Assembly: GCA_963846495.1 (NCBI GenBank) | Contig: CAWJWP010000016.1 | Span: 213,879 to 277,878, forward strand | Source: Thermoanaerobaculia bacterium | GTDB taxonomy: Bacteria > Acidobacteriota > Thermoanaerobaculia > Multivoradales > JAIOJS01 | Reading direction: 5' to 3' | DNA length: 64,000 nt | Shown: one piece after another, positions 1 to 64,000 of the stretch | How the letters are laid out: each line of letters starts with the position of its first letter | Position numbering within the stretch: position 1 is the first letter of the stretch | Made by a program: the position numbers and the translations under genes | Notes under the pieces: generated by a model | What the model was told of the DNA's origin: nothing | The model's input: the letters and a program-made list of their open reading frames with translations, nothing else | Databases searched by the model: none

Positions 1-1
1 C

Positions 2-925
<924 letters not shown>

Positions 926-1011
926 CGCGCGCCGCGCCTAACCCTCTCGGGGTCGCGCGTGAGCGCGAGCCCGAGTGACCGCAGGTCGCGCGAGCGTTGG
1001 GCGAGCGCGAC

Positions 1012-1572
1012 TTAGAACTTGACCGCCACGCCAGCCAGGCCAGTGGCGAAGAGCGGCGACTCGTCGAAGTCGACGTAGTGGGCCGAGATCTGCCCCAGCA
1101 AGGCGAAGCGGCGGGTGAGCTCGAACTCGCCGGTGACGCCGCCGGTGATGCCGAGGGCGGCGTCGTCGTCGTCGGCCCCGGTCGGTCCGCCGGCGAGGCC
1201 CGACAGCCGATAACCGCCGATGCCGAGGAAGATCCCCGAGTCGTACCAGTTCCTGTAGTAGCGGTACTCGCCCGAGATCGTCGCGTACTCGAGCTGCGGG
1301 TCGAAGAAGTCGCCCAGCTGGTCGGCGCTGTCGAAGTCGATGCGGCCGAGGCGCACCTGGAGCAGCGTGCGCGGCTCGGTGACGATCCCGAGTTGGAATT
1401 CGAGCGACCGGTGGCTCAGGCCCGGGTCGGGCGGATCGGCGTCGAGCGGGCCGCCGGCGCCGCCGAGGAGGCCGATGCTGAACAGGTCGGGGTCGGCGGC
1501 CTGCGCTGGCACCGCGACGAGCAGACCCATCGCCAGCACCGCCAGCCACCCGATCGTGCGCGCTCTTCGCAT
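1012..1572 (-). CDS. Small outer-membrane beta-barrel protein (OmpA-like barrel / OmpW-like)
   Basis: Internal ATG at 1572 is preceded by AGGAGG. It has a signal peptide (MRRARTIGWLAVLAMGLLVAVPAQA), a Gly/Tyr-rich barrel sequence and a C-terminal Phe. The longer 310-aa ORF upstream looks like a high-GC artefact. Confidence 0.6.
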   Translation of the reverse strand: MRRARTIGWLAVLAMGLLVAVPAQAADPDLFSIGLLGGAGGPLDADPPDPGLSHRSLEFQLGIVTEPRTLLQVRLGRIDFDSADQLGDFFDPQLEYATISGEYRYYRNWYDSGIFLGIGGYRLSGLAGGPTGADDDDAALGITGGVTGEFELTRRFALLGQISAHYVDFDESPLFATGLAGVAVKF

Positions 1573-1684
1573 CCCGAAGTTCCTCCTGCCGCCCGCCATC
1601 GCGCTCCGGCCGTCCGAAGGCGCGCAAGTATAGCCGCGCGTTTTCCGTCTGATTACGCGGCAGCGAGAGGTGTACGGACGAACG

Positions 1685-2443
1685 ATGCTCGCCGTCTGGT
1701 CGGAGGTCTCCGAGCGCGCGCTGGCGGCGGTCTTCCCCGCTCCCTGCGCGGGCTGCGGCATGGCACTGCCGTGGCGGGCGCCGCTCGCGCTCTGCGACGG
1801 ATGCCGGCCGCGGCTGCGCGCCCCGCTGCAGCCGGCGTGTCGCGGTTGCGGGCGGCCGATGCTCGGCGCTGCGACCGGCGGCGTCGACGGTGGGCCGCTG
1901 TGCGGCGCCTGCCGACGTCGACCGCCGCCGTGGATAGCGCTCACGGCCGCCTATCTCTACCTGCCACCGCTCGTCGGTGTCGTGCGGGCGCTCAAGTTCG
2001 GCCGCGCCGAGCACCTGGGCGAGTCTCTCGCGGCAACGCTGGCGTCGCGCTGCGAACCGTGGGCGGAGCACGTCGACGTCGTGACGCCGGTGCCGCTCGC
2101 ATGGACGCGACTCGTCGTCCGCGGCTACAACCAGGCGGAAGCGATCGCGCGGCCGCTGGCGCGCACGCTCGGGTTGCCGTGCCGCCGGTTGTTGCGCCGG
2201 CGGCCGCGTCCGCGGCAAGCGCTGCTGTCGCGCGCCGAGCGGCGCCGCAACCTGCGCGGCGCCTTCGCGGCGCGCACTTGCCTGCCCGCAGGTGCGCGCG
2301 TGTTGCTCGTCGACGACGTGATGACGACCGGCGCCACGCTCGCCGCCGCGGCGCTGGCGTTACGACGCGCCGGCGTCGCGAGCGTTCACGCCGCGGTGGT
2401 CGCGCGCACGCCCGACGTCACCTGGGGCGAGCCCGAACGCTGA
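1685..2443 (+). CDS. comF: ComF family protein (double zinc ribbon plus phosphoribosyltransferase domain)
   Basis: Two CxxC pairs at the N-terminus and the PRTase motif VLLVDDVMTTGATL. The start is ambiguous between GTG 1670 and ATG 1685. Confidence 0.8.
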   Translation: MLAVWSEVSERALAAVFPAPCAGCGMALPWRAPLALCDGCRPRLRAPLQPACRGCGRPMLGAATGGVDGGPLCGACRRRPPPWIALTAAYLYLPPLVGVVRALKFGRAEHLGESLAATLASRCEPWAEHVDVVTPVPLAWTRLVVRGYNQAEAIARPLARTLGLPCRRLLRRRPRPRQALLSRAERRRNLRGAFAARTCLPAGARVLLVDDVMTTGATLAAAALALRRAGVASVHAAVVARTPDVTWGEPER

Positions 2444-2483
2444 TCGCCGATCACCCGAGCTGATAACCGTCGATCGAGGACGC

Positions 2484-5126
2484 TCACTCCGCGCGCAACG
2501 CCGCCTGCGGCGCCAAGCGCGCGGCGGACATCGCCGGCAGCCAGCTGGCGAAGAGCGCCACCGCCGCGAGCAACGCCGGAATGACGACGAAGGTCGCGAG
2601 GTCGTGCGGCGTCACTTCGTAGAGTAGGTCCCCGAGCAGACGCGACGCCGGCAGCGCGACGAGAAGGCCGAGCGCGATGCCGCGCAGCGCCAGCCGTGCG
2701 CCTTGGCCGACCACGACGCCCATCACCTGCCCACGCGTCGCGCCGAGCGCCACCCGCACGCCGATCTCGCGGCGCCGCTGCGCCACCGTGTACGCCACGA
2801 CGCCGTAGAGCCCGACCAGCGAGAGCAACAGCGCGAGCATGGCGAAGACGCCGAGCATCTGCCCCTGCAGGCGTTGGCGCCAGAGCGTGCGCGCCACTCT
2901 CTCGTCGAGGGTCTCGATGCGGTAAGCCGGCACGTCGCGGTCGAGGCCGCGCAGCACGTCGCGCACGGCCGGTAGCAGGCTCGCCGGGTCCTCGAGCCGC
3001 GTGCGCAGCACCAATGTCTCGGTGCCGCTCGACCAGGCGTGGAATGGGTAGTACATCGCCGGTCCCATCGGCTGCGGCAGCCGGTAGTGGCGGTAGTCGC
3101 GCACGACGCCGACGATCGTCGCCCACGGGTCCTCGCTCGCGAGGTCGCCGAGCTTGACGCGGGCGCCCAAGGGATCGCCATCGCCGAAGGCCGCGCGCGC
3201 AAAGCTTTCGTTGACGACGACCGCGGGCGCGTCCGCGTCGTCGTCGGCAGCGGTGAGCCCGCGGCCGCGCAGGAGCGCCACGCCCATGGCGCGGAAGAAG
3301 CCCGGTGTGACGTTCTGGTAGAGCGAGACGACCTCTTGGCCCGGCGGCGGAGCGGGCCGGCCCTCGACCGAGGTTCCCGCTTGCACGTCCCAACCGGAGA
3401 AGGGCGTGCCCTGCGCCGCGCCTACGGCGTCGACGCCGGGAAGGCCGCCGAGCCGCGCCAACAGCTGGTCGTAGAACGCCACCCGCTGCGCGTGGTGCGG
3501 GTAGCGCGTCTTGGGCAGGGTGACGCGGAAGGAGAGGACGCCACGCGGCGCGAAACCGAGATCGGTGCCGGCGAGCGCCAGGTAGCTCTTCACCAGCAAG
3601 CCAGCGCAGGTCATCAGCACCAGCGACAGCGCGACCTCGACGACGACCAGGCCGGCGCGCAGGCGCACGCGCTTGCGGCCTTCGCCGGCGCCGGCGGCGC
3701 CGTCGCGCAACGCGCTGCCGAGCTGCAGGTCGCCGGCTCGCCAAGCCGGCAGCAGACCGAACAGCGCCGCCGTGACGAAAGCGAGCAAAGCCACGAACGC
3801 GAGCACGGTGCGATCGACGCCGAGCGTGACGAAGAACGGCACATCGTCGGGGAAGGCGCGGCCCGCGAAGCGCACTCCCACGGCGGCGAGCGCACCGCCG
3901 AGCAGCGCCCCGAAGATGGCGATCGTCAGGCTCTCGGTGAGCAGCTGCCGCACGACGCGTCCACGCCCGGCTCCGATCGTGGCGCGCACGGCGAGCTCGC
4001 GGCTGCGCGCCGCGCCGCGCACGAGCGACAGGTTGGCGACGTTGGCGCAGGCGATGAGCAGCACGCAGACGACGGCGCCGAGGAGGACGAGCAGCGGCCG
4101 CTGCAGGTTGCCCACCAAGTCCTCGCGCAGCGGCACGAGCTCGGCTTCCCATTCGCGGTTGTCCTCGGGGTGCGCACGCGCGAGGTCGCGCGAGATGCGC
4201 GCCATCTCGGCCCGCGCCGCTTCGAGCGTCACGCCGGGGCGCAGCCGGCCGAGGGCGCCGGCGTAGAAGCGATTGCCGTGCGCGTCGTTCACGAGGTCGC
4301 GCACCAGCGGACGCCACGCCTGCCCGGTCTCGGGGAAGGCGAAGCGCTCCGGCATGACGCCGACGACCGTGTACGGCACGCCGTCGACGTCGACGCGACG
4401 GCCGAGCACGCCGCGATCGCCGCCGAAGCGGCGCTGCCACAGACCCCACGACAGCAGCAGCACGTGCTCGCGGCCGCCGCCGTCCTCGCCGGCGACGAAG
4501 CCGCGGCCCACCGCGGGCGTTACCCCGAGCAGCGGGAAAAGGTTGGTGGTGACGTCGGCTGCCTCGACGCGCTCCGCCTCGCCGTCGCCAGAGAGCGTGA
4601 GCGTGCTCCATGTCCACATCCCCAGCTGCGCGAAGCTGCGGCTCTCGCGCTGCCAGACGTCGAAATCGGGCCGCGAGATGTTGACGCCGTGCTCGTCGCG
4701 CTTCGGGTTCGCCGCGTAGACGGATACGAGCTGCTCGGCGTCGGGGAAAGGCAGCGGCCGCAGCAGCACGCCGTTGACGACGCCGAAGATGGTGGTGGTG
4801 ACGCCGACGCCGAGCCCGACGCAGAGGACCGCCATGACGCTGAACGCTGGGGCGCGCCGCAGGCTGCGCAGCGAATAGCGCAAATCGCGCCCGAAGTCCT
4901 CGAGCCAGGGCGGTCGGCGCGCCTCCCAACCTTCCTCGCGGAAGCGGTCGACCCCGCCGAAGGCGACGAGCGCGCGACGTCGCGCTTCGTCGGGCGCCAC
5001 GCCGCGCCGCGCCAGCTCCTCGGTCTCGAGGTCGACGTGCTGACGCATCTCCTCTTCCATCTCGCGAAAGGCGCGCTGTCGCCGCTCGGTCGACAGCCGC
5101 GTACGGGTTCGGCTCCACCAGCTCAT
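2484..5126 (-). CDS. ABC transporter permease, duplicated FtsX/MacB-like (ADOP family)
   Basis: 880 aa, with two FtsX-type 4-TM modules each preceded by a periplasmic domain. The N-terminus (MSWWSRTRTRLSTERRQRAFREMEEEMRQH) is the typical ADOP signature, and the gene sits directly downstream of a PadR gene. Confidence 0.85.
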   Translation of the reverse strand: MSWWSRTRTRLSTERRQRAFREMEEEMRQHVDLETEELARRGVAPDEARRRALVAFGGVDRFREEGWEARRPPWLEDFGRDLRYSLRSLRRAPAFSVMAVLCVGLGVGVTTTIFGVVNGVLLRPLPFPDAEQLVSVYAANPKRDEHGVNISRPDFDVWQRESRSFAQLGMWTWSTLTLSGDGEAERVEAADVTTNLFPLLGVTPAVGRGFVAGEDGGGREHVLLLSWGLWQRRFGGDRGVLGRRVDVDGVPYTVVGVMPERFAFPETGQAWRPLVRDLVNDAHGNRFYAGALGRLRPGVTLEAARAEMARISRDLARAHPEDNREWEAELVPLREDLVGNLQRPLLVLLGAVVCVLLIACANVANLSLVRGAARSRELAVRATIGAGRGRVVRQLLTESLTIAIFGALLGGALAAVGVRFAGRAFPDDVPFFVTLGVDRTVLAFVALLAFVTAALFGLLPAWRAGDLQLGSALRDGAAGAGEGRKRVRLRAGLVVVEVALSLVLMTCAGLLVKSYLALAGTDLGFAPRGVLSFRVTLPKTRYPHHAQRVAFYDQLLARLGGLPGVDAVGAAQGTPFSGWDVQAGTSVEGRPAPPPGQEVVSLYQNVTPGFFRAMGVALLRGRGLTAADDDADAPAVVVNESFARAAFGDGDPLGARVKLGDLASEDPWATIVGVVRDYRHYRLPQPMGPAMYYPFHAWSSGTETLVLRTRLEDPASLLPAVRDVLRGLDRDVPAYRIETLDERVARTLWRQRLQGQMLGVFAMLALLLSLVGLYGVVAYTVAQRRREIGVRVALGATRGQVMGVVVGQGARLALRGIALGLLVALPASRLLGDLLYEVTPHDLATFVVIPALLAAVALFASWLPAMSAARLAPQAALRAE

Positions 5127-5150
5127 CGTCGGATCTCCTGGTTGGCGGGC

Positions 5151-5489
5151 TCAGGTGGCGGCGAGGACGCGCTCGACGGCGCCGGCGAAGAGCTTCCAGC
5201 CGTCGCGTTCCTCGGCGAAGCGGCGCCGCCCTTTGGGGGTCAGCCGGTAGAGCTTGGCGCGGCGCCCCTCGGGCGAGACGCCCCACTCGGCGGCGATCCA
5301 TCCCCTCTCCTCGAGGCGATAGAGCGCCGGGTAGAGCGAGCCCTGGTTGACCTGCAGCACCTCGTCGGAGAGCTGCCGGATCCGCTTGCTGATGCCCCAG
5401 CCGTGGAGCGGCTCGAGCAGCAGCGTCTTCAAGATGAGCAGGTCGAGGCTCCCCTGCAGCAGGTCGGCGCGGTCGCGGTCGTCGCTCAT
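5151..5489 (-). CDS. PadR family transcriptional regulator
   Basis: Winged-helix PadR signature (LLQGSLDLLILKTLLLEPLHGWGISKRI...GSLYPALYRLEERGWI). ATG near 5489 is preceded by GAGGA; the TTG at 5519 is an unlikely alternative start. Confidence 0.85.
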   Translation of the reverse strand: MSDDRDRADLLQGSLDLLILKTLLLEPLHGWGISKRIRQLSDEVLQVNQGSLYPALYRLEERGWIAAEWGVSPEGRRAKLYRLTPKGRRRFAEERDGWKLFAGAVERVLAAT

Positions 5490-5529
5490 CGTGCGGTCCT
5501 CGTCGCGGGTCGTGCTCAATGCCTAGACA

Positions 5530-5557
5530 CTCGACAATTGTGCGCCGGGTATTGTCG
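5530..5557. promoter_or_regulatory. Candidate PadR operator: 8-bp inverted repeat TCGACAAT-N12-ATTGTCGA
   Basis: A perfect inverted repeat seen directly in the padR/OMP divergent intergenic region, about 40-70 bp upstream of padR. A related half-site palindrome TTGTCgattGACAA lies at 5638..5651. Confidence 0.45.
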
Positions 5558-5698
5558 AACGTCAAGGTATCGGCGTCGATGGCGATCGCGTCTGGGGGAA
5601 TCAGCCCTGGGCGACTACCGGTTATCACCGCTAATGACTTGTCGATTGACAACGCCTTGCAGCGGTGCTTAGGATGGTCGACGTTGGGGAGTCTCTCT

Positions 5699-7669
5699 AT
5701 GCCCCCTAGCCGCCAAGTCCTCTCGGGCGCACTGCTGATGGCCGCTGTTCTCACGCCGGCGGCGTGGGCGGTCGAGCCGCCGCCGCCCGACTCGGGAGTT
5801 CGCGGCCGCGTGAGCGCCGAGCGCACCAGCAAGGAAGCGGCTTCGCCGCTCGGGCGCGCCACGGTCTTCGCCTACGAGCTGGCGCGCGCCTCGGTGACCA
5901 AGGCGACGACCGGCACCGACGGCGCCTTCCGCTTCGACGGTCTGCCCGCCGGCGTCTACAAGCTGATCGCCTTCAAGGTCGGCTACGAGCCCGGCGTGGT
6001 GCTGCTCTCGCGCGCCGCCGCCGAGGCGGTGCAGTTCGTCGATCTCAAGCTCGCCGCCGAGCAGCACGACGAGAAGGCCGGCGAAGACTTCTGGTCGGTG
6101 CGCGACCAGATCCCGCCTGACGTGCTGCGCGAGCTCGAGGGGGTTCGCCTCGCCGAGCTCACCCGCGCCGGCGCGCCGACCCTCGGCGACAACGACCTGC
6201 GCGCTTTCCACACCGCCCTCAAGGCGATGACCGGCGTCGACAACGCGCCCGGCGGCGCCGCCCAGCTCGCCGGCGCCGGCATCGACATGAAGGGGAGCAT
6301 CGGCTCCATGCGCGTCGGCGTGAGCGGCGAGTTCTGGCGCATGGCGGGCCCGGACGACGCGTCCATCGGCACCGCTCCGCAGGGACAGGCCACCGCGCTC
6401 GCCGTCCGCATGACCGGCACCGGCGAGGGACGGCTCGACGTCACCACGGTGAGTCACCGCATCGGCGACGACACCTCGGTCGACGACGGCAGCGCCGACT
6501 TCGAGCGCTACCGCGTGAGCTGGTCGCAGCCCATCGGCGAGCGCAGCCGGTCGCGGTTCCAGGCGCAGTACACCAGCCAGAGCAACTTCCTGCGCGCGGC
6601 GGGCGCCGACGCGTTTGGCAACACCACGTCGCGGGCGCTCAATCTCGAAGGTTCCTACCAGATCGAGCTGTCCGACCGCAGCTCGCTCGAAACCGGCCTG
6701 CGCTACCGCGAGCGTGACGGCGGCTACCGCGCCGTCGAGCGCCTCGCCGACCAGGAGCGCGCCCTCGAGCTGTTCGGCAAGGGCGGCTGGCGGTACCAGC
6801 CCAGCGTGCTGGTCGAGTACGGCCTCTACACCCAGCTCCGCGACGGCAGCATGGCGCTCGCCCCGCAGGGCGGCGTGGTGGTGCAGCTCGGCGACCGCTG
6901 GCAGGCGGTGACGAGCGCCAGCCACCGGATCGACCAGGGGGAGGCGCGGCCGCTCGACGCCTTCACTCCGGTGCGCTTCGCCACCGTCGCGCAGGACCCC
7001 GCCGGCCGCGGCTGCCAGGACCTCGAGGCCCACTGCTACCGCGTGCTGCTGGCGCGCCAGGGCGAGGCCGAGGACACCACCTTCGCCGTCGGCGCCCTGC
7101 ACCGCGAGCTCGCGGAGACCGTCCACCTCTACTTCGACGACGACTTCTTCGACCACCTCGAGAGCCTCTACCTCGTGCAGGGCGACGAGCTCCCCGAGGT
7201 GCAGATGGTGGTCGAGCGCCGCGTCGCTCCGCGGGTGCTGGCGCGGCTCGAGTCGAGCTACGCCGAGGGCGGCGGCGGCCTCATCTACGCCGTCGACGAC
7301 AAGCCGTACGAGAACCGGGTGAGCTACCTGGTGACCTCGCTCGACACCCGCTTCCAGGCGAGCTCGACCGGCGTGTTCCTGGCCTTCCATCACCTGACCC
7401 AGGGCGTCGCCCCGATGACCACCGTTGCCAGCAACAGCAACGGCCAGAAGCGGTTCAACTCCGTCGGCCTGCCAGAGATGGAGCTCGACCGGGTGCAGCT
7501 GATGCTGTCGCAGGACCTCAACGCGCTGATGAGGATGGCCGCCGACTGGGCGCTGCACCTCAACTTCGAGGTCAGCCGCGGCTCGCTGCCGTTCACCCTA
7601 CAGAACGCCGACGCGAGCGACGACGACGTCCGGCGGCGCGTGACCGGCGGCCTCTCGGTCCGGTTCTAA
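5699..7669 (+). CDS. Outer-membrane protein with N-terminal carboxypeptidase-regulatory-like (CarbopepD_reg) domain
   Basis: ATG 5699 is followed by a signal peptide (MPPSRQVLSGALLMAAVLTPAAWA). A CarbopepD_reg-like stretch (GRVSAE...TDGAFRFDGLPAGVYKLIAFKVGYEP) is followed by a long beta-rich region ending in C-terminal Phe (...GGLSVRF). No TonB plug was recognised. Confidence 0.6.
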   Translation: MPPSRQVLSGALLMAAVLTPAAWAVEPPPPDSGVRGRVSAERTSKEAASPLGRATVFAYELARASVTKATTGTDGAFRFDGLPAGVYKLIAFKVGYEPGVVLLSRAAAEAVQFVDLKLAAEQHDEKAGEDFWSVRDQIPPDVLRELEGVRLAELTRAGAPTLGDNDLRAFHTALKAMTGVDNAPGGAAQLAGAGIDMKGSIGSMRVGVSGEFWRMAGPDDASIGTAPQGQATALAVRMTGTGEGRLDVTTVSHRIGDDTSVDDGSADFERYRVSWSQPIGERSRSRFQAQYTSQSNFLRAAGADAFGNTTSRALNLEGSYQIELSDRSSLETGLRYRERDGGYRAVERLADQERALELFGKGGWRYQPSVLVEYGLYTQLRDGSMALAPQGGVVVQLGDRWQAVTSASHRIDQGEARPLDAFTPVRFATVAQDPAGRGCQDLEAHCYRVLLARQGEAEDTTFAVGALHRELAETVHLYFDDDFFDHLESLYLVQGDELPEVQMVVERRVAPRVLARLESSYAEGGGGLIYAVDDKPYENRVSYLVTSLDTRFQASSTGVFLAFHHLTQGVAPMTTVASNSNGQKRFNSVGLPEMELDRVQLMLSQDLNALMRMAADWALHLNFEVSRGSLPFTLQNADASDDDVRRRVTGGLSVRF

Positions 7670-8000
7670 CCGGCCGCTGCCTTCGAGTCGACGTGAGCCG
7701 GCCGCTTCGGCGGCCTTCCGGCACGCTCGCGGCAAGCGTTCGCGTCGGTTTCTTTCCGCCGCACTCCGCCCGTTCGCTCGACGCACCGCAAGTGCAGCGA
7801 AGCGTTCGGGATCCGTTCGTCTGGATCCAATTTCCTGAACGGCCGCTAGAATCTTGAAGCTCCTCGGCGGTTTGGTGACACCGGACGCCGGCACCAAACC
7901 CACGCCCCGCGAGGAGCCGGCGATCATGGCGGCGCCCGAACCCGTAACTCCTTCCCGTGGCACACTTCCTGCGATCGCGCGAGGCGGAGCCGTGCAGTCC

Positions 8001-10815
8001 ATGCCCCGTCGTCTCGCGACCGCCGGCCCCCGACTGCTCCTCGCAGCCGCGTTGGCGGTCGCGGTGGCGTTGGTGGGCGCCGTCGACCTTTTCCGCAAGG
8101 TCGAAAGCTTCCGTCCGTTGGGCTTCACCGCCCACGCGCGCGCCGGAGCGTGGCGGGTCACCGCCGTCGACGACCCCGCGACCGGCCTCCAGGTGGGCGA
8201 CGCCATCGTGCTCATTGGCGGCGCCGACACCGGCAAGGGGACCGAGGTCCGCCAGCGCCTGCTCGCCGGCGACACGACCATGGTCACCGTCGTGCGCGGC
8301 AGCGAGCCGGTGGTCGTTCCGTATCAGCGGCCGTCGGTGCGCGTCGACTTCCTCTACCTGGCGCTCGCCGGCGCCGGCATCCTCTACCTGATCATCGGCC
8401 TCTACTCCCTGCTGCACGGCCGCCGCTCGCCGTCTGGGGTGTTCTTCCTCTGGGCGGTCGCCTCGGCGGCGGTCTACCTCTGTACGCGGGTGCCCGGCAT
8501 GCCGCTCGACGGGCTCGGCAAGGCGAGCTACGGCGTCGAGGAGCTCGGCCGCCTGCTACTGCCGCCGCTGACGCTCCATCTCTTCCTGATCTTCCCGGTG
8601 CCGGTGCTGCGCCGGCGCCTGCGGCGCTTGGTGCCGTTCCTCTACGTGCCCGCGGCGGCGCTCGTGACGCTGCAAGCGGACCTCGTCTTCAACCGCGGCC
8701 GCTGGTTCTTCGGCGGCCTGCGCAAGGAGTCGCTCGCCGCCTTCGACCGCTTGGAGCTCGGCCTCCTCGCCGTCTTCTCGCTCGCCGCCCTCGTCGCCCT
8801 CGTCTGGCAGCTGCGGCGACGGCACGGCTGGGAGCAGCGGCGGCAGCTGCAGTGGGTGGTGCTCGGCCTCGCCGGCGGCTACCTGCCGTTCATCGCCCTC
8901 TACGGCCTGCCGGCGCTGCTGCACCTGCAGCTGCCCGCTTGGACCGCGGCAGCCGCGGCCGCACCGCTGGTGCTGGTGCCGCTCACCTTCGCCTGGGCGC
9001 TGCTGCGCTTCCGGCTGTGGGACATGGAGCTCATCCTGCGCGGCGCCGTCTCCTACACCGCGACGCTGCTGCTCGGCGTGCTCTCGTTCTCGCTCCTCCA
9101 CCTCGCCATCACGCGCGGCCTGCCCGTGGAGCAGGGCCTGGCGCGGACGGCGCTCTCCTTCGTCTCCGGCCTCGCCATCGCGGCCGTGCTGGTGCCCGCC
9201 GAGCGGCGGGTGCGCTCGGGCATCGAGCGGCTGCAGCACCGCGGCACCTTCGCCCAGCGGCGGGCGCTGCGCGAGCTCGGCCGCGAGCTGCTCGAAGAGC
9301 GCGACCTGCCGCGGCTGTGCGAGCGCCTGCAGCAGCGGCTCTCGGAAGGGCTCGGCCTGCACGAGGTGGCGCTCTACCTCGCCGACGGCGAGCAGCTGCG
9401 GCTCGTCGCCAGCCTGAGCGACCTCGCTCATCACGATGAGGTTCCGGACGCCAGCGCGAGCCCGCCGCCGCCGGCCTTGATTCCCGCCGGCGAGCTCGCC
9501 GAGGTCTGGGGGCTGCAAGTGGCCCGGCTCGCCTCGGCCGGCCTTCCCGGCGTGGCGCCGCAAGGGCCTCGAGCGGCTCTACGCCGGCGGCTTCCGCTAC
9601 GCCTTCCCGCTCGTCGAGCCGCCGCCGCCCGGTCGCCCTCCTCCTCACCGCCGGCCGCCTCGACGGCGAGCCGCTCAACAGCGAGGAGCTCGACCTCCTG
9701 CGCGTGGTGCTCGACCAGACCGCGCTGGCGCTCGAGAACGCGCGACTGGTCGAGGAGCTGCGCAACCGCCTCGCCGAGGTCACCCGACTCAAGCAGGAGA
9801 GCGAGTCGATCCTCGAGTCCTCCCCCGCCGGCATCGTCGTCCTCGACGGCGAAGAGCGCGTCGTCTCCGCCAACGGCGCCTTCGCGCGCCTCGTCGGCCG
9901 CGGCCGCGAGCAGCTCCTCGGCAAGGACCTCGCCGACGTGCTGCCGGTCGAGCCGCTGCCCGGCCCCGGCGAGGCGCTGCGCGAGGTCTCCTACTGCGAG
10001 CCCGACGGCCGCGAGCGCCACCTCCAGCTCTCGCTCGCCGCCTGCGGCCGCGCCGCCGACGACCTGCGCGTGCTGGTCGTGCACGACGTCTCCGAACGGG
10101 TGGCGATGGAGAACCAGCTCAAGGAGAAGGACCGCCTCGCCGCCCTCGGCATGCTCGCCGCCGGCGTCGCCCACGAGGTGAACACGCCGATCACCGGCAT
10201 CTCGAGCTACGCCCAGATGCTGCTCGCCGAGACGCCGAGCGACGACCCGCGCTACGAGCTCCTGCGCAAGGTCGAGAAGCAAACCTTCCGCGCCGCCAAC
10301 ATCGTCAACGACCTGCTCGAGTTCGCGCGCGACAGGAAGCAGGAGCACCGCACGCTCGCCCTCGCCGGGGTCGTGCGGGACGCGCTCGAGTCGCTCGACG
10401 ACCGGCTGCGCCAAGCGCCGATCGAGCTGCTCTGGCAGCCGCCGTCCAATGGACCGATCGTGCGCGGCGGCGACCAGGAGCTGCAGCAGGTGTTCGTCAA
10501 CCTGATCGGCAACGCGGTCGACGCCATGGGCGAGCGCGGCGGCCGGCTCGAGCTGACGGTGACGAGCGAAGGCGACCGCGCCGTCGCCGCCGTCGCCGAC
10601 AGCGGCCCCGGCATCCCCAAGGCCGAGCAGGAGCGCGTCTTCCGGCCCTTCTACTCGACCAAGCTCGCCAGCGGCGGCACCGGCCTCGGCCTCTCGATCA
10701 GCTACCAGATCGTGCGCCGCCACGGCGGCGACCTGCGCGTCGAGAGCGAGCCCGGCCGCGGCAGCCGCTTCGTCGTCGAGCTGCCGCTCCTCGACGGCGA
10801 CGCCACCGGAGGCCT

Positions 10816-10822
<7 letters not shown>
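8001..10822 (+). CDS. Membrane sensor histidine kinase (multi-TM sensor, GAF, PAS, HisKA, HATPase_c), disrupted by two +1 frame changes near 9550-9640
   Basis: The N-terminal part is in frame 0 (signal/TM segments). The frame 2 part from 9704 contains GAF-end, PAS, an H-box (AHEVNTPITGI) and G-boxes (DSGPGIP...GGTGLGLS). The junction reads ...LPGVAPQ/GLERLYAGGFRYAFPLVEPPPPGRP/VALLLTAGRLDGEP across three frames. Confidence 0.7.
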
Positions 10823-12192
<1,370 letters not shown>

Positions 12193-12349
12193 TCGCCCGT
12201 CTGCGTTCCGCCTCGCTGCCTGTTTCGCTACCCAGCTCGCAGCGTTCCTCGCTGCTCCGCTCGCCGGCGCTGCCACGACGCCGGCATCTGATCGCCTGCG
12301 CCGGCCGTCGCTAGACTCCCGCCGCGCAGTTTTGGGAGGTTCCGTTCGC

Positions 12350-14983
12350 ATGCGTTCCCGTAAGGCTCTGCTCGGCCTTTTGACGTTCGTCGTGGCGGCG
12401 CCGCTGTTGGCGCAGAATGCGCCGCCGGCGAGCCCGCCGCTCCTGGCGCCGCTCGCCGACGGGCAGGCGCTGGCGCTCCCCGCCGTCGATCCGGCGCTGC
12501 CCTCGCCGGCGGCATTCCTCGGTTATCCACTCGGCTCCCGCTTCACGCGCTACCCCGAGGTGCGCGCCTACCTCGACGCGCTCGACGCCGCCTCACCGCG
12601 GGTGACGATGTGGAAGCACGGCGAGACCTACGAGCACCGGCCGCTGCTGCTGGTCGCCATCTCGTCGGAGGCGAACATCGCCAAGCTCGACGCGCTGCGC
12701 TCCGACCGCGCGCGGCTCGACTACCCGCATCGGCTCACCGACGAAGGGCGGGCGCAGCTGCTGCGCGAGATGCCCGCCGTCGTCTGGCTCGCCTACGGCG
12801 TTCACGGCAACGAGTCCTCCTCCACCGAAGCGGCTATGGCGGCCGCGTACCTCCTCGCCGGCGCCCGCGGCGAAGGAGCGCCCGACCTCACGCGCACCAT
12901 CGTCATCATCGACCCGCTGTGCAATCCCGACGGCCGCGAGCGCTACGTCAACGGTTACCTGCAGCGGCGCGGCAGCGTCGCCAACCCCGACCCCTTCTCG
13001 CGCGAGCACGAGGAGCCGTGGCCCGGCGGCCGCGGCAACCACTACTACATCGACATGAACCGCGACTGGGCGTGGGCGACGCAGATCGAGACGCGGGCGC
13101 GCATCGCCGAGGTGACGGCGTGGGAGCCGCAGGTCTACGTCGACCTCCACGAGATGGGCGCCGAGTCGACCTACTTCTTCCCGCCCACCGCCGAGCCGGT
13201 GCACCCCGCCTTCGGCGCCGCCACCCGCCGCTGGCTCGACGCCTTCGGCCGCGCCAACGCCGCCGCCTTCGACCGCATGGGCTGGACCTACTTCGTCGGC
13301 GAGGACTACGACTTCTTCTACCCCGGCTACGGCGACACCTACCCGACGCTGCGCGGCGGCATCGGCATGACCTACGAGGTGGCCGGCGGCGGCCGCGCCG
13401 GCAGCCTGATCGAGCGCCGCGGGGCGGGGCCGTGGGGCCTCGCCGACCGCGTGGCGCGGCACCTCACGACGTCGCTCGCCACCGTCGCCACTGCGTCGGC
13501 GCAGGCGCCGCAACTGCTTGCCGACTTCGTCGAGGCGCGCATCGAGCAGGCGCGCGGCCGCGGCCGCACCTTCCTTTGGCGCGACGGCCAGGAAGCGGCG
13601 GAGATGGCGCGCCTGCTTCAGCTGCACGGCGTCAGCGTCGGCCGGCTCGCGCGCGGCGAAGAGGTGAAGGCCGCGCCCCTCGCCGGCGGCGAGCCGCGCG
13701 ACGTCCAGCTGCCCGCCGGCACCTGGGCGGTATCGACGGCGCAGCCCCTCGGCGAGCTGGTGCAGGTGCTGCTCGAGCGCGAGGCGCCGCTGCCGGCGGG
13801 CTACGTCGAGCGCCAGCGCGAGCGCGTCTCGGCGCACCTCGAGCCCGAGTTCTACGACGTCACCGCCTGGTCGCTGCCGCTCGCCTACAACCTCGACGCC
13901 TGGACGAGCGAGGACACGCCGGCGAGCCTCACCGCCGCCGCCGAGATGCCGCCCGCCGGCATCGCCGGCGAAGGGCGCGTCGGCTGGCTGCTCCCGCCGT
14001 CGGGGCTCGCCAGCTACCGCTTCGCTGCCGCGCTGCTCGCGCGCGACGTGCCGTTCCGCCTGGCGCTCGAGCCGCTGACGCTCGCCGGCCGCCAGCTCCC
14101 CGCCGGCACGCTCTTCGTGCCCCGCGCGGGCAAGGCCGGGCTCGAGGGCGTGCTGCAACCGCTCGCCGCCGAGCTCGGCGTGCAGCTGCTCGCCGCCGAG
14201 ACCTCGCTCACCGGCGGCATTCCGCTGGGCTCGAACCAGATGGTGGCGATCCGCAAGCCGCGCATCGGTCTCGTCGGCGGCCGCGGCGTCGGCTCGACGT
14301 CCTTCGGCGCGCTCTGGCACCTCCTCGATCAGCAGGTCGGCGCGCCGCACTCGGTGCTCGACCTCGAACGGCTCGACGGCGTCGACCTCTCGCGCTTCGA
14401 CGTTCTCGTCCTCCCCGACGGCGGCGGCTACCGCGGCACGCTCGGCGAGGACGGCGCCAAGCGCCTCGGCACCTGGGTGCGCGGCGGCGGCGTGCTGGTC
14501 GCCGAGGCCGGTCCCATCGACTGGCTGCACGAGCAGAAGCTCACCAGCGTCAAGCGGCACAAAGAGGAGTCGACGGACGAGGACGACGGCGAGGGCAGCG
14601 CGCCACCGCCGAGCGACGCCGAGAAGGTGTGGGACACCGAGCTCATGGTGCCCGGCGCCATCGTCGCCACCGACCTGCGCCGCCACGCGCTCACCGTCGG
14701 CGTCACCACGCCGCCTCCGGTGCTCTTCTGGGGCGACGCCTTCTACGACGCGACCGGCGACCCGCAGCAGGACCTGCTGCGCGCCAAGAGCCATGACCCG
14801 CTGATCGCCGGCATGGCGTGGCCGGAGGCGAAGCAGGTGCTGCCCGGCACGCTGCTCATGGGCGCGGATTCACTCGGCGACGGCAAGGTCGTGGTCTTCA
14901 CGCAGGACCCGGCGTTTCGCCTGTTCTGGCGCGGCACCATGCCTTTGCTGCTCGACGCAGTGCTCTACGGGCCGAGCCTGTAA
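12350..14983 (+). CDS. M14 family zinc carboxypeptidase with large C-terminal extension
   Basis: ATG 12350 is preceded by GGGAGG and followed by a signal peptide (MRSRKALLGLLTFVVAAPLLAQ). The M14 zinc motif is HGNESSS...DPLCNPDGRE. The C-terminal half contains a GATase1/DJ-1-like stretch (VLVLPDGGGY). Confidence 0.8.
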   Translation: MRSRKALLGLLTFVVAAPLLAQNAPPASPPLLAPLADGQALALPAVDPALPSPAAFLGYPLGSRFTRYPEVRAYLDALDAASPRVTMWKHGETYEHRPLLLVAISSEANIAKLDALRSDRARLDYPHRLTDEGRAQLLREMPAVVWLAYGVHGNESSSTEAAMAAAYLLAGARGEGAPDLTRTIVIIDPLCNPDGRERYVNGYLQRRGSVANPDPFSREHEEPWPGGRGNHYYIDMNRDWAWATQIETRARIAEVTAWEPQVYVDLHEMGAESTYFFPPTAEPVHPAFGAATRRWLDAFGRANAAAFDRMGWTYFVGEDYDFFYPGYGDTYPTLRGGIGMTYEVAGGGRAGSLIERRGAGPWGLADRVARHLTTSLATVATASAQAPQLLADFVEARIEQARGRGRTFLWRDGQEAAEMARLLQLHGVSVGRLARGEEVKAAPLAGGEPRDVQLPAGTWAVSTAQPLGELVQVLLEREAPLPAGYVERQRERVSAHLEPEFYDVTAWSLPLAYNLDAWTSEDTPASLTAAAEMPPAGIAGEGRVGWLLPPSGLASYRFAAALLARDVPFRLALEPLTLAGRQLPAGTLFVPRAGKAGLEGVLQPLAAELGVQLLAAETSLTGGIPLGSNQMVAIRKPRIGLVGGRGVGSTSFGALWHLLDQQVGAPHSVLDLERLDGVDLSRFDVLVLPDGGGYRGTLGEDGAKRLGTWVRGGGVLVAEAGPIDWLHEQKLTSVKRHKEESTDEDDGEGSAPPPSDAEKVWDTELMVPGAIVATDLRRHALTVGVTTPPPVLFWGDAFYDATGDPQQDLLRAKSHDPLIAGMAWPEAKQVLPGTLLMGADSLGDGKVVVFTQDPAFRLFWRGTMPLLLDAVLYGPSL

Positions 14984-15047
14984 CGCGCTCTACGCGCGCT
15001 GGGTGCGTCGGCGCGGTGTGCCCGCCGGATGGTGCGCAGAGCGCACG

Positions 15048-18000
15048 CTACGCCGGCGGTGTTAGATCGACCGTGACGCCACCGAGCAGTTGCTGGAGGT
15101 CGGGCAACTGCACCGGCTTGACGAGCAGCTTGTCGAAGCCGACCTCTTCGAGGCGGCCGCCGTGCACCTGCTCGCCATAGCCGGTGACCGCCACCAACGT
15201 CACGCCGCGCGTCGCTTCGTCGGCGCGTAGCCGGCGGCCCACCTCGTAACCGTCGAGCCCCGGCAGCCCGATGTCGAGCAGCACCACCTCTGGCCGTTGC
15301 TCCGCCGCAGCCGCCAGACCGCTCGGGCCGTCGTGCGCGACCTCGACGCGATGGCCCCACAGGCGCAACAGCTCGGCGAGGCTCTCCGCGCCCTCGACGT
15401 TGTCGTCGACGACGAGCACGCGCCGCGAAGCCCCTGACTCCGCGCTCGCCGGCCGCTCCGCCGGCGCCACGCCCGCCGGCGCGCCCGCGGAAAGCGGCAG
15501 CAGCACCTCGAACTCGCTCCCCTTCCCTTCGCCTTCGCTGCGCGCCGTCACCCGGCCGCCGTGCATCTCCACCAGCTGGCGCACCAGCGTGAGCCCGATG
15601 CCGAGGCCGCCCTGCGAGCGGTCGAGCGCCTGCTCCGACTGCATGAAGAGGTCGAAGACGCGGCCGAGCAGCTCCGGTGGCAGGCCGATGCCGTCGTCGC
15701 GCACGCGCAGCAGCGCGCACTGGCCGCGGCGCTCGACGCGCACCGTCACGTGGCCGCCCGACGGCGTGTACTTGTTGGCGTTGGCGAGCAGGTTGGCGAT
15801 CACCTGGTCGAGACGCGTCGCGTCGGCGCGCACCGGCAGCACCTCGCGCGGCACCTCGAGGCGCAGCTCCTGCCCGCGCTCGACGAAGCGCGGGCGGAGA
15901 TTGTCGACCGCGTGCGTTACCGCCGACACGAAGTCGAGCGGCGCGAGCCGCAGCTCGATGCGACCGCGGGTGATGCGCGCCACGTCGAGGAGGTCGTCCA
16001 CCAGCCGCACGATATGGCCGACCTGGCGTTCCATCACCGAGAGCGCGCGCTCGGCGACTTCGCGGTCGTCGCCGGCGAGGCGCAGCAGCTGGAGCGACGT
16101 CGCCACCGGCGACAGCGGGTTGCGCAGCTCGTGGGCGAGCATGGCGAGGAACTCGTCCTTCCGCCGATCGGCCTCGCGCAGCTCGGCGTAAAGCGCCGCG
16201 TTGTCGAGCGCCAGCGCGGCGCGGCGGGCCAGCTCGTCGGCGAGGCCCATCGCCTGGAGGTCGAAGCGCTCGGCGCCGGTGCGCACCAGCACCAGCGCGC
16301 CGAGCGTCTTGCCGCGCGCACGCAGCGGCAGCACCAGCACGCTCGTGCCGCCGACCTCGCGCAACAGCTCGCCGAGGCGGTCGCCGCGGTTGGCCGTCCA
16401 GTCGCGCGGATCGTCGAGCAGCAGCGGCTGGTCGAGCGTTGCGGCATCGACGAGCAGCGGCGCCTCGCCGCCACCCGCGGCGGCGATCTCGCGCAGCCGC
16501 CGCTCCTCCTCCACCGTTCGGTGCGCCACCGCCAGCCGCGGCGGCGCGTTGGGGACGTCGAGCAGCGCCAGCGACCAGTCGGCGAGGCCGGGCACGCTGC
16601 CGCGGGCGATGCGCTCGAGCGTCGTCTGCGGCTCGAGCGACGATGCCAGCGCGCTGCCCGCCTCGGCGAGCAGGCGCAGCGCCCACTCGGCGCGCCGGCG
16701 CTCCGCCACCTCCAGCTGCAAGTCTCGGTTCAACGCGGCGAGCTCGGTCGAGCGCTCGGAGAGCGCGGCGCTCGTCGTCGTCAGCTCGTGGAAGCGCTCC
16801 TCGAGCGCGCGCGCCGTGCGGCGGAAGTTGCGCGCCAGCGAGTCCACCTCGGCGACGCGGCTGCGCGGCCACGCCGGCAGCTCGCCGGACGCCAGCCGCT
16901 CGGGCAGGCCGGTCGTCGCCTCGGCGAGGCGGGCGAGCGGCCGCGCCAGCAGGCCCGACACCGCCGCCGACGCGAGCAGGGCCAACAGGCAGACACCGAG
17001 CATGGCGGCGAACGCGGTGAGGTAGCGCTCCTGCAGGAACTGCTGCAGCGGCAGGAGCGGCAGCTCGACGCGCAGATGCCACGGCGGCGCGCCGAACGCC
17101 AGCTCGCGGCCGTAGACCGAGCCGCGCCAGCGGTTGATCGCCGGCTGCGCCAAGCTCTCGGCGAAGCGCTGGTAGCGGCCGCCGGCGAGGCGTTGCAGGT
17201 CGCCTTCGACGCGGTAGGTCTGCAGCGGCAGCACGTCAGGCATCGTCGAGGCGATGACGACGCCGTGATCGTCGGTCAAGGTGAGCTGCGCCGCGCGCGT
17301 CGGCGCGTAGAGCGCCAGCAGACTGCGCAGCTGCTTGAGGTCGAGGGCGCCCACCGCGAAGCCGATAGCGCTTCCGTCGTGCAGCACCGGCGCGGCGATC
17401 GCCACCACCGGCTCGCGCCGCCCCAACGGCCCGCGATAGACGTCGGTGAGCACCGGCCGCAGGCTCTGCCGCGCTGCGGTGAGCCACGGCCGCTCACCCA
17501 CTCGCAGGCCGGCCTGCGAACGGCCCTCGGGGTCGAGGCGCGGCGACACCGCCACCACCCGGCCGTCGGCGTCGGCGAGGTAGACGCTCGCAAGCTCGGG
17601 GAAGATGCGCTGCACGAGCTCGACCTCCGGCTGCAACGCCGCGAGCGGTGCGCCGCTGTCGGCCGCGCCTTTCGCCAGCTCGACGACGGCGCCCAGGTGA
17701 CGGTCGCGCCAGTTGTCGATGCGGCTCGCCAGACTGTCGGCCGTCTGATCGAGCTGCGCCAGCAGGTCGCCTTCGAGCTTGCGCAGGTCCTGCCGCGTCG
17801 ACAGCACGACGAGCACGAGCAGCGGCACCAGCACCGCCGCCACCAACAGCTCGAAGATCATCTGCCGCAGCGGCACCGTCTCGCGCTCTGCCGCGCCGGC
17901 GAGCGTGTGGATGCGCGTGTGGGTGAGCAGCAAGCTGGCGACGAGCGCGTTGCCGATGCCGTTGACGCTCTGCTTGAGCATCACCAGCACCGTCGCCGCC

Positions 18001-18437
18001 GTGCCGCTCTCCATCACCGTGCCGTAGAAGAGCGCCACCAGCGGCATGCCGAGCAGCAGCCAGAAGAGCCCGTCGGCGAGCAGCACGTTCTGCTTGAGGC
18101 GCGGCGCCAGCATGCCGACGACGAGCGCCTCGACGGTGAAGATCACCGCCGCCCACGGGTGCCCCCACAGGAAGTAGGTGTAGCTCGCCGCCACCGCTGC
18201 CGCGGCCGTTCCCCACAGCGGGCCGTAGAGCCGCACCGCCAGCAGCGCGAAGATGCTGCCGAAGAGGAACTCGAGACCGAAGAAGAGCGGAGTGGCGAAG
18301 TAGTTGCCGGCGAAGGCGGCGAGGGTCAGCGCGACGTAGACGGGCAGGCTCCGGCCGCTGAGCGGGGTGGCGGGAGCTGCTTGCCGCTCAGCAGTCGGCG
18401 CCCGTCCAATCCTCTCCGGCGCGCGCTGCGGCTCCAC
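15048..18437 (-). CDS. Hybrid sensor histidine kinase (multi-TM N-terminus, periplasmic sensor, HAMP, GAF, HisKA, HATPase_c, C-terminal receiver)
   Basis: H-box LAHELRNPLSP, ATP-binding G-boxes (DDGIGLP...GGLGIGLT) and a C-terminal receiver domain (VLVVDDNVEGAESLAELL...LLDIGLPGLDG). Confidence 0.85.
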   Translation of the reverse strand: MEPQRAPERIGRAPTAERQAAPATPLSGRSLPVYVALTLAAFAGNYFATPLFFGLEFLFGSIFALLAVRLYGPLWGTAAAAVAASYTYFLWGHPWAAVIFTVEALVVGMLAPRLKQNVLLADGLFWLLLGMPLVALFYGTVMESGTAATVLVMLKQSVNGIGNALVASLLLTHTRIHTLAGAAERETVPLRQMIFELLVAAVLVPLLVLVVLSTRQDLRKLEGDLLAQLDQTADSLASRIDNWRDRHLGAVVELAKGAADSGAPLAALQPEVELVQRIFPELASVYLADADGRVVAVSPRLDPEGRSQAGLRVGERPWLTAARQSLRPVLTDVYRGPLGRREPVVAIAAPVLHDGSAIGFAVGALDLKQLRSLLALYAPTRAAQLTLTDDHGVVIASTMPDVLPLQTYRVEGDLQRLAGGRYQRFAESLAQPAINRWRGSVYGRELAFGAPPWHLRVELPLLPLQQFLQERYLTAFAAMLGVCLLALLASAAVSGLLARPLARLAEATTGLPERLASGELPAWPRSRVAEVDSLARNFRRTARALEERFHELTTTSAALSERSTELAALNRDLQLEVAERRRAEWALRLLAEAGSALASSLEPQTTLERIARGSVPGLADWSLALLDVPNAPPRLAVAHRTVEEERRLREIAAAGGGEAPLLVDAATLDQPLLLDDPRDWTANRGDRLGELLREVGGTSVLVLPLRARGKTLGALVLVRTGAERFDLQAMGLADELARRAALALDNAALYAELREADRRKDEFLAMLAHELRNPLSPVATSLQLLRLAGDDREVAERALSVMERQVGHIVRLVDDLLDVARITRGRIELRLAPLDFVSAVTHAVDNLRPRFVERGQELRLEVPREVLPVRADATRLDQVIANLLANANKYTPSGGHVTVRVERRGQCALLRVRDDGIGLPPELLGRVFDLFMQSEQALDRSQGGLGIGLTLVRQLVEMHGGRVTARSEGEGKGSEFEVLLPLSAGAPAGVAPAERPASAESGASRRVLVVDDNVEGAESLAELLRLWGHRVEVAHDGPSGLAAAAEQRPEVVLLDIGLPGLDGYEVGRRLRADEATRGVTLVAVTGYGEQVHGGRLEEVGFDKLLVKPVQLPDLQQLLGGVTVDLTPPA

Positions 18438-18541
18438 CGTGAGAATGCTAGCAGTCGGTTCGGGCGTGACGCGCCTGCTGCTTCACATCCGCGAACCACG
18501 CCGCCGCGCGAGCAGCGCGGCGGCGCGATGGTTCCGCTCGC

Positions 18542-21487
18542 TCAGCCGTCCTGGCCGATGGCAGCGAGCACGCGCTGGCGGTCGTACGAGCTGCTGATGT
18601 GCGCCACGGCGCGCTGGAAGGCGGTGGCGAGCTCGCCTTCGATCTGCCCGGCACCGGCGACGGTGACGAGCAGCTCCGCGAGGTCGTAGTCGGAGCTGAA
18701 CGCGTCGGCGCTGGCGAGCAGACGCCGCACGTCCTCCTCCGGCAGCGGCCGCCGCATCGCCGCCTTCTGCAGCGTGCGGCGGCGGTCGTAGTCGGAGCTC
18801 ATGCCGCGCGCGAGGGTGAAGAACGACTCGCCGAGCGCCTTGCCGCGCGGCCAGCGCGTCGCCAGCAGGGTGAGCAGCTCGGCGCGGTCGTAGTCGGAGC
18901 TGATGCCGCGCGCGCAGGTGAGCGCACGCTCGGCCGTCGACGGCTCCTTCGCCGCCTCCACCACCTTCGACAGCGTGCGCCGCAGGTCGTAGTCGGAGTC
19001 GATGGCGGCGCACGCCTCGCCGAAGCTCGCCCCGGTGACCGCCGACGCACCGCGCGCGTCGACGGCGGCGATCAGCAGCTCGGTGAGGTCGTAGTCGGAC
19101 TCGATGCTGCGCGCCCCGAGCGCGACGATGCGCTCGACCTGCGCCGCGTCGGGCTTCGCCTGTTGGAGCAGCTCGACCGAGTAGACGCGCTGCACGTAGT
19201 CGGAACGGATGAGGCGCATCTCGGCGAGCACCGCGTCGACGCCGCCGCGGGCGAGGATGCGGCCGACGCGTCCCTTGGCGTCGATGCCGGTCTCGCGGAA
19301 GAGCTCGGGCAGCATGCGGCCGAGCCACGCGCGCGCCGAGTCGTCGAACGGGCGCGGCTCGCCGTCGAGCTCGAAGGTGACTTCCGGCGCGCCGCCGGCG
19401 CCCGGCTTGGCGATCAGCTCGCGCTCGTGCCCGCCGCGGCGCTCGAGAATGCGCAGCCGCCCGCCCGGCGAGACGCGCGTGATGTTGCGCTCGTCGGCGG
19501 AGAAGGCGACGTCGCCCTCGATGTCGAGGTCGAGGCGGCAGCGCCCTTCGCGCACGCGGATCGTCCAGGTGTGGTCGTCGTCGACGTTGATGCTGGCCGA
19601 GCGGCTCTTCGACTCGCCCGAGCTGCATGACGGGTCGTCGAAGGTGAAGCCGCCGGCCGGCGCCGGCGGGGCCGGCGGCGCGGGGGGAGCTGGCGGTGCC
19701 GGAGGCGCCGGCGGCGCAGCGGCAGCGGCGCGCACGCGGGGTGCCGGCGGCGACGGCGGCGAGGGCGGGGACGGTGGCGATGGAGGCGAGGGCGGAGAGG
19801 GCGGCGCGGGCGTCCAGTCGGAGGAGCGGGCCGCGCGCGGAGCCGTCGCCGCTCGCGGCGCCACCACGGCGACGGCGGGCGTGGCCGTCCTCGGTGCGGC
19901 GGCGGCGACCTCTGCGATCGCGGCCACCGGTGCCACGACCGCGACCGCTCCGGTGGCCGTCGTCGTGCCGCGATCGACGGCGCCCGCGGCGGGCTCGGCG
20001 ATCGCCGCCATCGCAGCCGGCGAGCTGGGCTCCGCCGCCACGGCGACACTCGCCTCCGTGGCCACGCTCTCTTCGGCGAAGGCCGCGACGACCGGCTCGG
20101 TCGTTGCGCCCGGCGGCGCCGGCAGCACGTCACCTTCGATGGGGGCGGCATCGGGAGCTGGTTCCGTGGCGGCCGCGAGCGCCGGCTCCACTTCCTCCGG
20201 CCGCGCGCCCGCCGCGGCAAGCGGCAGCACTACAGCGGCGGCGACGAGCAACACGACCGCTGCGGCGGCGCGCCCGAGTGGCCGCCGGTCGCGCGCCTCG
20301 TCGAGGATGGCGGCGATGCGGCTCGACAGCTGCGGCCGCCGCGCCATCGGCAGGGTGAGCGCCGGCGACGGCAGCGCCGCGCGCAGCGCACGCGCCACCT
20401 CGAGCAGGTGCCCGGCGTAGAGCGACGGCCGCGAGCCGGCGAGCAGCACGAGGTCGTCGCAGGCGTGCTCGGCCTCGGCGCGCAGCCGCCGCGCGGCGAT
20501 CCAGGCGAGCGGATCGAACCAGTGCAGCACGCAGGCGAGGTGCGAGAGGTTGAGCGCCAGCGCGTCGGCGCGCCGCACATGAGCGAGCTCGTGCAGCAGC
20601 ACGCTGCGGCGCTGCGCCAGCGGCCACCGCGCCGCGCTCGCCGGCAGCAGCACGACCGGCCGCCGCACGCCCCACGTCATCGGCACCTCGGTCTCGCGGC
20701 TGGCGAGCAGCGCGACCGGGCGATGCAGCTCGAGCCGCGTGGCGCACTCGGCGGCGAGCTGTTGCCAGTCGGCGGGCAGCGGACGCGCACCGGCGCGCAG
20801 GCGGCGGCGGCGCAGCAGCGCCGCACCGAGGCGGGCGAGGGCGAGCAGGGCACCGAGCGCCCAGACGGCGGCGAGGGTCCAGCTCGGGAGCGCGATTCTC
20901 GACGGCGACGAGGTGGAAGCCCATGGCGCGGGACTCGCCAGCTCCGCAGCGGCAGGCAATCGGCGGCGGTCAGCGCCGACGCGGCGCGCGCCGCGTCGCG
21001 TCTCGGCTGCACCGGCGGCGTCGGTGAGGATCGCGGTCTCCCGCGCCGTCGCCGTGTCGTCCTCTTGATGCCCGCGAAGGCAACAGCGCGCGTGGTCTCG
21101 CTCGCAGCCGGCGCAACGTCGCGCTCGCGATCGGCTCGTCGCGAGGGCTGACGGCAATGCAGTCGCGGTGGGCGCTTCCATCGCCGGCTGACCAGCTATA
21201 GCCGCGACCTCGCCTGCGCTCGGCGCCGCGGGCGTAATCGCGGCCAGCAGCTCCGCCGCCGGCGCGGGCAGCGGCACTCGCCACGCAGCCGGCAGCCGCT
21301 CGGCCGCCGGCAGCAGCAGCGTGCCGAGGAGCGCGCTGCTCCACAGCAGGTGGCGCACGGCCGGGCTGCGCCGATGCAGCGCCAAGTCGGCGGCACCGGC
21401 GAGCAGCAGCAATGCCGCGCCCTTCCACGCCCAAACCGGGAGCGACTCGAGGAGCAGGCGGACGAGCGTGTCGGCGTTCATTGTCAC
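18542..21487 (-). CDS. BlaR1/MecR1-like M56 peptidase signal transducer with proline-rich linker and a 7x SDYD-repeat C-terminal domain
   Basis: The N-terminus is BlaR1-like and TM-rich. The zinc-protease motif LLHELAHVRRAD is present. A (SPP)6 and (APP)5 linker follows, then seven ~33-aa repeats with the motif xSDYD(L/R)xxLL. There is no penicillin-binding sensor domain. Confidence 0.8.
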   Translation of the reverse strand: MTMNADTLVRLLLESLPVWAWKGAALLLLAGAADLALHRRSPAVRHLLWSSALLGTLLLPAAERLPAAWRVPLPAPAAELLAAITPAAPSAGEVAAIAGQPAMEAPTATALPSALATSRSRARRCAGCERDHARCCLRGHQEDDTATARETAILTDAAGAAETRRGARRVGADRRRLPAAAELASPAPWASTSSPSRIALPSWTLAAVWALGALLALARLGAALLRRRRLRAGARPLPADWQQLAAECATRLELHRPVALLASRETEVPMTWGVRRPVVLLPASAARWPLAQRRSVLLHELAHVRRADALALNLSHLACVLHWFDPLAWIAARRLRAEAEHACDDLVLLAGSRPSLYAGHLLEVARALRAALPSPALTLPMARRPQLSSRIAAILDEARDRRPLGRAAAAVVLLVAAAVVLPLAAAGARPEEVEPALAAATEPAPDAAPIEGDVLPAPPGATTEPVVAAFAEESVATEASVAVAAEPSSPAAMAAIAEPAAGAVDRGTTTATGAVAVVAPVAAIAEVAAAAPRTATPAVAVVAPRAATAPRAARSSDWTPAPPSPPSPPSPPSPPSPPSPPAPRVRAAAAAPPAPPAPPAPPAPPAPPAPAGGFTFDDPSCSSGESKSRSASINVDDDHTWTIRVREGRCRLDLDIEGDVAFSADERNITRVSPGGRLRILERRGGHERELIAKPGAGGAPEVTFELDGEPRPFDDSARAWLGRMLPELFRETGIDAKGRVGRILARGGVDAVLAEMRLIRSDYVQRVYSVELLQQAKPDAAQVERIVALGARSIESDYDLTELLIAAVDARGASAVTGASFGEACAAIDSDYDLRRTLSKVVEAAKEPSTAERALTCARGISSDYDRAELLTLLATRWPRGKALGESFFTLARGMSSDYDRRRTLQKAAMRRPLPEEDVRRLLASADAFSSDYDLAELLVTVAGAGQIEGELATAFQRAVAHISSSYDRQRVLAAIGQDG

Positions 21488-21873
21488 TTCCCCTTCAGCT
21501 GGGCGTCGGCGACGAGCGCCGAGAGGCGCTCGAGCTCGGCGTCGTCGAGGCGGTCGGATTCGAGGTCGAGCAGGGCGGCGACGGTGTCGGTCACCGAGCC
21601 GGCGAAGAAGGTCCCCACCAGGCGCTGCAGCGCCGTGCGCCGTGCGCGGTCGCGCGGCACCGTGGGCGAGAAGACGTAGCGCGGGCCGTCCTGCCGGTGG
21701 CGCAGGTGACCTTTTTCCTCCAGCACGCGCAGCAGCGCCCGCACGGCCGAGTAGCTGGGCGGGTCGGCCAGCTCGCCGTGCACCTCGGCCGCCGTGGCAC
21801 TCCCCTTGCGGTAGACGATCTCCATGATCTGGCGCTCACGCCGGCTGAGCTGGGCTTCGTCCTTCCTTGCCAT
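21484..21873 (-). CDS. blaI: BlaI/MecI/CopY family transcriptional repressor
   Basis: ATG 21873 is preceded by GAGGTGA. The winged-helix region (LSRRERQIMEIVYRKGSATAAEVHGEL...SAVRALLRVLEEKGHL) and C-terminal dimerisation helix are recognisable. The stop overlaps the M56 gene start by 4 nt. Confidence 0.85.
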   Translation of the reverse strand: MARKDEAQLSRRERQIMEIVYRKGSATAAEVHGELADPPSYSAVRALLRVLEEKGHLRHRQDGPRYVFSPTVPRDRARRTALQRLVGTFFAGSVTDTVAALLDLESDRLDDAELERLSALVADAQLKGK

Positions 21874-21922
21874 CTTCACCTCTCGGGCTTGTACGCTCTC
21901 GTGGCTTCGAGGTTGCACTGCG

Positions 21923-21954
21923 ATGCTAGAAAAACAGCATGCTGAATTTTTAGC
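21923..21954. promoter_or_regulatory. AT-rich near-palindrome TGCTAGAAAAACAGCATGCTGAATTTTTAGCA, candidate BlaI operator and promoter
   Basis: A 32-bp imperfect inverted repeat (26/32 symmetric) with a perfect core CAGCATGCTG, about 50 bp upstream of the blaI ATG. It is a conspicuous AT-rich island in a GC-rich genome. Confidence 0.5.
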
Positions 21955-23383
21955 ACCTCGGTCCGGTTTGTCAAGGGGTGGCGCGGCGAATGGGGCCGCG
22001 GCCGGCGCGGCCGTCCTGCTCGGGGTCCTGACGCTCGCCGGGTGCGCCACGCGCGGACCGCAACCGCCCCGGCGCGGCGAGCAGGTGCCGGTGCCGACGC
22101 CGACGCCAGTCGCGCCCGCTCCCACGCCGACGCCGACTCCGACCCCGCCGCCTCGCCTCGTGCTGGCGGACAGCTCGTGGCAGGAGTTGCCGGGCTGGGA
22201 CAAGGACTCCGCGGCTGCCGCGCTGCCCGCGCTCCAGCGCTCGTGCGAAGTGTGGCGCAACCGCGACGCCGCGACGACGCTCGGCGAGCAGGGCGTCGCA
22301 GGCACCGTCGCCGATTGGCTGCCGCTTTGCGATCGCGTCGCTGCGCTCGCGGCCGCGCCATCTACCACCACCGCCTCCACCGATGCCACCGCCGGAGCCG
22401 CCAGCACCGCGACCGCCACGACTACTGCCGCCGACAGAGATGGCGCCCTGCGCGCCGCCTTCGCCGACCTGCTGCGGCCAGTCGCTGTCTCCAACCGCGG
22501 CGACGTCGACGGTCTCTTCACCGGCTACTACGAGCCGACGCTGCGCGGCAGCCGCGTCGAGGGCGGCGAGTTCACCGTGCCGCTCTACGTGCGGCCGCCC
22601 GAGCTGGTGAGCGTCGAGCTCGGCCGCTTCCGTCCCGACCTGAAGGGCAAACGCATCGCCGGCCGCGTCGAGGACGGCGCCCTCGTGCCGTACCACGACC
22701 GCACCGCCATCGACGAAGGCGCGCTCGCGGGACGCGAGCTCGAGCTGGTTTGGGTGGACGATCCCGTCGACGCCTTCTTCCTCGAGATCCAGGGCTCCGG
22801 CCGCATCCAGCTCCCCGACGGCAGCGAGATGCGCGTCGGCTACGCCGGCCAGAACGGCTTCCCCTACTCCGCCATCGGCCGTGAGCTGATCAAGCGCGGC
22901 GCGCTGACCAAAGAGCAGATGTCGATGGACGCCATCCGCGATTGGCTGTCGGCGAACCTGAGTACCAACCCGGAGGAGGCGCGCGAGGTGATGCGGACGA
23001 ACGCGTCGTACATCTTCTTCCGCGAGATCCCCGGCGAGGGACCGGTGGGCTCGCTGGGCGTGGCGCTCACCCCCGAGCGCTCGCTTGCCGTCGACCCGCT
23101 CTTCGTCCCGCTCGGCGTGCCGGTGTGGATCGACACCACGTTGCCGGTCGGCGCCCCCGGCGGCCCACGTCCGTTGCAGCGCCTGCTCGTCGCCCAGGAC
23201 ACCGGCGGCGCCATCACCGGCCCGGTGCGCGGCGACGTCTTCTGGGGGCACGGCGAGGACGCCGCGAAGACGGCAGGCAGCATGCGCCAGCCCGGCCGCC
23301 TCTGGATCCTGCTGCCCAAGACCGTCGAGCTGCCGCCGGCGCTCACCACGCTCGAGGAGCCGCCCCCGGAGCCGTCAGGTTAG
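21923..23383 (+). CDS. mltA: Membrane-bound lytic murein transglycosylase A (MltA family) lipoprotein
   Basis: Lipobox LTLAGC, then MltA and 3D domains (…GYYEPTLRGSR…VPYHDRTAIDEGAL…FFLEIQGSGRI…). The start is uncertain: ATG 21923 overlaps the operator palindrome, and TTG 21968 is an alternative. The annotated 21824 extension is spurious. Confidence 0.8.
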   Translation: MLEKQHAEFLAPRSGLSRGGAANGAAAGAAVLLGVLTLAGCATRGPQPPRRGEQVPVPTPTPVAPAPTPTPTPTPPPRLVLADSSWQELPGWDKDSAAAALPALQRSCEVWRNRDAATTLGEQGVAGTVADWLPLCDRVAALAAAPSTTTASTDATAGAASTATATTTAADRDGALRAAFADLLRPVAVSNRGDVDGLFTGYYEPTLRGSRVEGGEFTVPLYVRPPELVSVELGRFRPDLKGKRIAGRVEDGALVPYHDRTAIDEGALAGRELELVWVDDPVDAFFLEIQGSGRIQLPDGSEMRVGYAGQNGFPYSAIGRELIKRGALTKEQMSMDAIRDWLSANLSTNPEEAREVMRTNASYIFFREIPGEGPVGSLGVALTPERSLAVDPLFVPLGVPVWIDTTLPVGAPGGPRPLQRLLVAQDTGGAITGPVRGDVFWGHGEDAAKTAGSMRQPGRLWILLPKTVELPPALTTLEEPPPEPSG

Positions 23384-23394
23384 GCTCGCGCACT

Positions 23395-23921
23395 GTGAGC
23401 GACGACGAAGCCGAAGTCCTCGGCGAAGGCCGCTTCCTGCGCCTGCTGCGCCGCCGCGGCTGGGAGCTCGTCGAGCGCAACGGCGTACACGGCATCGTCG
23501 TCCTCGTCGCGGTGACGCCCGAACGGCGAGCTGCTCCTCGTCGAGCAACACCGCGAGGCCATGCGCGGCACCGTCATCGAGCTCCCCGCCGGCCTCGCCG
23601 GCGACGAAGCCGACAACGCCGGCGAATCGCTGGAGCAAGCGGCAACCCGCGAGCTGCGCGAAGAGACCGGCTGGGAGGCGACGTCATGGGAGCGCCTCTC
23701 CGCCGGCCCGCCGAGCGCCGGCCTCTCGACCGAGGTCGTGACCCTCATGCGTGCGCGCGGCTTGGAGCGGCGCGGCAACGGCGGCGGCGCGGGCGACGAG
23801 CGCATCACCGTTCACGCGATGCCGCTTCGCCGACGCACCCGACTGGCTCCGCGACCGCGAAGCCGCCGGCGCCCTCGTCGACCCCAAAGTCTGGGCCGGC
23901 CTCTGGTTCGCGACGCGCTGA
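23395..23921 (+). CDS. NUDIX hydrolase (ADP-ribose pyrophosphatase-like), disrupted by two +1 frame changes
   Basis: The Nudix box is ELPAGLAGDEADNAGESLEQAATRELREETGWEA. Frame 1 gives VSDDEAEVLGEGRFLRL...VTPE, frame 2 gives GELLLVEQHREAMRGTVIELPAG..., and frame 0 gives FADAPDWLRDREAAGALVDPKVWAGLWFATR* with stop at 23919-21. Confidence 0.7.
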
Positions 23922-23927
23922 GCGACG

Positions 23928-24164
23928 CTACTCGGCGTCGGCCTCGCGCAGCCGCTCCAGCGCGAAGCGCTCGCGCTCGACCTCGGCCTCTTCGATCGTG
24001 CGATAGCAGAGGACGCCGCGCTGCGCGGTGCGGATACGACGGCGCGTCCCTTCCGCGAGCTGAAGGAGCGCGAGCGCGGAGCCGAGCGAGCTCTCCGGCG
24101 ACCATGGGAGCCGATCCAGGTGCCCTTCCGCCTCTGCGACCGAGCGAAACTTCCAGAGCGGCAT
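23928..24164 (-). CDS. Hypothetical small protein (78 aa), co-oriented with and adjoining the upstream NTase-fold gene
   Basis: An open reading frame with no recognisable motifs. Its start abuts the stop of the NTase-fold gene. Confidence 0.35.
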   Translation of the reverse strand: MPLWKFRSVAEAEGHLDRLPWSPESSLGSALALLQLAEGTRRRIRTAQRGVLCYRTIEEAEVERERFALERLREADAE

Positions 24165-24631
24165 CAGACGTCCTCGATCCCGTGACGTTCGCGCAGACGC
24201 ACCACGTCCGACCGATCCTTGTCGCGCGACGAGTCGCGCTTCATCCGAACGAGCATACGCGCGGTTGCGACAGGGACGAGCTCGCCGTGGAGGTCAATCG
24301 ACGAGGCCTCGAGATCGCCGTAGCCGAAGGCCTCGCCGATGCGCGTCGTGAGGTCGATGACGAAGTCATGGTTGGGCGGGCCGTAGCGCACTAAGCCGTA
24401 CTCCGCCATCGTCGCCGCCGTGAGCTCGTCGAGAGCAGGATCGCTAAAGACGCTTTGAAGGGCGCGGCGCGCCGCTTCGACGTTGTCGGCGGCGGGATCG
24501 AGGAACAGGTCCAGGTCCTGAGTCGCGCGAGTGACGCCGCGCGCGATGACGGCAATGCCGCCGAACACCACGTAGCGAACACCTTCGGCGTTGAGGGAGC
24601 GGAAGATCGAGGTGAGGATCTCCGCATCCAT
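24164..24631 (-). CDS. Nucleotidyltransferase-fold protein (Pol-beta superfamily-like)
   Basis: The motif YVVFGGIAVIARGVTRATQDLDLFLDP has the G[GS]-x9-13-DxD signature. The start is taken as ATG 24631. The longer 318-aa ORF has an Arg-rich N-terminal extension that looks like artefact. Confidence 0.5.
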   Translation of the reverse strand: MDAEILTSIFRSLNAEGVRYVVFGGIAVIARGVTRATQDLDLFLDPAADNVEAARRALQSVFSDPALDELTAATMAEYGLVRYGPPNHDFVIDLTTRIGEAFGYGDLEASSIDLHGELVPVATARMLVRMKRDSSRDKDRSDVVRLRERHGIEDV

Positions 24632-24672
24632 CGGCTGGAGCACGCGGCGATCATAAGCCCACCGCCGGGCCG

Positions 24673-25431
24673 CTACGGCTTCGTCGCCGTCTGCCAGGCG
24701 GGGGCTTCGTCGGCGAAGAAGACGCGCACGTCGTAGCGGTCGGCGTCGGGGTAGCTGCGCAGGAGCCAGTCCTTGACGAACTGCGCGACCTGGGCGCGCG
24801 AGGTCTCGCGCACGAGCGGCAGGTTGGACGTCGCCTGGATCGCCGTGCGGCCGGTGATCTCGCGGCGCAGCTGCGCTTGCACGGACGCTTCGTCGCGCAG
24901 CAAGCTGCCCTGCACGACGCGCCAGCGCAGGCGCGAGACGTCGACCGCCGGCTTGTTGAAGCGCAGCGGCGGCGCCATGACGATCACGCTGCCGCTGCCC
25001 GGCGCTTCGGCGTGCTCGCGCAGGTCGAGGCGCCACGTCCCGCGCAGGTCGACGAAGTAGGTGTAGTCGACCGGCGCCGTCGCGCGCACGATGACCGGCG
25101 GCAGCTCCACCGTGCCCCACAGCACGGCGGTGCGGTCCTCGAGCTCGAAGGTCTGCACTTGCTTGAGGGTCGCCACCTGCAGGTACGTCGTGCCTTGCAA
25201 GCTCGTCGTGTAGGCGGCGAAGCGCCGCTGCACGGTGCCGGTCTTGAAGCCGCGCGCGAGGTCGACGACCTCTTTCACCAGGGCCCGCCCTTGCGACGCG
25301 GCGGCGCCGGGCAGCGCCTTCAGCGCCCGCGTGGCGTACCAGGCGCCGACGGCCATGACGACGATGAGCACCGCCACCAGGGCGGCGAGCCAGGCGACGG
25401 GGTTGCGGTGGAGCGGGCGTTCGGCGGCCAT
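24673..25431 (-). CDS. DUF4230-like membrane-anchored protein
   Basis: N-terminal TM segment (VAWLAALVAVLIVVMAVGAWY) and general similarity to DUF4230 proteins. The start is uncertain (ATG 25431 or GTG 25500). Confidence 0.5.
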   Translation of the reverse strand: MAAERPLHRNPVAWLAALVAVLIVVMAVGAWYATRALKALPGAAASQGRALVKEVVDLARGFKTGTVQRRFAAYTTSLQGTTYLQVATLKQVQTFELEDRTAVLWGTVELPPVIVRATAPVDYTYFVDLRGTWRLDLREHAEAPGSGSVIVMAPPLRFNKPAVDVSRLRWRVVQGSLLRDEASVQAQLRREITGRTAIQATSNLPLVRETSRAQVAQFVKDWLLRSYPDADRYDVRVFFADEAPAWQTATKP

Positions 25432-25468
25432 GGTCGCGCGGCCCCGGCGCGTCGCCGGGCTGCCGCCA

Positions 25469-26145
25469 TTATCGGACAACGGTGAAGAGCGACGCCGCAC
25501 CGCGCACGATCCACCAGAGGCCGACGAGGCGGAGCACCCAGAGCAGGTTGCGGATGCCGAGCAGGAAGAAGTTGTGGGCAGGGAACGGCACCCGGACCGG
25601 CACCGCCGGCTTGGCCGTCAGGTAGCCGAAGGCGACGACGTTGACGGTGATCCCCACCGCGAGCTGGAAGAGCGCCACCGCCGGATCGAGCCAGCGCGCC
25701 TCGCCGAGCGCCGCCGCGAGCAGCGCGGCGAGGAGGAGCAGCAGCGGGACGAAGATGCCGGCGCGCAGCGGCAGCCGCGCACGAGCCAGGAACGCAACGA
25801 AGCGCGCCGCCGCGTCGCGATGCCGCGCGCACGTCACCGCGACCAGCTCGCGGTCTCCACCCACGAGCAGCGGCAGCGGCTCGGCATGCGGCCGCGGCTG
25901 GCCGTTGCACCATAGGCACTTCCGCTCCCGCACCGCCTCCATGTACGGCCGCGCCAGGAAGCGGTGGCCGAGCATCAGCGCCACGCCCGCGGCGAGGCTC
26001 GCGCCCACCGGCGCGGGGTGACGCACGAAGAGGTAGAGCACGACCGGGATGAAGAGGAAGAGCGCGACGCCGAGGAGCTGCCAGCCCCACCCCCGCGGGC
26101 CAAGCCCGCTGCCGCCCCCCACCCAACCCCCTCCCCTCGGTTTCA
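25469..26145 (-). CDS. Hypothetical integral membrane protein with CxxC...CxxxH motif
   Basis: TM helices plus KCLWCNGQPRPHAE...VTCARHRD. The ORF track fuses it to the upstream ALDH gene by read-through. The start is uncertain: a GTG near 26145 lies in a G-run region. Confidence 0.4.
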
Positions 26146-26164
26146 CTTCACCCCTATCCCCCCG

Positions 26165-26190
26165 TCCCCCTGCCCCTCCAGGGGCAGGGG
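26165..26190. repeat. Perfect 12-bp GC hairpin CCCCCTGCCCCT-cc-AGGGGCAGGGGG inside a C-rich tract (26101..26200)
   Basis: Exact inverted repeat seen in the sequence, in the spacer between the ALDH stop and the downstream membrane gene. The minus strand is G-run rich. No U-tract follows. Confidence 0.7.
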
Positions 26191-26229
26191 GAGCCACCGC
26201 CCTTTCCGGCGCTGTCGGCACTTCGCTCG

Positions 26230-27973
26230 TCACCCTTGCAGGGCGAGGGCGAAGATGCCGGGCAGCTTCCACGGCGCCCGCTCGGCCTCGAAGTAGGTCA
26301 GCTTGCGCAGCAGCTGGTGGCTCGTGCGATGGAGCACGAACCAGGGCGGCTTCGGCCGCGGGCGGAAGGGCGCCCGCACGACGCCCTTCTCGACCTCGCT
26401 GAACATGAACGTGTTGTGCACCAGGCCCGTTCCCGATTGGATGTCCTGCGGCGTGTGGCCCGGGTAGGCGCCCCACGGCGTCACCACCAGGCCGTAGCCG
26501 ATCGCCGCCCAGTGGTTGACCGACACCGTGCCGTAGCGCAGGTCGGCGATCGCCCTGCTCGACGGCCGCGGCGAGCGCCGGATCGTCTTCCACCTGCGGG
26601 TGCACGAGCATGGTGACGTTGAGAGTCCCCCACGCCTTCTCGTTGCAGAAGTCGACCGCCTTCTTCACGAAATCGACGGCGCTCGACGCGGGGATCGGCA
26701 CCTCGCCCATGAAGCTGCAGAACGCCTCCGTGGTGAAGGCGATGTCGTCGCTCGCCTCGGGATCGAGCTCGCGCGCGATCGCCCACGGCAGCTCCCCCTC
26801 CCCCGGCGTGCCGATCTGCTCCGCGTCCGGGTGCGCGGCGAGGAACGAGGCGTAGCGGTCCGCCGCGCCCGGGTAGTAGGCGCGCCGCGGCGGCACTTGC
26901 CGCAGCACGTCGGCGATGGCGGCGAGGAACGCCTGCCGCTGGCTCCAACCGCGGTGCACCACGATCAGGCGCGTGGCGTTGCAGTTGAACCCCGCATTGT
27001 TGGCGATCATGGTGGCGACGTTCTCCGCCTGGAACGCAATGTCGGCGTCGCTCCAGCTGCCGGGGACGACGATCACCGGGCTGACGTTGCCGAGCTCGGA
27101 GCTCACCGGCTTGTGCAGCCGCGGCCGCCCCTCGGCCTTGCGGCGCGTCCCCTCGGGTCCGCCGCCGAAGACGATCGCGTCGTAGGTCTTGTCGGAGCCG
27201 GTGATGTGGATCGAGTCCACCAGCGCGTGCTCGCAGAGGTAGGCGCCCTCCTCGACGCCGCCGTAGACGACGCGCAGGAAGCCCGCCTCGACGAGCGGCC
27301 GCAGCCCGCGCTCGAGCAGCGGCCCCAGGTAGTCGTTGACGCGGTGGGTCTTGAACACCACCACCTCGTTGTCGACGAACAGCTTGTAGAGCGCGTCCAT
27401 CGGCCCGATCGACGACACGTTGCCGGCCGAGAGCACCAGCGCCACCTTGCCGCGCGGCAGCTCCTCCTTGTAGGCGACCGCCTGGTGTGCGGCGAGGTTC
27501 GCGGGCGTCACTCCCGGTTGCATCCACGCCTCGGCGGTGACGCCGGGATAGAACAGGCGGTCGTAGAGGTCGGCGGGGAAGACCTGCGCCGCGGCGCGTC
27601 CGTCGGGCAGTGCGCGCACCGGCCCGGGGATGCGCGGCGTGCCGTGCAACGAGATGCTGGTGAGCGACTCCTGCAGCAGACGCAGGTTGCGCAGCACGAA
27701 GTAGGGGCCGGCGATCCACTCCTCGGCGCCGCGCGGCGAGTCGCCGGGGATCCCCTCGGCGCGCTGGCAGGCCGCCACCCACTCGTCGGCGACGGCCGCG
27801 AAGCTCTTGCGCAGGCGGCGCAGGAGGTCGATCTTCTCGAGCAGCGGCAGCGACGCCCACGCCACCTTGCGCGAGCGCAGGGTGTCGAGGGCGGCGTCGA
27901 TCGCCTGCCGCGAGCTCGCGGGGATGGCGCTCTTCGGTTCGGGGGCGCGCAGGGCGCCGAGGGCGACGGCCAC
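26230..27973 (-). CDS. Aldehyde dehydrogenase family protein, with a +1 frame change near 26553
   Basis: GTG 27973 is preceded by GGAGG. ALDH motifs ELGNVSPVIV and NAGFNCNATR (catalytic Cys) are present. The C-terminal ~100 aa continue in another frame (…AAVEQ/AIADLRYGTVSVNHWAAIGYGLV…, ORF 26230..26526), consistent with an extra G in CAGGG. Confidence 0.75.
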
Positions 27974-28049
27974 GGGAAGCCTCCTCGCTCGGCGGCGTTG
28001 GTGCCGCCGAGCGAGGATGATAACGCCGCAGCGCGGCGAGGGCCGCGAC

Positions 28050-29549
28050 CTACCGCCGCGCCCGGTAGTTGATCACCAGCTCGTCGTCGCTCTGCGGCGC
28101 GATGGCGCGCAGCGACACCACCTGGCCGGGCTTGACGGTCTCGGCGACGCGCTCGACGTCGTCCACGTCCTTCACCGGCTCGCCGTTGATCTCGAGGAGC
28201 AACATGCCGGGCCGCACGCCGCCGGCGGCGGCGCCGCTCAGCCGCGAGACGTCGGAGATGACGACGCCGCTCGTGCGCTGGAGGTCGAGCTCGCGCGCCG
28301 TCTCCGCGGTGAGCGGCTCGACGCGGAAGCCCAGCGCCTCCTCGACGGCGCGGCGGGTCTCCGGCTTGCTGCTCCGCTGCTCGGCGATCTCGAACTCGCC
28401 CAGCGTCACGTCGACGTCCTGCTTGCGCCCGCCGCGATAGATGCTGAGCGTCACCTTCTCGCCGGGCTGGTGCTGGGCCAGCTTGGTGGTGAGGTCGGTG
28501 CCGTCCTTGATCGCCTCGCCGTCGACGGCCACCACCACGTCGCCGAGGCGGAGGCCGGCCTTCTCCGCCGGCGAGCCCTTCTGCACCACCACCACCTCGG
28601 CGCCGGCGATCGACGGCAGCTTGTAGACCTCGGCGTCGGCCTCGCTGACGCTCTGGATCTGTACCCCCATCTGCGGCCGGCGCACGTGGCCGTACTGGAG
28701 GATGTCGGCCACCGTCTTCCTGGCGATGTTGACCGGGATGGCGAAGCCGTAGCCGACGAAGCGGTCGCTACCGTAGATGGCGGTGTTCATGCCCACCACT
28801 CTGCCGTCGAGGTCGACCAGCGGGCCGCCGGAGTTGCCGGGGTTGATCGCCGCGTCGGTCTGGATGAAGGCCTCGAGGTTGCTCGGGTTACCGGTGAGCT
28901 GCCGCCCCTTGGCGCTGACGATGCCGGCGGTGACGGTGAACTGCAGCTCGAGCGGCGAGCCGAGCGCCAGCACCCAGTCGCCCACCTGCAGGTTGTCGGA
29001 GTTGCCGAGCTCGGCGGTCGGCAGCTGCTCGCCGTTGCGCGGCTCGATCTTCACCACCGCGACGTCGGTCATCTCATCGCTGCCCACCACCTTGGCGGAG
29101 TACTCCCGGCCGTCGACGAAGCGCACCAGCACCTCCTCGGCGTCGGCGACCACATGGCGGTTGGTGATGACGTGGCCGGCGCGGTCGAAGATGAAGCCCG
29201 AGCCGGCGCCACCGACGCGCGGCGCCTCGCCATCCTCGCCGCCGGGCGGGAGGCCGAAGAAGCGGCGGAACTGCTCGGGGATCTGCTGCTGCTCCGCCGC
29301 CGACACCTTCTTCTCCACCTGGATGAAGACGACGGCCGGCAGCGTGTGGCTGGCGGCGCTGCGGAAGGCGGCCGAGAGCGCCTGCGCCTGCCCCTGCTGG
29401 GCGGGCGTGGCGGTGTCGCGGATCTGCTCGCGGATGGCGGGCGGCGGCTCGTTGCCGCGCTGGGCGTGGGCGACGTCGCGCTCCCCACCGCAGGCGGCGA
29501 GCACCACGAAGGCGATGGCGAGGACTTTTTTCCCGAGGTTCCGAGGCAT
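28050..29549 (-). CDS. degP: DegP/HtrA family periplasmic serine protease (trypsin domain plus two PDZ domains)
   Basis: ATG 29549 is preceded by GGGAGA. A signal/lipobox-like N-terminus is followed by the catalytic triad context (HVITNRHVV…D…GNSGGPL) and two PDZ domains. Confidence 0.9.
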   Translation of the reverse strand: MPRNLGKKVLAIAFVVLAACGGERDVAHAQRGNEPPPAIREQIRDTATPAQQGQAQALSAAFRSAASHTLPAVVFIQVEKKVSAAEQQQIPEQFRRFFGLPPGGEDGEAPRVGGAGSGFIFDRAGHVITNRHVVADAEEVLVRFVDGREYSAKVVGSDEMTDVAVVKIEPRNGEQLPTAELGNSDNLQVGDWVLALGSPLELQFTVTAGIVSAKGRQLTGNPSNLEAFIQTDAAINPGNSGGPLVDLDGRVVGMNTAIYGSDRFVGYGFAIPVNIARKTVADILQYGHVRRPQMGVQIQSVSEADAEVYKLPSIAGAEVVVVQKGSPAEKAGLRLGDVVVAVDGEAIKDGTDLTTKLAQHQPGEKVTLSIYRGGRKQDVDVTLGEFEIAEQRSSKPETRRAVEEALGFRVEPLTAETARELDLQRTSGVVISDVSRLSGAAAGGVRPGMLLLEINGEPVKDVDDVERVAETVKPGQVVSLRAIAPQSDDELVINYRARR

Positions 29550-29800
29550 GCGTATCTCCCTGGTCGCTAGGTGGGTCAAGTGCATGGCGGAGCCGACTCT
29601 GAGCAAGAGCCGGACCAGAGCCGAGCTGCTGCCGTAAAGGTGGGTGACGCTGTGGCTTAGGCCGCTATTTCGGAGCGTCGCAGGCGAGCGTTGTGTCATT
29701 CTGGCGCGCCGGCGATACCCGCCGACGGGTGCGGGAGACGCGGCGGCGTCGGTGCAATCGAGGTGCCGTTGGACGGTGTCGTCGCCGACGCGGTGTTGCG

Positions 29801-31490
29801 CTAACGGGGAGCAGCGACGAGGACGATGGCGAGTGGAGAACCGTCGGCGTGGCGCAGCTCGGTGCGTTGCGAGATGCGAAAGCGGCGGGCCGCCTCGGGC
29901 TCTTGATCGGGAGGGAGGACGAGCAGCGTCGGTGCGGCGAGTCGCTCCGGTAGCGCGGGGAGGAGGTCGATATCGCGGGCGCGGCGTGACGGGTCGGCGG
30001 CAAGCTGCACGGCGGCGAGCTCGTCGATCGGACGGAAGAAGTTGGTGCGATTGGCGTTGGCGTAGCGATAGCCGACGGGCAGTGGCGGCGGCAGTAGAGC
30101 GCCGGGGAGGAGGATCACTGACCGGCCGTCGCTGTGCTCGGCGAGCCATAGGCCCAGGCGTGTCGCCGCGGTGCCGTAGACGCGCTGGGTGCCCGGCTCA
30201 CGGGGGCCGGCGACGAAAAGCACCCAGGCGTTGATCGCTACGATGCCGAGCAGCGCTGCGGCCGCGAGCGCCACCCGTACAGGTGCAGCGAGCCGTGCGC
30301 GCGTCGCGTTCCAGAGCGCGATACCGCCGATGGCGGCGACGAGGCAGGCCCACGGCGCGAGGCTGAGGACGCGGTACGGATACGGCGGGCCTTCGCCCGA
30401 GGCGGAGAGGATGCCGCCGAGAGCCAAGATCGCGGGCCAGGAGACGAGAAGTCGGACGCGGAATCGGTCGAGCTTTCGCCAACCGAGCGCCAGCACGACG
30501 AGGCCGGCGAGAAGGAGGACGCCGGTGAGCGGATCGAGCATCGGGAAACCGGGCAGCGCATCGCGCGCGTAGCTGCCGCCGCGGACGTTGAACATCAGAA
30601 GGTGGCCGACGACGTTGCGGCCGAGGGTTCTCCACGGCTCTCCCGAACCATCCAGCGCGAACACGGAGAGCTGTGCCGCTCGCACCGACGAAAGACCTGG
30701 CGAGCCGCCGAGGCGGACGAACAGCGGTGCCGCCACGACAAAGGCGACGACAACGAAGCCGAGCAGCCGACGCGTGGCTGCCTTGCGATCTCGGGACGCG
30801 AGCGCTTCCCACGTCAACCACAGCAACGCGTGGATCATCGCCAGCTGCGCGGCGACGTAGGTGTAGAGCGAGAGCGCCCAGCAGCACGCCGGCCGCGAGC
30901 GCTGGGGCGATGCGCTCTCGACGTTGCGCGTGGACGAGCAGCGCGAGCGCGGCGAGCTGGAGCGCGACCATGAGCACGGCGTCCCATCCCGTGCGGCCGG
31001 TCCGCGCGGCCCAGTGCGAGCACGCAAAGAGAAACGCGGCGAGGAGCGCGGTGCGGCGATCCGCGAGCTGCCGCGCGAGCCAGAAGAGAAACAGAACAGC
31101 GGCGAGGCTCGGCAGCACGGAGACGAGACGGATGCCGAGAAGTCCGTCGCCGCCGAGGGCGAGGACCGCGGAGGCGAAGGCGAGGTAGAGGTTCGAGGTC
31201 TCTACCCAGCCCGGCATGAGGAGCGGGCGCGAGCCGAGCAGGCCGGCGTCCGGATCGACACGCCAGGCGAGCGCGTTGCGAGCCGTGAGCACCTCGTCGA
31301 CGTAGAGGCCCGGCGGCACGCTCTCCAAGCGCCAGCAACGGAAGGCGACGGCGAACAGTGCGACACCGATCGCGGCTGCGACGAGCGCGACAACCCGCCG
31401 CCGCGTCGGTGCCGAAGCCGGTTCCGTCGCACGCCGGCCGTTGGCAACCGCAGTCGGCGCAGCATCCGTCACCTCCGTCATCTCGCGCAT
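29801..31490 (-). CDS. ArnT/PMT-like family 39/83 glycosyltransferase (polyprenyl-phosphate-sugar dependent), with a frame change near 30870-30900
   Basis: The N-terminal part (31490..~30890) carries GLYVDEV and multi-TM sequence. The C-terminal part continues in another frame (29801..31027 ORF: SLYTYVAAQLAMIHALLWL…). Together they form one ~560-aa GT-C fold enzyme. Confidence 0.65.
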
Positions 31491-31515
31491 CCGGCCGCCG
31501 CGGGCGCTGTGTTCA

Positions 31516-32493
31516 TCACGCCGCCCACGCGCGCATCAGCTCGCCGCCGGCGCCCGGCGCGGCACCGCGATCGTCGTCAGGTCGTGCGCCGCTTCCGTCT
31601 CCGGGAAGACCGCGCGCGCTTCGGCGAGGAGCTCGTCGACGGTCTCGCCACCTTCCTGCTGGTAACGCGCGCTGAAATGGGTGATGACGAGCCGCGCGGC
31701 GCCGGCGCGGCGCGCCACCTCCGCCGCCTGCGCTGCCGTCGAGTGCGCGCGCTCGGCCGCCATCAGCCGCCGGCTCTCGCCGAAGGTCGCCTCGTGGACG
31801 AGCAGGTCGGCGCCGCGCGCCAGCTCGACCGCCGCCTCGCACGGCCGCGTATCGCCGCAGACCGCGACCACGCGGCCGGGCACCGGCGGCGCCAGCAACT
31901 CGGCGCCGCGTACCTCGCGGCCGCCTTCGACGCACGACGCTGCCGCCGCGCTTCAAGGTGCCGAGGTCGGGACCCGAGGTGACACCGAGCTCCGCTGCGC
32001 GCGCCGCATCGAGGCGGCCGGGGCGCGCCGCCTCCTCGACGCGGAAGCCGAAGCAGGGCACGCCGTGCTCGAGCGGCAGACAGCGCACGCGCAGCGCGCC
32101 TTCGCCCTCGACTTCGTCCAGCACCACGCCGGGCGCCAGCTCGTGCACCCGCAACTCATAGGTGCAACCCGCGTGTGCCGCGCGAAGCGTGACGTCGACC
32201 ACCTCGGCGAGCCCGCGCGGGCCGTAGACGTCGACTGCCGTCTCGACGCCCAGCATGCTGAGGCTGGTGAGCAACCCCGGCAGGCCGTAGAGGTGGTCGC
32301 CGTGGAGGTGGCTGACGAAGATGCGGCGGATCTGCGGCGGCCGCAGCGGCGTGCGCAGCAGCTGGTGCTGCGTCGCCTCGCCGCAGTCGAAGAGCCACAG
32401 CTCGCGCCGCTCGGGCAGCCGCAGCACCGCCGCCGAGACGTTGCGCTGCCGCGTCGGCATCGCCGAGCCGGTGCCGAGGAAAGTGAGCTCCAC
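31516..32493 (-). CDS. rnz: Ribonuclease Z (tRNA 3'-processing endonuclease), with a frame change near 31935
   Basis: GTG 32493 start. Metallo-beta-lactamase motif HLHGDH. The N-terminal frame runs to …LKRGGSVV, then the C-terminal frame gives (R)EGGREVRGAELLAPPVPGRVVAVCGDTRPC…ITHFSARY, consistent with an extra C near 31938. Confidence 0.8.
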   Translation of the reverse strand: MELTFLGTGSAMPTRQRNVSAAVLRLPERRELWLFDCGEATQHQLLRTPLRPPQIRRIFVSHLHGDHLYGLPGLLTSLSMLGVETAVDVYGPRGLAEVVDVTLRAAHAGCTYELRVHELAPGVVLDEVEGEGALRVRCLPLEHGVPCFGFRVEEAARPGRLDAARAAELGVTSGPDLGTLKRGGSVVRRRRPRGTRRRVAGAAGARPRGRGLRRYAAVRGGGRAGARRRPARPRGDLRREPAADGGRARALDGSAGGGGGAPRRRRAARHHPFQRALPAGRWRDRRRAPRRSARGLPGDGSGARPDDDRGAAPGAGGELMRAWAA

Positions 32494-32544
32494 GCGCGCA
32501 CGCTACCAAGGCGGGCGGCAGTCGGCGAGCAGGAGCGTCGTGAC

Positions 32545-32636
32545 GTCGCGGCTGACCAAGCGACTCGTCGTTGCGAGGAGCGCAGCGACGAAGCAACCTC
32601 GATCTCCGCAGGGAGCGGAAGCCGCTACGGGGCAGT
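32545..32636. repeat. 92-bp direct repeat, copy 1 (identical to 33145..33236)
   Basis: Base-for-base identity over 92 bp, seen directly. It contains the 36-bp core GTCGTTGCGAGGAGCGCAGCGACGAAGCAACCTCGAT. It lies upstream of rnz. Confidence 0.9.
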
Positions 32637-32640
32637 AAAG

Positions 32641-32845
32641 GTGAAGAAGAAAAAGTAGAGAGGGAAGAAGAGGAAATAAAAAAAGAGAGGGAAAGAAAAA
32701 AGAGGGAAGAGGAGAGAGGAAAAGAGAGAAAAGAGGAAGAAGGGAGAGGAATGAGAGAAGAGAGAGAGAGAGAGGAAGGAGAGGAGAGAGAAGAAGGAGA
32801 CGAGAGAGAAGAGGAAGAGAAGGAAAAGGGGGAAGCTGGAGATGA
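32641..32845. repeat. ~205-bp almost pure A/G tract (polypurine on the + strand, polypyrimidine on the transcribed strand of rnz)
   Basis: GAAGAAGAAAAAG…AGAGAGAGAGAGAGGAAGGAGAGG… with only a handful of T or C. It stands out sharply from the surrounding GC-rich DNA. The next ~300 bp (to 33144) remain strongly purine-skewed with very few T. Confidence 0.9.
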
Positions 32846-33078
32846 TGCCGCGCAGCGACGCGGAACGCGACCAGCGGATGATGGGCAACAGACTGCCAGA
32901 AGAGCACGAGGGCGTTGCTCGTCCCACGCGCGAAGACCTCGAGGCGGACGACTGAAAACGAGACGACCGGGGGGACGACGACGAGCGCACCACCGAGGGA
33001 ATGCGCACCACGACGAATAGCCGAAGGGCACTGTATGACAGAAGTGCCACAGCGCGAAGACGGCGCCGCGCGCGAAGA

Positions 33079-34554
33079 CTACGAGGCGCCCAACCGAGAA
33101 GCGCCACACGGCGAGCCTCGACGTGAGCACGGGGGGGAGAGACTGTCGCGGCTGACCAAGCGACTCGTCGTTGCGAGGAGCGCAGCGACGAAGCAACCTC
33201 GATCTCCGCAGGGAGCGGAAGCCGCTACGGGGCAGTGGTGGAGTGTCGCCGCTTCGAGCGCCCGCTCCGCCTCGGTCGCCGGTCCGCGTGGCTCGCCGCG
33301 CGACACCACGACGGCCGCCGCGAGGTCGCCGGTGACGTTCAAGGTCGTGCGGCACATGTCGAGGAAGCGGTCGACGCCGAGGATCAAGCCGATGCCCTCG
33401 ACCGGCACGCCGACCATGCCGAGGATCATCGCCACCACCGGGATCGAGCCCGCCGGGATGCCGGCGGTGCCGATGCCGCCGAGGATGCAGATGACGAGCA
33501 CCAGCACCTGCTGCGCCAGCGTCAGGTCGATGCCGTAAAACTGCGCCAGGAAGAGCACCGTCACGCCCTCGAAGAGCGCGGTGCCGTTCTGGTTGGCGGT
33601 GGCGCCGATCGTGAGCACGAAGCGCGACACCTGCGGCGGCAGCTTGAGGTTCTTCTCCGCCACCTCGAGCGCCGTCGGCAGCGTGGCGTTCGACGACGCC
33701 GTCGAGAAGGCGGTCACCATCGCCTCCTGCACGCCGCGGAAGAAGAAGCGCGGGCTCATGCCGCCGAGGAACCTGACCGCCAGCGAGTAGACGACGAACT
33801 GGTGGATGGCGAGCGCCAGCACGACGACGCCGACGTAGCGCGCCAGCTGGAAGAGCACCTCCCAGCCGAGCTGCGCCGTCAGTGTGAAGAGCAGCGCCGC
33901 GACGCCGATGGGCGCGAACGAGATCACCAGCTGGATGAGCGTCATGGTGACGTCGTAGAGCCCTTCGATCGCGTCCTGGAAGCGCCGCGCCGCGTCGGTG
34001 CGGGTGAGGAGGAGGCCGATGCCGATCGCCAGCGAGAAGAACATCCACGCCAGGTACTCGCCGCCCGCCGCCGCCTTCACCGGGTTGTCGGGGACGATCT
34101 GCAGGAAGAGGTCGACGCCCGTCTTCGGAGCGCTGGCGGTGCTGGAGAAGGTCGCCGCGCGCTCCGCGGCGCCCTCTGAGACACGCGCCCGCGTCTCCGC
34201 CGACATGCCCTCGCCCGGCCGTATGAGGTTGACGAGCACGAGGCCGAGCAGCACGGCGATGCTCGACACCACGATCGTGTAGGCGAGCGTCTTCAGACCG
34301 ACGCGGCCGAGCCCGCGCACGTCGCCGAGCCCCGCCACGCCGAGCGCCAGTGCCGAGAAGATGAGCGGCAGCACCAGCATGAAGAGCAGCCGCAGGAAGA
34401 TCTGCCCCACCGGCTGGGAGACATACTTGACGAAGCCGTCGAGAGTGATGAAGCCAAAGAGCGTCCACCCGCGCGCGAAGAGGTAGGCGAGCACGCCGCC
34501 ACCGGCGCCGATAACGCCGCCGATCAACATGCGGGTATGGAGCGGGATGCGCAC
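33079..34554 (-). CDS. Dicarboxylate/amino acid:cation symporter (DAACS; GltP/DctA family)
   Basis: Typical DAACS TM and re-entrant loop sequence (…FSTASSNATLP…GIDLTLAQQ…IPAGSIPV…DRFLDMCRTTLNVTGD…). The C-terminal ~45 aa are read from the 92-bp repeat and are probably not native. An in-frame-shifted TAG exists inside the repeat. Confidence 0.8.
   Translation of the reverse strand: MRIPLHTRMLIGGVIGAGGGVLAYLFARGWTLFGFITLDGFVKYVSQPVGQIFLRLLFMLVLPLIFSALALGVAGLGDVRGLGRVGLKTLAYTIVVSSIAVLLGLVLVNLIRPGEGMSAETRARVSEGAAERAATFSSTASAPKTGVDLFLQIVPDNPVKAAAGGEYLAWMFFSLAIGIGLLLTRTDAARRFQDAIEGLYDVTMTLIQLVISFAPIGVAALLFTLTAQLGWEVLFQLARYVGVVVLALAIHQFVVYSLAVRFLGGMSPRFFFRGVQEAMVTAFSTASSNATLPTALEVAEKNLKLPPQVSRFVLTIGATANQNGTALFEGVTVLFLAQFYGIDLTLAQQVLVLVICILGGIGTAGIPAGSIPVVAMILGMVGVPVEGIGLILGVDRFLDMCRTTLNVTGDLAAAVVVSRGEPRGPATEAERALEAATLHHCPVAASAPCGDRGCFVAALLATTSRLVSRDSLSPPCSRRGSPCGASRLGAS
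33145..33236. repeat. 92-bp direct repeat, copy 2 (identical to 32545..32636)
   Basis: Exactly 600 bp downstream of copy 1. It overlaps and supplies the last ~30 codons of the GltP-like ORF. Confidence 0.9.
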
Positions 34555-34676
34555 CGCTGCGGAGTATGTCGAGGGGCGCTGCCGGTGACAAGCGCGGCGC
34601 CGTCAACGGTTCGCGAGCCGTGGCGACGCGGCTGTCATGCGGCGCGGCCACTGCGCCACGCATCGCTCCGCTTAGG

Positions 34677-35261
34677 ATGTGCGCCGTGTTGCCGGACCCG
34701 CGCTGCAAGATCGCCTTCATCGGCAGCCACGGCGTGGGCAAGACGACGCTCGCCTTCGGGCTGGCGTCGCGGCTCAAGGCGCGCGACGTCTCGCTCGAGG
34801 TGGTGCACGAGGTGGCGCGCCGCTGCCCGCTGCCGATCAACGAGGAGACGAGCGTCGCCGCGCAGTCGTGGATCCTCCACTCGCAAGTAGCCGAGGAGCT
34901 CGTCGCGGCGGCGCGCTATCCGGTCGTGCTCTGCGACCGCAGCGTGCTCGACAACTACGTCTACCTGCTGCTGTCCGCCGGCGAGCGCGAGCCCGAATCG
35001 TTACGCCGGCTGGTCGACGACTGGATGGCGACCTACCAGCTGCTCGTCCACGTGCCGATCGTCGGCCGCCTGCAGCCCGACGGCGTGCGCGCCGCCGATC
35101 CCGCCTTCCAGCGTCTCGTCGACGAGCGGCTCGACCGCGAGCTCGAGCGGCGCGGGCTCGTCCCGCTGCGGCTCGATGCCGACGCGCGCGAGGGTTGGGG
35201 CGAAGCCGTCGAAGCGGCGGCCTGGGACGTCGTGCGGCCGGCGCAGATGCCGCTGCTCTGA
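34677..35261 (+). CDS. P-loop AAA-type ATPase / predicted kinase
   Basis: Walker A motif IAFIGSHGVGKTTLAFGLA and Walker B-like VVLCDRSVLD. The start is ambiguous among ATG 34677, GTG 34684 and the upstream 34566. Confidence 0.55.
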   Translation: MCAVLPDPRCKIAFIGSHGVGKTTLAFGLASRLKARDVSLEVVHEVARRCPLPINEETSVAAQSWILHSQVAEELVAAARYPVVLCDRSVLDNYVYLLLSAGEREPESLRRLVDDWMATYQLLVHVPIVGRLQPDGVRAADPAFQRLVDERLDRELERRGLVPLRLDADAREGWGEAVEAAAWDVVRPAQMPLL

Positions 35262-35358
35262 CGCTGCGATAGCCTTCGCCCTTCCCCTCGTCGATCCGCC
35301 GCGTCTGCCGCTCCGTAGAGCGGCTGTCCACTCACTTACGGTCTCGCCAGGAGGAGCC

Positions 35359-36180
35359 ATGAGCCACCGCATCCCCCGTCTCGTCCTCGCCGCCGCCGCG
35401 GCCACCGTCGTCGCCCTCGCCGCCACCGCCTCGACCGCCTCGGCCGGCGCGCACATGGAGGCCAAGGCGCCGCAGATGTTCGTCATCCACACCGAGCACG
35501 CGGTGCCGTCGAAGGTCGCCGAGTTCGAAGCGACGACGAAGGAGTTCGTCGCTCTCGTGCAAGCCAACCGCTCCGCGATGCCGACCTTCGCCTTCACCGC
35601 CCTGCAGGGCGAGGACCTCTCCTACTCGTTCGTCACGCCGATCAAGAACCTCGCCGACGCCGACGTCATCTACGCCGGCTTCGAGGCGCTGGGGAAGGCC
35701 GCCGGCGAGCGCTTCGTCGAGCTCATGCGGCGAGCCGGCGCCACCTACACGAGCGTCGACGAGGCCGCCTTCGTCGAGGTGCCGGAGGCGTCGTACTGGC
35801 CGGCCGGCGCGGAGGTGACGCCGATGAACGCGGGCTATTACCAGCTCGACCTCTACCGCCCGATGCCGGGCATGGACATGGAGGCGGCGCAGGTCGCGGC
35901 CGGGTGGAAGCAGCTCTTCGAGAGCAAGAAGGTGCCCTACGGCTACAGCGTCTTCCGCTTGGTGCTGGGCAGCGACGGACCGCTGTGGGTGGTGAGCACG
36001 CCGGCCAAAGACCCCGCCAACCTGGCGGCGATCGCAGAGGGCGCGAGGAAGGCGATCGGCGAGGAGGCGTGGCGCGCGCAGCTCGCGAAGACGATGGCGA
36101 TCTCGCGCAGCTTCGAGACCAAGCGCTACTGGGTGCGGCGCGACCTCTCGCTGGCGCCTCCCGCAGCCGCCGGCAAGTGA
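35359..36180 (+). CDS. Secreted hypothetical protein
   Basis: ATG 35359 is preceded by the strong RBS AGGAGGA and followed by a signal peptide (MSHRIPRLVLAAAAATVVALAATASTASA). No confident family assignment. Confidence 0.5.
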   Translation: MSHRIPRLVLAAAAATVVALAATASTASAGAHMEAKAPQMFVIHTEHAVPSKVAEFEATTKEFVALVQANRSAMPTFAFTALQGEDLSYSFVTPIKNLADADVIYAGFEALGKAAGERFVELMRRAGATYTSVDEAAFVEVPEASYWPAGAEVTPMNAGYYQLDLYRPMPGMDMEAAQVAAGWKQLFESKKVPYGYSVFRLVLGSDGPLWVVSTPAKDPANLAAIAEGARKAIGEEAWRAQLAKTMAISRSFETKRYWVRRDLSLAPPAAAGK

Positions 36181-36292
36181 CGCACGCGACGGCACGGCGG
36201 CGGACTTTCGCGTAGGCTCTCGCCGACACCGCGCCGCGACTTCGGTTGCGGCGCGGTGCTTGCACGAGCGCCGACCCCGAACGCGAGCCGCC

Positions 36293-37883
36293 ATGCCGTC
36301 GACCGCCAAACGTAGAGCCGGGCTGCTCCTCCACCCCACCTCGCTGCCGGGACGCTTCGGCGTCGGCGACATCGGGCCGGGGGCGGAGGCTTTCGTCGCC
36401 TGGGTGGAGGCGGCGGGCATCAGCGTCTGGCAGGTGCTGCCGCTGCATCCGCCGGGGCAGGGGAACTCGCCATACACGGCGCTCTCGGCCTTCGCCGGCG
36501 ACCCGCTGCTCGTCTCGCCCGACCGGCTGGTCGAGGACGGGCTGCTGCCCGCCTCCGCAGTCGCCTCGCCGCCGTCGTTCGCCGCCGACCGCGTCGACTT
36601 CGCGGCGGCCGGCGCCTGGAAGGACGCGCTCCTGCGCGAGGCATGGGCGCGCTTCCGCCGCGCCGGCGAGCCGGCGCTGCGCGACCGCTTCCGCTCCTTC
36701 GCCGCCGACGCGCGGCACGCGGTGTGGCTCGGCGACTGGGAGCTCTACCGCGCGCTCAAGGACCGTCACGGCGGCGCGCCCTGGTACGCGTGGCCGGCGC
36801 CGCTGGTGCGCCGCGAACCGGAAGCGCTCGAGGAAGCGCGACGCGAGCTGCTCGTCGAGACGGCCTACCACCGCTTCGTGCAGTTCCTCTTCTTCCACCA
36901 GTGGTCGCGGCTGCGCGGCGCCGCGGCGCGCGCCGGCATCCGCCTGCTCGGCGACCTGCCGATCTACGTCGCGCACGACAGCGCCGACGTGTGGGCGCAC
37001 CAGGAGCTGTTCGACCTCGACGACCAGGGGCAGCCGCGCCACGTCGCCGGCGTGCCGCCCGACTACTTCAGCCCCACCGGCCAGCGTTGGGGCAACCCGC
37101 TCTACCGCTGGGACCGCATGGCCGCCGACGGCTACGCCTGGTGGATCGAGCGGCTGCGCGGCAGCCTCGAGCTCACCGACCTCGCGCGCATCGACCACTT
37201 CCGCGCCTTCGCCGCCTACTGGCGCGTGCCGGCGAGCGAGCCGACGGCGCTCAACGGCGAGTGGGTCGAGGGCCCCGGGCTGACGTTCTTCACCGCCCTG
37301 CGGCGCGGCCTCGGCGGCTTGCCGATCATCGCCGAGGACCTCGGCGTCATCACCGACGACGTCGAGGCGTTGCGCGACCGCGCCGGCCTGCCGGGCATGA
37401 AGGTGCTGCAGTTCGCCTTCGACGAGGAGGACAGCTCGCACCTGCCGCACCGCCATCCGCAGCGCTCGGTCGTCTACACCGGCACCCACGACAACGACAC
37501 CACCGTGGGCTGGTTCGCGAAGCTGAGCGTCGAGGCGCGGCAGCGCTTCGCCGACTACCTCGGCCACGACCGCGAGGGGCCGCACTGGCAGCTCATCCGC
37601 GCCGCCTTCACCTCGCCGAGCCTGCTGGCGATCGTGCCGATGCAGGACGTGCTCGGGCTCGGCACCGAGGCGCGCATGAACGTGCCCGGCCGCGCCGAGG
37701 GGAACTGGTCGTGGCGCGTGCCGCCGGGCCTGCCGCGCGGCGACGAGCCGGCGCGGCTTGCGGAAGCTGGTGGTCGTCAGCGGCCGGCTGCCGCGCGAGC
37801 AGCGGGCGGATGCGGAAGGCGCGGCCGACGCGCCCGCCGCGGCGGCGGCCGAGCGCGAGCACGCGCGCCCGCGCGGCGCCTGA
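36293..37883 (+). CDS. malQ: 4-alpha-glucanotransferase (amylomaltase, GH77), with a C-terminal frame change near 37750
   Basis: GH77 motifs (GLLLHPTSLPG…GIGDIGP-like, …LGDLPIYVAHDSADVW…, NVPGRAEGNWSWR). The last ~40 aa continue in another frame (…ARLRKLVVVSGRLPREQ…PRGA*), consistent with an extra G in CTTGCGG. Confidence 0.8.
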
Positions 37884-37980
37884 GCGGCGATCGCGGGTCG
37901 CATCGCTGCGTCACGCAGCCCGCGACGCGGTTGCTTGGGCACACAGGCGCGGGCGACCGGCGCCGACTTGATTCCGCCGC

Positions 37981-37998
37981 CCCCGCGAGGACGCGGGG
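37981..37998. terminator. GC hairpin CCCCGCG-agga-CGCGGGG downstream of malQ (no U-tract)
   Basis: Perfect 7-bp inverted repeat seen in the sequence, about 100 bp after the malQ stop. Confidence 0.4.
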
Positions 37999-38060
37999 TC
38001 GGCTCCACGACGTCGGGACTCGCCGTTGGCTCGCCCCTCTGGTTGCGACAGAATCGCGCC

Positions 38061-38456
38061 GTGAGCGAGCGCGTCCGTTCCGGTTCTCCCTACGAGCAGC
38101 GCTACGGCTTCTGCCGCGCGCTCAAGCGCGGGCGGCGCGTCGAGGTCGCCGGCACGGCGCCCATCCCGCGCCCCGGCGAGCCGCTGGCGAGCGACGCCTA
38201 CCGCCAGATGCTCCGCTGCGGCGAGATCGCCGCCGAGGCGCTGGCCAAGCTCGGCGCGCGGCCGCAGGACGTCGTGCGCACGCGCATGTACATCGTCGAC
38301 CCGGCCGACGCTGACGACGTAGGGCGCGCCCACGGCGAGCTCTTCGGCGCCGCCGAGCCGGTGGCGACGATGGTCGTCGTGCGGCTGCTCGATCCCGGCT
38401 GGAAGGTCGAGCTCGAGGTCGAAGCGGAGCTCGGATCGCCGGAACAGGTCTACTGA
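38061..38456 (+). CDS. RidA/YjgF (Rid family) protein
   Basis: GTG 38061 start. Rid-family C-terminal signature (…VRTRMYIVDPADADDVGRAHGELFG…VATMVVVRLLDPGWKVELEVEA). The candidate -35 TTGGCT and -10 CAGAAT sit immediately upstream. Confidence 0.7.
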   Translation: MSERVRSGSPYEQRYGFCRALKRGRRVEVAGTAPIPRPGEPLASDAYRQMLRCGEIAAEALAKLGARPQDVVRTRMYIVDPADADDVGRAHGELFGAAEPVATMVVVRLLDPGWKVELEVEAELGSPEQVY

Positions 38457-38484
38457 CGTCGCGCAGCGAAGCGAGGTATCCCTT

Positions 38485-39048
38485 ATGTCCGAAGCCATCG
38501 CCACGTCGCCGTTCGCCAACTCCGCCGCCGAGGCCAAGGACGCCGGCGCCAGCGCCGGCTACGTGCGCGCGCTCCTCGACCTGCTCGGCGATCGCGATCC
38601 CTTCGCGGTGCTCGAAGAGACGCCGCAGCGCATCGAAGCCATCGCCGCCGGGCTCGACGACGAGCGCCTGCGCCGGCCCGAGCGGCCGGGCAAGTGGTCG
38701 ATCGCCGAGGTCGTCGCCCACCTCGCCGACAGCGAGCTGGTGATGGGCTACCGCTTCCGCCGCATCCTCGCCGACGACCGCCCGCCGATCACCGGCTACG
38801 ACCAGGACCAATGGGCGCAGCGGCTGCGCTATCGCGACGCCCGGCTCGACGACTCGCTGGCGCAGCTCCGTGCGCTGCGCATCGCCAACGTGCGGCTCAT
38901 TCGCAACGCCACGCCGGAGGAGCTGCAGCGCGTCGGCCTGCACAGCGAGCGCGGCGAGGAATCGGCCGCGCACCTGCGCACGCTATGGGCGGCGCACGAC
39001 CTCGTGCACCTGCGCCAGATCGAGCGCATCAAAGCCGCCGTCGGCTGA
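38485..39048 (+). CDS. DinB/YfiT-like (DinB_2) metal-dependent four-helix-bundle protein
   Basis: ATG is preceded by GAGGTA. The His-containing helices (…IAEVVAHLADSEL…LRTLWAAHDLVHLRQIE) are typical of the family. Confidence 0.7.
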   Translation: MSEAIATSPFANSAAEAKDAGASAGYVRALLDLLGDRDPFAVLEETPQRIEAIAAGLDDERLRRPERPGKWSIAEVVAHLADSELVMGYRFRRILADDRPPITGYDQDQWAQRLRYRDARLDDSLAQLRALRIANVRLIRNATPEELQRVGLHSERGEESAAHLRTLWAAHDLVHLRQIERIKAAVG

Positions 39049-39655
39049 GGGAGCGGCGGCGGCCGGCACGCGCCGGCCGATAGGGAGCGAGCAGCGTCCG
39101 TAGGTCGCGCCGCACCCAGTCGGCCAGCTCGCCTTCACCTTCGACCGCCCAGGTGAGCACCGAGCCCTCGAGCGCCGCCTGCAATGCGGCGGCGAGCCGC
39201 CGCGGCTGGCACCCTACGAGCTCGCCGGCGGCCACCGCATCGGCGAGCAGCGCCGCGATGCCGACTCGCATCCCGCGCGCCGCCTCGCGCGCGTGGCGGC
39301 GAAACTCGGGGTCGGCGACGTCGCCGCGCAGGAAGGCGAGGGTGTTGGCGACCTGGTCGGCGCTCGTGCCCATGACCTCCATGCACTCGGCGAGACCGAG
39401 GAGCGCCGCCGTCGGGCTACGGTGACGGGCACGCAGCCCCGGGAAGATGAAGTCGGCACCGCCGGCGGCATCCGCTGCCGCCGCCAGCAGCAGCGCCCGC
39501 TTGGAGCCGAAGCGCTGCACCAGCGCCGCCGGCGAAATGCCCGCCTCGGCGGCGACGTCGGCGAGGGTGAGCCGCGCCGGCCCCAGCCGGGCGATGGCGC
39601 GGAAGGCTGCTTTGAGGATGTCCTCGTCCGAGGCCTGGCGCGGGCGCGGGCTCAT
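39029..39655 (-). CDS. TetR/AcrR family transcriptional regulator
   Basis: N-terminal HTH (ILKAAFRAIARLGPARLTLADVAAEAGISPAALVQRFGSKRALL). Confidence 0.8.
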   Translation of the reverse strand: MSPRPRQASDEDILKAAFRAIARLGPARLTLADVAAEAGISPAALVQRFGSKRALLLAAAADAAGGADFIFPGLRARHRSPTAALLGLAECMEVMGTSADQVANTLAFLRGDVADPEFRRHAREAARGMRVGIAALLADAVAAGELVGCQPRRLAAALQAALEGSVLTWAVEGEGELADWVRRDLRTLLAPYRPARAGRRRSLSRRRL

Positions 39656-39762
39656 GGCGGGATCTTAGACCAGCGTCAGCTCGATTTGTTAACCGCCATT
39701 CACCTATCGCTTGATTATGAATGGCCGTTAAGTTATCCTCCGACGGCAACAGGAGGTGAGCC

Positions 39763-40422
39763 ATGCGACGACTGCGTTACCAGGTGGCGGCCAGCCTCGA
39801 CGGCTACATCGCCGGGCCGCAGGGAGAGGCCGATTGGATCGTGATCGACCCCGAGCTCGACTTCGCGGCCCTCTTCGCGCAGTTCGACACCCTGCTCATG
39901 GGCCGCAAGACCTTCGCCACCGTGGGCAGCGGTGGCGGTGGCATGTCGGGCAACATGCGCACCGTTGTCGTCTCGCGTACGCTGAAGCCGGCGAGCCACC
40001 CGCGCGTCACCCTCATCGGCGGCGACCTCGCCGACGAGGTCCGCGCCCTCAAAGCCGAGCCCGGCAGGGACATCTGGCTCTTCGGCGGCGGCGAGCTGTT
40101 CCGCAGCCTGCTCGCGCTCGGTCTCGTCGACACCGTCGAGGTGGCGCTCATCCCGGTGCTCCTCGGCGGCGGCATCCCGCTGCTGCCGTCGTCGGCGGAG
40201 CGCGCCAAGCTCGCGCTCACCGGCCACCGCGTCTACGGCCGCACCGGCACCGTGCTGCTCGAGTACGCGGTCGAGAAGGCGAAGCGGCGCGCCGCTAGCG
40301 CGAAGCGAGGAACTTCGACTGGTACTGGCGGCGCAGCTCGGCCTGCAGGCCGTCGTCGAGCCAGCGCTCGATCGCCTGCCGGTACTCGCGCGTCGGGCGC
40401 TCGACGAGCAGCGCGCGGTTGA
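39763..40422 (+). CDS. Dihydrofolate reductase-like (RibD C-terminal domain) protein
   Basis: Family signature MRRLRYQVAASLDGYIAGPQG…LLMGRKTF…IWLFGGGELF. The last ~40 codons overlap the convergent SBP gene and may reflect a lost stop. A TAG is available at ~40296 in the +1 frame. Confidence 0.65.
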   Translation: MRRLRYQVAASLDGYIAGPQGEADWIVIDPELDFAALFAQFDTLLMGRKTFATVGSGGGGMSGNMRTVVVSRTLKPASHPRVTLIGGDLADEVRALKAEPGRDIWLFGGGELFRSLLALGLVDTVEVALIPVLLGGGIPLLPSSAERAKLALTGHRVYGRTGTVLLEYAVEKAKRRAASAKRGTSTGTGGAARPAGRRRASARSPAGTRASGARRAARG

Positions 40423-41164
40423 CCTGCGCGATCACGCCGCGCCCCCAGGCGGTGCGCGGGCAGACGACGTGGGCGAAGGTGAAGTCGGGCAGCTCGGTGA
40501 GCCGCAGGCTCACCACCTGTGACTCGACGCCGCGCTCGCGCGCCACGTAGAGCGCCTCGTACGGATAGCCGATCACGTAGTCGACGCTCCCCCTCATCAG
40601 CATGTCGAAGAGGCCGCGGTAGATGTCGTCGCCGTGGCGCCAGTAGACGTGCGGGCTGCCCTTGGTGCGCTCGAGCAGGCGGTCGAGGGTCGGCCCGTAC
40701 GAGCGCCCCACCGCCACCGGCACGCGCAGGTTCTGATTGGCGAGCAGCTTGGCGAGCGACACCGCGCCGGGCGCGCCGCCGGTGAGCCGCGCGACGTTCT
40801 CGCGCTTCACGGTGACGCCGTTGGGCGGCAGCAGCAGGTCGGGCAGCGAGAACTCCATCACCCGCTCGCGCTCGGCGGTCTTGATGTAGGCGGCCGTGCA
40901 GACGTGGTCGCCGGCCTTCATGCGGGTCATGATCGTCGCCGGCTCGGCGAGCTCCTCGCGGTGCGTGTAGCCGGTGAGGTGGCGCTGCAGGAGGTGCGTC
41001 ACCGCGTCGGCGATCCCCTTCCCGCGTTCCTTGCCCTCGTGGATGAAGAAGGGCGGGAACTCCATGGTGAGCCAGGTGATCTCGTCAGCCGCCGCGGGAG
41101 CGGCGGCGAGGAGCACGGCGGCGGCGAGCGCGAGCAGGATCGAGTGGAGCGCGGCAGGGCGCAT
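40295..41164 (-). CDS. Periplasmic substrate-binding protein (ABC transporter SBP family 3-like)
   Basis: Signal peptide MRPAALHSILLALAAAVLLAAAPAAA followed by an SBP-like fold. Confidence 0.65.
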   Translation of the reverse strand: MRPAALHSILLALAAAVLLAAAPAAADEITWLTMEFPPFFIHEGKERGKGIADAVTHLLQRHLTGYTHREELAEPATIMTRMKAGDHVCTAAYIKTAERERVMEFSLPDLLLPPNGVTVKRENVARLTGGAPGAVSLAKLLANQNLRVPVAVGRSYGPTLDRLLERTKGSPHVYWRHGDDIYRGLFDMLMRGSVDYVIGYPYEALYVARERGVESQVVSLRLTELPDFTFAHVVCPRTAWGRGVIAQVNRALLVERPTREYRQAIERWLDDGLQAELRRQYQSKFLASR

Positions 41165-41227
41165 CGGCTCTCCGGCGAGGCGAGATGCCGAGTATTCCCA
41201 CGGCTCTCGCCGCGCTCGGCTGTGGCT

Positions 41228-43651
41228 TCAGGCGCTTTCGCGCTCGAGCTGTTCGCGCAGCAGGCGCTGGAGGAGCTGCGGGTTGGCGCGGCCGCCGGTC
41301 TCTTTCATCACCTGGCCGACGAACCAGCCGAGGAGACCCGTGCGGCCCTGTCGATACGCGGCGGCGTTCGACGGCTCGCGCGCGACGACGCGCGTCACTG
41401 CGTCGCCGAGGGCGGACTCGTCGCTGACCTGCGCGAGGCCGCGCGCTTCGACGATCGCGCGCGGGCTGCCGCCCGTGCGGACGAGCTCGGCGAGCACCGA
41501 CTTCGCGGCGGTCGCCGACAGCGTGTCGTCGTCGACCAGCGCGAGCAGCTCGGCGAGGGCGGCGCCGGTGACGGGCGACGCAGCGACGTCGACGCCGGCG
41601 GCCTCGAGCTCGCGCTGCAGCTCGTTGGCGATCCAGTTGGCGAGCGTTCGCGCGTTGACGCCGGCGGCAGCGCCGGCGGCGATGCCGTCGTCGAAAAACT
41701 CTCGTAGCGCCGGACGCGAAGTGAGCACGCGCGCCGACTCGACCGTGAGGTCGTAGCTCTCGCGCAGCGCCGCTACCTCGGGAGTCTCGGCTGCCTCAGT
41801 CCGAACGGCGGGCGCGGAGCCCGCCCTACCGTGCGCGGCTCTGTCATCGCCGGTGCGCGCCGCTGCGGTGTCCGCCTCCGGCGTAGGGCGGGCTCCGCGC
41901 CCGCCGCGACGCTCGCGATCGTCGGACCGCGCCGGCCTCTCCTGCTGCCGCCGCGCCAGCTTCGCCCAGGTGTCCTTCAACGTCACGATACGGTTGAAGA
42001 CACGCCGTCCTTCGGCCGCCGACTCGGGCTCGAGGTAGAAGTAGCCCTGCCGCTCGAACTGCCAACGGCTCGCGGGCTCGGCCTCCGCAAGTCCCGGCTC
42101 CGCCTTCGCACTCGCGATGACGCGCAGCGAGTCGGGGTTGAGACCCCCGCGATAGTCGCCCGCCGCGTCCGGGCTCTCGTCGCGGAACAGACGGTCGTAG
42201 AGCCGCGCCTCGACGTCGACGGCGTGCGCCGCCGACACCCAGTGCAGCGTGCCCGGCACCTTGCGTCCCGCCGGCGCCGCGCCGCCCGCGGTCGCCGGGT
42301 CGTAGGTACAGCGCACCTCGACGACCTCGCCGCGCTCGTCTTTCACGACGTCCGTGCAGCGCACGACGTAGGCGTAGCGCAGCCGCACCTCGGCGCCGAC
42401 CGTCAAGCGATGCCAGCCCTTCGGCGGCACCTCCGCGAAGTCGTCGCGCTCGATCCACAGCTCGCCGTCGAACGGCAGCTTGCGCGATCCCTCCTTCGGC
42501 ACGTCGTGCGGCCAGTAGGGCGCATCGAAGTGCTCGACCTTGCCGGCCGGCCAGTTCTCCACCACCAGCTTGAGCGGCTGCAGCACACAGAGCACGCGCG
42601 GCGCCTTGTCGTTGAGGTCCTCGCGCACCGCGTGCTCGAGCAGCGCCACGTCGACCGTGCTGTGCGCCTTGGCGACGCCGACGCGGTCGCAGAAGTTGCG
42701 GATCGACTCCGGCGTGTAGCCGCGGCGGCGGAAGCCGGACAGCGTCGGCATGCGCGGGTCGTCCCACCCCTGCACCAGCCCTGACTCCACGAGCTCGAGC
42801 AGCTTGCGCTTGCTCATCACCGTGTAATTGAGGTTGAGGCGCGCGAACTCGTACTGGCGCGGTCTCGGCTCCGGCCAGTCGACCGCTTCGAGCAGCCAGT
42901 CGTAGAGCTCGCGGTTGTTCTCGAACTCGAGGGTGCACAGCGAGTGGGTGATCCCCTCGAAGGCGTCCGAGAGCGGGTGGATGAAGTCGTACATCGGGTA
43001 GATGCACCAGGTGCTGCCGCGGCGGTAGTGCTCGGCGTGGCGGATGCGGTAGAGCAGCGGGTCGCGCATCTTCATGTTCGCCGCCGCCATGTCGATCTTG
43101 GCGCGCAGCACCGCGGCGCCGTCGGGCAGCTCGCCGGCGCGCATGCGGCGCAGCAGGTCGAGGTTCTCTTCCACGCTGCGGTCGCGATAGGGGCTCGGCC
43201 GCCCGGGCTCGGTGACGGTGCCGCGATAAGCGCGGATCTCCTCTTCCGAGAGACTGTCGACGTAAGCGAGCCCCTTCGTCACCAGCAGCTCGGCGAGCTC
43301 GTAGAGGCGCTCGAAGTAGTCGGAGGCGAAGTAGAGGCGATCGTCCCAGTCGAAACCGAGCCATCGCACGTCGCGCTGGATGGCCTCGACGTACTCCATG
43401 TCCTCGGTGAGCGGGTTGCTGTCGTCGAAGCGCAGGTTGCAGTGGCCGCCGAAGTCCGCCGGCAGCCCGAAGTTGAGGCAGATCGACTTGGCGTGGCCGA
43501 TGTGCGGATAGCCGTTGGGCTCGGGCGGGAAGCGAGACACGACGTGCTTGTGCTTGCCGGAGGCGAGGTCGGCTCGCACGATGTCCCTGACGAAATCCTC
43601 GCCAGGCTCGGCGGCCGGCGAACGGTCGCGAATGGAAGCCGGGTCGCTCAT
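41228..43651 (-). CDS. glnS: Glutaminyl-tRNA synthetase with C-terminal GatB/YqeY domain
   Basis: Class I signatures HIGH (PNGYPHIGHAKS) and VMSKR. The C-terminal ~190 aa form a GatB/Yqey-like domain (…GLLGWFVGQVMKETGGRANPQLLQRLL…). The start is taken as ATG 43651 (MSDPASIRD…); the 1015-aa ORF extends further upstream. Confidence 0.85.
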   Translation of the reverse strand: MSDPASIRDRSPAAEPGEDFVRDIVRADLASGKHKHVVSRFPPEPNGYPHIGHAKSICLNFGLPADFGGHCNLRFDDSNPLTEDMEYVEAIQRDVRWLGFDWDDRLYFASDYFERLYELAELLVTKGLAYVDSLSEEEIRAYRGTVTEPGRPSPYRDRSVEENLDLLRRMRAGELPDGAAVLRAKIDMAAANMKMRDPLLYRIRHAEHYRRGSTWCIYPMYDFIHPLSDAFEGITHSLCTLEFENNRELYDWLLEAVDWPEPRPRQYEFARLNLNYTVMSKRKLLELVESGLVQGWDDPRMPTLSGFRRRGYTPESIRNFCDRVGVAKAHSTVDVALLEHAVREDLNDKAPRVLCVLQPLKLVVENWPAGKVEHFDAPYWPHDVPKEGSRKLPFDGELWIERDDFAEVPPKGWHRLTVGAEVRLRYAYVVRCTDVVKDERGEVVEVRCTYDPATAGGAAPAGRKVPGTLHWVSAAHAVDVEARLYDRLFRDESPDAAGDYRGGLNPDSLRVIASAKAEPGLAEAEPASRWQFERQGYFYLEPESAAEGRRVFNRIVTLKDTWAKLARRQQERPARSDDRERRGGRGARPTPEADTAAARTGDDRAAHGRAGSAPAVRTEAAETPEVAALRESYDLTVESARVLTSRPALREFFDDGIAAGAAAGVNARTLANWIANELQRELEAAGVDVAASPVTGAALAELLALVDDDTLSATAAKSVLAELVRTGGSPRAIVEARGLAQVSDESALGDAVTRVVAREPSNAAAYRQGRTGLLGWFVGQVMKETGGRANPQLLQRLLREQLERESA

Positions 43652-43795
43652 TGAGTCGCCGATCAGCCCACGGCCTCGCTGTCGCTCGGGCGCCAGGCAG
43701 ACCTGGCGCCGCCGCTGCGCGGCGCCGCGGGTCCCTATCCGCCGTCCGTGCGCGCCGGCAGTAGAATCCGCGCACAGCTGCCAGGAGATCGCATC

Positions 43796-44100
43796 ATGTC
43801 CAACGCACCGGGGAATCGGGTCGACATCGTCGTCTGCCAGAAGCATGGCCTGCGCTACAACCGCGTCACCGATACCGGCTGCGCGATGTGCCGCCGCGAG
43901 GCGGCCGAGGCGGCCGGCGCACCGGCGAGCACGGGCGCGGTGCGCGTGGCAACCGCCCGCAACGGCGCCGCGGTCCGTGCCGCCCGACCGCCGGCTCCGC
44001 CTCCCGCGGCTGCTCGTCCGGTAGTGCCGCCCGCACCGCGACCCGCGGCGGCTCCTGCGCCGCGGCCGAGCGCCGGCTGCGCCAGCACCACCCCGCGTCG
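43796..44100 (+). CDS. Zinc-ribbon motif protein A (CxKHGLRYNR-x5-GCxxCRRE) with Pro/Ala-rich tail; frame unclear after ~44030-44100
   Basis: Begins MSNAPGNRVDIVVCQKHGLRYNRVTDTGCAMCRREAAE. Beyond the PA-rich region the plausible reading moves to another frame and runs into gene B without a stop. It may be one protein or two tandem paralogs. Confidence 0.4.
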
Positions 44101-44288
44101 CCGCCGCAACGCCGCCACGAGCAACTCCGACGCTCCCGCCAGCACCGCCGGCCTCGGCGGCGCCGACTCCCGCACCATTCGCGCCGCCCGCGACCGAAGC
44201 TCTGCCGTCGCTGCTTCCCGACCTACCGCCGCTCCTTCCCGATCTGCCGCCCGAGCCCGAGGCGCTGACCGCCACCGGCTCGCGACGG

Positions 44289-44804
44289 ATGGACGTCGCG
44301 ACCTGCGAGAAGCACGGCCTGCGCTACAACCGCGCCGTCGAGAGCGGCTGCGTGCGCTGCCGGCGCGAGAGCGGCGTGGCGACGACGGCCACGGCCGGCA
44401 CGGGAGCCAGTCGGCTGGGCACCGCGGTGCGGCTCGACGCGCCCTCTTCCGTCGGCACCCAGCTGCTCATCGCCGTCTTGCTCATCGGCGGCACCGGCGG
44501 CCTCTGCTTCGCGGCGCACCAGGCGGTGCTCAACAGCTTCGCCGGCGGTCTCCTCATGCAGACGGGGAGCGCCGGGATGGACGTCGTCGACGATCCCGGC
44601 GAGGCCTACGACGCAGCCGCCGAGCCCGCCGCCTGGCCGCCGCCGCGGCCGACAGGGCCGCAGCCCACCGCGCCTCCCGGCATGAAGGGGCGCGGCCCGG
44701 CCGAGGAGCAGAAGCAGATCGAGGAGCTCTTCCGCCAGATGCAAGAGGACGAGGCGAAAGAGCGCGGCGAGCAGCCGCCGCCCGCGGAAGAGATCCCGCA
44801 GTAG
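44289..44804 (+). CDS. Zinc-ribbon motif protein B (CEKHGLRYNR-x5-GCxxCRRE), single TM, acidic C-terminal tail
   Basis: MDVATCEKHGLRYNRAVESGCVRCRRE…, then the TM segment TQLLIAVLLIGGTGGLCFAAHQAVL, then …EEQKQIEELFRQMQEDEAKERGEQPPPAEEIPQ*. The N-terminal motif is duplicated from gene A. Confidence 0.55.
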   Translation: MDVATCEKHGLRYNRAVESGCVRCRRESGVATTATAGTGASRLGTAVRLDAPSSVGTQLLIAVLLIGGTGGLCFAAHQAVLNSFAGGLLMQTGSAGMDVVDDPGEAYDAAAEPAAWPPPRPTGPQPTAPPGMKGRGPAEEQKQIEELFRQMQEDEAKERGEQPPPAEEIPQ

Positions 44805-44807
44805 CGG

Positions 44808-45731
44808 CTAGCCTTCGTAGATCGCGTGCATCGCCGCGGAGTGGCGGCGGAAGAGCAGCCCGACGAAGTGCGGGGCGACGAAGGTCCAATAGATCCCGAG
44901 AATGCCGCTGAGCGCGATCCCGAGCAGCGGCAGGTGCTCGTTCAACAGCGCGCGGGTGATCACCACCACGCCGGCGAGCACGAAGGTGATGTTGACGATC
45001 TTCAGGCCGTCGCCGCCGGTCCGAAGCAGCGCCTTGACGTGGTTGTCGACGCGCAGCGCCGAGCGCCGCCAGTGCAGCGCCGCGCTGCCCCACGCCATCA
45101 CCGACAGCGCCGTGCCGAGCCACAGCGCCGTTGCCGCGCCGAGCCAGAAGCCGAGGTTCGGCTGCATCGTCGTCAGCCCCCCGATACCGAAGGCGAGCAG
45201 GAAAGCGACGAGCGGACCGACCTGCAGCAACGCGATCACCAGGTAGGTGAGGATCTCCACCACCCGCTCGCCGAAGCTCAAGTATTCGGGCCAGTCGGGC
45301 AGCTCGTTCTCCCACTTCGCGGTGCTCTCGACGATCTTGAACTGGATGCCGATGAGCAGCGACCACCAGCAGATCCACAGGAAGATCGGGAAGCACCCGA
45401 AGCCCCAGCGGGCGACGAAGGTGACGACGGCGGCGGTGATCAGCGAGGCGATGAAGAGGAAGAGGCCCGAGCCGCGGAACGGGTAGAGCAGCGCCTTGCC
45501 GATGCCGTACGGCCCTTGCGCCGCCACCTTCGCCACCTTGCGGCGCTCGTCGGTCGTCGCCGGCGCCGCCGCCTCGAGCGGCAGCGCGCGCTCGCCGCAC
45601 AGCTTGCAGAGCAGCAGCCGATGGCTCTCTTGGATGCAGGCGTCGCAGAGCAGCTTGCCGCAGCCGTCGCATTGGAAACGTGCTGCCGTCTGCGGATGCG
45701 TGACACAAGTCGAGGCGGCCGCCGGAGCCAT
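44808..45731 (-). CDS. Multi-TM membrane protein with N-terminal B-box/zinc-finger-like Cys/His cluster
   Basis: ATG 45731 is preceded by GGAGA. The N-terminus reads CVTHPQTAARFQCDGCGKLLCDACIQESHRLLLCKLCGE, followed by ~7 hydrophobic helices. Confidence 0.55.
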   Translation of the reverse strand: MAPAAASTCVTHPQTAARFQCDGCGKLLCDACIQESHRLLLCKLCGERALPLEAAAPATTDERRKVAKVAAQGPYGIGKALLYPFRGSGLFLFIASLITAAVVTFVARWGFGCFPIFLWICWWSLLIGIQFKIVESTAKWENELPDWPEYLSFGERVVEILTYLVIALLQVGPLVAFLLAFGIGGLTTMQPNLGFWLGAATALWLGTALSVMAWGSAALHWRRSALRVDNHVKALLRTGGDGLKIVNITFVLAGVVVITRALLNEHLPLLGIALSGILGIYWTFVAPHFVGLLFRRHSAAMHAIYEG

Positions 45732-45928
45732 CGATGCACCCTTTCTCCGCTGCTTGGTGGGGGCGGATTATGGCACGCGGTCGCGCGCTCTCCGGGCGCG
45801 GCAACCTCCTCGGCACGCGCATTTCCGAGAGCCGGGAATGCCGATTGCACCCGCGCCAGCCGACGGCTGCCGCCGAGCGGCGGCTCACACCATGGAATTC
45901 GACATCTACATCTAAGGAGGCGTCTTCA

Positions 45929-46255
45929 ATGTTCGCCAGACATCACGTTACGCAGCGCCCCGTGCGCCAGGCCTTGAAGATCACCCGCGAAGCGGTCAAT
46001 CACGCCCTCGACGTCGCCGAGCCTCGCATCGAACGCGCGGCCTGCGATTTCGAGGACCTCTCGCGCGACGCGCTGAAGTCGCTGCGCAAGCGCTCGGCGG
46101 CGCAGCTCGACGATCTCCTCGGCGGCTACGGCCGGCTCGAGAAGAAGATGCGCAAGCGGCTGCCCGCGACGCTGGCACGGCAGCGCTTCGGGAAGCTGGC
46201 GCTCATCGCCGCCGGTGTCGCCATCCTCGCGTTCGGCATCTTCCGCTCGTCATAG
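45929..46255 (+). CDS. ElaB/YqjD (DUF883)-like small protein with C-terminal membrane anchor
   Basis: ATG 45929 is preceded by the strong RBS TAAGGAGG. It is 108 aa, helical, with C-terminal TM segment LALIAAGVAILAFGIF. Confidence 0.5.
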   Translation: MFARHHVTQRPVRQALKITREAVNHALDVAEPRIERAACDFEDLSRDALKSLRKRSAAQLDDLLGGYGRLEKKMRKRLPATLARQRFGKLALIAAGVAILAFGIFRSS

Positions 46256-46258
46256 CGA

Positions 46259-46495
46259 GTGACGACGACGATGCTCGCGCGACTCGCCACCGCTGCCGCG
46301 ATTGCGAAAGCACCGCGCACGACGTTCGTGTTGCGCCAGCTGGTGCGCCGCCCCAAGACGACTACGGCCGCTCTCGTGCTGACGATCGGTCTGCGCGAGA
46401 GCCGGACGCTACGCAAGCTGGCCGGCGGTCTGCTCGGCCTCGCTGCGCTCGGCGTCACCCTCCCCATCCTCGCGGTGTGGAGGCTGCGACGCTGA
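46259..46495 (+). CDS. Small hypothetical membrane protein
   Basis: ~74-78 aa with two hydrophobic segments. It lies immediately downstream of the ElaB-like gene. Confidence 0.35.
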   Translation: MTTTMLARLATAAAIAKAPRTTFVLRQLVRRPKTTTAALVLTIGLRESRTLRKLAGGLLGLAALGVTLPILAVWRLRR

Positions 46496-46510
46496 GCCTC
46501 AGCTCCCCCA

Positions 46511-46569
46511 CCCCTGCCCCCGGTTGAACGACCTCGGTTGAACGACCCAAGGGGCGGGGGACGCCTTTT
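46511..46569 (+). terminator. Intrinsic terminator-like hairpin CCCCUGCCCC…GGGGCGGGGG with a 30-nt loop containing a GGTTGAACGACC direct repeat, followed by TTTT
   Basis: 10-bp stem including one G-U pair. A T-run at 46566-69 follows. It lies after the ElaB-like operon. Confidence 0.5.
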
Positions 46570-46725
46570 ACCGCTTCGCCTCGGCCTCTAAATCCTTCCA
46601 GCCAAATCCTTTACGGATTTGGAATGCAGTCCGTACAACCCCTGTTGTAAGACACGGACAGCAACCCACGAGCGCCCCTGAGCACCCGGCTCGGGCGGCT
46701 TCACCAGGAAGGAGACGCCCGAGGC

Positions 46726-47475
46726 ATGAACGGACACTTCTCTGCCCGCCGCTCGATCCGTGCCCTCGTGCTCTTCGGGATCGCCGTGCTCACCTCCCTG
46801 GGCCTGCGCGCCTGGAACGACCAGCACGCCGTGCCGAAGAAGCTGCCGATGATCTCGTCGATGGCGCTGCCGGCGGACGAGATCGCCGACCTCGCCAAGG
46901 TGGCGGAGTGGCTGGGGCAGTCGCCTGCGGACCGCATGCCGGCCGCCCAGCTGGTCGAGGAGATCCGCAAGGACCGCGAGAGCTTCGCCGTCTTCGCCGG
47001 CTTCCACACCGAGCAGGAGCGGCGCGAGGCGCTGGTCGACGTGCCCTACGGCAAGGAGATCGCCAAGGCCGCCAAGGCGAACGGGGTGGACAGCCTGCTG
47101 GTCGCGGCGGTGGTCGAGATCGAGTCGACCTTCCGGCCCGACGCCGGCTCGCACAAGGGCGCCGTCGGCCTCATGCAGCTGCTGCCCAGCACGGCTGGGA
47201 TGTCGCGCGCCAAGCTGAAGAACCCCGGCACCAACCTCGAGGCGGGCGCGAAGTACCTGGCGAAGATGATCGACCGCTACGACGGCGACCTCGGTCTGGC
47301 GCTCGCGGCCTACAACGCCGGGCCCACCAACGTGCGGCGCTACAACGGCGTGCCCCCCTTCCCGGAGACCGAGCAGTACCTCGAGAAGGTGCTCAGCCGC
47401 TACGTCGACTACCACCGCGAGCTCTGGCAGACGAGCGGCGCGGCGCAGCTGGTGGCCGCGTCGGTCGCCTCCTGA
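46726..47475 (+). CDS. Lytic transglycosylase (SLT domain) protein
   Basis: RBS GGAAGGAG. SLT catalytic region …VVEIESTFRPDAGSHKGAVGLMQLLPSTA…AYNAGP. Confidence 0.8.
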   Translation: MNGHFSARRSIRALVLFGIAVLTSLGLRAWNDQHAVPKKLPMISSMALPADEIADLAKVAEWLGQSPADRMPAAQLVEEIRKDRESFAVFAGFHTEQERREALVDVPYGKEIAKAAKANGVDSLLVAAVVEIESTFRPDAGSHKGAVGLMQLLPSTAGMSRAKLKNPGTNLEAGAKYLAKMIDRYDGDLGLALAAYNAGPTNVRRYNGVPPFPETEQYLEKVLSRYVDYHRELWQTSGAAQLVAASVAS

Positions 47476-47595
47476 TCCTGATCGTCGGCTGATCCGCGCG
47501 GCGTTCGCAGCCGCGACTCGCGAGGCCCGCCACCACCGGCGGGCCTCGTCGTTTTTCGTCGTCGCTTCACCGCACCCGCCGCTACAATCCCGCCC

Positions 47596-50460
47596 GTGGG
47601 TCGTCGTGACGAAGCCGATCGCCGGCCCGCCGACGCCACTCCCATCGCCATCGTCTCGCCGCCGCCGGTGCCGCTCACCTCGCTGGTGGGGCGGACGCGC
47701 GAGCTCGCGGACCTCGAGGAGCTGGTCGCCGCGCGGCGGCTGGTGACCCTCACCGGCGTCGGCGGCAGCGGCAAGACGAGGCTCGCCACCGAGCTGGCGC
47801 TGCGCCTCGAGCACGCGCAACCGGGCAGCGTCGCCTGGGTGGAGCTGGGGCGCTGCATGGACGCCGGCCTCGTCGCGCAGCAGGTGGGCGCCGCGCTGTC
47901 GCTGCGCGCCATGCAGGGCGGCGACCTGGTGCCGGCGCTCGTCGCCGCGCTGCGCGACCGCCAGCTGCTGCTCGTCCTCGACGACTGCGAGCACCTCGTC
48001 GACGCCGTCGCCGAGGTGGCCGGCGCGCTGCTCCAGCGCTGCCCGAGCCTGCGCATCGTCGCCACCAGTCGCGAGCCGCTCGGCGTCGGCGGCGAGCGCA
48101 TCTGGCCGGTGCCGCCGGTCACCGCCGAGGAGGGCGCGCGGCTCTTTGCCGAACGCGCCGGCGCCGTCGACCCGACCTTCGCGCTCGGCACCGGCAACGC
48201 GGCGTCGATCGCCGAGATCTGCCGGCGCCTCGACGGCATCCCGCTCGCCATCGAGCTCGCCGCCGCGCGCGCCCGCGTGCTCACCGTCGAGCAGATCGCC
48301 GCCCGCCTCGAAGACCGCTTCGCTTTGCTGACCGGCGGCGCCCGCACCGCCGTCGCGCGCCACCGCACGCTGCGCGCCGCCATCGACTGGAGCTTCTCGC
48401 TGCTGCAGGAGCGCGAGCAGGCGCTGCTGGCGCGCCTCGCCGTCTTCCCCGCCTGCTTCTCGCTCGAGTCGGTCGAGGCGATCTGCGGCGGTGACCTCGA
48501 CGTCGACCTCGATCTCCTCACCGGCCTCGTCGACAAGTCGCTGGTGGCGACGACCGTCCGCGGCGGCAGCGTCCGCTACGCGCTGCTGCAGACGATCCGC
48601 CAGTACGCGAGCGAGCGGCTGGCCGAGCGCGGCGAGGCCCTCGAGCTGGGCCGCCGGCACGCCCTCGCCTTCCTCGACTTCGCCCGCGCCGCCAAGGTCG
48701 ACCCCATGGGCGACGTGATGCATCGCCTCGAAGAGATGGCAACCGATCACGACAACGTCCGCGCTGCGCTGTCGTGGGGCCTCGAGCACGAGCCCGACAC
48801 CGTCGCGCTGCCGCTCGCGGCCGCCTATCGCTGGTTCTGGTACTACCGCATCCTGTGGAGCGAAGGGCTGCGCTGGACGACGCTGGTGCTGGAGCGCGCG
48901 ACCGCCACGCTCTCACCCGAGCGCACCAGCGTGCTGACGGCGGCCGGCAGCTATGCCGGTTACACCGGCGACCTCGCCACCGGCCGCCGCCGGCTCGAAG
49001 AGGCGGAAGCGATGTGGCGGGCGCTCGGGGACGACCGCGAGCTGGCGCTGGCGCTCTCCGGGCTCGCCGTGTTCCTCGCCGGCATGGGCGAGCTCGATGC
49101 CGCCGCCCGGCGCGCCGACGAGGCGCTGGCGTCGGCGCGCACCAAGGGCTCGCGCTGGGACGTCGCCTACTGCCTCGCCGGCTCCACCGCGTACGTGGCG
49201 GAGCGGCGCGGCGCGCTCGCGGAGGCCGACCGCGCCTACGGCGAGGCGGAGACGATCTTCGGCTCGCTCGACAACACCTTCGGCCTCCCCTTCGTGCTCA
49301 GCCTGCGCGCGCTCCTGGCGGTGCGGCGCGGCGACCTCGAGGCTGCCGCGCGCGGCGCCCGCGCGGCGCTGGTCGAGAGCCGCTCGCTGCGCTATCTCTG
49401 GTTCGCCGCCCGCGCCCTGCGCGTGCTGGCCTTCGCCAGCGGCGACGACCTGCCGCGCGCGGCGCGGCTGCTCGGTGCCGCCGACGCCACGCTGCGCACC
49501 GTCGGCGCCACGATGATGCAGCACGAGCGGGTGGAGCACGAGCGGCTGATGGAGACGTTGCGCGGCGCGCTGTCGGCCGAGGAGCTCGAGGCGGCGCTGC
49601 GCGAAGGGCGGAGCATGAGCTTCGAGGAGGCGTGCGACTTCGCGCTCCAGAGCGCGGCGGCTGCGCGCGCCGCGCAGCACGACGCGGAGCCGGCGCGGCC
49701 GGCGATCTGCGCTAGCGGCCCCGCGCTGGTCGTCGACGACCTCGGCCCGCTCGTCATCACGCTCGGCGGCCAGCCGATCGCGCAGGAGGGGCGGGCGGCG
49801 ACGCGGGTGCGCGAGCTCCTCGCCTTCCTCCTCGCTCATCCCGCCGGCGCGACGAAAGAGGAGGTCGGCGTCGCCTTCTGGCCCAACGCCGCCAGCGTGC
49901 AGGTGAAGAACGCCTTCCACGTCACCCTCCACCGCCTGCGCCGCCTGCTCGGCGGCGCCGAGTCGGTGGCGGCCGAGGGCGGCAGGTATCGCGTGACGAT
50001 CCCGTTCCTCCTCGTCTCGCAGCGCTTCGAGAGCGAGGTGAGCGCGGCGCTGCGTGACGGCGATGCGGCGCACGTCGACGCGGCGCGGCTCGACGCCGCG
50101 CTGGCGCTCTACCGCGGCGATTACCTGCAGGGCGAGGACGTCGGCGAGTGGAGCCTGCCGATGCGCACGCGGCTGCGCGAGGTCTGTCTGCGCGGCCTCT
50201 GCGCGCTCGGTCGCGCCCACGAGACGCGCGGCCGCTACGCCGACGCGGCGGACGCTTACGGCCGCGCCCTCTCGCGCGAGCCCTTCCACGAAGGTGCTGC
50301 GCGCCAGCTGATGATCTGCCGCGCGCGCCTCGGCGCCCGCTCCGAGGCGCTCCTCGTCTTCCGCCAGCTCGAGCAGCGCCTGCGCGAGGACCTGGCGGCG
50401 GCGCCCGAGCCCGAGACGAGCGCCCTCTTCCGCCGCCTGCGCCAGAACGAAGCGGTCTGA
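47596..50460 (+). CDS. STAND-type regulator: N-terminal NB-ARC/AAA ATPase, central TPR, C-terminal winged-helix plus BTAD (SARP-like) domain
   Basis: Walker A GVGGSGKTRLA and Walker B LLLVLDDCEH. The helical repeat middle is followed by the C-terminal …RELLAFLLAHPAGATKEEVGVAFWP…LHRLRRLL… and a BTAD-like region (LALYRGDYLQGE…). Confidence 0.75.
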   Translation: MGRRDEADRRPADATPIAIVSPPPVPLTSLVGRTRELADLEELVAARRLVTLTGVGGSGKTRLATELALRLEHAQPGSVAWVELGRCMDAGLVAQQVGAALSLRAMQGGDLVPALVAALRDRQLLLVLDDCEHLVDAVAEVAGALLQRCPSLRIVATSREPLGVGGERIWPVPPVTAEEGARLFAERAGAVDPTFALGTGNAASIAEICRRLDGIPLAIELAAARARVLTVEQIAARLEDRFALLTGGARTAVARHRTLRAAIDWSFSLLQEREQALLARLAVFPACFSLESVEAICGGDLDVDLDLLTGLVDKSLVATTVRGGSVRYALLQTIRQYASERLAERGEALELGRRHALAFLDFARAAKVDPMGDVMHRLEEMATDHDNVRAALSWGLEHEPDTVALPLAAAYRWFWYYRILWSEGLRWTTLVLERATATLSPERTSVLTAAGSYAGYTGDLATGRRRLEEAEAMWRALGDDRELALALSGLAVFLAGMGELDAAARRADEALASARTKGSRWDVAYCLAGSTAYVAERRGALAEADRAYGEAETIFGSLDNTFGLPFVLSLRALLAVRRGDLEAAARGARAALVESRSLRYLWFAARALRVLAFASGDDLPRAARLLGAADATLRTVGATMMQHERVEHERLMETLRGALSAEELEAALREGRSMSFEEACDFALQSAAAARAAQHDAEPARPAICASGPALVVDDLGPLVITLGGQPIAQEGRAATRVRELLAFLLAHPAGATKEEVGVAFWPNAASVQVKNAFHVTLHRLRRLLGGAESVAAEGGRYRVTIPFLLVSQRFESEVSAALRDGDAAHVDAARLDAALALYRGDYLQGEDVGEWSLPMRTRLREVCLRGLCALGRAHETRGRYADAADAYGRALSREPFHEGAARQLMICRARLGARSEALLVFRQLEQRLREDLAAAPEPETSALFRRLRQNEAV

Positions 50461-50609
50461 GGGCCGCGGCGCTCACGCCGCCGCACGTCGCCTCACACGC
50501 CAGCCTCGCCGCCGGCTTACAGATGAAGGTCGTGCGATCCGTAATCGCTCGCGTAAACAGCGAGTAAGGCGCTCCTTCCTATCGTGCGCCGCATCAGGAG
50601 GGAGAACCC

Positions 50610-51251
50610 ATGAACGAGACCATCGCACGTAAGTGGAGATTGGCGCTGACGGTGATCGCGATCGCCGCGGTCGCCATGGTGATGAAGGTCGGCCTGGCCG
50701 CCAACGCCACCGCGCCGCCGCCGTCGTCGTGGACGCCGAGCCTCAGCAAGCAGCAGCAGGTCGAGCGCGGCAAGTACCTGGTGACGATCGGCGGCTGCAA
50801 CGACTGCCACACGCCGTGGATCGTGCAGCCCGACGGCGTCCCCGGACCGGACGCGAGCCGCGCGCTCTCCGGCCACCCGCAGCAGTTCCCCATCACCGAG
50901 GCGGCCGAGATCGGCCCCGGCGGCTGGAGCTGGGCGAGCGTGCCCACCAACACCGCCTTCTCGGGCCCGTGGGGCGTCAGCTTCGCCGCCAACCTCACGC
51001 CCGACGTCAACACCGGCACCGGCACGTGGACGTTCGACATCTTCAAGAACGCCATCCGCAACGGCCGCCACTGGGGCCAGTCGCGGCCGCTGCTGCCGCC
51101 GATGCCCTGGTTCAACTACCGCGAGATGACCGACGAGGACCTCGCCGCGGTCTTCGCCTACACCCGCACCCTGAAGCCGGTGCGCAACCAAGTGCAGCTG
51201 CCGCTTCCCCCACCCGGCGCCGACGCCGGCAACGACGCGACCAACTTCTAG
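50610..51251 (+). CDS. c-type cytochrome (single CxxCH)
   Basis: RBS AGGAGGGAG. Signal/TM segment, then heme-binding motif CNDCH. Confidence 0.7.
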   Translation: MNETIARKWRLALTVIAIAAVAMVMKVGLAANATAPPPSSWTPSLSKQQQVERGKYLVTIGGCNDCHTPWIVQPDGVPGPDASRALSGHPQQFPITEAAEIGPGGWSWASVPTNTAFSGPWGVSFAANLTPDVNTGTGTWTFDIFKNAIRNGRHWGQSRPLLPPMPWFNYREMTDEDLAAVFAYTRTLKPVRNQVQLPLPPPGADAGNDATNF

Positions 51252-51285
51252 ACGACCGCCTTCTCAACCAACAGGAGCAAGAGCC

Positions 51286-52233
51286 ATGTCCACCAACGCC
51301 AGCCAGAAGATCCTCGTCATCGGCGCCACCGGCGCGCAGGGCGGCAGCGTCGCCCGCCACCTCCTCGACCGCGGCCGCTTCGCCGTCCGCGCCTTCACCC
51401 GCAAGCCCGACTCGCCCGCCGCGCAGGCGCTGCGCGCCCGCGGCGCCGAGGTGGTGCAGGGCGACCTCGACGACCGCGGCAGCATCCGCGCCGCGCTCGA
51501 GGGCGTGCAGGGCGTCTTCGGCGTCACCAACTTCTGGGAGCACTTCCAGCGCGAGGCCGACCAGGGACGCAACCTCGTCGACGCGGTGGCCGGCGCCGAC
51601 GTCGACCACTTCGTCTTCTCGACGTTGCCGCCGATCGCCAGGGAGACCGGCGGGGCGCTCAACAGCCCGCACTTCGACATCAAGGCCGAGCTCGAGGACC
51701 GCGCGCGCTCCCTCGGCATCCCGATGACGGCGGTGCACGTGCCGTTTTACTACGACAACTTCCTCTACTTCTTCCCGCCGCGGCCGACCGGTGACGGCAC
51801 GTTCCAGTTCGGCTTCCCGCAGGGCGACACTCCCCTCGCCGCCATGGCGGCCGAGGACGTCGGCCTCGTCGTGGCGCCGATCTTCGAGCAGCCGGAGCGG
51901 TGGATCGGCCAGGTCGTCAAGCCCGCCGGCGACGAGATCCCGGCGGCCGAGTACGCGGCGGCGATGAGCCGCGCGGTGGGCGCCGAGGTCCGCTACGCGC
52001 ACGTGCCGCGCGAGACCTTCGCGGCACTCGGCTTTCCCGGCGCCGCCGACCTGGCGGACATGTTCGAGTACTACCGGCTGCACATCCCCAGCCGCCAGGA
52101 CGACATCGCGCGCCGGCGCGCCGAAGCGCCCGAGCTGCAGAGCTTCGAGACCTGGATGGCACGCCACGCCGAGCAGTTGCGCGCGACCTTGGGTCTCGCG
52201 GTCTCGCCGGTCGCCGTCTCGACGGCGGCCTGA
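51286..52233 (+). CDS. NmrA-like family NAD(P)-binding protein
   Basis: Rossmann motif ILVIGATGAQGGSV and overall NmrA/HSCARG-like sequence. Confidence 0.75.
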   Translation: MSTNASQKILVIGATGAQGGSVARHLLDRGRFAVRAFTRKPDSPAAQALRARGAEVVQGDLDDRGSIRAALEGVQGVFGVTNFWEHFQREADQGRNLVDAVAGADVDHFVFSTLPPIARETGGALNSPHFDIKAELEDRARSLGIPMTAVHVPFYYDNFLYFFPPRPTGDGTFQFGFPQGDTPLAAMAAEDVGLVVAPIFEQPERWIGQVVKPAGDEIPAAEYAAAMSRAVGAEVRYAHVPRETFAALGFPGAADLADMFEYYRLHIPSRQDDIARRRAEAPELQSFETWMARHAEQLRATLGLAVSPVAVSTAA

Positions 52234-52307
52234 CGTCCTCTTTCTCCAGCGCCGGCGTCCCGCTGCCCTGCGATCGGGACGCCGGCCTCTTCTCTCGCGG
52301 CCGTAAG

Positions 52308-53294
52308 ATGCGCAGCGTGAGCAGCGGCGCACCGTTCCGCATCGCCGCCGTGCAGACCGCGCCGGTGTTCCTCCGCCGCGAGGCGACGGTGGAGAAGGCG
52401 TGCGAGCGCATCCTCGCCGCCGCGCGCGAGGGCGCCCGTCTCGTGGTGCTGCCCGAGGCGTTCGTGCCCACCTACCCGTTCTGGGTGTGGCACCTACCGG
52501 CGGGCGAGACGCGCACGCTGCGCGCGCTCTACGCCGAGCTGCTCGACCAGGCGGTGACGATCCCCGGCCCCGCCGTCGACCGTCTGAGCGAGGCGGCGCG
52601 CGCGGCGGGTGCGGCGGTCGCCATCGGCGTCAACGAGCGCAACGTCGAGGCCTCGGGCACGAGCCTCTACAACACGCTGCTCCTCTTCGACGCCGAGGGG
52701 CGGTTGCGGGCGCGGCACCGCAAGCTCGTGCCCACCGCCGGCGAGCGGCTGGTGCACGCGCCCGGCGACGGCAGCACCCTCGCCGTGCACGACCTCGGCT
52801 TCGCGCGCGTGTCGGGCCTCGTCTGCTGGGAGAACTACATGCCGCTGGCGCGCTACGCGCTCTACGCCTGGGGCGCCGAGGTGCACGTGGCGCCGACGTG
52901 GGACCGCGGCGAGCCGTGGCTGTCGACGCTGCGGCACATCGCGAAGGAGGGGCGGGTCTACGTCGTCGGCAGCTGTTGCGCGGTGCGCCGCGCCGACGTG
53001 CCCGACGAGCAGCCGTGGAAGGAGCGCCTGCCCGCGGGTGAGTGGCTCAACCCCGGCGACAGCGCCATCGTCGATCCCGACGGCAAGCTCGTCGCAGGAC
53101 CGGCGCACGAGGTCGACACCATCCTCTACGCCGACGTCGACCCGCGTGCGATCACCGGGCCGCGATTCCAGCTCGACGTCGCCGGCCACTACGCGCGGCC
53201 CGACGTCTTCGAGCTGCGCGTGCGCCGGCGCGCGCGGCCGCTCGTCGAGGTGACGGTCGACGACGACGAAGCGGCGGCGCCGCTCGTCGATTGA
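52308..53294 (+). CDS. Nitrilase/cyanide hydratase family carbon-nitrogen hydrolase
   Basis: Glu-Lys-Cys triad contexts (VVLPEAF…RKLVPT…GLVCWENYMP). The start is taken at ATG 52308; the annotated ORF begins further upstream at 51900. Confidence 0.8.
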   Translation: MRSVSSGAPFRIAAVQTAPVFLRREATVEKACERILAAAREGARLVVLPEAFVPTYPFWVWHLPAGETRTLRALYAELLDQAVTIPGPAVDRLSEAARAAGAAVAIGVNERNVEASGTSLYNTLLLFDAEGRLRARHRKLVPTAGERLVHAPGDGSTLAVHDLGFARVSGLVCWENYMPLARYALYAWGAEVHVAPTWDRGEPWLSTLRHIAKEGRVYVVGSCCAVRRADVPDEQPWKERLPAGEWLNPGDSAIVDPDGKLVAGPAHEVDTILYADVDPRAITGPRFQLDVAGHYARPDVFELRVRRRARPLVEVTVDDDEAAAPLVD

Positions 53295-53313
53295 GCACCC
53301 GAGGCGCGCCGCG

Positions 53314-53390
53314 ATCGAGATCGCTTCGTCGCTACGCTCCTCGCGATGACGGTTGATACGTCATCGCGAGCGCAGCGAAGCGATCTCGAT
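53314..53390. repeat. Inverted pair of the 36-bp core repeat forming a ~31-37-bp-arm palindrome between convergent genes
   Basis: ATCGAGATCGCTTCGTCGCTACGCTCCTCGCGATGAC-ggttgatac-GTCATCGCGAGCGCAGCGAAGCGATCTCGAT. The right arm encodes the last residues of DoxX. It is related to the cores at 32567, 33167 and 58874. Confidence 0.8.
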
Positions 53391-53798
53391 GCCTGAGCCC
53401 GCTACGGCGCCGTACGGCGTCCGCGGAAGTCCGCGGTCGAGGCTGTACGGCCCCGTCCCGCGCGCCGCGATGTAGAGGAAGAGGAAGCAGTAGAGCACCG
53501 CGTTCTCGCCATGGTTGGCGACCGGGTTCCACCCCTCCGGCGCGTGAGCCTTGAAGTACGCCACCGCCATCTCGCCGCTGGCGATGAAGGCGGCGAAGTC
53601 GCCGAAGAAGCCGAGGGCGATCATCACCCCGCCGACGACCTCGATGATGGCGGCCGCCAGCATCAGCGTCGAGCCGGTCTTGGCCGGGCCGCCCAACAGG
53701 CCGAACTTGTCCGCTCCGTGCAACGCGAACACCAGCCCCGCCACCACGCGCAATACGAGGAAGATCGGCTCCGAGTACCGGTTCAACACGCGCATCAC
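53361..53798 (-). CDS. DoxX family membrane protein
   Basis: RBS GGGGGG. Four-TM DoxX-like sequence (…LRVVAGLVFALHGADKF…). Confidence 0.75.
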   Translation of the reverse strand: MMRVLNRYSEPIFLVLRVVAGLVFALHGADKFGLLGGPAKTGSTLMLAAAIIEVVGGVMIALGFFGDFAAFIASGEMAVAYFKAHAPEGWNPVANHGENAVLYCFLFLYIAARGTGPYSLDRGLPRTPYGAVAGSGIEIASLRSR

Positions 53799-53892
53799 AC
53801 CCCCCTTTCGCGGTTCGGTCGAGCCAGTCTAAGCACGAATCGAGCCCGGCGGGGCGGCGAGCGGGCCGGCTGATACATTGCCCCGGCCGCAC

Positions 53893-56757
53893 ATGGAACC
53901 CGAGCCCGCTCCCGGCGTCGGCGAGGCGACGAGTCCCGAGGCCACCCTGCTGGCCACCGTCGAGACGCTGCTCGCCGAGGTGCATCCGCGGCAGCGGCCG
54001 CCGCGCGTGGCGCTCGACAGCGCGCTCGAGAAGGACCTCGGCCTCGACAGCCTCGCCCGCGCCGAGCTGCTGCTGCGGCTGGAGACCGCTTTCGACGTGG
54101 CGCTGCCGGAGCGCGTGCTCGCCGAGGCGGAGACGCCGCGCGATCTGCTCGACGCGGTCGCGCGTGCGGCGCCGCGCGGCCAAGCGACGGCGGGGATGGC
54201 GGCGACGCGACCGGAGCTCGTAGACGTCGGCGGCGGCCGCGCCGTTACAGCGGCAGCCGAGTCGGCACCCGAGAGCGCACCGACCCTGCCCGCGGTCCTC
54301 GCCTGGCACGCGGAGCGTCACGCCGAGCGGCGCCACCTGCTCTTCCTCGAAGGGCAGCAAGGCACGACGCTGTCGTACGGCGAGCTGCAGCAGCGCGCCA
54401 CCACCGTTGCCGCCGCGCTTCTCGCCCGCGGGCTGGAGTCGCAGCAGACCGTGGCGCTCATGCTGCCCTCGGGCGTCGAGTACTTCGCCTCCTTCCTCGG
54501 CATCCTGCTCGCCGGCGGCGTGCCGGTGCCGCTCTACCCGCCGGCGAAGAAGAGCCAGCTCGAGGACCACCTGCGCCGCCAGGCCGGCATCCTGAAGAAC
54601 GCGCAGGTGCGGGTGCTGATCGCGGCGCCCGAGGTGCGCGCGCTGGCGCGCCTGCTCGCGCCGCTGGCGCCCGACCTGCGTTTCGTCACTACGCCCGGTG
54701 ACCTCGCCGCCGAAGGCGCGACGTTGCGTGCCGCGCTGCCGCGGGTGGCGGCGAGCGACGTGGCGTTCATCCAATACACCTCGGGCAGCACCGGCGATCC
54801 CAAGGGAGTCGTGCTCACGCACGCGAACCTGCTCGCCAACTTGCGCTCGGTGGGCAAGGTGATGCCGATCGGCGGCGACGACGTCGTCGTCTCCTGGCTG
54901 CCGCTCTACCACGACATGGGCTTGATCGGCGCCTGGATGGGCAGCCTCTACTTCGGCGTGCCGCTGGTGCTGATGTCGCCGCTCGCGTTCCTGGTGCGGC
55001 CCGCCGCCTGGCTGCGCGCCGTCTCCGAGCACCGCGGCACCATCTCGGCGGCGCCCAACTTCGCCTACGCGCTGTGTGCGCGCAAGGTCGCCGACGACGA
55101 CCTCGCCGGCCTCGACCTGTCGTCGTGGCGGGTGGCGATGAACGGCGCCGAGCCGGTGTCGCCCGAGGTCGTCGAGGCCTTCATCACCCGTTTCGAGCCG
55201 TACGGCTTCCGGCGCGAGTCGATGAAGCCGGTGTACGGCCTGGCGGAGAACTCGCTGGCGCTCGCCTTCACGCCGCCGGGCCGCGGCCCGAGCGTCGACG
55301 TCGTGCGCCGCCAGCGCCTGCAGCGCGACGGCCGCGCGCAGCCGGCGTCGCCTGACGAGCCGCAGCCGCTGCGCTTCGTCTCCGCCGGCCATCCCATCGC
55401 CGACCACGACCTGCGCATCGTCGACGATCACGACCGCGAGCTGCCCGAGCGGCACCAAGGCCGCGTGCAGTTCCGCGGCCCCTCGGCGACGAGCGGCTAC
55501 TTCCGCAATCCCGAGGCGACGGCGCGGCTGCTGCGGCCGGCCACCGATGGCCAAGGCGACTGGCTCGAGTCGGGCGACCTCGGCTACTTCGCCGACGGCG
55601 AGCTGTTCGTCACCGGCCGCAGCAAGGACATGATCATCCGCGCCGGCCGCAACCTCCACCCGCAGGAGCTCGAGGAGGCGGTGGGCGCGCTGCCCGGCGT
55701 GCGCAAGGGGTGCGTTGCCGTCTTCGCCACGACCGTCGCGGCGGAGGGCACCGAGCGACTGGTGGTGATGGCCGAGGCACGGCCGGAAGGTGAGACTGCG
55801 GCGACGGAGCTGCGGCAGAAGATCGGCGAGCTCGCCATCGAGCTCGTCGGCAGCGCGCCCGACGAAGTAGCGCTGGTGCGGCCGGGCACGGTGCCCAAGA
55901 CCTCGAGCGGCAAGATCCGCCGCAACGCCGCGCGCCAGCTCTTCGAGGAAGGCCGCCTCGACGCCGGCCGCGCCGCGCTCTGGTGGCAGCTCGTGCGGCT
56001 CGGGATGGCGGGCGCGGTGCCGCGCTTGGGGCGCGCGCTGCGGCGCAGCGGCGAGATCGCCTGGGGCCTGTGGGCGTGGACGCTCTTCGTGCTGCTGGCC
56101 CCGCCGTCGTGGCTCGCCGTCGTGCTGCTCCCCGGCGTGCAGCTGCGGCGGAGCATCGCGCGCGCGGCCGCGAGCTTGCTCGTGCGCGGCAGCGGCTGCC
56201 CAGTCGTCGTGCACGGCCTCGAACGGCTGCCCGCCACACCGTGCGTGCTCGTCTGCAACCACCAGAGCTACGTCGACGCCTTCCTCCTCACCGCGCTCCT
56301 GCCGCCGCGCTTCGCCTACGTCGTCAAGTCCGAGTTGCGCAACAACCCCTTCACGCGCCTGCCGCTCGCCCGCCTGCGCGCCCTCTTCGTCGAGCGCTTC
56401 GACGCCGAAAAAGGCATCGACGACGCCCGCCGCGGCACCGACAGCGTCGCCGCCGGCGACTCCCTCGTCGTCTTCGCCGAAGGCACCTTCCGCCGCGCCG
56501 CCGGCCTGCTGCCCTTCCGCCTCGGCGCCTTCGCCATGGCCGCACGCGCCGGGCTGCCCGTCGTGCCGATGGCGCTGCGCGGCAGCCGCTCGCTGCTACG
56601 CGACAAACAGTGGCTGCCGCACAGGAGCGCAGTCACGCTCACCATCAGCGAGCCCCTGACACCAAGCGGCACCGCCTTCGCCGACGCCGTCGCGCTACGC
56701 GACGACGCGCGAGCGTGGATGCTCGCCCACGTCGCAGAGCGCGACCTCGCGCACTGA
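53893..56757 (+). CDS. Tri-domain lipid-metabolism enzyme: acyl-carrier-protein-like domain, fatty-acyl-AMP ligase/acyl-CoA synthetase, and PlsC-type acyltransferase
   Basis: Phosphopantetheine-site-like DLGLDSLARAEL, AMP-binding motif YTSGSTGDPKGV, and acyltransferase HxxxxD motif (NHQSYVDAF). The start is ambiguous (TTG 53878 or ATG 53893). Confidence 0.75.
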   Translation: MEPEPAPGVGEATSPEATLLATVETLLAEVHPRQRPPRVALDSALEKDLGLDSLARAELLLRLETAFDVALPERVLAEAETPRDLLDAVARAAPRGQATAGMAATRPELVDVGGGRAVTAAAESAPESAPTLPAVLAWHAERHAERRHLLFLEGQQGTTLSYGELQQRATTVAAALLARGLESQQTVALMLPSGVEYFASFLGILLAGGVPVPLYPPAKKSQLEDHLRRQAGILKNAQVRVLIAAPEVRALARLLAPLAPDLRFVTTPGDLAAEGATLRAALPRVAASDVAFIQYTSGSTGDPKGVVLTHANLLANLRSVGKVMPIGGDDVVVSWLPLYHDMGLIGAWMGSLYFGVPLVLMSPLAFLVRPAAWLRAVSEHRGTISAAPNFAYALCARKVADDDLAGLDLSSWRVAMNGAEPVSPEVVEAFITRFEPYGFRRESMKPVYGLAENSLALAFTPPGRGPSVDVVRRQRLQRDGRAQPASPDEPQPLRFVSAGHPIADHDLRIVDDHDRELPERHQGRVQFRGPSATSGYFRNPEATARLLRPATDGQGDWLESGDLGYFADGELFVTGRSKDMIIRAGRNLHPQELEEAVGALPGVRKGCVAVFATTVAAEGTERLVVMAEARPEGETAATELRQKIGELAIELVGSAPDEVALVRPGTVPKTSSGKIRRNAARQLFEEGRLDAGRAALWWQLVRLGMAGAVPRLGRALRRSGEIAWGLWAWTLFVLLAPPSWLAVVLLPGVQLRRSIARAAASLLVRGSGCPVVVHGLERLPATPCVLVCNHQSYVDAFLLTALLPPRFAYVVKSELRNNPFTRLPLARLRALFVERFDAEKGIDDARRGTDSVAAGDSLVVFAEGTFRRAAGLLPFRLGAFAMAARAGLPVVPMALRGSRSLLRDKQWLPHRSAVTLTISEPLTPSGTAFADAVALRDDARAWMLAHVAERDLAH

Positions 56758-56811
56758 CGCGGGCGCCCGACGCGCGGCGCGTCGGCAGCGATCTTGCTGG
56801 CCTTGCGGCGC

Positions 56812-57030
56812 ATGGCGCGCTCTGCCGCACTCGCGACTTCTCTTCCCTGGTGGGCCACCGCCGGCGGTGAGTCGTGCCCGGTGTGCCTGCAGCGCTATCA
56901 CTACGAGCTCGAGTATCGCTGCGTCGATTGCGATCAGCCGCTTTGCCCGCACTGCGCGGTGCGCGTTTCGATCGAGGTCGTCGAGCTGCACTGTCCCGAC
57001 TGCGGCGCGTTGCCGCGCGAGGAGAGTTAG
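56812..57030 (+). CDS. Small double zinc-ribbon protein (4 x CxxC), translationally coupled to ku
   Basis: CPVC…CVDC…CPHC…CPDC within 73 aa. The stop TAG is 2 nt before the ku ATG, and a strong RBS for ku (GAGGAGAG) lies within its 3' end. Confidence 0.55.
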   Translation: MARSAALATSLPWWATAGGESCPVCLQRYHYELEYRCVDCDQPLCPHCAVRVSIEVVELHCPDCGALPREES

Positions 57031-57032
57031 CG

Positions 57033-57833
57033 ATGGCGGCGCGCGCGATGTGGAAGGGCGAGCTGGTGATCGGCAAGCAGCGGCTGCCGGTCAAGCTCTA
57101 CGCGGGGGTGCAGGAGAAGAAGGTGCGCTTCAACCTCCTCCACGACAAGGACGAGGCGCGCGTCGAGCAGCGGCTGATCGATCCCGAGACCGACGAGGCG
57201 GTGGCGAGCGCGGAGCTGCGCAAGGGCTACGAGGTCGAGCCCGGCACCTTCGTCGTGCTCGAGGACGAGGAGCTCGCCGAGCTCGAGCCCGAGGCGTCGC
57301 GCGACGTCGAGGTGACGCGCTTCGTGCCGGTGGGCGCCATCCATCACCAGTGGTACGAACGGCCGTACTGGCTCGGCCCCGACGGCGACGCCGACGGCTA
57401 CTTCGCGCTCGCCGCCGCGCTCGAAGCGAGCGAGCGCGAAGGCGTGGCCCGATGGGTGATGCGCAAGCGCCCTTACGTCGGCGCGCTGCGCCGCGAGGGC
57501 GACTACCTGATGCTGGTCGCCCTGCGCCACGCCGAAGAAGTCGTGCTGCCGACGGAGCTTCACGCTCCCGCGGGCCGCGCGCTCGACGCCAAGGAGAAGA
57601 AGCTCGCCGAGCAGCTCGTCGAGGCGCTCGCCGACCACTTCGACCCCGCCGCGTACCACGACACCTACCGCGAGCGCGTGCAGGAGCTCATCGAGGCGAA
57701 GGCGAAGGGGCGCAAGCTCAAGCTGGTGAAGCCGAAGGCGAAGAAGGCGCCGGAGAGCCTCGAGCGCGCGCTGCTGGCGAGCCTCGAGCGCAACTCGAAG
57801 GCGCCGGCGAAGAAGCAACGGAAGGCGAGCTGA
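57033..57833 (+). CDS. ku: Ku protein (NHEJ DNA-end-binding), paralog 1
   Basis: Ku core N-terminus MWKGELVIGKQRLPVKLYAG… and the typical basic C-terminal tail. Confidence 0.8.
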   Translation: MAARAMWKGELVIGKQRLPVKLYAGVQEKKVRFNLLHDKDEARVEQRLIDPETDEAVASAELRKGYEVEPGTFVVLEDEELAELEPEASRDVEVTRFVPVGAIHHQWYERPYWLGPDGDADGYFALAAALEASEREGVARWVMRKRPYVGALRREGDYLMLVALRHAEEVVLPTELHAPAGRALDAKEKKLAEQLVEALADHFDPAAYHDTYRERVQELIEAKAKGRKLKLVKPKAKKAPESLERALLASLERNSKAPAKKQRKAS

Positions 57834-57836
57834 GCC

Positions 57837-58835
57837 ATGGCCAACGGATCGCGCGGCCGTCATCGCCGCAAGCCTGCAGACGAAAATGGCAACGGAGCCG
57901 CGCGCCCGCGCTCCTTCTGGTCGGGCACCATCAGCTTCGGCCTGGTGAGCATCCCCGTCGACCTCTACCCCGCCAACCGCTCGGGCCGTCCCGGCCTGCG
58001 CCTGCTGGCGCCCAGCGGCCTGCCGGTGCAGCGGCGCTACGCCTCCTCGCGCGAGGACACGATCGTGCCGTCCGAGCGCCTCGTGCGCGGCTACGAGGTC
58101 AGGAAGGACGAGTACGTCGTCGTCACCGACGAGGAGCTGGCGGCGCTGGCGCCGGAGAAGAGCCGCGACATCGACCTGCAGCGCTTCGTGCCGGTCGAGG
58201 AGGTCGACCCGGTGCTCTTCCAGCGCGCCTACTTCCTCGCTCCCGGCGGCGAGTCGGCGAAGGCCTACCGCCTGCTCGCCGACGTCATGGAGAGCACCGG
58301 CCGCGCCGGCATCGCCACCTTCGTGATGCGCGACAAGGAGTACTTCGTCGCCATCCTCGCCGAGGGCGGCATCCTGCGCGCCGAGACCCTGCGCTTCGCC
58401 GACGAGGTGCGCTCCGCCGAGGACGTCGGCCTTCCCGCGCCGAAGAAGCCGAAGGCGGCGGCCGTGACGTCGCTGAAGCGCGCCATTGCGGCGCGCGCCA
58501 AGAAGGAGCTCGACCCCGACGAGCTCGCCGATCCGTGGAGCGCCAACCTCGAGAAGCTCGCGGAGAAGAAGCGCCGCCAGGGCGAGGACGTCGTCGAGGT
58601 GCCGGAGGAGGCCGAAGAGGAGCAGGCCGAGGTCATCGACCTGATGGAAGTGCTCAAGCGCAGCCTCGGCGCCAAGGCTACTAGCGGCGCGGGCCGGAGC
58701 GCGACGCGCGGCGCCACGAGCCGGCGGGCGCCGGCGAAGAAGGCGGCGCCGCGCTCGCGCAGCCGCCGCGGCTCGACGACCGCGAGCAAGGCGCGCGGCA
58801 AGCAGCGCAAGACGAAGAGCGGGCGCGGCGCGTAA
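57837..58835 (+). CDS. ku: Ku protein (NHEJ DNA-end-binding), paralog 2 with long Lys/Arg/Ala-rich tail
   Basis: FWSGTISFGLVSIPVDLYPA… matches the canonical Ku beta-barrel start. It begins 4 nt after paralog 1. Confidence 0.85.
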   Translation: MANGSRGRHRRKPADENGNGAARPRSFWSGTISFGLVSIPVDLYPANRSGRPGLRLLAPSGLPVQRRYASSREDTIVPSERLVRGYEVRKDEYVVVTDEELAALAPEKSRDIDLQRFVPVEEVDPVLFQRAYFLAPGGESAKAYRLLADVMESTGRAGIATFVMRDKEYFVAILAEGGILRAETLRFADEVRSAEDVGLPAPKKPKAAAVTSLKRAIAARAKKELDPDELADPWSANLEKLAEKKRRQGEDVVEVPEEAEEEQAEVIDLMEVLKRSLGAKATSGAGRSATRGATSRRAPAKKAAPRSRSRRGSTTASKARGKQRKTKSGRGA

Positions 58836-58873
58836 GCGTCGTCACTCGCTTCATCGCTGCTGCTCACGCAAGC

Positions 58874-58910
58874 GTCATTGCGAGGAGCGAAGCGACGAAG
58901 CAATCTCGAT
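58874..58910. repeat. Core repeat copy GTCATTGCGAGGAGCGAAGCGACGAAGCAATCTCGAT with a degenerate inverted partner to ~58960
   Basis: 32/36 identical to the cores at 32567 and 33167. It lies between convergent ku2 and the 59043..60149 gene. Confidence 0.75.
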
Positions 58911-59042
58911 CATCGAGTTACCGCGGGCGTTCGCTCTCGCGGAGAGTCCGCTTCACCGCGACGGTGCTCGCCGTTGGCTCGCCCCTCTGGTTCGCCACGC
59001 CGCTTCGCGGCGTCTCGATGCCGAGGCACTTGGGCTCAGCTC

Positions 59043-60149
59043 TCACTGAACGTCGGACGACTCGTCCGAGCTGGTCGGCTCGTCGACGGCCGCATCGTCG
59101 CCGTAAGCCCCACTCGAGCTCGAGCCCTGCTCGCTCGTCGCTACCCACGTCGCCACCGCAGCGTCGACGCCGGTGACCTCCCAATCGACCACGGCCCGCG
59201 AGCCTTCGACGCGGCTCGCGGCGCGTAGCTCCATCCCGCGCTCGGCGAGGCGCTGGGCGCGCTCGGCGACGCGGCGATCGAGGGCGACGAGCGCCGCCGC
59301 GGCCGCTTCCGCCGACTCGCAGTCGAGCGCGACGCGGCCGGTCGTGCGGTCGCTCGTCGCCACGTCGATGCCGAGCGCGGCGCGCTGAACGCCGATCGGC
59401 GGCTCCTCACCGTCCCACAGCAGGCGCGCGAAGCCGTACTCGCGCTCGTCGATCGAGCCGGTCAGGTCCCATGGGCGCGACGGCAGCCCGAGGTTCACCG
59501 GCGGCGGCGCCGCCGCGGCACCGCCGTCGAGGAAGCGGTCGATGCCGCGGTGCAGGGCCTGCTCCTCGTTGGCGACGAGCAGCGTGCCGCCGACGAGCGA
59601 GCCCCAGGCGTTGTCGTCCAGCTTCAGCACGTCGTGGCCGCGGTGCTTGCCGACGAGCGTGTCGCCGCGCGCCAGGAAGAAGTGCAGCACGCGGGTGAAG
59701 CCGCGCGGGTTGAGCGCCGCCACCACCGCCGGGTCGTCGCGCCCTTGCGTCGACGGCTCGAGCGACACCGTCGCCTGCCGCGGCAGGAACATGCGCAGGC
59801 CGGTCGACGGGCTGCCGCTCGCGGCGCTCATCTGCTGCATCTGCCGCACCCAATCCGGCGCGTCGCGGTTCTGCTGCCGCTGTGCCTCGCGCATGAAGTT
59901 GTCGATCAGGGCGGTCACGCCGGGATCGCTGCCGAGGTCGCCGACGGCGAAGGTGCCGCTCGTCTGCGGCGACACCACGGCGGCGGTCGCGTGCTGCTTG
60001 CCCGGCCGCACCGCCCACCACGAGCCGACGCCGGCCGCGATCACCACGAGCAGGACGAGCGCGCCGCAGCCGATGGCGCAGCCGATCGCCCACTTTCCAC
60101 ACCCCGACGACGCGGGCTTCGCCGCCGGCTGCGGGACGTAAGGCTCCAT
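59043..60149 (-). CDS. Hypothetical membrane-anchored protein
   Basis: N-terminal Cys-rich and TM segment (GCGKWAIGCAIGCGALVLLVVIAAGVG). No family recognised. Confidence 0.45.
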   Translation of the reverse strand: MEPYVPQPAAKPASSGCGKWAIGCAIGCGALVLLVVIAAGVGSWWAVRPGKQHATAAVVSPQTSGTFAVGDLGSDPGVTALIDNFMREAQRQQNRDAPDWVRQMQQMSAASGSPSTGLRMFLPRQATVSLEPSTQGRDDPAVVAALNPRGFTRVLHFFLARGDTLVGKHRGHDVLKLDDNAWGSLVGGTLLVANEEQALHRGIDRFLDGGAAAAPPPVNLGLPSRPWDLTGSIDEREYGFARLLWDGEEPPIGVQRAALGIDVATSDRTTGRVALDCESAEAAAAALVALDRRVAERAQRLAERGMELRAASRVEGSRAVVDWEVTGVDAAVATWVATSEQGSSSSGAYGDDAAVDEPTSSDESSDVQ

Positions 60150-60219
60150 GGTTGGCGGCGATGTTACCGCGCGGTTGCGCGCCGCACGGACAGGGAGCGA
60201 AGCACGGCAAGGTACTCTC

Positions 60220-62250
60220 GTGCGCGCCGTGGAAGACCGTCACCGCTCGCGTCGCCTCGCCTCGTTGCCGTGGTGGCTCGCCGTCGCCGCGCTACTCGCC
60301 GGTGCTGCTGCGGCGCCGCCATCTGAAGCTCCGTCGGCGACCATCGCGCCACCCGCCGCTGCGGCCGCGGCATCGCCGGCGCCGACCGCAACAGCTACCG
60401 CACCCGCACCCGAACGCGATCCTGCCGCGCTGCTCGCGCGCTTCAAGGAAGTGACCGGCGGCGCCGCCTGGGACCGCATCCGCGTGCTGCGCACGACGGG
60501 CAGCGTGCACGTCGGCGGCCTCGAAGGCACCTTCGAGACCGTCGAGGAAATCGGCACCGGCCGCGGCAAGAGCCGGTTCGACCTCGGCCCGATGTCGGGA
60601 GCCATCGGCTTCGACGGCACGACGCCGTGGTCGCAGGACGGCTCGGGCGAGGTCACCCTGCAGCGCGGCGAGGAGGCGCTCGAAGCGGCGCGCAACGACG
60701 CCTACCGCACGAGCCTCGCCTGGTGGTTCCCCGAGCGCTGGCCGGCGGCGCTGCGCGCACTTCCCGACCGCGAGCAGGACGGCCGGCGCTTCGCCATCGT
60801 CGAGATCACGCCGCGCGGCGGTCGCCCGTTCGAGCTCTGGCTCGACGTGGAGACCGGCCTGCCCGAGCGCGCCGTCGAGCACGGCGGCGTCGAGACGATC
60901 GTCACCACCCTCGGCGACTGGCGCACGGTGGAGACGACGCCGCCGGGCTCGGCCACGCCGGCGCCGGTGCGTCTCCCCTTCCACCAGCGCGCCAACACCG
61001 GCGAGGCGAAGTACGACCTGGTGGCGCAGGCGACCGCGGTCGAAGTGGATCCGCCGCTCGCCGCCGACGCCTTCGCGCCACCCCAGCGTCGCGCCGCCGA
61101 CTTCGCGCTGCCCGCGGGCGCCGCCTCGATCACCGTGCCCTTTACGCTGCGCAACAACCACGTCTACCTGCGCGTGTCGCTCGACGGCCGGCGGCCGCGG
61201 CCGATGCTCTTCGACTCCGGCGGCTTCAATGTGGTGACGCCGGCGACGGCGGCACGGCTCGGCCTCGAAACCGAAGGCGCGCTCCAGGCGCGCGGCGTGG
61301 GCGAAGGCTCCGAAGATCTAGGCGTCACCCACGTCGCGAAGCTCGAGCTCGGCGGCGCCGTGCTGCGCGACCAGGTCTTCTACGTGCTGCCGCTCGCCGG
61401 CATCGCCGAGCTCGACGACGAGGAGGTCGCCGGCGTGCTCGGCTTCGAGGTCCTGCAGCGCTTCGTCGTCGAGATCGACTACGCCCGCCGCCGCGTGACG
61501 CTGACGCTGCCCGAGCGCTTCGATCCGACCGGCGCCGGCGAGCCGGTGCCCTTCGTCTTCGCCGGCCACGTGCCCGCCGTCGACGGCGAGATCGACGGCA
61601 TCGCCGGCCGCTTCACCATCGACACCGGCAGCCGGAGCCAACTCTCGATCCACCGTCCGTTCGTCGAGAAGCACGGCCTCGTCGAGCGCTACGGCGCCGA
61701 GATCGAGGCGGTCACCGGCTGGGGCGTCGGCGGCGGCGTGAGCGCCAAGCTCGCGCGCGGCGGGACGCTGATGCTCGGGCGAGTCCCCGTGCGCGGGCCG
61801 ACCCTCGAGCTCGTCACCTCCGAAAAGGGCGCCTTCGCCGACCGCTACCTCGCCGGCAACGTCGGCGGCGGCATCCTGCGCCACTTCCGCGTCACCTTCG
61901 ACTACCGCCGCGAGCGCCTCTACCTCGCCGCGACGCGCGACGCGGATGCCGACGTCTTCGACCGTGCCGGCCTCTGGCTCGTCGAGCGCGGCAAGCGGCT
62001 CGTCGTCGAAGACATCGTCCCCGGCGCCCCGGCCGCGGCAGCGGGAGTGATGCCGGGCGACGTCATCGAAGCGCTCGACGGCGAGCCGGTCCGCAAGCTT
62101 GGCGCCGAGGCCGTGCGCTCCCGCCTCCTCCACGACCCGCCCGGCACGAACGTGCGACTGCGCGTCCGCGGCACCAACGGCGCCCGCGACGTAGAGATCG
62201 TCCTCCACGAGCTGCCCACGATGCGGGAAGCAGAAGCAGCGCTGCCTTAG
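60220..62250 (+). CDS. Retropepsin-like (clan AA) aspartyl protease with C-terminal PDZ domain, secreted
   Basis: Two aspartyl-protease DSG/DTG motifs (LFDSGGFNVV…, FTIDTGSRSQLSI) and a C-terminal PDZ (…VVEDIVPGAPAAAAGVMPGDVIEALDGEPV). The start is uncertain: ATG 60148 would overlap the divergent gene's ATG, so GTG 60220 is used. Confidence 0.65.
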   Translation: MRAVEDRHRSRRLASLPWWLAVAALLAGAAAAPPSEAPSATIAPPAAAAAASPAPTATATAPAPERDPAALLARFKEVTGGAAWDRIRVLRTTGSVHVGGLEGTFETVEEIGTGRGKSRFDLGPMSGAIGFDGTTPWSQDGSGEVTLQRGEEALEAARNDAYRTSLAWWFPERWPAALRALPDREQDGRRFAIVEITPRGGRPFELWLDVETGLPERAVEHGGVETIVTTLGDWRTVETTPPGSATPAPVRLPFHQRANTGEAKYDLVAQATAVEVDPPLAADAFAPPQRRAADFALPAGAASITVPFTLRNNHVYLRVSLDGRRPRPMLFDSGGFNVVTPATAARLGLETEGALQARGVGEGSEDLGVTHVAKLELGGAVLRDQVFYVLPLAGIAELDDEEVAGVLGFEVLQRFVVEIDYARRRVTLTLPERFDPTGAGEPVPFVFAGHVPAVDGEIDGIAGRFTIDTGSRSQLSIHRPFVEKHGLVERYGAEIEAVTGWGVGGGVSAKLARGGTLMLGRVPVRGPTLELVTSEKGAFADRYLAGNVGGGILRHFRVTFDYRRERLYLAATRDADADVFDRAGLWLVERGKRLVVEDIVPGAPAAAAGVMPGDVIEALDGEPVRKLGAEAVRSRLLHDPPGTNVRLRVRGTNGARDVEIVLHELPTMREAEAALP

Positions 62251-62271
62251 CGGCAGGCTCGACACCGCGGT

Positions 62272-62574
62272 CTACAGCTCAGGCGAAGTCCCGCGGCTCG
62301 TGTGCCAGAGCGCCAACACCTCGATGACGTCAGGATCGACCGGCCGGTAGTAGATGAAGTAGCGCACTCTCGGCAGATGCAGCCGACGTAGATGCGTCAG
62401 GTCGGGAGGTGACAACACTGGCGGCGCGATATTCGGATTGCTCCGGATGAGATCGAAGCCGCGTGAGATCTCCGCCGAGAGCAGGTCACGCGCGGCGCGA
62501 TTGGCGCGCCACCACCGGACGGCCTCCCGGATCTGGGCGGCCGCGTTCTCGGAGACGCGAAGACGACGCTTCAA
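62272..62574 (-). CDS. Type II toxin, RelE/ParE family
   Basis: C-terminal signature …LPRVRYFIYYRPVDPDVIEVLALWHTSRG. The start is taken at a TTG near 62574, giving ~100 aa and a 4-nt overlap with the upstream antitoxin. Confidence 0.7.
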   Translation of the reverse strand: MKRRLRVSENAAAQIREAVRWWRANRAARDLLSAEISRGFDLIRSNPNIAPPVLSPPDLTHLRRLHLPRVRYFIYYRPVDPDVIEVLALWHTSRGTSPEL

Positions 62575-62789
62575 GAGCCGCGGAGCTCTTTCACGAGATC
62601 GTCGCCGTCGACCCACTCGCCCCGAGCGATCTGGGCGACGGACTCACGCAGGAAAGCGGTCTCTTCCTCGGAGAGCTCAAAGACGTCGCCCCCGTCCGGG
62701 ACCAGAACCGTAACGGTCGTGCCTTCTTCGAGGAGGCCCTTGGGCACGTCGAGCTGGCCGTCGACGACCTTCGCGGTGAGCATCTTCAC
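62571..62789 (-). CDS. Type II antitoxin (AbrB/swapped-hairpin-like N-terminus)
   Basis: 72 aa beginning MKMLTAKVVDGQLDVPKGLLEEGTTVTVLVP…. It lies upstream of and overlapping the ParE-like gene. Confidence 0.6.
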   Translation of the reverse strand: MKMLTAKVVDGQLDVPKGLLEEGTTVTVLVPDGGDVFELSEEETAFLRESVAQIARGEWVDGDDLVKELRGS

Positions 62790-62825
62790 GACATTCAGCT
62801 TACCTTGCCATCGCCTGCGCCGGGC

Positions 62826-64000
62826 CTAGCCGGTAGCGCACTCGGCGGCGCGCACGAGCAAGAGCGTGCGCTCGCGTTCGTTCTTGGTGAGGGCGGCGGC
62901 GCGTTCGAATTCGGTGCGCGCTTCGGGGAAGCGGCCGAGTTTCTGGAGCAGATCACCGCGCACGGCGGGGAGCAGGTGGTAGCTCTGCAGCGCGGGCTCC
63001 GCGAGGAGCGTGTCGACCACCGCGAGACCCGCTGCTGGACCGGAAGCCATTCCTACCGCGACGGCGCGGTTGAGCTCGACGACGGGCGAGGGCAGGACGC
63101 GGCCGAGCTCTTCATAGAGCGCGACGATGCGCGGCCAGTCGGTGTCCGCCGCGACGCGGGCGCGGGCGTGGCAGGCGGCGATCGACGCCTGCAGCGCGTA
63201 GGGGCCGAGGCGGCCGGCGGCGAGCCGCTCGGCGTGCGCCAGCGCGGCGAGGCCGCGGCGGATGAGGAGCTGGTCCCAGCGCGCGCGGTCCTGGTCGAGG
63301 AGCAGGATGGGCTCGCCCTTCGGTCCCACGCGCGCGTGCGAGCGCGAGGCCTGGATCTCCATCAGCGACGAGGAGGCCGTGCACCTCGGGCTCGTCGGGC
63401 ATCAGCTCGGCGAGGATGCGGCCGAGGCGCAGCGCGTCGTCGCACAGCGCCGGGCGCAGCCAGTCCTCGCCGGCGGTGGCCGAGTAGCCCTCGTTGAAGA
63501 TCAGGTAGACGACCTCGAGCACCGACGGCAGCCGCGCCTGCAGCTCGGCGCCGCGCGGCACTTCGAAGGGCACGTTCGCCTCCGACAGCGTGCGCTTGGC
63601 GCGCACGATGCGCTGCGCGATCGTCGGCTCGGGCGCCAGGAAGGCGCGCGCGATCTCGCCGGTGGTGAGGCCGCCGAGCAGGCGCAGCGTCAGCGCCACC
63701 CGCGCCTCGGTGGCGAGCACCGGATGGCAGGCGATGAAGAGCAGGCGCAGCAGGTCGTCTCCCACCGGGTCGTCGAGAGCGGCGTCGAGGTCGGGCGGCG
63801 CTTGGCGCTCGACGAGGTCGCGGCCGAGCTCGTCGTGCTTGCGGTCGAGCATGGTGCGGCGGCGCAGCACGTCGATGGCGCGGTGCTTGGCCGTCTGCAT
63901 CAGCCAGGCGCCGGGGTTGTCGGGGACGCCCGCCTCCGGCCAGCGCTCGAGGGCGGTGACGAGCGCGTCCTGCGCCAGCTCCTCGGCGAGGCCGACGTCG
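62826..64000 (-). CDS. ECF-type RNA polymerase sigma factor with C-terminal extension (COG4941-like, LIFNEGY motif), 5'-truncated by the window and with a frame change near 63340
   Basis: Region 4 and extension sequence …AWLMQTAKHRAIDVLRRR…LTTGEIARAFL…VVYLIFNEGYSA…. The C-terminal TPR-like part continues in another frame (62826..63362 ORF). The N-terminus lies beyond 64000. Confidence 0.7.

What the first reader, a model, noticed from the sequence alone, without database searches (positions are those of the whole stretch)
18542..21873. BlaI/BlaR1-type pair in which the M56 transducer carries a (SPP)n/(APP)n linker and a sevenfold 'SDYD' repeat domain instead of a penicillin-binding sensor
The M56 protein has the BlaR1 N-terminal TM region and an intact HELAHVRRAD zinc-protease motif, and its gene start overlaps the BlaI stop as in a classical operon. 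Its C-terminal half is a Pro-rich spacer (SPPSPPSPPSPPSPPSPP … APPAPPAPPAPPAPP) followed by seven ~33-aa repeats with the invariant motif (I/M/F)-x-SDYD-(L/R)-x-x-LL. This looks like a helical repeat array, and I could not assign it to a known sensor domain. M56/BlaI modules are widely re-used as generic signal-regulated anti-repressor switches in Acidobacteria-like genomes. Here the input domain appears to be an uncharacterised repeat type, so the ligand and regulon are unknown. The divergent mltA gene and blaI itself are the obvious first targets.
Basis: partly seen in the sequence, partly recalled or inferred. Interest (0 to 1): 0.65.

Follow-up and report, generated by a model that had tools for sequence, protein, structure and literature searches.

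The report
BlaI/M56 switch with unnamed periplasmic sensor
This is a repressor-plus-membrane-protease gene switch of the kind that controls penicillin resistance in staphylococci, but its outward-facing sensor is a large, widespread and so far unnamed protein domain, so what it detects is unknown.

Summary
blaI (21484-21873, -) and an intact 981-aa M56 protease gene (18542-21487, -) overlap by GTGA. The protease carries HELAH/ExxxD, an (SPP)6...(APP)6 linker and seven S[DS]Y[DV] motifs spaced 33-35 residues apart.

The C-terminal 369 residues match no Pfam, NCBIfam or PDB entry. They are not local drift: a profile search finds 4972 cluster representatives. In 80 genome loci the domain is almost always fused to M56, with blaI directly upstream.

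The Ser of each motif sits at a helix N-cap. The family consensus is S-D-Y-E, a capping box, so the motif is probably structural. A conserved Cys pair and signal peptides on free-standing homologues place the domain in the periplasm.

The reported "palindrome" is two tandem TGCTR-N6-YAGCA dyads over the -10 of the blaI promoter. These dyads are conserved across the family and occur nowhere else in the window.

Best reading: an autoregulated BlaR1-type proteolytic switch with a new sensor-domain family. The ligand is unknown and mltA is only a possible local target. It is a new variant of a known kind, of moderate interest.

The parts
21484..21873 (-). blaI: 129-aa BlaI/MecI/CopY-family winged-helix repressor with no Cys, so not a CopY-type metal sensor
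   Evidence: Pfam Penicillinase_R, E 1.6e-26, profile positions 1-114 of 115. Sequence. CopY/TcrY NCBIfam scores 47 bits against a cutoff of 122.
18542..21487 (-). M56 (BlaR1-type) membrane metalloprotease gene, 981 aa, with its stop at 18542-18544. Its GTG start overlaps the blaI stop (GTGA).
   Evidence: Full-length alignment with three Thermoanaerobaculia orthologues at 61-67% identity.
21299..21487 (-). Residues 1-63: TM1, a short basic loop (HRRSPAVRH) and TM2 of the M56 chassis
   Evidence: Sequence. Conserved in orthologues. Loop 38-46 has 3 basic and 0 acidic residues. These two helices fall below the hydropathy threshold I used, and Pfam did not align this part of the M56 profile in the window protein, so they are assigned from sequence and orthologue conservation only.
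20882..21298 (-). Residues 64-202: long, poorly conserved low-complexity loop L2, extracytoplasmic by analogy with BlaR1
   Evidence: Variable among the four orthologues. Topology is inferred.
20273..20881 (-). Residues 203-405: TM3 plus the cytoplasmic gluzincin domain. HELAH is at 20579-20593 and ExxxD at 20456-20470.
   Evidence: Pfam M56 at residues 204-394. Hydropathy peak at 198-225 followed by a 6:1 basic flank. HExxH and ExxxD are intact in 176 of 177 fused homologues.
20210..20272 (-). Residues 406-426: TM4
   Evidence: Strongest hydropathy peak, 2.67, at 407-425. The flank after it is acidic, 1 basic to 7 acidic.
19652..20209 (-). Residues 427-612: Ala/Pro/Val-rich linker. The (xPP)n tracts (APP+(SPP)6, then (APP)6) are encoded at 19658-19810.
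   Evidence: Composition is 60 Ala and 46 Pro in 186 residues. TRF finds a period-9 array at 19651-19812. The tracts are conserved in the four Thermoanaerobaculia orthologues. They are not a family feature: only 8 of 53 fused homologues have a P-rich run of 12 or more residues.
19340..19651 (-). Residues 613-716: beta-meander subdomain with a conserved Cys pair. The codons are C621 at 19625-19627 and C650 at 19538-19540.
19217..19339 (-). Residues 717-757: two long junction helices that carry most of the best-conserved non-repeat residues (W721, R731, G734, R740, G749, E756). Y769, in the first solenoid helix, belongs to the same conserved set.
   Evidence: AF2 helices 104-121 and 125-145. R740 and G749 are 99% conserved and W721 97% in 270 homologues.
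18545..19216 (-). Residues 758-981: alpha-solenoid of seven 34-residue helix-hairpin repeats. The S[DS]Y[DV] motif codons lie at 19193-19204, 19088-19099, 18986-18997, 18887-18898, 18785-18796, 18683-18694 and 18581-18592.
21940..21955 (-). Operator dyad 1, TGCTAAAAATTCAGCA. It overlaps the -10 of the blaI promoter.
   Evidence: Exact match to TGCTR-N6-YAGCA. PWM score 29.1 bits against a next-best of -0.5 in the window. Conserved upstream of blaI across the family.
21924..21939 (-). Operator dyad 2, TGCTGTTTTTCTAGCA, directly abutting dyad 1
   Evidence: PWM score 22.5 bits. Tandem dyads are found in 50 of 64 blaI upstream regions.
21946..21974 (-). Sigma-70-type promoter of blaI-M56: TTGACA (21974-21969), a 16-17 nt spacer, and TAAAAA/AAAAAT (21952-21946)
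   Evidence: It is the only promoter-like hit in 18300-22200, against 0.0 expected from shuffles. TTGAC lies 17-20 nt before dyad 1 in 35 of the 59 relatives that have at least one exact dyad.
21968..23383 (+). Divergent mltA (lytic murein transglycosylase A, lipoprotein). It is a possible lineage-specific co-regulated target, not a conserved part of the module.
   Evidence: Pfam MltA, E 1e-62, plus the 3D domain. The start is either TTG 21968 or ATG 21923, so the dyads lie in its leader or its first codons. It is adjacent only in the window, L001 and L002.

Best explanation
This is an autoregulated two-gene BlaI/BlaR1-type regulated-proteolysis switch from a Thermoanaerobaculia-like acidobacterium.

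Repression. BlaI binds two abutting TGCTR-N6-YAGCA dyads that cover the -10 and start region of its own TTGACA-N16/17 promoter. This represses blaI-M56. In this lineage it probably also represses the divergent mltA.

The protease. The M56 protein is a 4-TM gluzincin with a cytoplasmic HELAH/ExxxD active site. After TM4, a long Ala/Pro linker with two polyproline-type (xPP)6 tracts holds a 369-residue domain out in the periplasm. That domain belongs to a large, unnamed family. It consists of a beta-meander sheet (probably stapled by a C621-C650 disulfide), two strongly conserved junction helices, and an alpha-solenoid of seven 34-residue helix hairpins.

The motif. The 'SDYD' signature (family consensus S-D-Y-E) is the N-capping box of the first helix of each hairpin. 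It is a fold-defining motif comparable to TPLH in ankyrin repeats, not a ligand site.

Signalling (inferred). I infer that the solenoid and beta platform bind an extended extracytoplasmic macromolecule, most likely a protein or peptide partner and alternatively an envelope glycan. Occupancy or release would be relayed through TM4 to activate the M56 protease. The protease would then cleave BlaI and derepress the operon.

Shown here: gene identities, intact catalytic motifs, the fold prediction, family size, the conserved fusion with M56 and blaI, and the conserved operator.

Inferred: topology, the disulfide, BlaI cleavage, ligand class, and mltA control.
For: M56 and BlaI domains score above Pfam cutoffs, and the genes have overlapping start and stop.

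HExxH plus ExxxD are intact in 176 of 177 fused homologues.

The domain family is real and large: 4972 representatives at E<=1e-3 and 2202 at E<=1e-30.

In 80 genome loci from Thermoanaerobaculia, Gemmatimonadota, Steroidobacteraceae and Lysobacterales it is fused to M56 in about 70. blaI lies -28 to +5 nt upstream in nearly all. No other neighbour is conserved.

AF2 models are confident, with pLDDT 94.7 / pTM 0.90 for the whole domain and 92.6 for the beta subdomain. Every motif Ser sits at a helix N-cap. The consensus motif is S-D-Y-E, with E at 75%.

Periplasmic location is supported by four observations. The positive-inside charge pattern fits around TM3 and TM4. About 20 free-standing homologues have signal peptides or lipoboxes. 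The Cys pair is conserved. Canonical BlaR1 has the same topology (PMC9834060).

Tandem dyads are exact in 59 of 64 blaI upstream regions, and 119 of 120 exact matches in 861 kb lie in the operon's upstream control region, directly before blaI or, in L081, before the free-standing homologue that precedes blaI. They overlap the predicted -10. They are unique in the window.

The literature shows that M56 proteins without a penicillin-binding domain are the majority and that 96% lie near a BlaI gene (PMC13492132).
Against: No experiment exists on any family member. BlaI cleavage by this M56 protease is assumed from S. aureus and B. licheniformis.

Nothing identifies the ligand. The fold matches only generic solenoids and generic beta-meanders.

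The most conserved repeat residues are explained structurally, so they give no functional clue.

No target gene other than the operon itself is conserved.

No sigma-70-like promoter was found for mltA, and mltA is absent from the orthologous locus L004.

The same operator type serves BlaI partners of M56 proteins with other C-termini. The operator therefore says nothing specific about this sensor.

TM1 and TM2 fall below my hydropathy threshold, so the 4-TM topology rests on homology.
Confidence: 0.7

Rival explanations
1. Envelope-glycan or peptidoglycan sensor. The solenoid binds a cell-wall or exopolysaccharide polymer, or its turnover products. The switch would then form a feedback loop with the divergent lytic transglycosylase MltA. 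The chassis is the same as in the best explanation; only the ligand class differs.
For: mltA is divergent and shares the 94-bp control region that holds both dyads. Periplasmic helical-repeat domains can bind polysaccharide, for example the PgaA TPR domain binding PNAG (PMC9384988). Other atypical BlaIR systems control envelope hydrolases, as CenIR controls Cwp6 (PMC13492132). A peptidoglycan fragment participates in B. licheniformis BlaI inactivation (PMC3305447). The long polyproline linker could reach the sacculus.
Against: mltA adjacency is limited to the window, L001 and L002, and is absent from L004 and from all Gemmatimonadota loci. There is no carbohydrate-binding or LysM/SPOR/PG-binding signature. 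No promoter for mltA was detected.
Confidence: 0.2
2. Cation or metal sensor. The ladder of invariant Asp/Glu (and Tyr) at the start of every repeat would form a row of acidic sites that bind Ca2+, another metal, or a polycationic molecule. This would echo the metal-sensing CopY branch of the BlaI family.
For: S-D-Y-[DE] is more than 80-95% conserved at each of seven positions in 270 homologues. BlaI is a weak relative of CopY/TcrY.
Against: The motif Ser sits exactly at the N-cap of each helix, and S-x-x-E is the classical capping box (established helix-capping knowledge). Tyr is replaced by E, T, D or M in homologous solenoids such as the L081 M56 protein, P0185 and P0169. There is no His- or Cys-rich site. 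This BlaI has no Cys, and CopY NCBIfam scores 47 bits against a cutoff of 122.
Confidence: 0.07
3. Not a ligand receptor. The C-terminal domain would be a periplasmic docking or spacer module. It could anchor the protease to an envelope structure. It could instead be an inhibitory domain removed by periplasmic proteases under stress, as in site-1 cleavage of anti-sigma factors. The signal would then be loss or tension of the domain, not binding of a diffusible ligand.
For: Repeat number varies from about 4 to 12 among homologues, as in scaffolds. The linker is long and extended. In one lineage a secreted free-standing copy is encoded first in the operon with blaI and an M56 protein that has a homologous solenoid. 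This suggests protein-protein docking between family members.
Against: The non-repeat junction residues are strongly conserved: R740 and G749 at 99%, W721 at 97%. This points to a specific functional site. Nothing tested here distinguishes this rival from the best explanation.
Confidence: 0.15
4. Local low-complexity drift or a decaying gene. On this view the C-terminal half has no function.
For: The linker (427-612) and loop L2 (64-202) are low-complexity and poorly conserved.
Against: The 369-residue domain is conserved at 61-74% identity in orthologues and about 30-40% across phyla. It has thousands of homologues. It folds confidently. The ORF is intact.
Confidence: 0.01

Closest known systems
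BlaR1/MecR1-BlaI/MecI of Staphylococcus aureus and Bacillus licheniformis
   Same: Both have a membrane M56 gluzincin with HExxH/ExxxD between TM3 and TM4 and an extracytoplasmic C-terminal input domain after TM4. Both have an adjacent BlaI-family repressor. Both have an autoregulated operon with two dyad operators in a short divergent control region (PMC9834060).
   Different: The input domain here is not a class-D beta-lactamase-like penicillin-binding domain. There is no PF00905 hit, and blaR1_generic scores 82 bits against a cutoff of 400. The half-sites are TGCTA/TAGCA with a 6-nt AT-rich spacer, not TACA/TGTA (the family operator is given as TACANNTGTA in PMC7253601). Gene order is blaI then M56. 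The host is diderm, and the linker is about 185 residues.
Atypical BlaIR systems without a beta-lactam sensor: CenIR (C. difficile), PvmSR (P. aeruginosa), and mycobacterial BlaIR
   Same: These are M56 plus BlaI pairs whose input is not a beta-lactam and is unknown. They are recognised as the majority class of M56 proteins (PMC13492132; bioRxiv 10.64898/2026.08.03.742534).
   Different: Those sensors have short, largely disordered or absent C-terminal regions. This one has a 369-residue, confidently folded two-part domain that forms its own large family.
M56-TonB_C and M56-HEAT-like fusions in the same phyla
   Same: They share the same BlaI clade, the same tandem TGCTR-N6-YAGCA operator and the same M56 chassis, with only the periplasmic C-terminus exchanged. 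TonB_C is the second most common M56 architecture (PMC13492132). A Pro-rich periplasm-spanning spacer recalls TonB (my own knowledge).
   Different: The C-terminal fold and sequence family differ. Only 3 of 35 M56 proteins found through the operator carry the SDYD domain.
Pfam DUF4476 (PF14771, function unknown)
   Same: One distant free-standing family member with SSDEEK/SSDEER repeats (P0185) scores 28.8 bits against a cutoff of 22.5. This suggests a remote repeat-level relationship.
   Different: The window protein gives no DUF4476 hit even at E<=1. Only 1 of 41 aligned homologues reaches E 0.03. DUF4476 itself has no known function, and neither of the two papers that mention it concerns bacterial proteins.
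Generic alpha-solenoid repeats (TPR, HEAT/ARM, Sel1, designed helical repeats)

Membership tests
BlaR1/MecR1 beta-lactam sensor-transducers | Peptidase M56 domain with an HExxH zinc site | tested here: met
   PF05569 scores 110 bits against a cutoff of 31. HELAH is at 299-303 and ExxxD at 340-344.
BlaR1/MecR1 beta-lactam sensor-transducers | C-terminal extracellular penicillin-binding (transpeptidase / class-D beta-lactamase-like) domain | tested here: not met
   There is no PF00905 or other hit in residues 427-981 at E<=1. NCBIfam blaR1_generic scores 82 bits against a cutoff of 400 and aligns only model positions 105-326.
BlaR1/MecR1 beta-lactam sensor-transducers | Adjacent BlaI/MecI repressor gene in the same operon | tested here: met
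   Penicillinase_R scores 93 bits against a cutoff of 22.6, with a GTGA start/stop overlap.
BlaIR-family regulated-proteolysis systems in the broad sense (M56 + BlaI, any sensor) | M56 protease and BlaI repressor encoded together, conserved across relatives | tested here: met
   blaI lies -28 to +5 nt upstream of the fused M56 gene in nearly all of about 70 loci.
BlaIR-family regulated-proteolysis systems in the broad sense (M56 + BlaI, any sensor) | Dyad operator(s) overlapping the operon promoter (autoregulation) | tested here: met
   This is comparative evidence only. Tandem TGCTR-N6-YAGCA dyads lie over the -10, are exact in 59 of 64 upstream regions, and account for 119 of 120 matches in 861 kb.
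BlaIR-family regulated-proteolysis systems in the broad sense (M56 + BlaI, any sensor) | Signal-dependent cleavage of BlaI by the M56 domain | not testable with these tools
   This needs biochemistry or genetics. The only support here is conservation of the catalytic motifs.
BlaIR-family regulated-proteolysis systems in the broad sense (M56 + BlaI, any sensor) | Four-TM topology with a cytoplasmic protease loop and an extracytoplasmic C-terminus | tested here: inconclusive
   TM3 and TM4 and their charge flanks are clear. TM1 and TM2 are below the threshold. The Cys pair and the signal peptides of free-standing homologues support a periplasmic C-domain.
CopY/TcrY copper repressors | Equivalog-level similarity and a C-terminal Cys-rich metal site | tested here: not met
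   TIGR02698 scores 47 bits against a cutoff of 122. The 129-aa protein contains no cysteine.
TPR / HEAT / Sel1 repeat families | Match to the family profile | tested here: not met
   No such Pfam hit exists for the window protein at E<=1. Among 41 homologues at E<=0.1, a single HEAT_GCN1 hit at E 0.028 is noise. The similarity is structural only.
Pfam DUF4476 | Score above the gathering threshold | tested here: not met
   The window protein has no hit. Only the distant member P0185 passes, at 28.8 against 22.5 bits.

The most novel reading that the evidence does not exclude
The beta-meander + S-D-x-E solenoid would be a dedicated periplasmic receptor family for M56 proteases that works either in cis or in trans. 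In cis it is fused, as here. In trans it is a secreted copy encoded first in the operon, pairing with an M56 protein that keeps only the solenoid, as in L081, L204 and L205. That would be a ligand-capture or co-sensor mechanism not described for any BlaR-type protease. In the Thermoanaerobaculia lineage the signal would come from cell-wall turnover and feed back on MltA.
Probability: 0.15. Interest if true: 0.65.

Novelty: new variant of a known kind. Interest (0 to 1): 0.45.

Why it matters
BlaI/M56 pairs are now recognised as a very common bacterial signalling chassis, yet for most of them the input is unknown (PMC13492132). This locus falls in the "M56 plus no identifiable domain" class described in PMC13492132.

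The work here resolves that unannotated part into a concrete, confidently folded domain family. The family has thousands of members in the soil phyla Gemmatimonadota and Acidobacteriota and in Xanthomonadales-like Proteobacteria.

It also provides a sharply defined operator, tandem TGCTR-N6-YAGCA, that can be used to read out regulons from complete genomes.

Together these make the question "what do non-beta-lactam BlaR proteins sense?" testable for one large class. There are defined domain boundaries for expression, candidate functional residues (W721, R731, R740, G749, E756), a predicted disulfide, and a natural split version suitable for interaction tests. It does not change the known logic of the system.

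Tried and rejected
Known-family assignment of the C-terminal domain:
- Pfam and NCBIfam found nothing for the window protein or for homologues.
- A PDB sequence profile search gave only noise at E>0.4.
- Foldseek against PDB gave nothing at E<=1e-3.
- The AFDB Foldseek library was unavailable.
- A link to DUF4476 was considered. I rejected it as membership because only one distant member passes.
- A TerB or DnaJ link, suggested by a JGI name and a 20.8-bit hit, is below threshold.

Conserved gene neighbours or regulon:
- None exists beyond blaI.
- mltA is adjacent in three loci only.
- The window holds no further operator, by pattern search or by PWM.

Other tests:
- Specificity of the operator to this sensor type is rejected. 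Most M56 partners found through the operator have other C-termini.
- The Pro-rich linker as a family feature is rejected. It is lineage-specific.
- A possible fifth TM helix at residues 513-531 (hydropathy 2.0) is rejected. It contains Pro and Glu and is not conserved in orthologues.
- A frameshift in the odd Arg/Cys-rich loop 100-200 has no support. The region is simply variable in all orthologues.
- The first related-loci run with the diverse alignment failed because it had no conserved stretch. I repeated it with close homologues.
- The exact M56 sequence is not in the protein collection, and the contig that encodes blaI could not be retrieved. The source organism is therefore inferred only from the nearest relatives, which are Thermoanaerobaculia MAGs.
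- A literature search found no description of this domain.

Full report
1. WHAT IS IN THE SEQUENCE

The window is about 72-75% G+C. On the minus strand, ORF 21484..21873 encodes a 129-aa protein that matches Pfam Penicillinase_R over its whole length (E 1.6e-26). ORF 18542..21487 encodes a 981-aa protein that matches Peptidase_M56 at residues 204-394 (E 1.4e-31). The M56 GTG start and the blaI TGA stop share GTGA.

The protease has HELAH at 299-303 and ExxxD at 340-344. After a strongly hydrophobic segment at 407-425 comes a 186-residue linker with 60 Ala and 46 Pro. The linker contains APP-(SPP)6 at 561-581 and (APP)6 at 591-608. At DNA level this is a period-9 tandem array at 19651-19812.

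Seven S[DS]Y[DV] motifs follow, at residues 762, 797, 831, 864, 898, 932 and 966.

2. THE C-TERMINAL DOMAIN IS A REAL, LARGE, UNNAMED FAMILY

Residues 613-981 have no Pfam or NCBIfam match even at E<=1. A profile of the family finds no PDB chain by sequence, with a best E of 0.47.

A word-indexed search found 45 homologues, down to about 30% identity. An exhaustive HMM search of 1.84 billion cluster representatives found 4972 at E<=1e-3 and 2202 at E<=1e-30.

A scan of one genome per species gave 134 confirmed loci. The 80 retained come from several groups. The nearest are Thermoanaerobaculia, with L001 at 74% identity in the domain and 67% over the full protein. The majority are Gemmatimonadota. 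There are a few Steroidobacteraceae and Lysobacterales.

In these loci the domain is fused to an M56 domain in about 70 of 80. Most of the exceptions are cut by contig ends. A blaI homologue ends -28 to +5 nt before the fused gene in nearly all.

Of the 190 proteins retrieved, 111 carry M56 plus the domain. The rest are fragments or free-standing proteins, about 20 of which have a signal peptide or lipobox. No other signalling output domain was found attached.

HExxH and ExxxD are intact in 176 of 177 evaluable fusions. No gene other than blaI is conserved next to the fusion: the best cluster covers 18 of 80 loci, which is lineage synteny.

3. STRUCTURE

AlphaFold2 with the 41-sequence alignment gives mean pLDDT 94.7 and pTM 0.90. 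The model has three parts:
- a beta-rich part, at domain residues 17-100, which are protein residues 629-712;
- two long helices at 716-757;
- a stack of short helix pairs running to the C-terminus.

The beta part modelled alone is also confident, with pLDDT 92.6.

In the model every motif Ser is the residue just before a helix. The Ser residues are at domain positions 150/185/219/252/286/320/354, and the helices start at 151/186/220/253/287/321/355.

Across 270 homologues the motif is S (92-99% in repeats 2-7) - D (84-98% in repeats 1-6) - Y/F/H - E (about 75%) or D (about 19%). S-x-x-E is the classical helix capping box (established knowledge). In homologous solenoids the Tyr position is E, T, D or M. 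The motif is thus best read as the fold signature of the repeat, like TPLH in ankyrin repeats, and not as a ligand site.

The period is 34 residues in 1260 of about 1540 spacings. Two repeat types alternate...IxSDYELAELL... and ...IxSDYExRRxL..., with 652 alternating against 41 same-type neighbours. P0014 differs from its relative P0015 by exactly one 68-residue insertion. The evolutionary unit is therefore a double repeat.

The best-conserved non-repeat residues are W721, R731, G734, R740 (99%), G749 (99%), E756 and Y769. They lie in or just after the junction helices between the sheet and the solenoid. They are the best candidates for a functional site.

4. LOCATION

Four observations point to a periplasmic domain:
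- The charge distribution fits a cytoplasmic protease loop and an extracytoplasmic C-terminus. There are 6 basic and 1 acidic residues after TM3, and 1 basic and 7 acidic after TM4.
- Free-standing homologues begin with signal peptides or lipoboxes.
- A Cys pair is conserved: C621 and C650, 24-36 residues apart. It is present in all 157 evaluable sequences that have the second Cys. This suggests a disulfide.
- S. aureus BlaR1 has the same arrangement (PMC9834060).

TM1 and TM2 are weakly hydrophobic and were not detected at my threshold. An Ala/Val stretch at 513-531 scores as hydrophobic but is not conserved in orthologues. The topology is therefore inferred, not shown.

The (xPP)n tracts are conserved in the four Thermoanaerobaculia orthologues, with SPP and APP interchanging. 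They are not a family feature: the median linker is 84 residues, and only 8 of 53 fusions have a long Pro-rich run.

5. CONTROL REGION

On the minus strand a TTGACA lies at 21974-21969. It is followed after 16-17 nt by TAAAAA/AAAAAT at 21952-21946. This is the only sigma-70-like site in 18300-22200, where shuffles give about 0.

The same arrangement recurs upstream of blaI throughout the family. The exact pattern TGCTR-N6-YAGCA is present in 59 of 64 upstream regions and at least twice in 50. Dyad starts are 16 nt apart in the close relatives and 19 or 21 nt apart in Gemmatimonadota. TTGAC lies 17-20 nt before the first dyad in 35 of the 59 that have one. In 861 kb of fetched loci, 119 of 120 exact matches lie in the operon's upstream control region.

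A PWM built from these sites scores the two window dyads at 29.1 and 22.5 bits, and the next best position in the 64 kb at -0.5. This is strong comparative evidence for BlaI autoregulation by promoter occlusion. The half-site differs from the TACA/TGTA type reported for this repressor family (PMC7253601).

A metagenome scan for the double dyad showed that it is not specific to this sensor. Most hits in high-GC contigs lie upstream of blaI-M56 pairs, but only 3 of 35 of those M56 proteins carry the SDYD domain. The others end in TonB_C-like or HEAT-like regions. The chassis of BlaI, operator and M56 is thus generic, and the periplasmic module is exchangeable. This agrees with the survey in PMC13492132: about 15,000 M56 proteins in 254 architectures, with 'no identifiable domain' the commonest, the penicillin-binding type only about 6%, and 96% near a BlaI gene.

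6. POSSIBLE TARGETS

The divergent gene is a lytic transglycosylase with Pfam MltA (E 1e-62) plus the 3D domain. It has a lipoprotein-like N-terminus. Whether it starts at TTG 21968 or ATG 21923, the dyads lie in its leader or its first codons. BlaI binding would therefore be expected to interfere with its expression, but this is inference.

No sigma-70-like promoter was found for it. It is adjacent only in the window, L001 and L002, and is absent from the otherwise syntenic L004. I regard mltA as a plausible lineage-specific target only.

7. A SPLIT VERSION

In one lineage (L081, L204, L205, L206) a secreted 389-397-aa protein consisting of the beta part plus the solenoid is encoded immediately upstream of blaI, with start and stop abutting in L204-L206. 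An M56 gene follows blaI in L081 and L204; in L205 and L206 the short contigs show no M56 gene. In L081 the two dyads lie just upstream of this first gene, at 7953 and 7972, with the gene starting at 8001.

The M56 protein in that operon has its own C-terminal solenoid with M[TS]SDxE repeats and no beta part. That solenoid is homologous to the SDYD solenoid, with hhalign probability 99.1% and E 5e-19. This ties the domain functionally to M56 signalling. It also raises the possibility of interaction between family members in trans.

8. MECHANISM, WITH STATUS OF EACH STEP

(i) BlaI represses its own operon through two dyads over the -10. This is supported by comparative genomics, not by experiment.
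(ii) The M56 protein is an active membrane protease. This is supported by conserved catalytic motifs.
(iii) Residues 613-981 are periplasmic. This is inferred from four concordant lines.
(iv) The domain binds an extended macromolecular ligand along the solenoid or junction. This is inference from the fold class. I favour a protein or peptide partner, then an envelope glycan or peptidoglycan.
(v) Binding activates cleavage of BlaI. This is assumed by homology with BlaR1/MecR1.

Rivals, with their evidence, are given in the structured fields: a glycan/PG sensor, a cation sensor, a docking or removable inhibitory domain, and drift.

9. COMPARISON AND NOVELTY

The locus works like a BlaIR system and passes the tests for the broad M56+BlaI family. 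It fails the defining test for BlaR1/MecR1 proper, because it has no penicillin-binding domain and blaR1_generic scores 82 bits against a cutoff of 400. It is not CopY-like, because it has no Cys and scores 47 bits against a cutoff of 122.

The sensor domain is not TPR, HEAT or Sel1 by profile. Only a distant SSDEEK-type relative touches Pfam DUF4476, which itself has no known function.

I found no paper that describes this domain. My rating is a new variant of a known kind: a known signalling chassis with an undescribed sensor-domain family that is widespread in the sequence collections searched.

Interest is moderate, at 0.45. It would not surprise a specialist that an M56 protein has an unknown sensor. 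The value lies in the size and coherence of the family, the defined operator and the natural split form, which together make the input question experimentally tractable.

Noticed in passing
window 15048-18437 (-): A 1129-aa hybrid sensor kinase (5TMR-LYT, dCache_1, GAF, HisKA, HATPase_c, receiver) lies 104 nt downstream of the M56 stop on the same strand. No terminator-like site was found between them. It is syntenic in L001 and L003 but absent from L002 and L004, so it is probably not part of the module.
   Followed up: partly
L100, L111, L143, L149, L154, L157 (TonB_C-like C-termini); L108, L126, L135, L158 (HEAT-like C-termini): The same tandem TGCTR-N6-YAGCA operator precedes blaI-M56 pairs whose M56 proteins carry quite different periplasmic C-termini. 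How cross-talk between such paralogous pairs in one genome is avoided is unexplained.
   Followed up: partly
L126 10714-10750; L092 1179-1215; L115 7132-7166; L141 108-143; L158 1012-1046: Some double dyads are not upstream of blaI. They precede other genes, which are candidate regulon members of this BlaI clade. Examples are a 520-aa secreted HEAT-like protein right after a blaI-M56(HEAT-type) operon in L126, a secreted HEAT-like protein in L092, and a GNAT-like gene paired with a divergent secreted protein in L115.
   Followed up: partly
L081 8001-11595; L204 3156-6062; L205 3410-4983; L206 2455-4028: This is a split arrangement. A secreted free-standing beta+solenoid protein is encoded first, then blaI. 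In L081 and L204 an M56 gene follows; the L081 M56 protein has a homologous S-D-x-E solenoid without the beta part. In L205 and L206 the short contigs show no M56 gene after blaI.
   Followed up: partly
L203 2643-6062: In an Acidobacteriota-like contig, a free-standing 480-aa family member (P0014) sits directly after a LiaF-like membrane protein and a SpoIIE/PP2C phosphatase, with no BlaI or M56 nearby. This hints that the domain may also serve another signalling route.
   Followed up: no
P0185, P0169 (free-standing proteins from the representative search): These variants have about 13 repeats reading SSDEEK/SSDEER instead of SDYE. P0185 passes the Pfam DUF4476 gathering score (28.8 against 22.5 bits) and weakly touches TerB. 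This is a possible remote link between this family and DUF4476.
   Followed up: partly
window 20882-21298 (-), residues 64-202 of the M56 protein: The loop between TM2 and TM3 is unusually long, about 140 aa. In the window copy it is Arg- and Cys-rich (…SRSRARRCAGCERDHARCCLRGH…). It is almost unalignable among the four orthologues. No frameshift is evident.
   Followed up: partly
window 12332-14983 (+): An 883-aa ORF has a Peptidase_M14 (zinc carboxypeptidase) domain. It is syntenic with L001, L002 and L004. Overlapping long ORFs on the opposite strand make the true coding strand worth checking.
   Followed up: no
L013, L017, L030, L041, L042, L047, L059, L067 (1-3 kb upstream of the main blaI, opposite strand): Several Gemmatimonadota loci carry a second, divergent BlaI/M56 pair near the SDYD-type pair. 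That pair has no TGCTR-N6-YAGCA dyad, so it presumably uses a different operator.
   Followed up: no

What the first reader, a model, noticed from the sequence alone, without database searches (positions are those of the whole stretch)
21874..21968. AT-rich 32-bp palindrome in the blaI-mltA divergent region: likely BlaI operator overlapping both promoters
TGCTAGAAAAACAGCATGCTGAATTTTTAGCA (21923..21954) is symmetric at 26 of 32 positions around a perfect CAGCATGCTG core. It is one of the most AT-rich stretches in the window. It lies ~50 bp upstream of the blaI ATG and overlaps one candidate start (ATG 21923) of the divergently transcribed mltA. This geometry would suit autoregulation plus co-regulation of the cell-wall lytic transglycosylase by the BlaI/M56 switch. 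It also favours the downstream TTG 21968 as the true mltA start.
Basis: partly seen in the sequence, partly recalled or inferred. Interest (0 to 1): 0.5.

Follow-up and report, generated by a model that had tools for sequence, protein, structure and literature searches.

The report
Two BlaI repressor boxes on promoter
The AT-rich "palindrome" is two abutting 16-bp binding boxes (TGCTA-N6-TAGCA) for the neighbouring BlaI-type repressor, sitting on that repressor's own promoter; the same layout recurs in about 150 related loci from several phyla, so it is an ordinary self-regulating operator with a consensus I could not find described, and control of the neighbouring cell-wall gene mltA is still unproven.

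Summary
The sequence is real. TGCTAGAAAAACAGCATGCTGAATTTTTAGCA lies at 21924..21955, one base right of the stated coordinates. It is 26/32 symmetric and is the second most AT-rich 32-mer in a 72% GC window. As a bare palindrome it is not exceptional: the window holds ten 26/32 palindromes. Comparison makes it significant. In 159 loci encoding BlaI homologues (57-85% identity; Gemmatimonadota, Acidobacteriota, Planctomycetota and others), 151 carry TGCTA-N6-TAGCA within 250 bp upstream of blaI. That is 437-fold enrichment, and 111 loci carry two or more boxes. The N6 spacing inside a box is invariant. The gap between boxes varies (0, 1, 2, 3 or 5 nt). So the unit is a 16-bp dyad, and the "perfect CAGCATGCTG core" is only the junction of two boxes. 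A TTGACA -35 lies 13-14 nt upstream of box 1, whose TGCTA doubles as an extended -10. Box 2 covers the predicted transcription start. This is classic autorepression of the blaI-M56 operon. The M56 partner has no beta-lactam-sensing domain. Divergent mltA is found only in the closest relative, and no mltA promoter is recognisable, so co-regulation is plausible from geometry but unshown. Codon composition supports TTG 21968 as the mltA start. Verdict: new member of a known kind, modest interest.

The parts
21940..21955 (-). Operator box 1 (promoter-proximal). It reads TGCTAAAAATTCAGCA on the blaI-sense strand. Its left arm TGCTA plus the A-tract forms the extended -10.
   Evidence: One mismatch to TGCTA-N6-TAGCA. 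A box at this position, 13-14 nt after TTGAC, is found in 50 of the 53 loci scored.
21924..21939 (-). Operator box 2 (promoter-distal). It reads TGCTGTTTTTCTAGCA on the blaI-sense strand and covers the predicted transcription start and the early transcribed region.
   Evidence: One mismatch. A second box 0-5 nt after box 1 occurs in most homologous loci. The same 0-nt spacing is seen in the closest relative, L081.
21969..21974 (-). -35 hexamer TTGACA of the blaI-M56 promoter. Its complement contains bases 2-3 of the mltA TTG start codon.
   Evidence: Promoter scan: TTGACA, 17 nt, AAAAAT, 10/12 matches, with 0.0 sites expected in shuffles. Conserved in L081 and across the family.
21946..21955 (-). 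Extended -10 region TGCTAAAAAT. The hexamer is either TAAAAA at 21952..21947 with a 16-nt spacer, or AAAAAT at 21951..21946 with a 17-nt spacer.
   Evidence: Family profile: positions 4, 5 and 9 of box 1 give T-A-n-n-n-T.
21876..21884 (-). Ribosome-binding site GAGAGGTGA of blaI.
   Evidence: Read from the sequence. GGAGGTG is conserved in L081.
21484..21873 (-). blaI-like repressor gene: 129 aa, winged helix plus a C-terminal dimerisation region.
   Evidence: PF03965 E = 1.6e-26. The recognition helix PSYSAVRALLRVLEEKGHLRH is nearly invariant among 140 distinct homologues.
18542..21487 (-). M56 membrane metalloprotease gene (981 aa). It carries HELAHVRRAD, a Pro/Ala-rich linker, and a C-terminal beta-sandwich plus 'SDYD' helical-repeat domain. 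There is no transpeptidase or beta-lactam sensor domain.
   Evidence: PF05569 E = 1.4e-31. It matches only positions 105-326 of the 585-position BlaR1 model. C-terminal model pLDDT 94.1, with no significant PDB fold match.
21968..23383 (+). Divergent mltA (lytic murein transglycosylase A, lipoprotein). The probable start is TTG 21968, 12 nt beyond the operator.
   Evidence: PF03562 E = 1e-62 plus the 3D domain. Lipobox LTLAGC. GC3 argument for the start. Same arrangement in L081 only.

Best explanation
The element is a tandem operator for the BlaI-family winged-helix repressor encoded 50 nt away.

Each 16-bp box (TGCTA-N6-TAGCA, half-site centres 11 bp apart) would bind one repressor dimer. 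The two boxes would therefore hold four protomers. Box 1 coincides with the extended -10 of the blaI-M56 promoter (TTGACA, 13 nt, TGCTAAAAAT). Box 2 covers the predicted start site. A bound repressor would exclude RNA polymerase, so the operon would repress itself.

By analogy with BlaR1/BlaI, a signal would be sensed by the extracytoplasmic C-terminal domain of the M56 protein, which is not a beta-lactam sensor. The signal would activate its HExxH protease. The protease would cleave BlaI, dimers would fall apart, and the operon would be derepressed.

Shown here: the sequence anatomy, the promoter match, and family-wide conservation of boxes, spacing and position.

Inferred: that BlaI is the binder, the stoichiometry, the start site and the proteolytic relay.

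Because mltA starts 12 nt beyond the operator, its transcription must begin in or cross the operator. It may therefore be affected, but this is the weakest step.
For: - Box enrichment: boxes with at most 1 mismatch lie within 250 bp upstream of blaI in 75/80 genome loci and in 151/159 of all loci. 111 loci have two or more boxes. Density is 437 times that of the flanking 841 kb. Three of the eight exceptions have the tandem boxes further upstream, ahead of an extra gene or a long leader.
- Spacing: the intra-box spacing is fixed, with TGCTR-Nk-YAGCA giving 243 cases at k = 6 and at most 5 at any other k. The inter-box spacing varies over 0, 1, 2, 3 and 5.
- Promoter: TTGAC lies 13 or 14 nt upstream of box 1 in 50 of 53 scored loci, including the window. 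In the window the only promoter-like site is TTGACA-17-AAAAAT on the blaI strand.
- Footprint: against the closest relative (L081, BlaI 85% identical), the intergenic DNA has diverged except for the -35, both boxes, a short TGCAACC and the RBS.
- Common denominator: the only genes shared by all loci are blaI and, in 70/80, the M56 gene. Upstream neighbours are heterogeneous.
- Protein side: the recognition helix is nearly invariant in 140 distinct homologues, matching the invariant half-site.
- Precedent: BlaI/MecI bind dyad operators in their own promoter regions (PMC1935004). C. thermocellum BlaI proteins need two inverted repeats, four protomers, with half-sites 5 nt apart (PMC8457756).
Against: - There is no binding, footprint or transcript data for this or any related locus.
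- The canonical BlaI/MecI/CopY core TACANNTGTA is absent, so assigning the binder rests on co-occurrence.
- The half-site TGCTA is also part of the extended -10, so some of box 1's conservation could reflect the promoter alone. This cannot explain the TAGCA arms or box 2.
- The 160 loci were retrieved with peptide patterns from this BlaI and are phylogenetically related, so the counts are not independent events.
- A centre-to-centre distance of 16 bp puts the two dimers on roughly opposite faces. The 0-nt spacer is seen only here and in L081.
Confidence: 0.85

Rival explanations
1. Same operator, and it also controls mltA. The locus would be a bla/mec-style divergon in which the divergent gene (here a lytic transglycosylase) is the regulated output of the BlaI/M56 switch.
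For: - Geometry: the probable mltA start TTG 21968 is 12 nt past the operator and lies inside the complement of the blaI -35. Any mltA transcript must therefore initiate in or traverse the boxes.
- The closest relative, L081, keeps mltA, the 0-nt-spaced boxes and the same frame relations.
- Canonical systems place the effector gene divergently across the operators (PMC1935004).
- A BlaIR-family system without a beta-lactam sensor controls a peptidoglycan hydrolase in C. difficile (PMC13492132).
Against: - No MltA is found next to blaI in the other 159 loci.
- Divergent neighbours are heterogeneous.
- No sigma-70-like promoter for mltA is found in 21840..21975, even at lenient thresholds.
- There is no Shine-Dalgarno sequence before TTG 21968.
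- An active blaI promoter would physically overlap any mltA promoter. Derepression could therefore lower mltA transcription rather than raise it.
Confidence: 0.4
2. The 32-bp palindrome acts as one unit. It could be a cruciform or hairpin (DNA, or RNA in the mltA leader), or a site for a single large symmetric complex centred on CAGCATGCTG.
For: 26/32 symmetry with a perfect 10-bp centre. The same 0-nt junction occurs in L081.
Against: - In 152 other upstream regions the junction is 1-5 nt long, and its sequence is not conserved.
- The two AT-rich spacers are usually both T-rich on one strand, so the boxes are not complementary to each other beyond their arms.
- 40 loci have a single box.
- The fold energy is ordinary (z = -1.75).
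Confidence: 0.04
3. It is only an AT-rich promoter region, with the palindrome arising by chance or from promoter elements, and no repressor binds.
For: - 26/32 palindromes are common in the window (10 of them).
- TGCTA fits TGnTA of an extended -10.
- Intergenic DNA in high-GC genomes is generally AT-rich.
Against: Promoter elements do not explain the invariant TAGCA arm at exactly N6. They do not explain the second box downstream of the -10, or the boxes 27-29 nt upstream that flank the -35 in Acidobacteriota loci.
Confidence: 0.05
4. The boxes are bound by a different regulator, for example an HrcA/CIRCE-like or global factor, which happens to control blaI-M56 operons.
For: TAGCA/TGCTA pentamers also occur in CIRCE (TTAGCACTC-N9-GAGTGCTAA). 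This surfaced in the literature search.
Against: - Orientation and spacing are opposite to CIRCE, and there is no CIRCE match in the window with up to 3 mismatches.
- The boxes track blaI across at least six phyla with unrelated neighbours.
- Outside blaI upstream regions only 12 boxes occur in 841 kb.
Confidence: 0.05

Closest known systems
bla/mec operators of Staphylococcus aureus and Bacillus licheniformis (BlaI/MecI; Z and R1 dyads, OP1-3)
   Same: - PF03965 repressor next to an M56 protease gene.
- Imperfect dyad operators inside the intergenic promoter region.
- More than one dyad per region.
- A divergently transcribed neighbour gene.
- Autorepression relieved by proteolysis (PMC1935004).
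   Different: - The core here is TGCTA-N6-TAGCA (arm centres 11 bp apart). The canonical core is TACANNTGTA, which is absent.
- The gene order is repressor first.
- The sensor lacks the transpeptidase/beta-lactam domain.
- The divergent gene is mltA, not a beta-lactamase or PBP2a.
- Protein similarity to solved BlaI is low (phmmer E = 7e-5 to 1p6r).
Clostridium thermocellum BlaI_0696 and BlaI_1845 operators (DAP-seq/EMSA; PMC8457756)
   Same: - Non-TACA half-sites (GTCTAT/GACTAT) as inverted repeats 5 nt apart, giving nearly the same dyad geometry.
- Two dyads (four protomers) upstream of the repressor's own operon.
- Very small regulons.
   Different: - Different half-site sequence and different phyla.
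- The binding there was shown experimentally. Here it is inferred.
CenIR of Clostridioides difficile (PMC13492132)
   Same: [quoted passage not shown]
- Its regulon includes a peptidoglycan hydrolase (Cwp6). This is a precedent for a BlaI/M56 switch governing a cell-wall lytic enzyme.
- The paper reports that only about 6% of M56 proteins carry the transpeptidase domain.
   Different: - A Firmicute system, with no operator motif reported in the text I searched.
- The hydrolase is an amidase-type Cwp, not MltA.
- Its control was measured. Here it is not.
CopY/CopR cop box (TACANNTGTA)
   Same: - Same Pfam family. The best NCBIfam hit of the window protein is CopY_TcrY, far below cutoff (47 bits against 122).
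- A dyad operator on its own promoter.
   Different: - No cop box.
- No C-terminal Cys-rich metal site in the protein sequence.
- The partner is an M56 protease, not a copper ATPase.
CIRCE / HrcA operator
   Same: Contains TAGCA and TGCTA pentamers.
   Different: The arms are in the opposite order, TAGCAC...GTGCTA, 15 nt apart. There is no match in the window and no heat-shock genes nearby.

Membership tests
BlaI/MecI-type autoregulatory operator (PF03965 repressor with M56 protease) | The adjacent gene encodes a Penicillinase_R (PF03965) winged-helix repressor. | tested here: met
   PF03965 E = 1.6e-26, covering 1-114 of 115 profile positions.
BlaI/MecI-type autoregulatory operator (PF03965 repressor with M56 protease) | A co-transcribed M56 membrane metalloprotease with the HExxH zinc motif. 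| tested here: met
   PF05569 E = 1.4e-31. HELAHVRRAD is present in the translation. GTG 21487 overlaps the blaI stop codon.
BlaI/MecI-type autoregulatory operator (PF03965 repressor with M56 protease) | Dyad-symmetric site(s) overlapping the promoter of the repressor's own operon. | tested here: met
   Two dyads lie immediately downstream of TTGACA and overlap the -10 and the predicted +1. Conserved in 151/159 loci.
BlaI/MecI-type autoregulatory operator (PF03965 repressor with M56 protease) | The canonical core TACANNTGTA. | tested here: not met
   With up to 1 mismatch there are three sites in the window (8475, 30278, 50518), none within 8 kb of blaI. The core here is TGCTA-N6-TAGCA. Non-TACA cores are documented in the family (PMC8457756), so this excludes the Staphylococcus/Bacillus/CopY specificity class and not the family.
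BlaI/MecI-type autoregulatory operator (PF03965 repressor with M56 protease) | The repressor physically binds the site, and binding is lost after proteolysis. | not testable with these tools
   Needs EMSA or footprinting and cleavage assays.
Canonical beta-lactam-sensing BlaR1/MecR1 system | A C-terminal penicillin-binding (transpeptidase-like) sensor domain on the M56 protein. | tested here: not met
   Only model positions 105-326 of 585 of NF000326 align, at 82 bits against a cutoff of 400. No PF00905 hit. The C-terminal domain models as a beta-sandwich plus helical repeats with no PDB match at E <= 0.001.
Canonical beta-lactam-sensing BlaR1/MecR1 system | A divergent or linked resistance gene (beta-lactamase or PBP2a) under the operator. 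| tested here: not met
   The divergent gene is mltA (PF03562 plus 3D). No beta-lactamase was found among the flanking ORFs examined.
bla/mec-style divergon (effector gene co-repressed through the shared operator) | The divergent gene's promoter overlaps the operator, and the pairing is conserved. | tested here: inconclusive
   No mltA promoter is detectable. The pairing is conserved only in L081. The geometry forces transcription through the operator.
CIRCE/HrcA operator | TTAGCACTC-N9-GAGTGCTAA. | tested here: not met
   0 matches with up to 3 mismatches.

The most novel reading that the evidence does not exclude
A BlaI/M56 proteolytic switch carries a previously uncharacterised extracytoplasmic sensor (beta-sandwich plus seven 'SDYD' helical repeats). 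In this Gemmatimonadota-like lineage it directly gates the lytic transglycosylase MltA through a shared tandem operator, forming a cell-wall remodelling circuit unrelated to beta-lactams. In addition, a large cross-phylum clade of BlaI paralogues shares one operator specificity (TGCTA-N6-TAGCA). Several such loci can occur in one genome, so the paralogues may form a cross-regulating network rather than insulated pairs.
Probability: 0.3. Interest if true: 0.55.

Novelty: new member of a known kind. Interest (0 to 1): 0.3.

Why it matters
It turns an anonymous palindrome into a testable cis-element. The consensus has 10 defined bases at fixed spacing, and its position in the promoter is fixed. 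It predicts the operators of a large, unstudied clade of BlaI/M56 systems in soil phyla: Gemmatimonadota, Acidobacteriota, Planctomycetota, Eisenbacteria, Verrucomicrobiota and Myxococcota. Most such systems lack a beta-lactam sensor and have unknown signals and outputs (PMC13492132).

The motif can be used to scan complete genomes for regulon members. One candidate is the cultured Singulisphaera acidiphila DSM 18658, which carries the same cassette (L032). It can also be used to design EMSA probes.

Locally, it fixes the likely mltA start. It also flags mltA as a candidate output, which would parallel the recent finding that a BlaIR-like system controls a peptidoglycan hydrolase in C. difficile.

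Tried and rejected
- Palindrome statistics alone: not significant. Ten 26/32 palindromes occur in the window.
- Hairpin or cruciform: DNA fold -7 kcal/mol, z = -1.75. Rejected because the inter-box spacing varies in relatives.
- Other boxes in the window as regulon members: only GC-rich 2-mismatch sites, at chance frequency (9 found against 5.9 expected). The TGCT-N8-AGCA excess (6 against 0.63) consists of GC-rich sites. The one I checked, at 18378, lies inside the histidine-kinase ORF. I treated all of these as not operator-like.
- Canonical TACANNTGTA and CIRCE searches: negative.
- Rfam: no family anywhere in the window.
- Exact look-up of the window BlaI in public assemblies: not on record.
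- Conserved divergent partner: 103 candidate upstream ORFs gave heterogeneous Pfam hits, led by Lactamase_B-fold in 8, another BlaI in 4 and MeaB in 3, with SLT in 1 and MltA in 1. My regex attempt to locate the single SLT hit failed.
- Single boxes elsewhere in related loci: they precede unrelated genes (HEAT-repeat, DUF5916/CBM9, DUF4097), with no common output.
- Lenient scan for an mltA promoter: nothing in the window. In L081 there is only an extended -10 inside a box.
- Sensor-domain side quest: a confident model but no informative fold match, so it says nothing for or against a peptidoglycan signal.
- Literature: six full-text searches found no paper linking BlaI to TGCTA/TAGCA boxes. 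This is a limited library, so prior description cannot be excluded.
Full report
**1. What is in the sequence**

The blaI-like gene runs on the minus strand from ATG 21873 to 21484. It encodes 129 aa and matches PF03965 at E = 1.6e-26. It is followed, with overlapping stop and start codons, by a 981-aa M56 metalloprotease gene (21487..18542; PF05569, E = 1.4e-31; motif HELAHVRRAD).

On the plus strand an MltA lytic transglycosylase ORF (PF03562 plus 3D) ends at 23383.

The quoted 32-mer is present, at 21924..21955 rather than 21923..21954. It is 26/32 self-complementary around CAGCA|TGCTG. It lies 50 nt from the blaI ATG. It is the second most AT-rich 32-mer in a window of 72% GC.

The symmetry alone is not remarkable. 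Ten 32-mers in the window reach 26/32, against 0-5 in shuffles. The single-strand fold is ordinary.

**2. What it is: comparative evidence**

I retrieved 80 loci from species-representative genomes and 80 from metagenomes that encode BlaI homologues of 57-85% identity. By record title they come from Gemmatimonadota, several Acidobacteriota classes, Planctomycetota (including the isolate Singulisphaera acidiphila DSM 18658), Eisenbacteria, Verrucomicrobiota, Nannocystaceae and others.

Printing the 130 nt upstream of each gene showed the same thing almost everywhere. There is a TTGACA, then about 13 nt, then TGCTAnnnnnnTAGCA, then a short gap, then a second TGCTAnnnnnnTAGCA.

The counts are as follows:
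- A box with at most one mismatch lies within 250 bp upstream of blaI in 151 of 159 usable loci.
- 111 loci have two or more boxes.
- Box density there is 437 times that of the remaining 841 kb of locus DNA.
- Three of the eight exceptions carry the tandem boxes further upstream, ahead of an extra gene or a long leader.

**3. The unit is a 16-bp dyad, not a 32-bp palindrome**

Across 153 distinct upstream regions, TGCTR-Nk-YAGCA occurs 243 times at k = 6 and at most 5 times at any other k from 0 to 15. The reverse junction YAGCA-Nk-TGCTR is spread over k = 0 (1), 1 (4), 2 (13), 3 (35) and 5 (43).

Forty loci have only one box. In most relatives both AT-rich spacers are T-rich on the same strand, so the two boxes are not mutually complementary beyond their arms.

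The 0-nt junction is found only here and in the nearest relative, L081.

**4. Relation to the promoter**

The only sigma-70-like site in 21700..22150 is on the blaI strand: TTGACA (21974..21969), 17 nt, AAAAAT (21951..21946). It matches 10/12 positions, with 0.0 sites expected in shuffles.

Family-wide, TTGAC sits 13 nt (29 loci) or 14 nt (21 loci) before box 1. The arm TGCTA therefore supplies the TGnTA of an extended -10. Box-1 position 9 is T in 59/75 operators, consistent with the final T of the hexamer.

Box 2 then spans the expected start point (about 21936..21942) and the first transcribed bases. A repressor on either box would compete with RNA polymerase. That is the standard autorepression layout.

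**5. Why BlaI is the likely binder**

- blaI and, in 70/80 loci, the M56 gene are the only genes common to the loci. Upstream neighbours are heterogeneous.
- Against L081 (BlaI 85% identical), the intergenic DNA has drifted except at the -35, the two boxes, a TGCAACC heptamer and the RBS.
- The putative recognition helix (PSYSAVRALLRVLEEKGHLRH) is at least 95% conserved at most positions in 140 distinct homologues, in parallel with the invariant DNA arms.
- Published family behaviour fits. BlaI/MecI bind imperfect dyads in the bla/mec intergenic regions and are inactivated by cleavage between the DNA-binding and dimerisation domains (PMC1935004). Two C. thermocellum BlaI proteins recognise non-TACA inverted repeats 5 nt apart and seem to require two dyads, four protomers, per target (PMC8457756).

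Binding itself is inferred, not shown.

**6. What it is not**

- The canonical TACANNTGTA core is absent from the region.
- CIRCE is absent, and its arm order and spacing are opposite.
- No Rfam family matches anywhere in the window.
- The M56 protein aligns to the BlaR1 model only over the protease part (positions 105-326 of 585; 82 bits against a cutoff of 400) and has no transpeptidase domain. The pair is therefore a 'BlaIR-like' system of unknown signal. According to PMC13492132 this is the majority class (only about 6% of M56 proteins carry the beta-lactam-binding domain).

**7. mltA**

Start codon. The 15 codons from ATG 21923 to 21967 have GC3 of 0.27. mltA overall has GC3 of 0.91, and no 15-codon window within it falls below 0.67. 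Those 15 codons also include CTA, TTT and TTA, none of which is used in 1583 codons of blaI, M56 and mltA.

The ATG arises from the preferred A flanking TGCTA, which is A in 36/75 operators at box 1 and 31/75 at box 2. Both candidates are conserved in frame in L081, so this is not proof.

Regulation. TTG 21968 is 12 nt beyond the operator and overlaps the complement of the blaI -35. Any mltA transcript must therefore start in or pass through the boxes. This resembles the blaZ/blaP/mecA divergons (PMC1935004).

Three points argue for caution:
- I found no sigma-70-like mltA promoter, even with lenient criteria.
- There is no SD sequence before the TTG.
- MltA is adjacent to blaI in only 1 of 160 related loci.

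RNA polymerase at the derepressed blaI promoter would also occupy the same DNA. The sign of any effect on mltA is therefore unpredictable. I put co-regulation at about 0.4. The CenIR precedent, a BlaIR-like system controlling the peptidoglycan hydrolase Cwp6 (PMC13492132), makes it plausible but also less novel.

**8. Side observation on the sensor**

The C-terminal 340 residues of the M56 protein contain seven repeats, about 33-40 aa apart, each with an S-D-Y-D motif. They have no Pfam match. Homologues of this region include fragments of M56/BlaR1-like proteins, one of them named 'bla regulator protein blaR1' by its source. They also include proteins of about 390-420 aa with no recorded Pfam domain that may be stand-alone.

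An AlphaFold2 model built from 58 sequences is confident (pLDDT 94.1). It shows a beta-sandwich followed by a helical-repeat solenoid. Foldseek against the PDB gave only generic helical-repeat hits, none at E <= 0.001. This says nothing for or against a cell-wall signal.

**9. Novelty and verdict**

The kind of element is textbook: a tandem dyad operator through which a BlaI-family repressor controls its own operon.

What I could not find described is the consensus TGCTA-N6-TAGCA. The same holds for its rigid placement 13-14 nt after the -35 and its conservation across several phyla. Six full-text searches covered a limited library, so this is absence of evidence only.

I file it as a new member of a known kind, with modest interest (0.3). 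The operator and the blaI promoter overlap hold, and so does the TTG start. The single 32-bp unit does not hold. mltA promoter overlap and co-regulation remain unproven.

Noticed in passing
window 32630..32835 (+): A run of about 200 nt of almost pure purine (G/A) on the plus strand (gtaaaggtgaagaagaaaaagtagagagggaagaag...). It is the most AT-rich stretch of the 72% GC window (28% GC in the lowest 32-mer).
   Followed up: no
window 39682..39722: An inverted repeat TTAACCGCCATTCA-N12-TGAATGGCCGTTAA (13/14 complementary) in an AT-rich intergenic patch. It lies about 40 nt upstream of ATG 39764, which has a strong RBS (AGGAGGTGA). It looks like another operator.
   Followed up: no
window 18542..19570 (minus; C-terminal third of the M56 protein): An uncharacterised sensor domain: a beta-sandwich plus seven helical repeats, each with an S-D-Y-D motif. 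It has no Pfam family. Homologues include M56/BlaR1-like fragments and roughly 390-420-aa proteins with no recorded Pfam domain. The AF2 model has pLDDT 94.1, and there is no PDB fold match at E <= 0.001.
   Followed up: partly
L026 and L029 (same Planctomycetota MAG); L065 and L073 (same Longimicrobium MAG): Paralogous blaI loci within one genome carry the same TGCTA/TAGCA arms. The paralogous repressors may therefore cross-bind each other's operators. How insulation is achieved is unclear.
   Followed up: no
153 distinct blaI upstream regions (loci L001-L160): The inter-box spacer is 0, 1, 2, 3 or 5 nt (1, 4, 13, 35 and 43 cases) but never 4 nt. This may reflect sampling of related lineages or a helical-phase constraint.
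   Followed up: partly
L016, L023, L024, L026, L028, L032, L035, L072, L129: In several Acidobacteriota, Planctomycetota and Verrucomicrobiota loci a further box lies 27-29 nt upstream of the promoter-proximal box. It flanks the -35 on its upstream side where a -35 is evident.
   Followed up: no
L047:1478-2359 and L157:52-933: Here the TTGACA and tandem-box cassette precedes a DUF5694 gene (PF18950, E = 1.4e-39) that sits in front of blaI. The operon can therefore carry an extra leading gene.
   Followed up: partly
window 15048..18437 (minus): A large hybrid sensor kinase lies immediately downstream of the M56 gene. Its domains are 5TMR-LYT, dCache, GAF, HisKA, HATPase and a receiver. The box-like TGCTTGCCGCTCAGCA at 18378 lies inside its coding region and is probably chance.
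   Followed up: partly
candidate divergent ORFs upstream of blaI in 103 loci (alignment A1): 8 of the 103 have a metallo-beta-lactamase-fold domain (PF00753) and 1 has an SLT lytic transglycosylase domain. Which lineages these come from, and whether they share the operator, was not resolved.
   Followed up: partly

What the first reader, a model, noticed from the sequence alone, without database searches (positions are those of the whole stretch)
32545..33236. Two perfect 92-bp direct repeats exactly 600 bp apart, flanking a ~205-bp polypurine tract alien to this genome
Copy 1 (32545..32636) and copy 2 (33145..33236) are identical base for base. The 508 bp between them begin with a ~205-bp tract that is about 97% A/G (GAAGAAGAAAAAG…AGAGAGAGAGAGAGG…) and stay strongly purine-skewed, with almost no T, up to copy 2. 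Nothing else in the 64 kb looks like this, and the GC level and strand composition are foreign to the surrounding DNA. Copy 2 supplies the last ~30 codons of the GltP-like symporter, so the native C-terminus or stop was probably displaced. The whole unit sits in the rnz upstream region, so the rnz leader on the transcribed strand would be a ~200-nt CU tract. Four explanations are possible: a small inserted or remnant mobile element with unusually long duplicated ends; about 1.15 copies of a 600-bp tandem duplication; an H-DNA/triplex-forming polypurine-polypyrimidine element acting on rnz expression; or an assembly chimera or collapse at low-complexity sequence.
Basis: seen in the sequence. 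Interest (0 to 1): 0.8.

Follow-up and report, generated by a model that had tools for sequence, protein, structure and literature searches.

The report
Probable assembly glitch between two genes
The 92-bp repeats and the purine-only stretch are really in the deposited sequence, but they look more like about 600 bp of junk left in an error-prone long-read metagenome assembly than like a working genetic element, and only the raw reads can settle it.

Summary
32545-32636 and 33145-33236 are identical, 600 bp apart, and enclose 508 bp. The first 209 nt are 96% A/G. The other 299 nt are GC-rich and T-poor, with no codon periodicity, no RNA fold and no homologue. The structure is in the public record: the deposited GltP protein reads through copy 2 into the insert.

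The host is a Thermoanaerobaculia-like MAG. Gene order (AAA_28, gltP, rnz, PMT_2, htrA) is kept in the closest relatives, and their gltP-rnz spacers are 27-94 bp with no trace of the unit. Collapsing the repeat restores a normal 131-bp spacer.

The assembly is indel-ridden. Four frameshifts in conserved genes are verified and about four more are probable in 64 kb. The likely gltP stop (TAG 33227-33225) is itself one base out of frame.

The insert has no terminal inverted repeats, no mobility gene, no other copy, and no mirror symmetry beyond chance.

Best reading (about 0.55): a false duplication with unpolished junk sequence at a hairpin-forming spacer. A real recent insertion remains possible (about 0.3). 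The H-DNA/regulatory reading is unsupported. Interest is low unless reads span both junctions.

The parts
32545..32636 (.). Copy 1 of the 92-bp direct repeat, on the rnz side. Read on the minus strand it is spacer DNA that can fold into a stem-loop whose base lies at the ends of the unit.
   Evidence: It is identical to copy 2. The RNA fold of the minus strand is -41 kcal/mol, z = -2.2. The outer stem pairs 32544-32553 with 32620-32629, and the inner hairpin pairs 32565-32575 with 32581-32591. GC is flat at 0.67-0.68 in all three codon phases.
32637..32845 (+). Polypurine tract of 209 nt (A111, G90, T6, C2). It is a noisy low-complexity sequence made of degenerate 2-, 7-, 9-, 15- and 18-nt units.
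   Evidence: Composition is. TRF arrays show only 64-77% matches with 6-18% indels. Purine runs reach 74, 48 and 34 nt, and mirror arms are no longer than in shuffles (13 against a mean of 12.7). Across 464 kb from 87 related loci no 100-nt window exceeds 77% purine or pyrimidine.
32846..33144 (.). The second part of the insert, 299 nt. It is 67% GC and T-poor (20 T), and is non-coding, unstructured and without any homologue.
   Evidence: GC by codon phase is 0.67/0.64/0.70, a contrast in the lowest 1.3% of 299-nt windows. The fold z-score is -0.25 on both strands. There is no Rfam match and no Pfam match for its ORFs. It has no similarity to the flanks, the rest of the window or the loci. Exact-pattern scans of the collections gave 0 hits.
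33145..33236 (.). Copy 2 of the 92-bp repeat, on the gltP side. The deposited GltP ORF reads through it.
   Evidence: Repeat identity is. P0001, the deposited 483-aa protein, is 100% identical to the window ORF, including the tail SLSPPCSRRGSPCGASRLGAS that is encoded by the insert.
33225..33227 (-). A TAG 10 nt into copy 2, one base out of the gltP frame. It is the probable native stop codon. Its twin in copy 1 is at 32625-32627.
   Evidence: The position was read from the sequence: (34554-33227) mod 3 = 1. Homologues are 416-449 aa and end 10-19 residues after the conserved SRGE motif, which is where this TAG lies. That a one-base insertion error hides it is an inference, made by analogy with the one-base insertions in rnz and PMT_2.
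33079..34554 (-). The gltP-like dicarboxylate/amino acid:cation symporter ORF as it stands (491 codons from GTG 34554; the deposited version starts at ATG 34530). The real coding part is about 33228-34554.
   Evidence: Pfam SDF covers residues 5-419, E = 4.9e-112. The coding-frame signal ends at about 33291. Homologues are listed.
31516..32493 (-). rnz-like metallo-beta-lactamase-fold gene downstream of the unit, broken by a frameshift near 31935.
   Evidence: The Pfam Lactamase_B_2 model is split, with positions 4-132 in one ORF and 133-200 in another. tblastn shows the frame changing between 31951 and 31922. The window has one extra base relative to L005.
32504..32513 (-). Motif TGGTAGCGTG 10-20 nt upstream of the rnz start. 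It is conserved in relatives and lies outside the repeat unit, so it is untouched by the insert.
   Evidence: Spacer sequences of the window, L001, L005 and L007 were compared.

Best explanation
The 600-bp unit (one 92-bp copy plus the 508-bp insert) is most likely not part of the organism's genome. It looks like a local misassembly in a noisy long-read metagenome assembly.

The true locus would be gltP, a stop codon (TAG), a spacer of about 131 bp that forms a stable stem-loop, and then rnz. In the draft, that spacer was laid down twice with about 500 bp of junk between the copies. The junk begins with low-complexity purine (CT on the transcribed strand) of the kind nanopore basecallers are documented to emit.

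Polishing then made the two alignable copies identical. It could not remove or correct the junk, because no genuine read aligns to it.

- Shown here: the structure itself, its absence from relatives, its lack of any biological signature, and the poor base-level quality of the assembly.
- Inferred: the sequencing platform, and the exact route by which junk and duplication arose.
For: 1. The assembly is error-prone.
   - Frameshifts are verified in Aldedh (about 26552), PMT_2 (about 30876), rnz (about 31935) and a sigma-factor/DUF6596 gene (about 63385).
   - Probable frame breaks lie at about 9550-9620, about 23522, about 37759 and the gltP stop.
   - The two located against L005 are single extra bases in the window.
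2. Gene order is conserved in the closest relatives (83-92% GltP identity). Their gltP-rnz spacers are 27, 79, 84 and 94 bp, and none carries the unit.
3. Deleting exactly one repeat plus the insert gives a contiguous, ordinary locus with a stop codon where homologues stop.
4. The insert has no biological signature.
   - No codon periodicity.
   - No fold.
   - No Rfam, tRNA or Pfam match.
   - No promoter or terminator.
   - No inverted termini.
   - No relative anywhere.
5. The tract is noisy low complexity confined to purines. Units match only 64-77%, yet only 8 of 209 bases are pyrimidines. Ordinary mutational decay of a repeat should also produce transversions.
6. Related DNA (464 kb) never exceeds 77% purine per 100 nt.
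7. The last ~40 nt of the insert resemble the native sequence that precedes copy 1 (anchored extension score 8 against a background of 2.1 +/- 2.2, p about 0.025). The purine tract aligns slightly better to the DNA after copy 2 than to background (p about 0.05). Both are weak, but both point in the direction expected of degraded re-reads.
8. Nanopore basecallers produce artefactual (CTTCTT)n, (CT)n and (GT)n-type repeats and pools of unmappable low-complexity reads (PMC9414165).
9. The duplicated segment is a complete stable stem-loop, a plausible trigger for stalling or misalignment. This last point is inference.
Against: No reads were available, so nothing here is direct.

I could not identify the assembly record or its platform. 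Three exact-protein look-ups failed and the cluster record carries no accession.

I cannot name a documented assembler mechanism that yields exactly this duplicate-junk-duplicate pattern.

The 299-nt part is not low-complexity and is not a recognisable garbled copy of the flanks.

The unit falls neatly in an intergenic spacer and breaks no gene. A random artefact would do that only about one time in ten, whereas a tolerated real insertion would be expected there.

Perfect direct repeats are also what a real duplication or site-specific integration leaves. This spacer is a real variable spot, since L007 carries a hicB gene in it.
Confidence: 0.55

Rival explanations
1. This is a real, recent insertion of 508 bp of foreign or newly made non-coding DNA into the gltP-rnz spacer, flanked by a 92-bp duplication of the target. 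One route is Campbell-type or site-specific integration of a small circular DNA that carried the hairpin-forming 92 bp, an att-like core that also restores the gltP stop. Another is the decayed remnant of a larger integrated element whose interior was deleted.
For: The direct repeats are perfect and contain the last codons and the stop of gltP, as att sites at gene 3' ends do. The composition is alien. The position is intergenic and breaks no gene. The same spacer holds an inserted hicB gene in L007. The repeat is bounded by a stem-loop, a typical recombination target.
Against: There is no integrase, transposase or reverse transcriptase in the conserved neighbourhood. There are no terminal inverted repeats. 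There is no second copy in 64 kb and no match in genome, metagenome, viral, plasmid or phage collections. A 92-bp duplication is far longer than any transposase target duplication. The insert carries nothing recognisable. The host assembly is demonstrably unreliable at this scale.
Confidence: 0.25
2. This is a real partial tandem duplication. This strain's native spacer already contained the purine tract and the 299-nt segment, and slippage at the hairpin duplicated 92 bp, giving about 1.15 copies of a 600-bp unit.
For: The geometry fits: the period is 600 and the repeat ends at the base of a stem-loop. Spacers in this lineage diverge completely between relatives, so absence from relatives that are at most 92% identical is not proof of absence in the ancestor.
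Against: It leaves the alien 508 bp unexplained. Relatives' spacers are 27-94 bp. Related DNA has no comparable tract. A 640-bp non-coding spacer with no promoter, terminator, fold or conservation would be unusual in a genome this compact.
Confidence: 0.1
3. This is a functional polypurine-polypyrimidine (H-DNA/triplex or CU-rich leader) element that regulates rnz.
For: Purine runs of 74, 48 and 34 nt could physically form triplexes under supercoiling (the triplex potential itself is general knowledge). The tract lies upstream of rnz on the transcribed strand.
Against: Mirror symmetry is at chance level. There is no conservation in any relative, although rnz and its proximal upstream motif are conserved. 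There is no promoter-like site that would place the tract in an rnz leader. Known bacterial intrastrand triplex motifs are conserved and occur in many copies (PMC4666352), which this is not.
Confidence: 0.03

Closest known systems
False duplications and medium-scale 'glitches' in long-read assemblies (general knowledge of assembler behaviour, not tested against a documented case)
   Same: Exact duplication of a short native segment around sequence with no read-independent support. It sits in a consensus that still carries frequent single-base indels. Collapsing it restores the gene order and spacing seen in relatives.
   Different: I could not see reads, the platform or the assembler, and I know of no described mechanism that gives exactly 92 bp + 508 bp + 92 bp.
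Nanopore repeat-calling artefacts, such as (CCCTAA)n called as (CTTCTT)n and unmappable (GT)n/(CT)n reads (PMC9414165)
   Same: On the transcribed strand the tract is a CT-only, CTTCTT/CTCTCT-rich, noisy low-complexity sequence, the kind of output documented for basecallers.
   Different: The documented cases are miscalls of real repeats in eukaryotic telomeres. Here there is no evidence of an underlying repeat, and the adjoining 299 nt are not low-complexity.
Integrated elements flanked by att direct repeats at the 3' end of a gene, including non-autonomous remnants (the CIME-type remnant comparison is from memory)
   Same: Perfect direct repeats that include the end of the upstream gene flank DNA of foreign composition.
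   Different: There is no integrase or any other gene. The element is only 508 bp and is a single copy with no relatives. The target is a spacer hairpin rather than a tRNA or tmRNA gene (no tRNA in the window).
Bacterial intrastrand triplex motifs / H-DNA-forming tracts (PMC4666352)
   Same: Homopurine-homopyrimidine sequence in intergenic DNA.
   Different: The described motifs are conserved and occur in many copies across more than 260 genomes. This is one 209-nt noisy tract with chance-level mirror symmetry and no conservation.

Membership tests
Assembly artefact (false duplication with junk fill) | Collapsing the duplication restores the arrangement seen in relatives | tested here: met
   The collapsed locus is gltP, TAG, a 131-bp spacer and rnz. 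Relatives with the same gene order have 27-94-bp spacers.
Assembly artefact (false duplication with junk fill) | Independent signs of poor consensus quality in the same contig | tested here: met
   Four frameshifts are verified and about four more are probable in 64 kb.
Assembly artefact (false duplication with junk fill) | No reads, or only aberrant single reads, span both junctions | not testable with these tools
   No read data were available, and the source record could not be retrieved.
Transposable element / MITE | Terminal inverted repeats at the ends of the insert | tested here: not met
   No inverted pair joins 32637... with ...33144.
Transposable element / MITE | Short target-site duplication of fixed length (2-15 bp) | tested here: not met
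   The duplication is 92 bp.
Transposable element / MITE | Multiple copies in the genome or in related genomes | tested here: inconclusive
   There is no other copy in the 64-kb window or in 87 related loci, and exact-pattern scans of the genome, metagenome and viral collections gave 0 hits. The rest of the source genome could not be searched.
Site-specifically integrated element (att-flanked) | Identical direct repeats at both ends that overlap the 3' end of a gene | tested here: met
   The 92-bp copies include the last codons of gltP and its probable stop.
Site-specifically integrated element (att-flanked) | An integrase or recombinase, or recognisable cargo, inside or next to the element | tested here: not met
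   The insert's ORFs have no Pfam match. Neighbouring genes are the conserved housekeeping set.
H-DNA / triplex-forming element | Long homopurine-homopyrimidine run | tested here: met
   Runs of 74, 48 and 34 nt.
H-DNA / triplex-forming element | Mirror-repeat symmetry beyond chance | tested here: not met
   The longest arm is 13 nt, against a shuffled mean of 12.7 and a maximum of 21.
H-DNA / triplex-forming element | Conservation or recurrence at orthologous or other loci | tested here: not met
   It is absent from all relatives, where the maximum purine fraction is 0.77.
Tandem duplication of native DNA | The duplicated unit is native sequence throughout | tested here: not met
   Only 92 bp are duplicated. 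The 508 bp match neither flank, apart from a weak resemblance within the last ~40 nt (p about 0.025).

The most novel reading that the evidence does not exclude
The unit is real. A Thermoanaerobaculia-like soil bacterium recently acquired 508 bp of non-coding DNA that begins with a 209-nt purine-only tract. It was inserted at a hairpin-forming spacer with a 92-bp duplication and with no recognisable recombinase, inverted termini or relatives. That would point to an undescribed insertion route, for example capture of a small circular or polymerase-made DNA at a stem-loop.
Probability: 0.3. Interest if true: 0.55.

Novelty: not a real feature. Interest (0 to 1): 0.15.

Why it matters
If it is an artefact, the lesson is practical. 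This public contig carries a roughly 600-bp false insertion, a symporter annotated about 50 residues too long, and a frameshift roughly every 8-16 kb, so composition anomalies in it should not be read as biology.

If reads prove it real, it would be an unusual case: a purine-only, gene-free insert with a 92-bp target duplication in a phylum with almost no characterised mobile DNA. That would justify a search for the mechanism.

Tried and rejected
**Source record.** Exact-protein look-ups with the window ORF, P0001 and the AAA_28 gene found nothing. The cluster record has no accession.

**RNA and protein signatures.**
- tRNA/tmRNA as an integration target: none in the window.
- Rfam, at E <= 1 locally and at gathering score for the whole window: nothing.
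- Pfam on four ORFs crossing the insert: nothing.

**The insert as a garbled copy of flanking DNA.**
- Ordinary local alignment scored at background level.
- A scoring scheme that forgives pyrimidine-to-purine changes gave no signal for the 299-nt part, and only p about 0.05 for the tract against the DNA after copy 2.
- The two best-scoring places elsewhere in the window (8.6 kb and 25.5 kb) are composition-driven.

**Sequencing adapters (sequences from memory).** No ONT, Illumina or Nextera match. The purine arm of the PacBio SMRTbell adapter matches 32709-32729 at 20 of 21 positions, but p is about 0.02-0.03 before correcting for 15 adapters, and the rest of the adapter is absent. Rejected.

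**Other readings.**
- E/K/R-rich ORF 32571-33020: the GAA/AAA/AGA codons are alien to a genome with 97% GC3, and there is no family match. Rejected as a gene.
- Integron attC, REPIN, DGR and retron readings: considered from memory and dropped. There is no recombinase or RT, there are only two copies, and both lie at one locus.

**Database searches.**
- Plasmid and phage BLAST: only a 32-bp chance hit to the hairpin in a Methylosinus plasmid (E = 4e-3) and no phage match.
- The 80 extra metagenome loci lack the gltP-rnz adjacency, so they served only as a background for composition and as subjects for a BLAST of the unit.
Full report
**1. Observation.**

The sequence is as described. 32545-32636 and 33145-33236 are identical over 92 nt with a start-to-start spacing of 600. 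They are the only matches in the window even at 3 mismatches, and 0 of 100 shuffles gave any match. They are also the only perfect long repeat in the 64 kb.

The 508 bp between the copies fall into two parts.
- 32637-32845 (209 nt) is A111, G90, T6, C2. Uninterrupted purine runs reach 74, 48 and 34 nt.
- 32846-33144 (299 nt) is 67% GC with only 20 T.

The window is 72.2% GC. This is the only place where a 100-nt window reaches 75% purine. The A/T skew of the 299-nt part (0.60) exceeds every other 299-nt window, where the maximum is 0.56.

**2. The structure is in the public record.**

A search with the symporter ORF returned P0001, a 483-aa protein from an NCBI/ENA contig of 660,597 bp. It is 100% identical, including the tail ...SRDSLSPPCSRRGSPCGASRLGAS, which is encoded by copy 2 and the first 63 nt of the insert. 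The feature was therefore deposited that way.

I could not retrieve the record itself. Named homologues at 75-76% identity are labelled Thermoanaerobaculia bacterium.

**3. Anatomy of the locus.**

The relevant genes are on the minus strand. In order they are:
- the SDF-family symporter gltP (Pfam residues 5-419 of the 491-codon ORF);
- the repeat unit;
- an rnz-like metallo-beta-lactamase-fold gene starting at 32493;
- a PMT_2 glycosyltransferase, an HtrA protease and an aldehyde dehydrogenase.

An AAA_28 gene lies upstream of gltP on the other strand.

The same order is found on contigs carrying GltP relatives of 83-92% identity (P0002, L001-L006). Their gltP-rnz spacers are 27, 79, 84 and 94 bp. 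In L007 a 55-aa HicB-like gene sits in the spacer. None has the 92-bp unit or a purine tract. Only a short motif (TGGTAGCGTG) just upstream of rnz is shared, and in the window it lies outside the unit, at 32504-32513.

**4. The symporter's end.**

Homologues are mostly 416-449 aa and stop 10-19 residues after the conserved SRGE motif. In the window that point coincides with the start of copy 2.

Codon-phase GC is 0.67/0.44/0.97 in gltP but flat (0.67-0.68) in the copy. The coding-frame model leaves the gene at about 33291. A TAG lies at 33227-33225, one base out of frame.

The 51 extra codons of the deposited protein are therefore read-through. The 92-bp unit is essentially the stop codon plus spacer. 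It folds into a stem-loop (-41 kcal/mol, z = -2.2) whose outer stem sits at the unit's ends. Removing one copy plus the insert gives gltP, TAG, 131 bp and rnz.

**5. Quality of the assembly.**

- tblastn with proteins of L001 shows frame changes inside rnz, PMT_2 and the aldehyde dehydrogenase.
- The Lactamase_B_2 model is split between two ORFs.
- Against L005 the rnz and PMT_2 breaks are single extra bases in the window.
- A GC3-based frame model recovers these breaks and flags more.
- Pfam confirms one of the flagged breaks: DUF6596 is split between ORFs at about 63385. It is consistent with two others: a truncated NUDIX hit near 23522, and a GH77 ORF that runs 196 residues past its domain into the next gene.

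That is one indel-type error every 8-16 kb, depending on whether the probable breaks are counted. This fits a noisy long-read consensus, although the platform is an inference.

**6. What the insert is not.**

- No tRNA and no Rfam family.
- No Pfam match for its ORFs.
- No codon periodicity in the 299-nt part; the contrast of 0.057 is in the lowest 1.3% of windows.
- No fold beyond shuffles (z = -0.25 on both strands).
- No promoter- or terminator-like site.
- No terminal inverted repeats.
- No similarity to the flanks or to the rest of the window.
- No hit in 87 related loci.
- Nothing real in plasmids or phages.
- No exact match for 24-30-mers of the unit or the insert in the genome, metagenome or viral collections.
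- Mirror symmetry of the tract is at chance level.
- Adapter sequences do not explain it.

**7. What the insert looks like.**

The tract is noisy low complexity. TRF finds overlapping arrays of period 2, 7, 9, 15 and 18 with only 64-77% matches and 6-18% indels. Even so, only 8 of 209 bases are pyrimidines. Mutational decay of a real repeat should also produce transversions, so a process that emits only purines (CT on the other strand) fits better. This step is inference.

Nanopore basecallers are documented to produce (CTTCTT)n and similar artefactual repeats, as well as pools of unmappable low-complexity reads (PMC9414165).

There are two weak hints that the edges of the insert are degraded re-reads of native DNA. 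Both are in the expected direction and neither is strong.
- The last ~40 nt before copy 2 resemble the native bases before copy 1 (p about 0.025).
- The tract aligns slightly better to the DNA after copy 2 than to background when pyrimidine-to-purine changes are forgiven (p about 0.05).

**8. Verdict.**

The most likely explanation (about 0.55) is a false duplication with unpolished junk at a hairpin-forming spacer.

A real recent insertion or duplication cannot be excluded (about 0.35 together). The repeats are perfect, the unit lies between genes and breaks nothing, and this spacer varies in nature. However, it meets none of the testable criteria for a transposon or an integrase-borne element.

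The regulatory H-DNA reading has no support.

Only read-level data or PCR can decide the matter, and the test is simple: about 920 bp against about 320 bp between primers at 33340 and 32420.

Noticed in passing
window 26552, 30876, 31935, 63370-63400 (verified); 9550-9620, 23522, 37759 (probable): There are frame breaks in conserved genes: aldehyde dehydrogenase, PMT_2, rnz and an ECF-sigma/DUF6596 gene. Probable breaks affect a NUDIX gene, the stop of the GH77 gene and one unnamed gene. The two located against L005 are single extra bases in the window.
   Followed up: partly
window 26080-26190: A C-rich intergenic stretch with 25% purine or less per 100 nt lies between the aldehyde dehydrogenase gene and the next gene. 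It is the only other strongly strand-asymmetric spot in the window.
   Followed up: no
window 37998-38044 and 58946-58992: A 47-nt direct repeat, 85% identical, sits in two intergenic regions downstream of plus-strand genes. It has no Rfam match and could be a shared regulatory or terminator-like motif.
   Followed up: no
L007 1671-1838: In one relative, the gltP-rnz spacer holds a 55-aa HicB-like antitoxin gene. This shows that the spacer is a naturally variable spot.
   Followed up: no
window 32504-32513; L001 ~11364-11374; L005 ~2905-2915: The motif TGGTAGCGTG (or GGTGTAGCGTG) 10-20 nt upstream of the rnz start codon is conserved among relatives whose spacers are otherwise unalignable. It may be a promoter or ribosome-loading signal for rnz.
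   Followed up: no
window 43817-43956 and 44286-44425; 57225-57331 and 58089-58195: Two pairs of diverged direct repeats (70-71% identity; 140 nt spaced 469 apart, and 107 nt spaced 864 apart). They are probably duplicated genes or domains.
   Followed up: no
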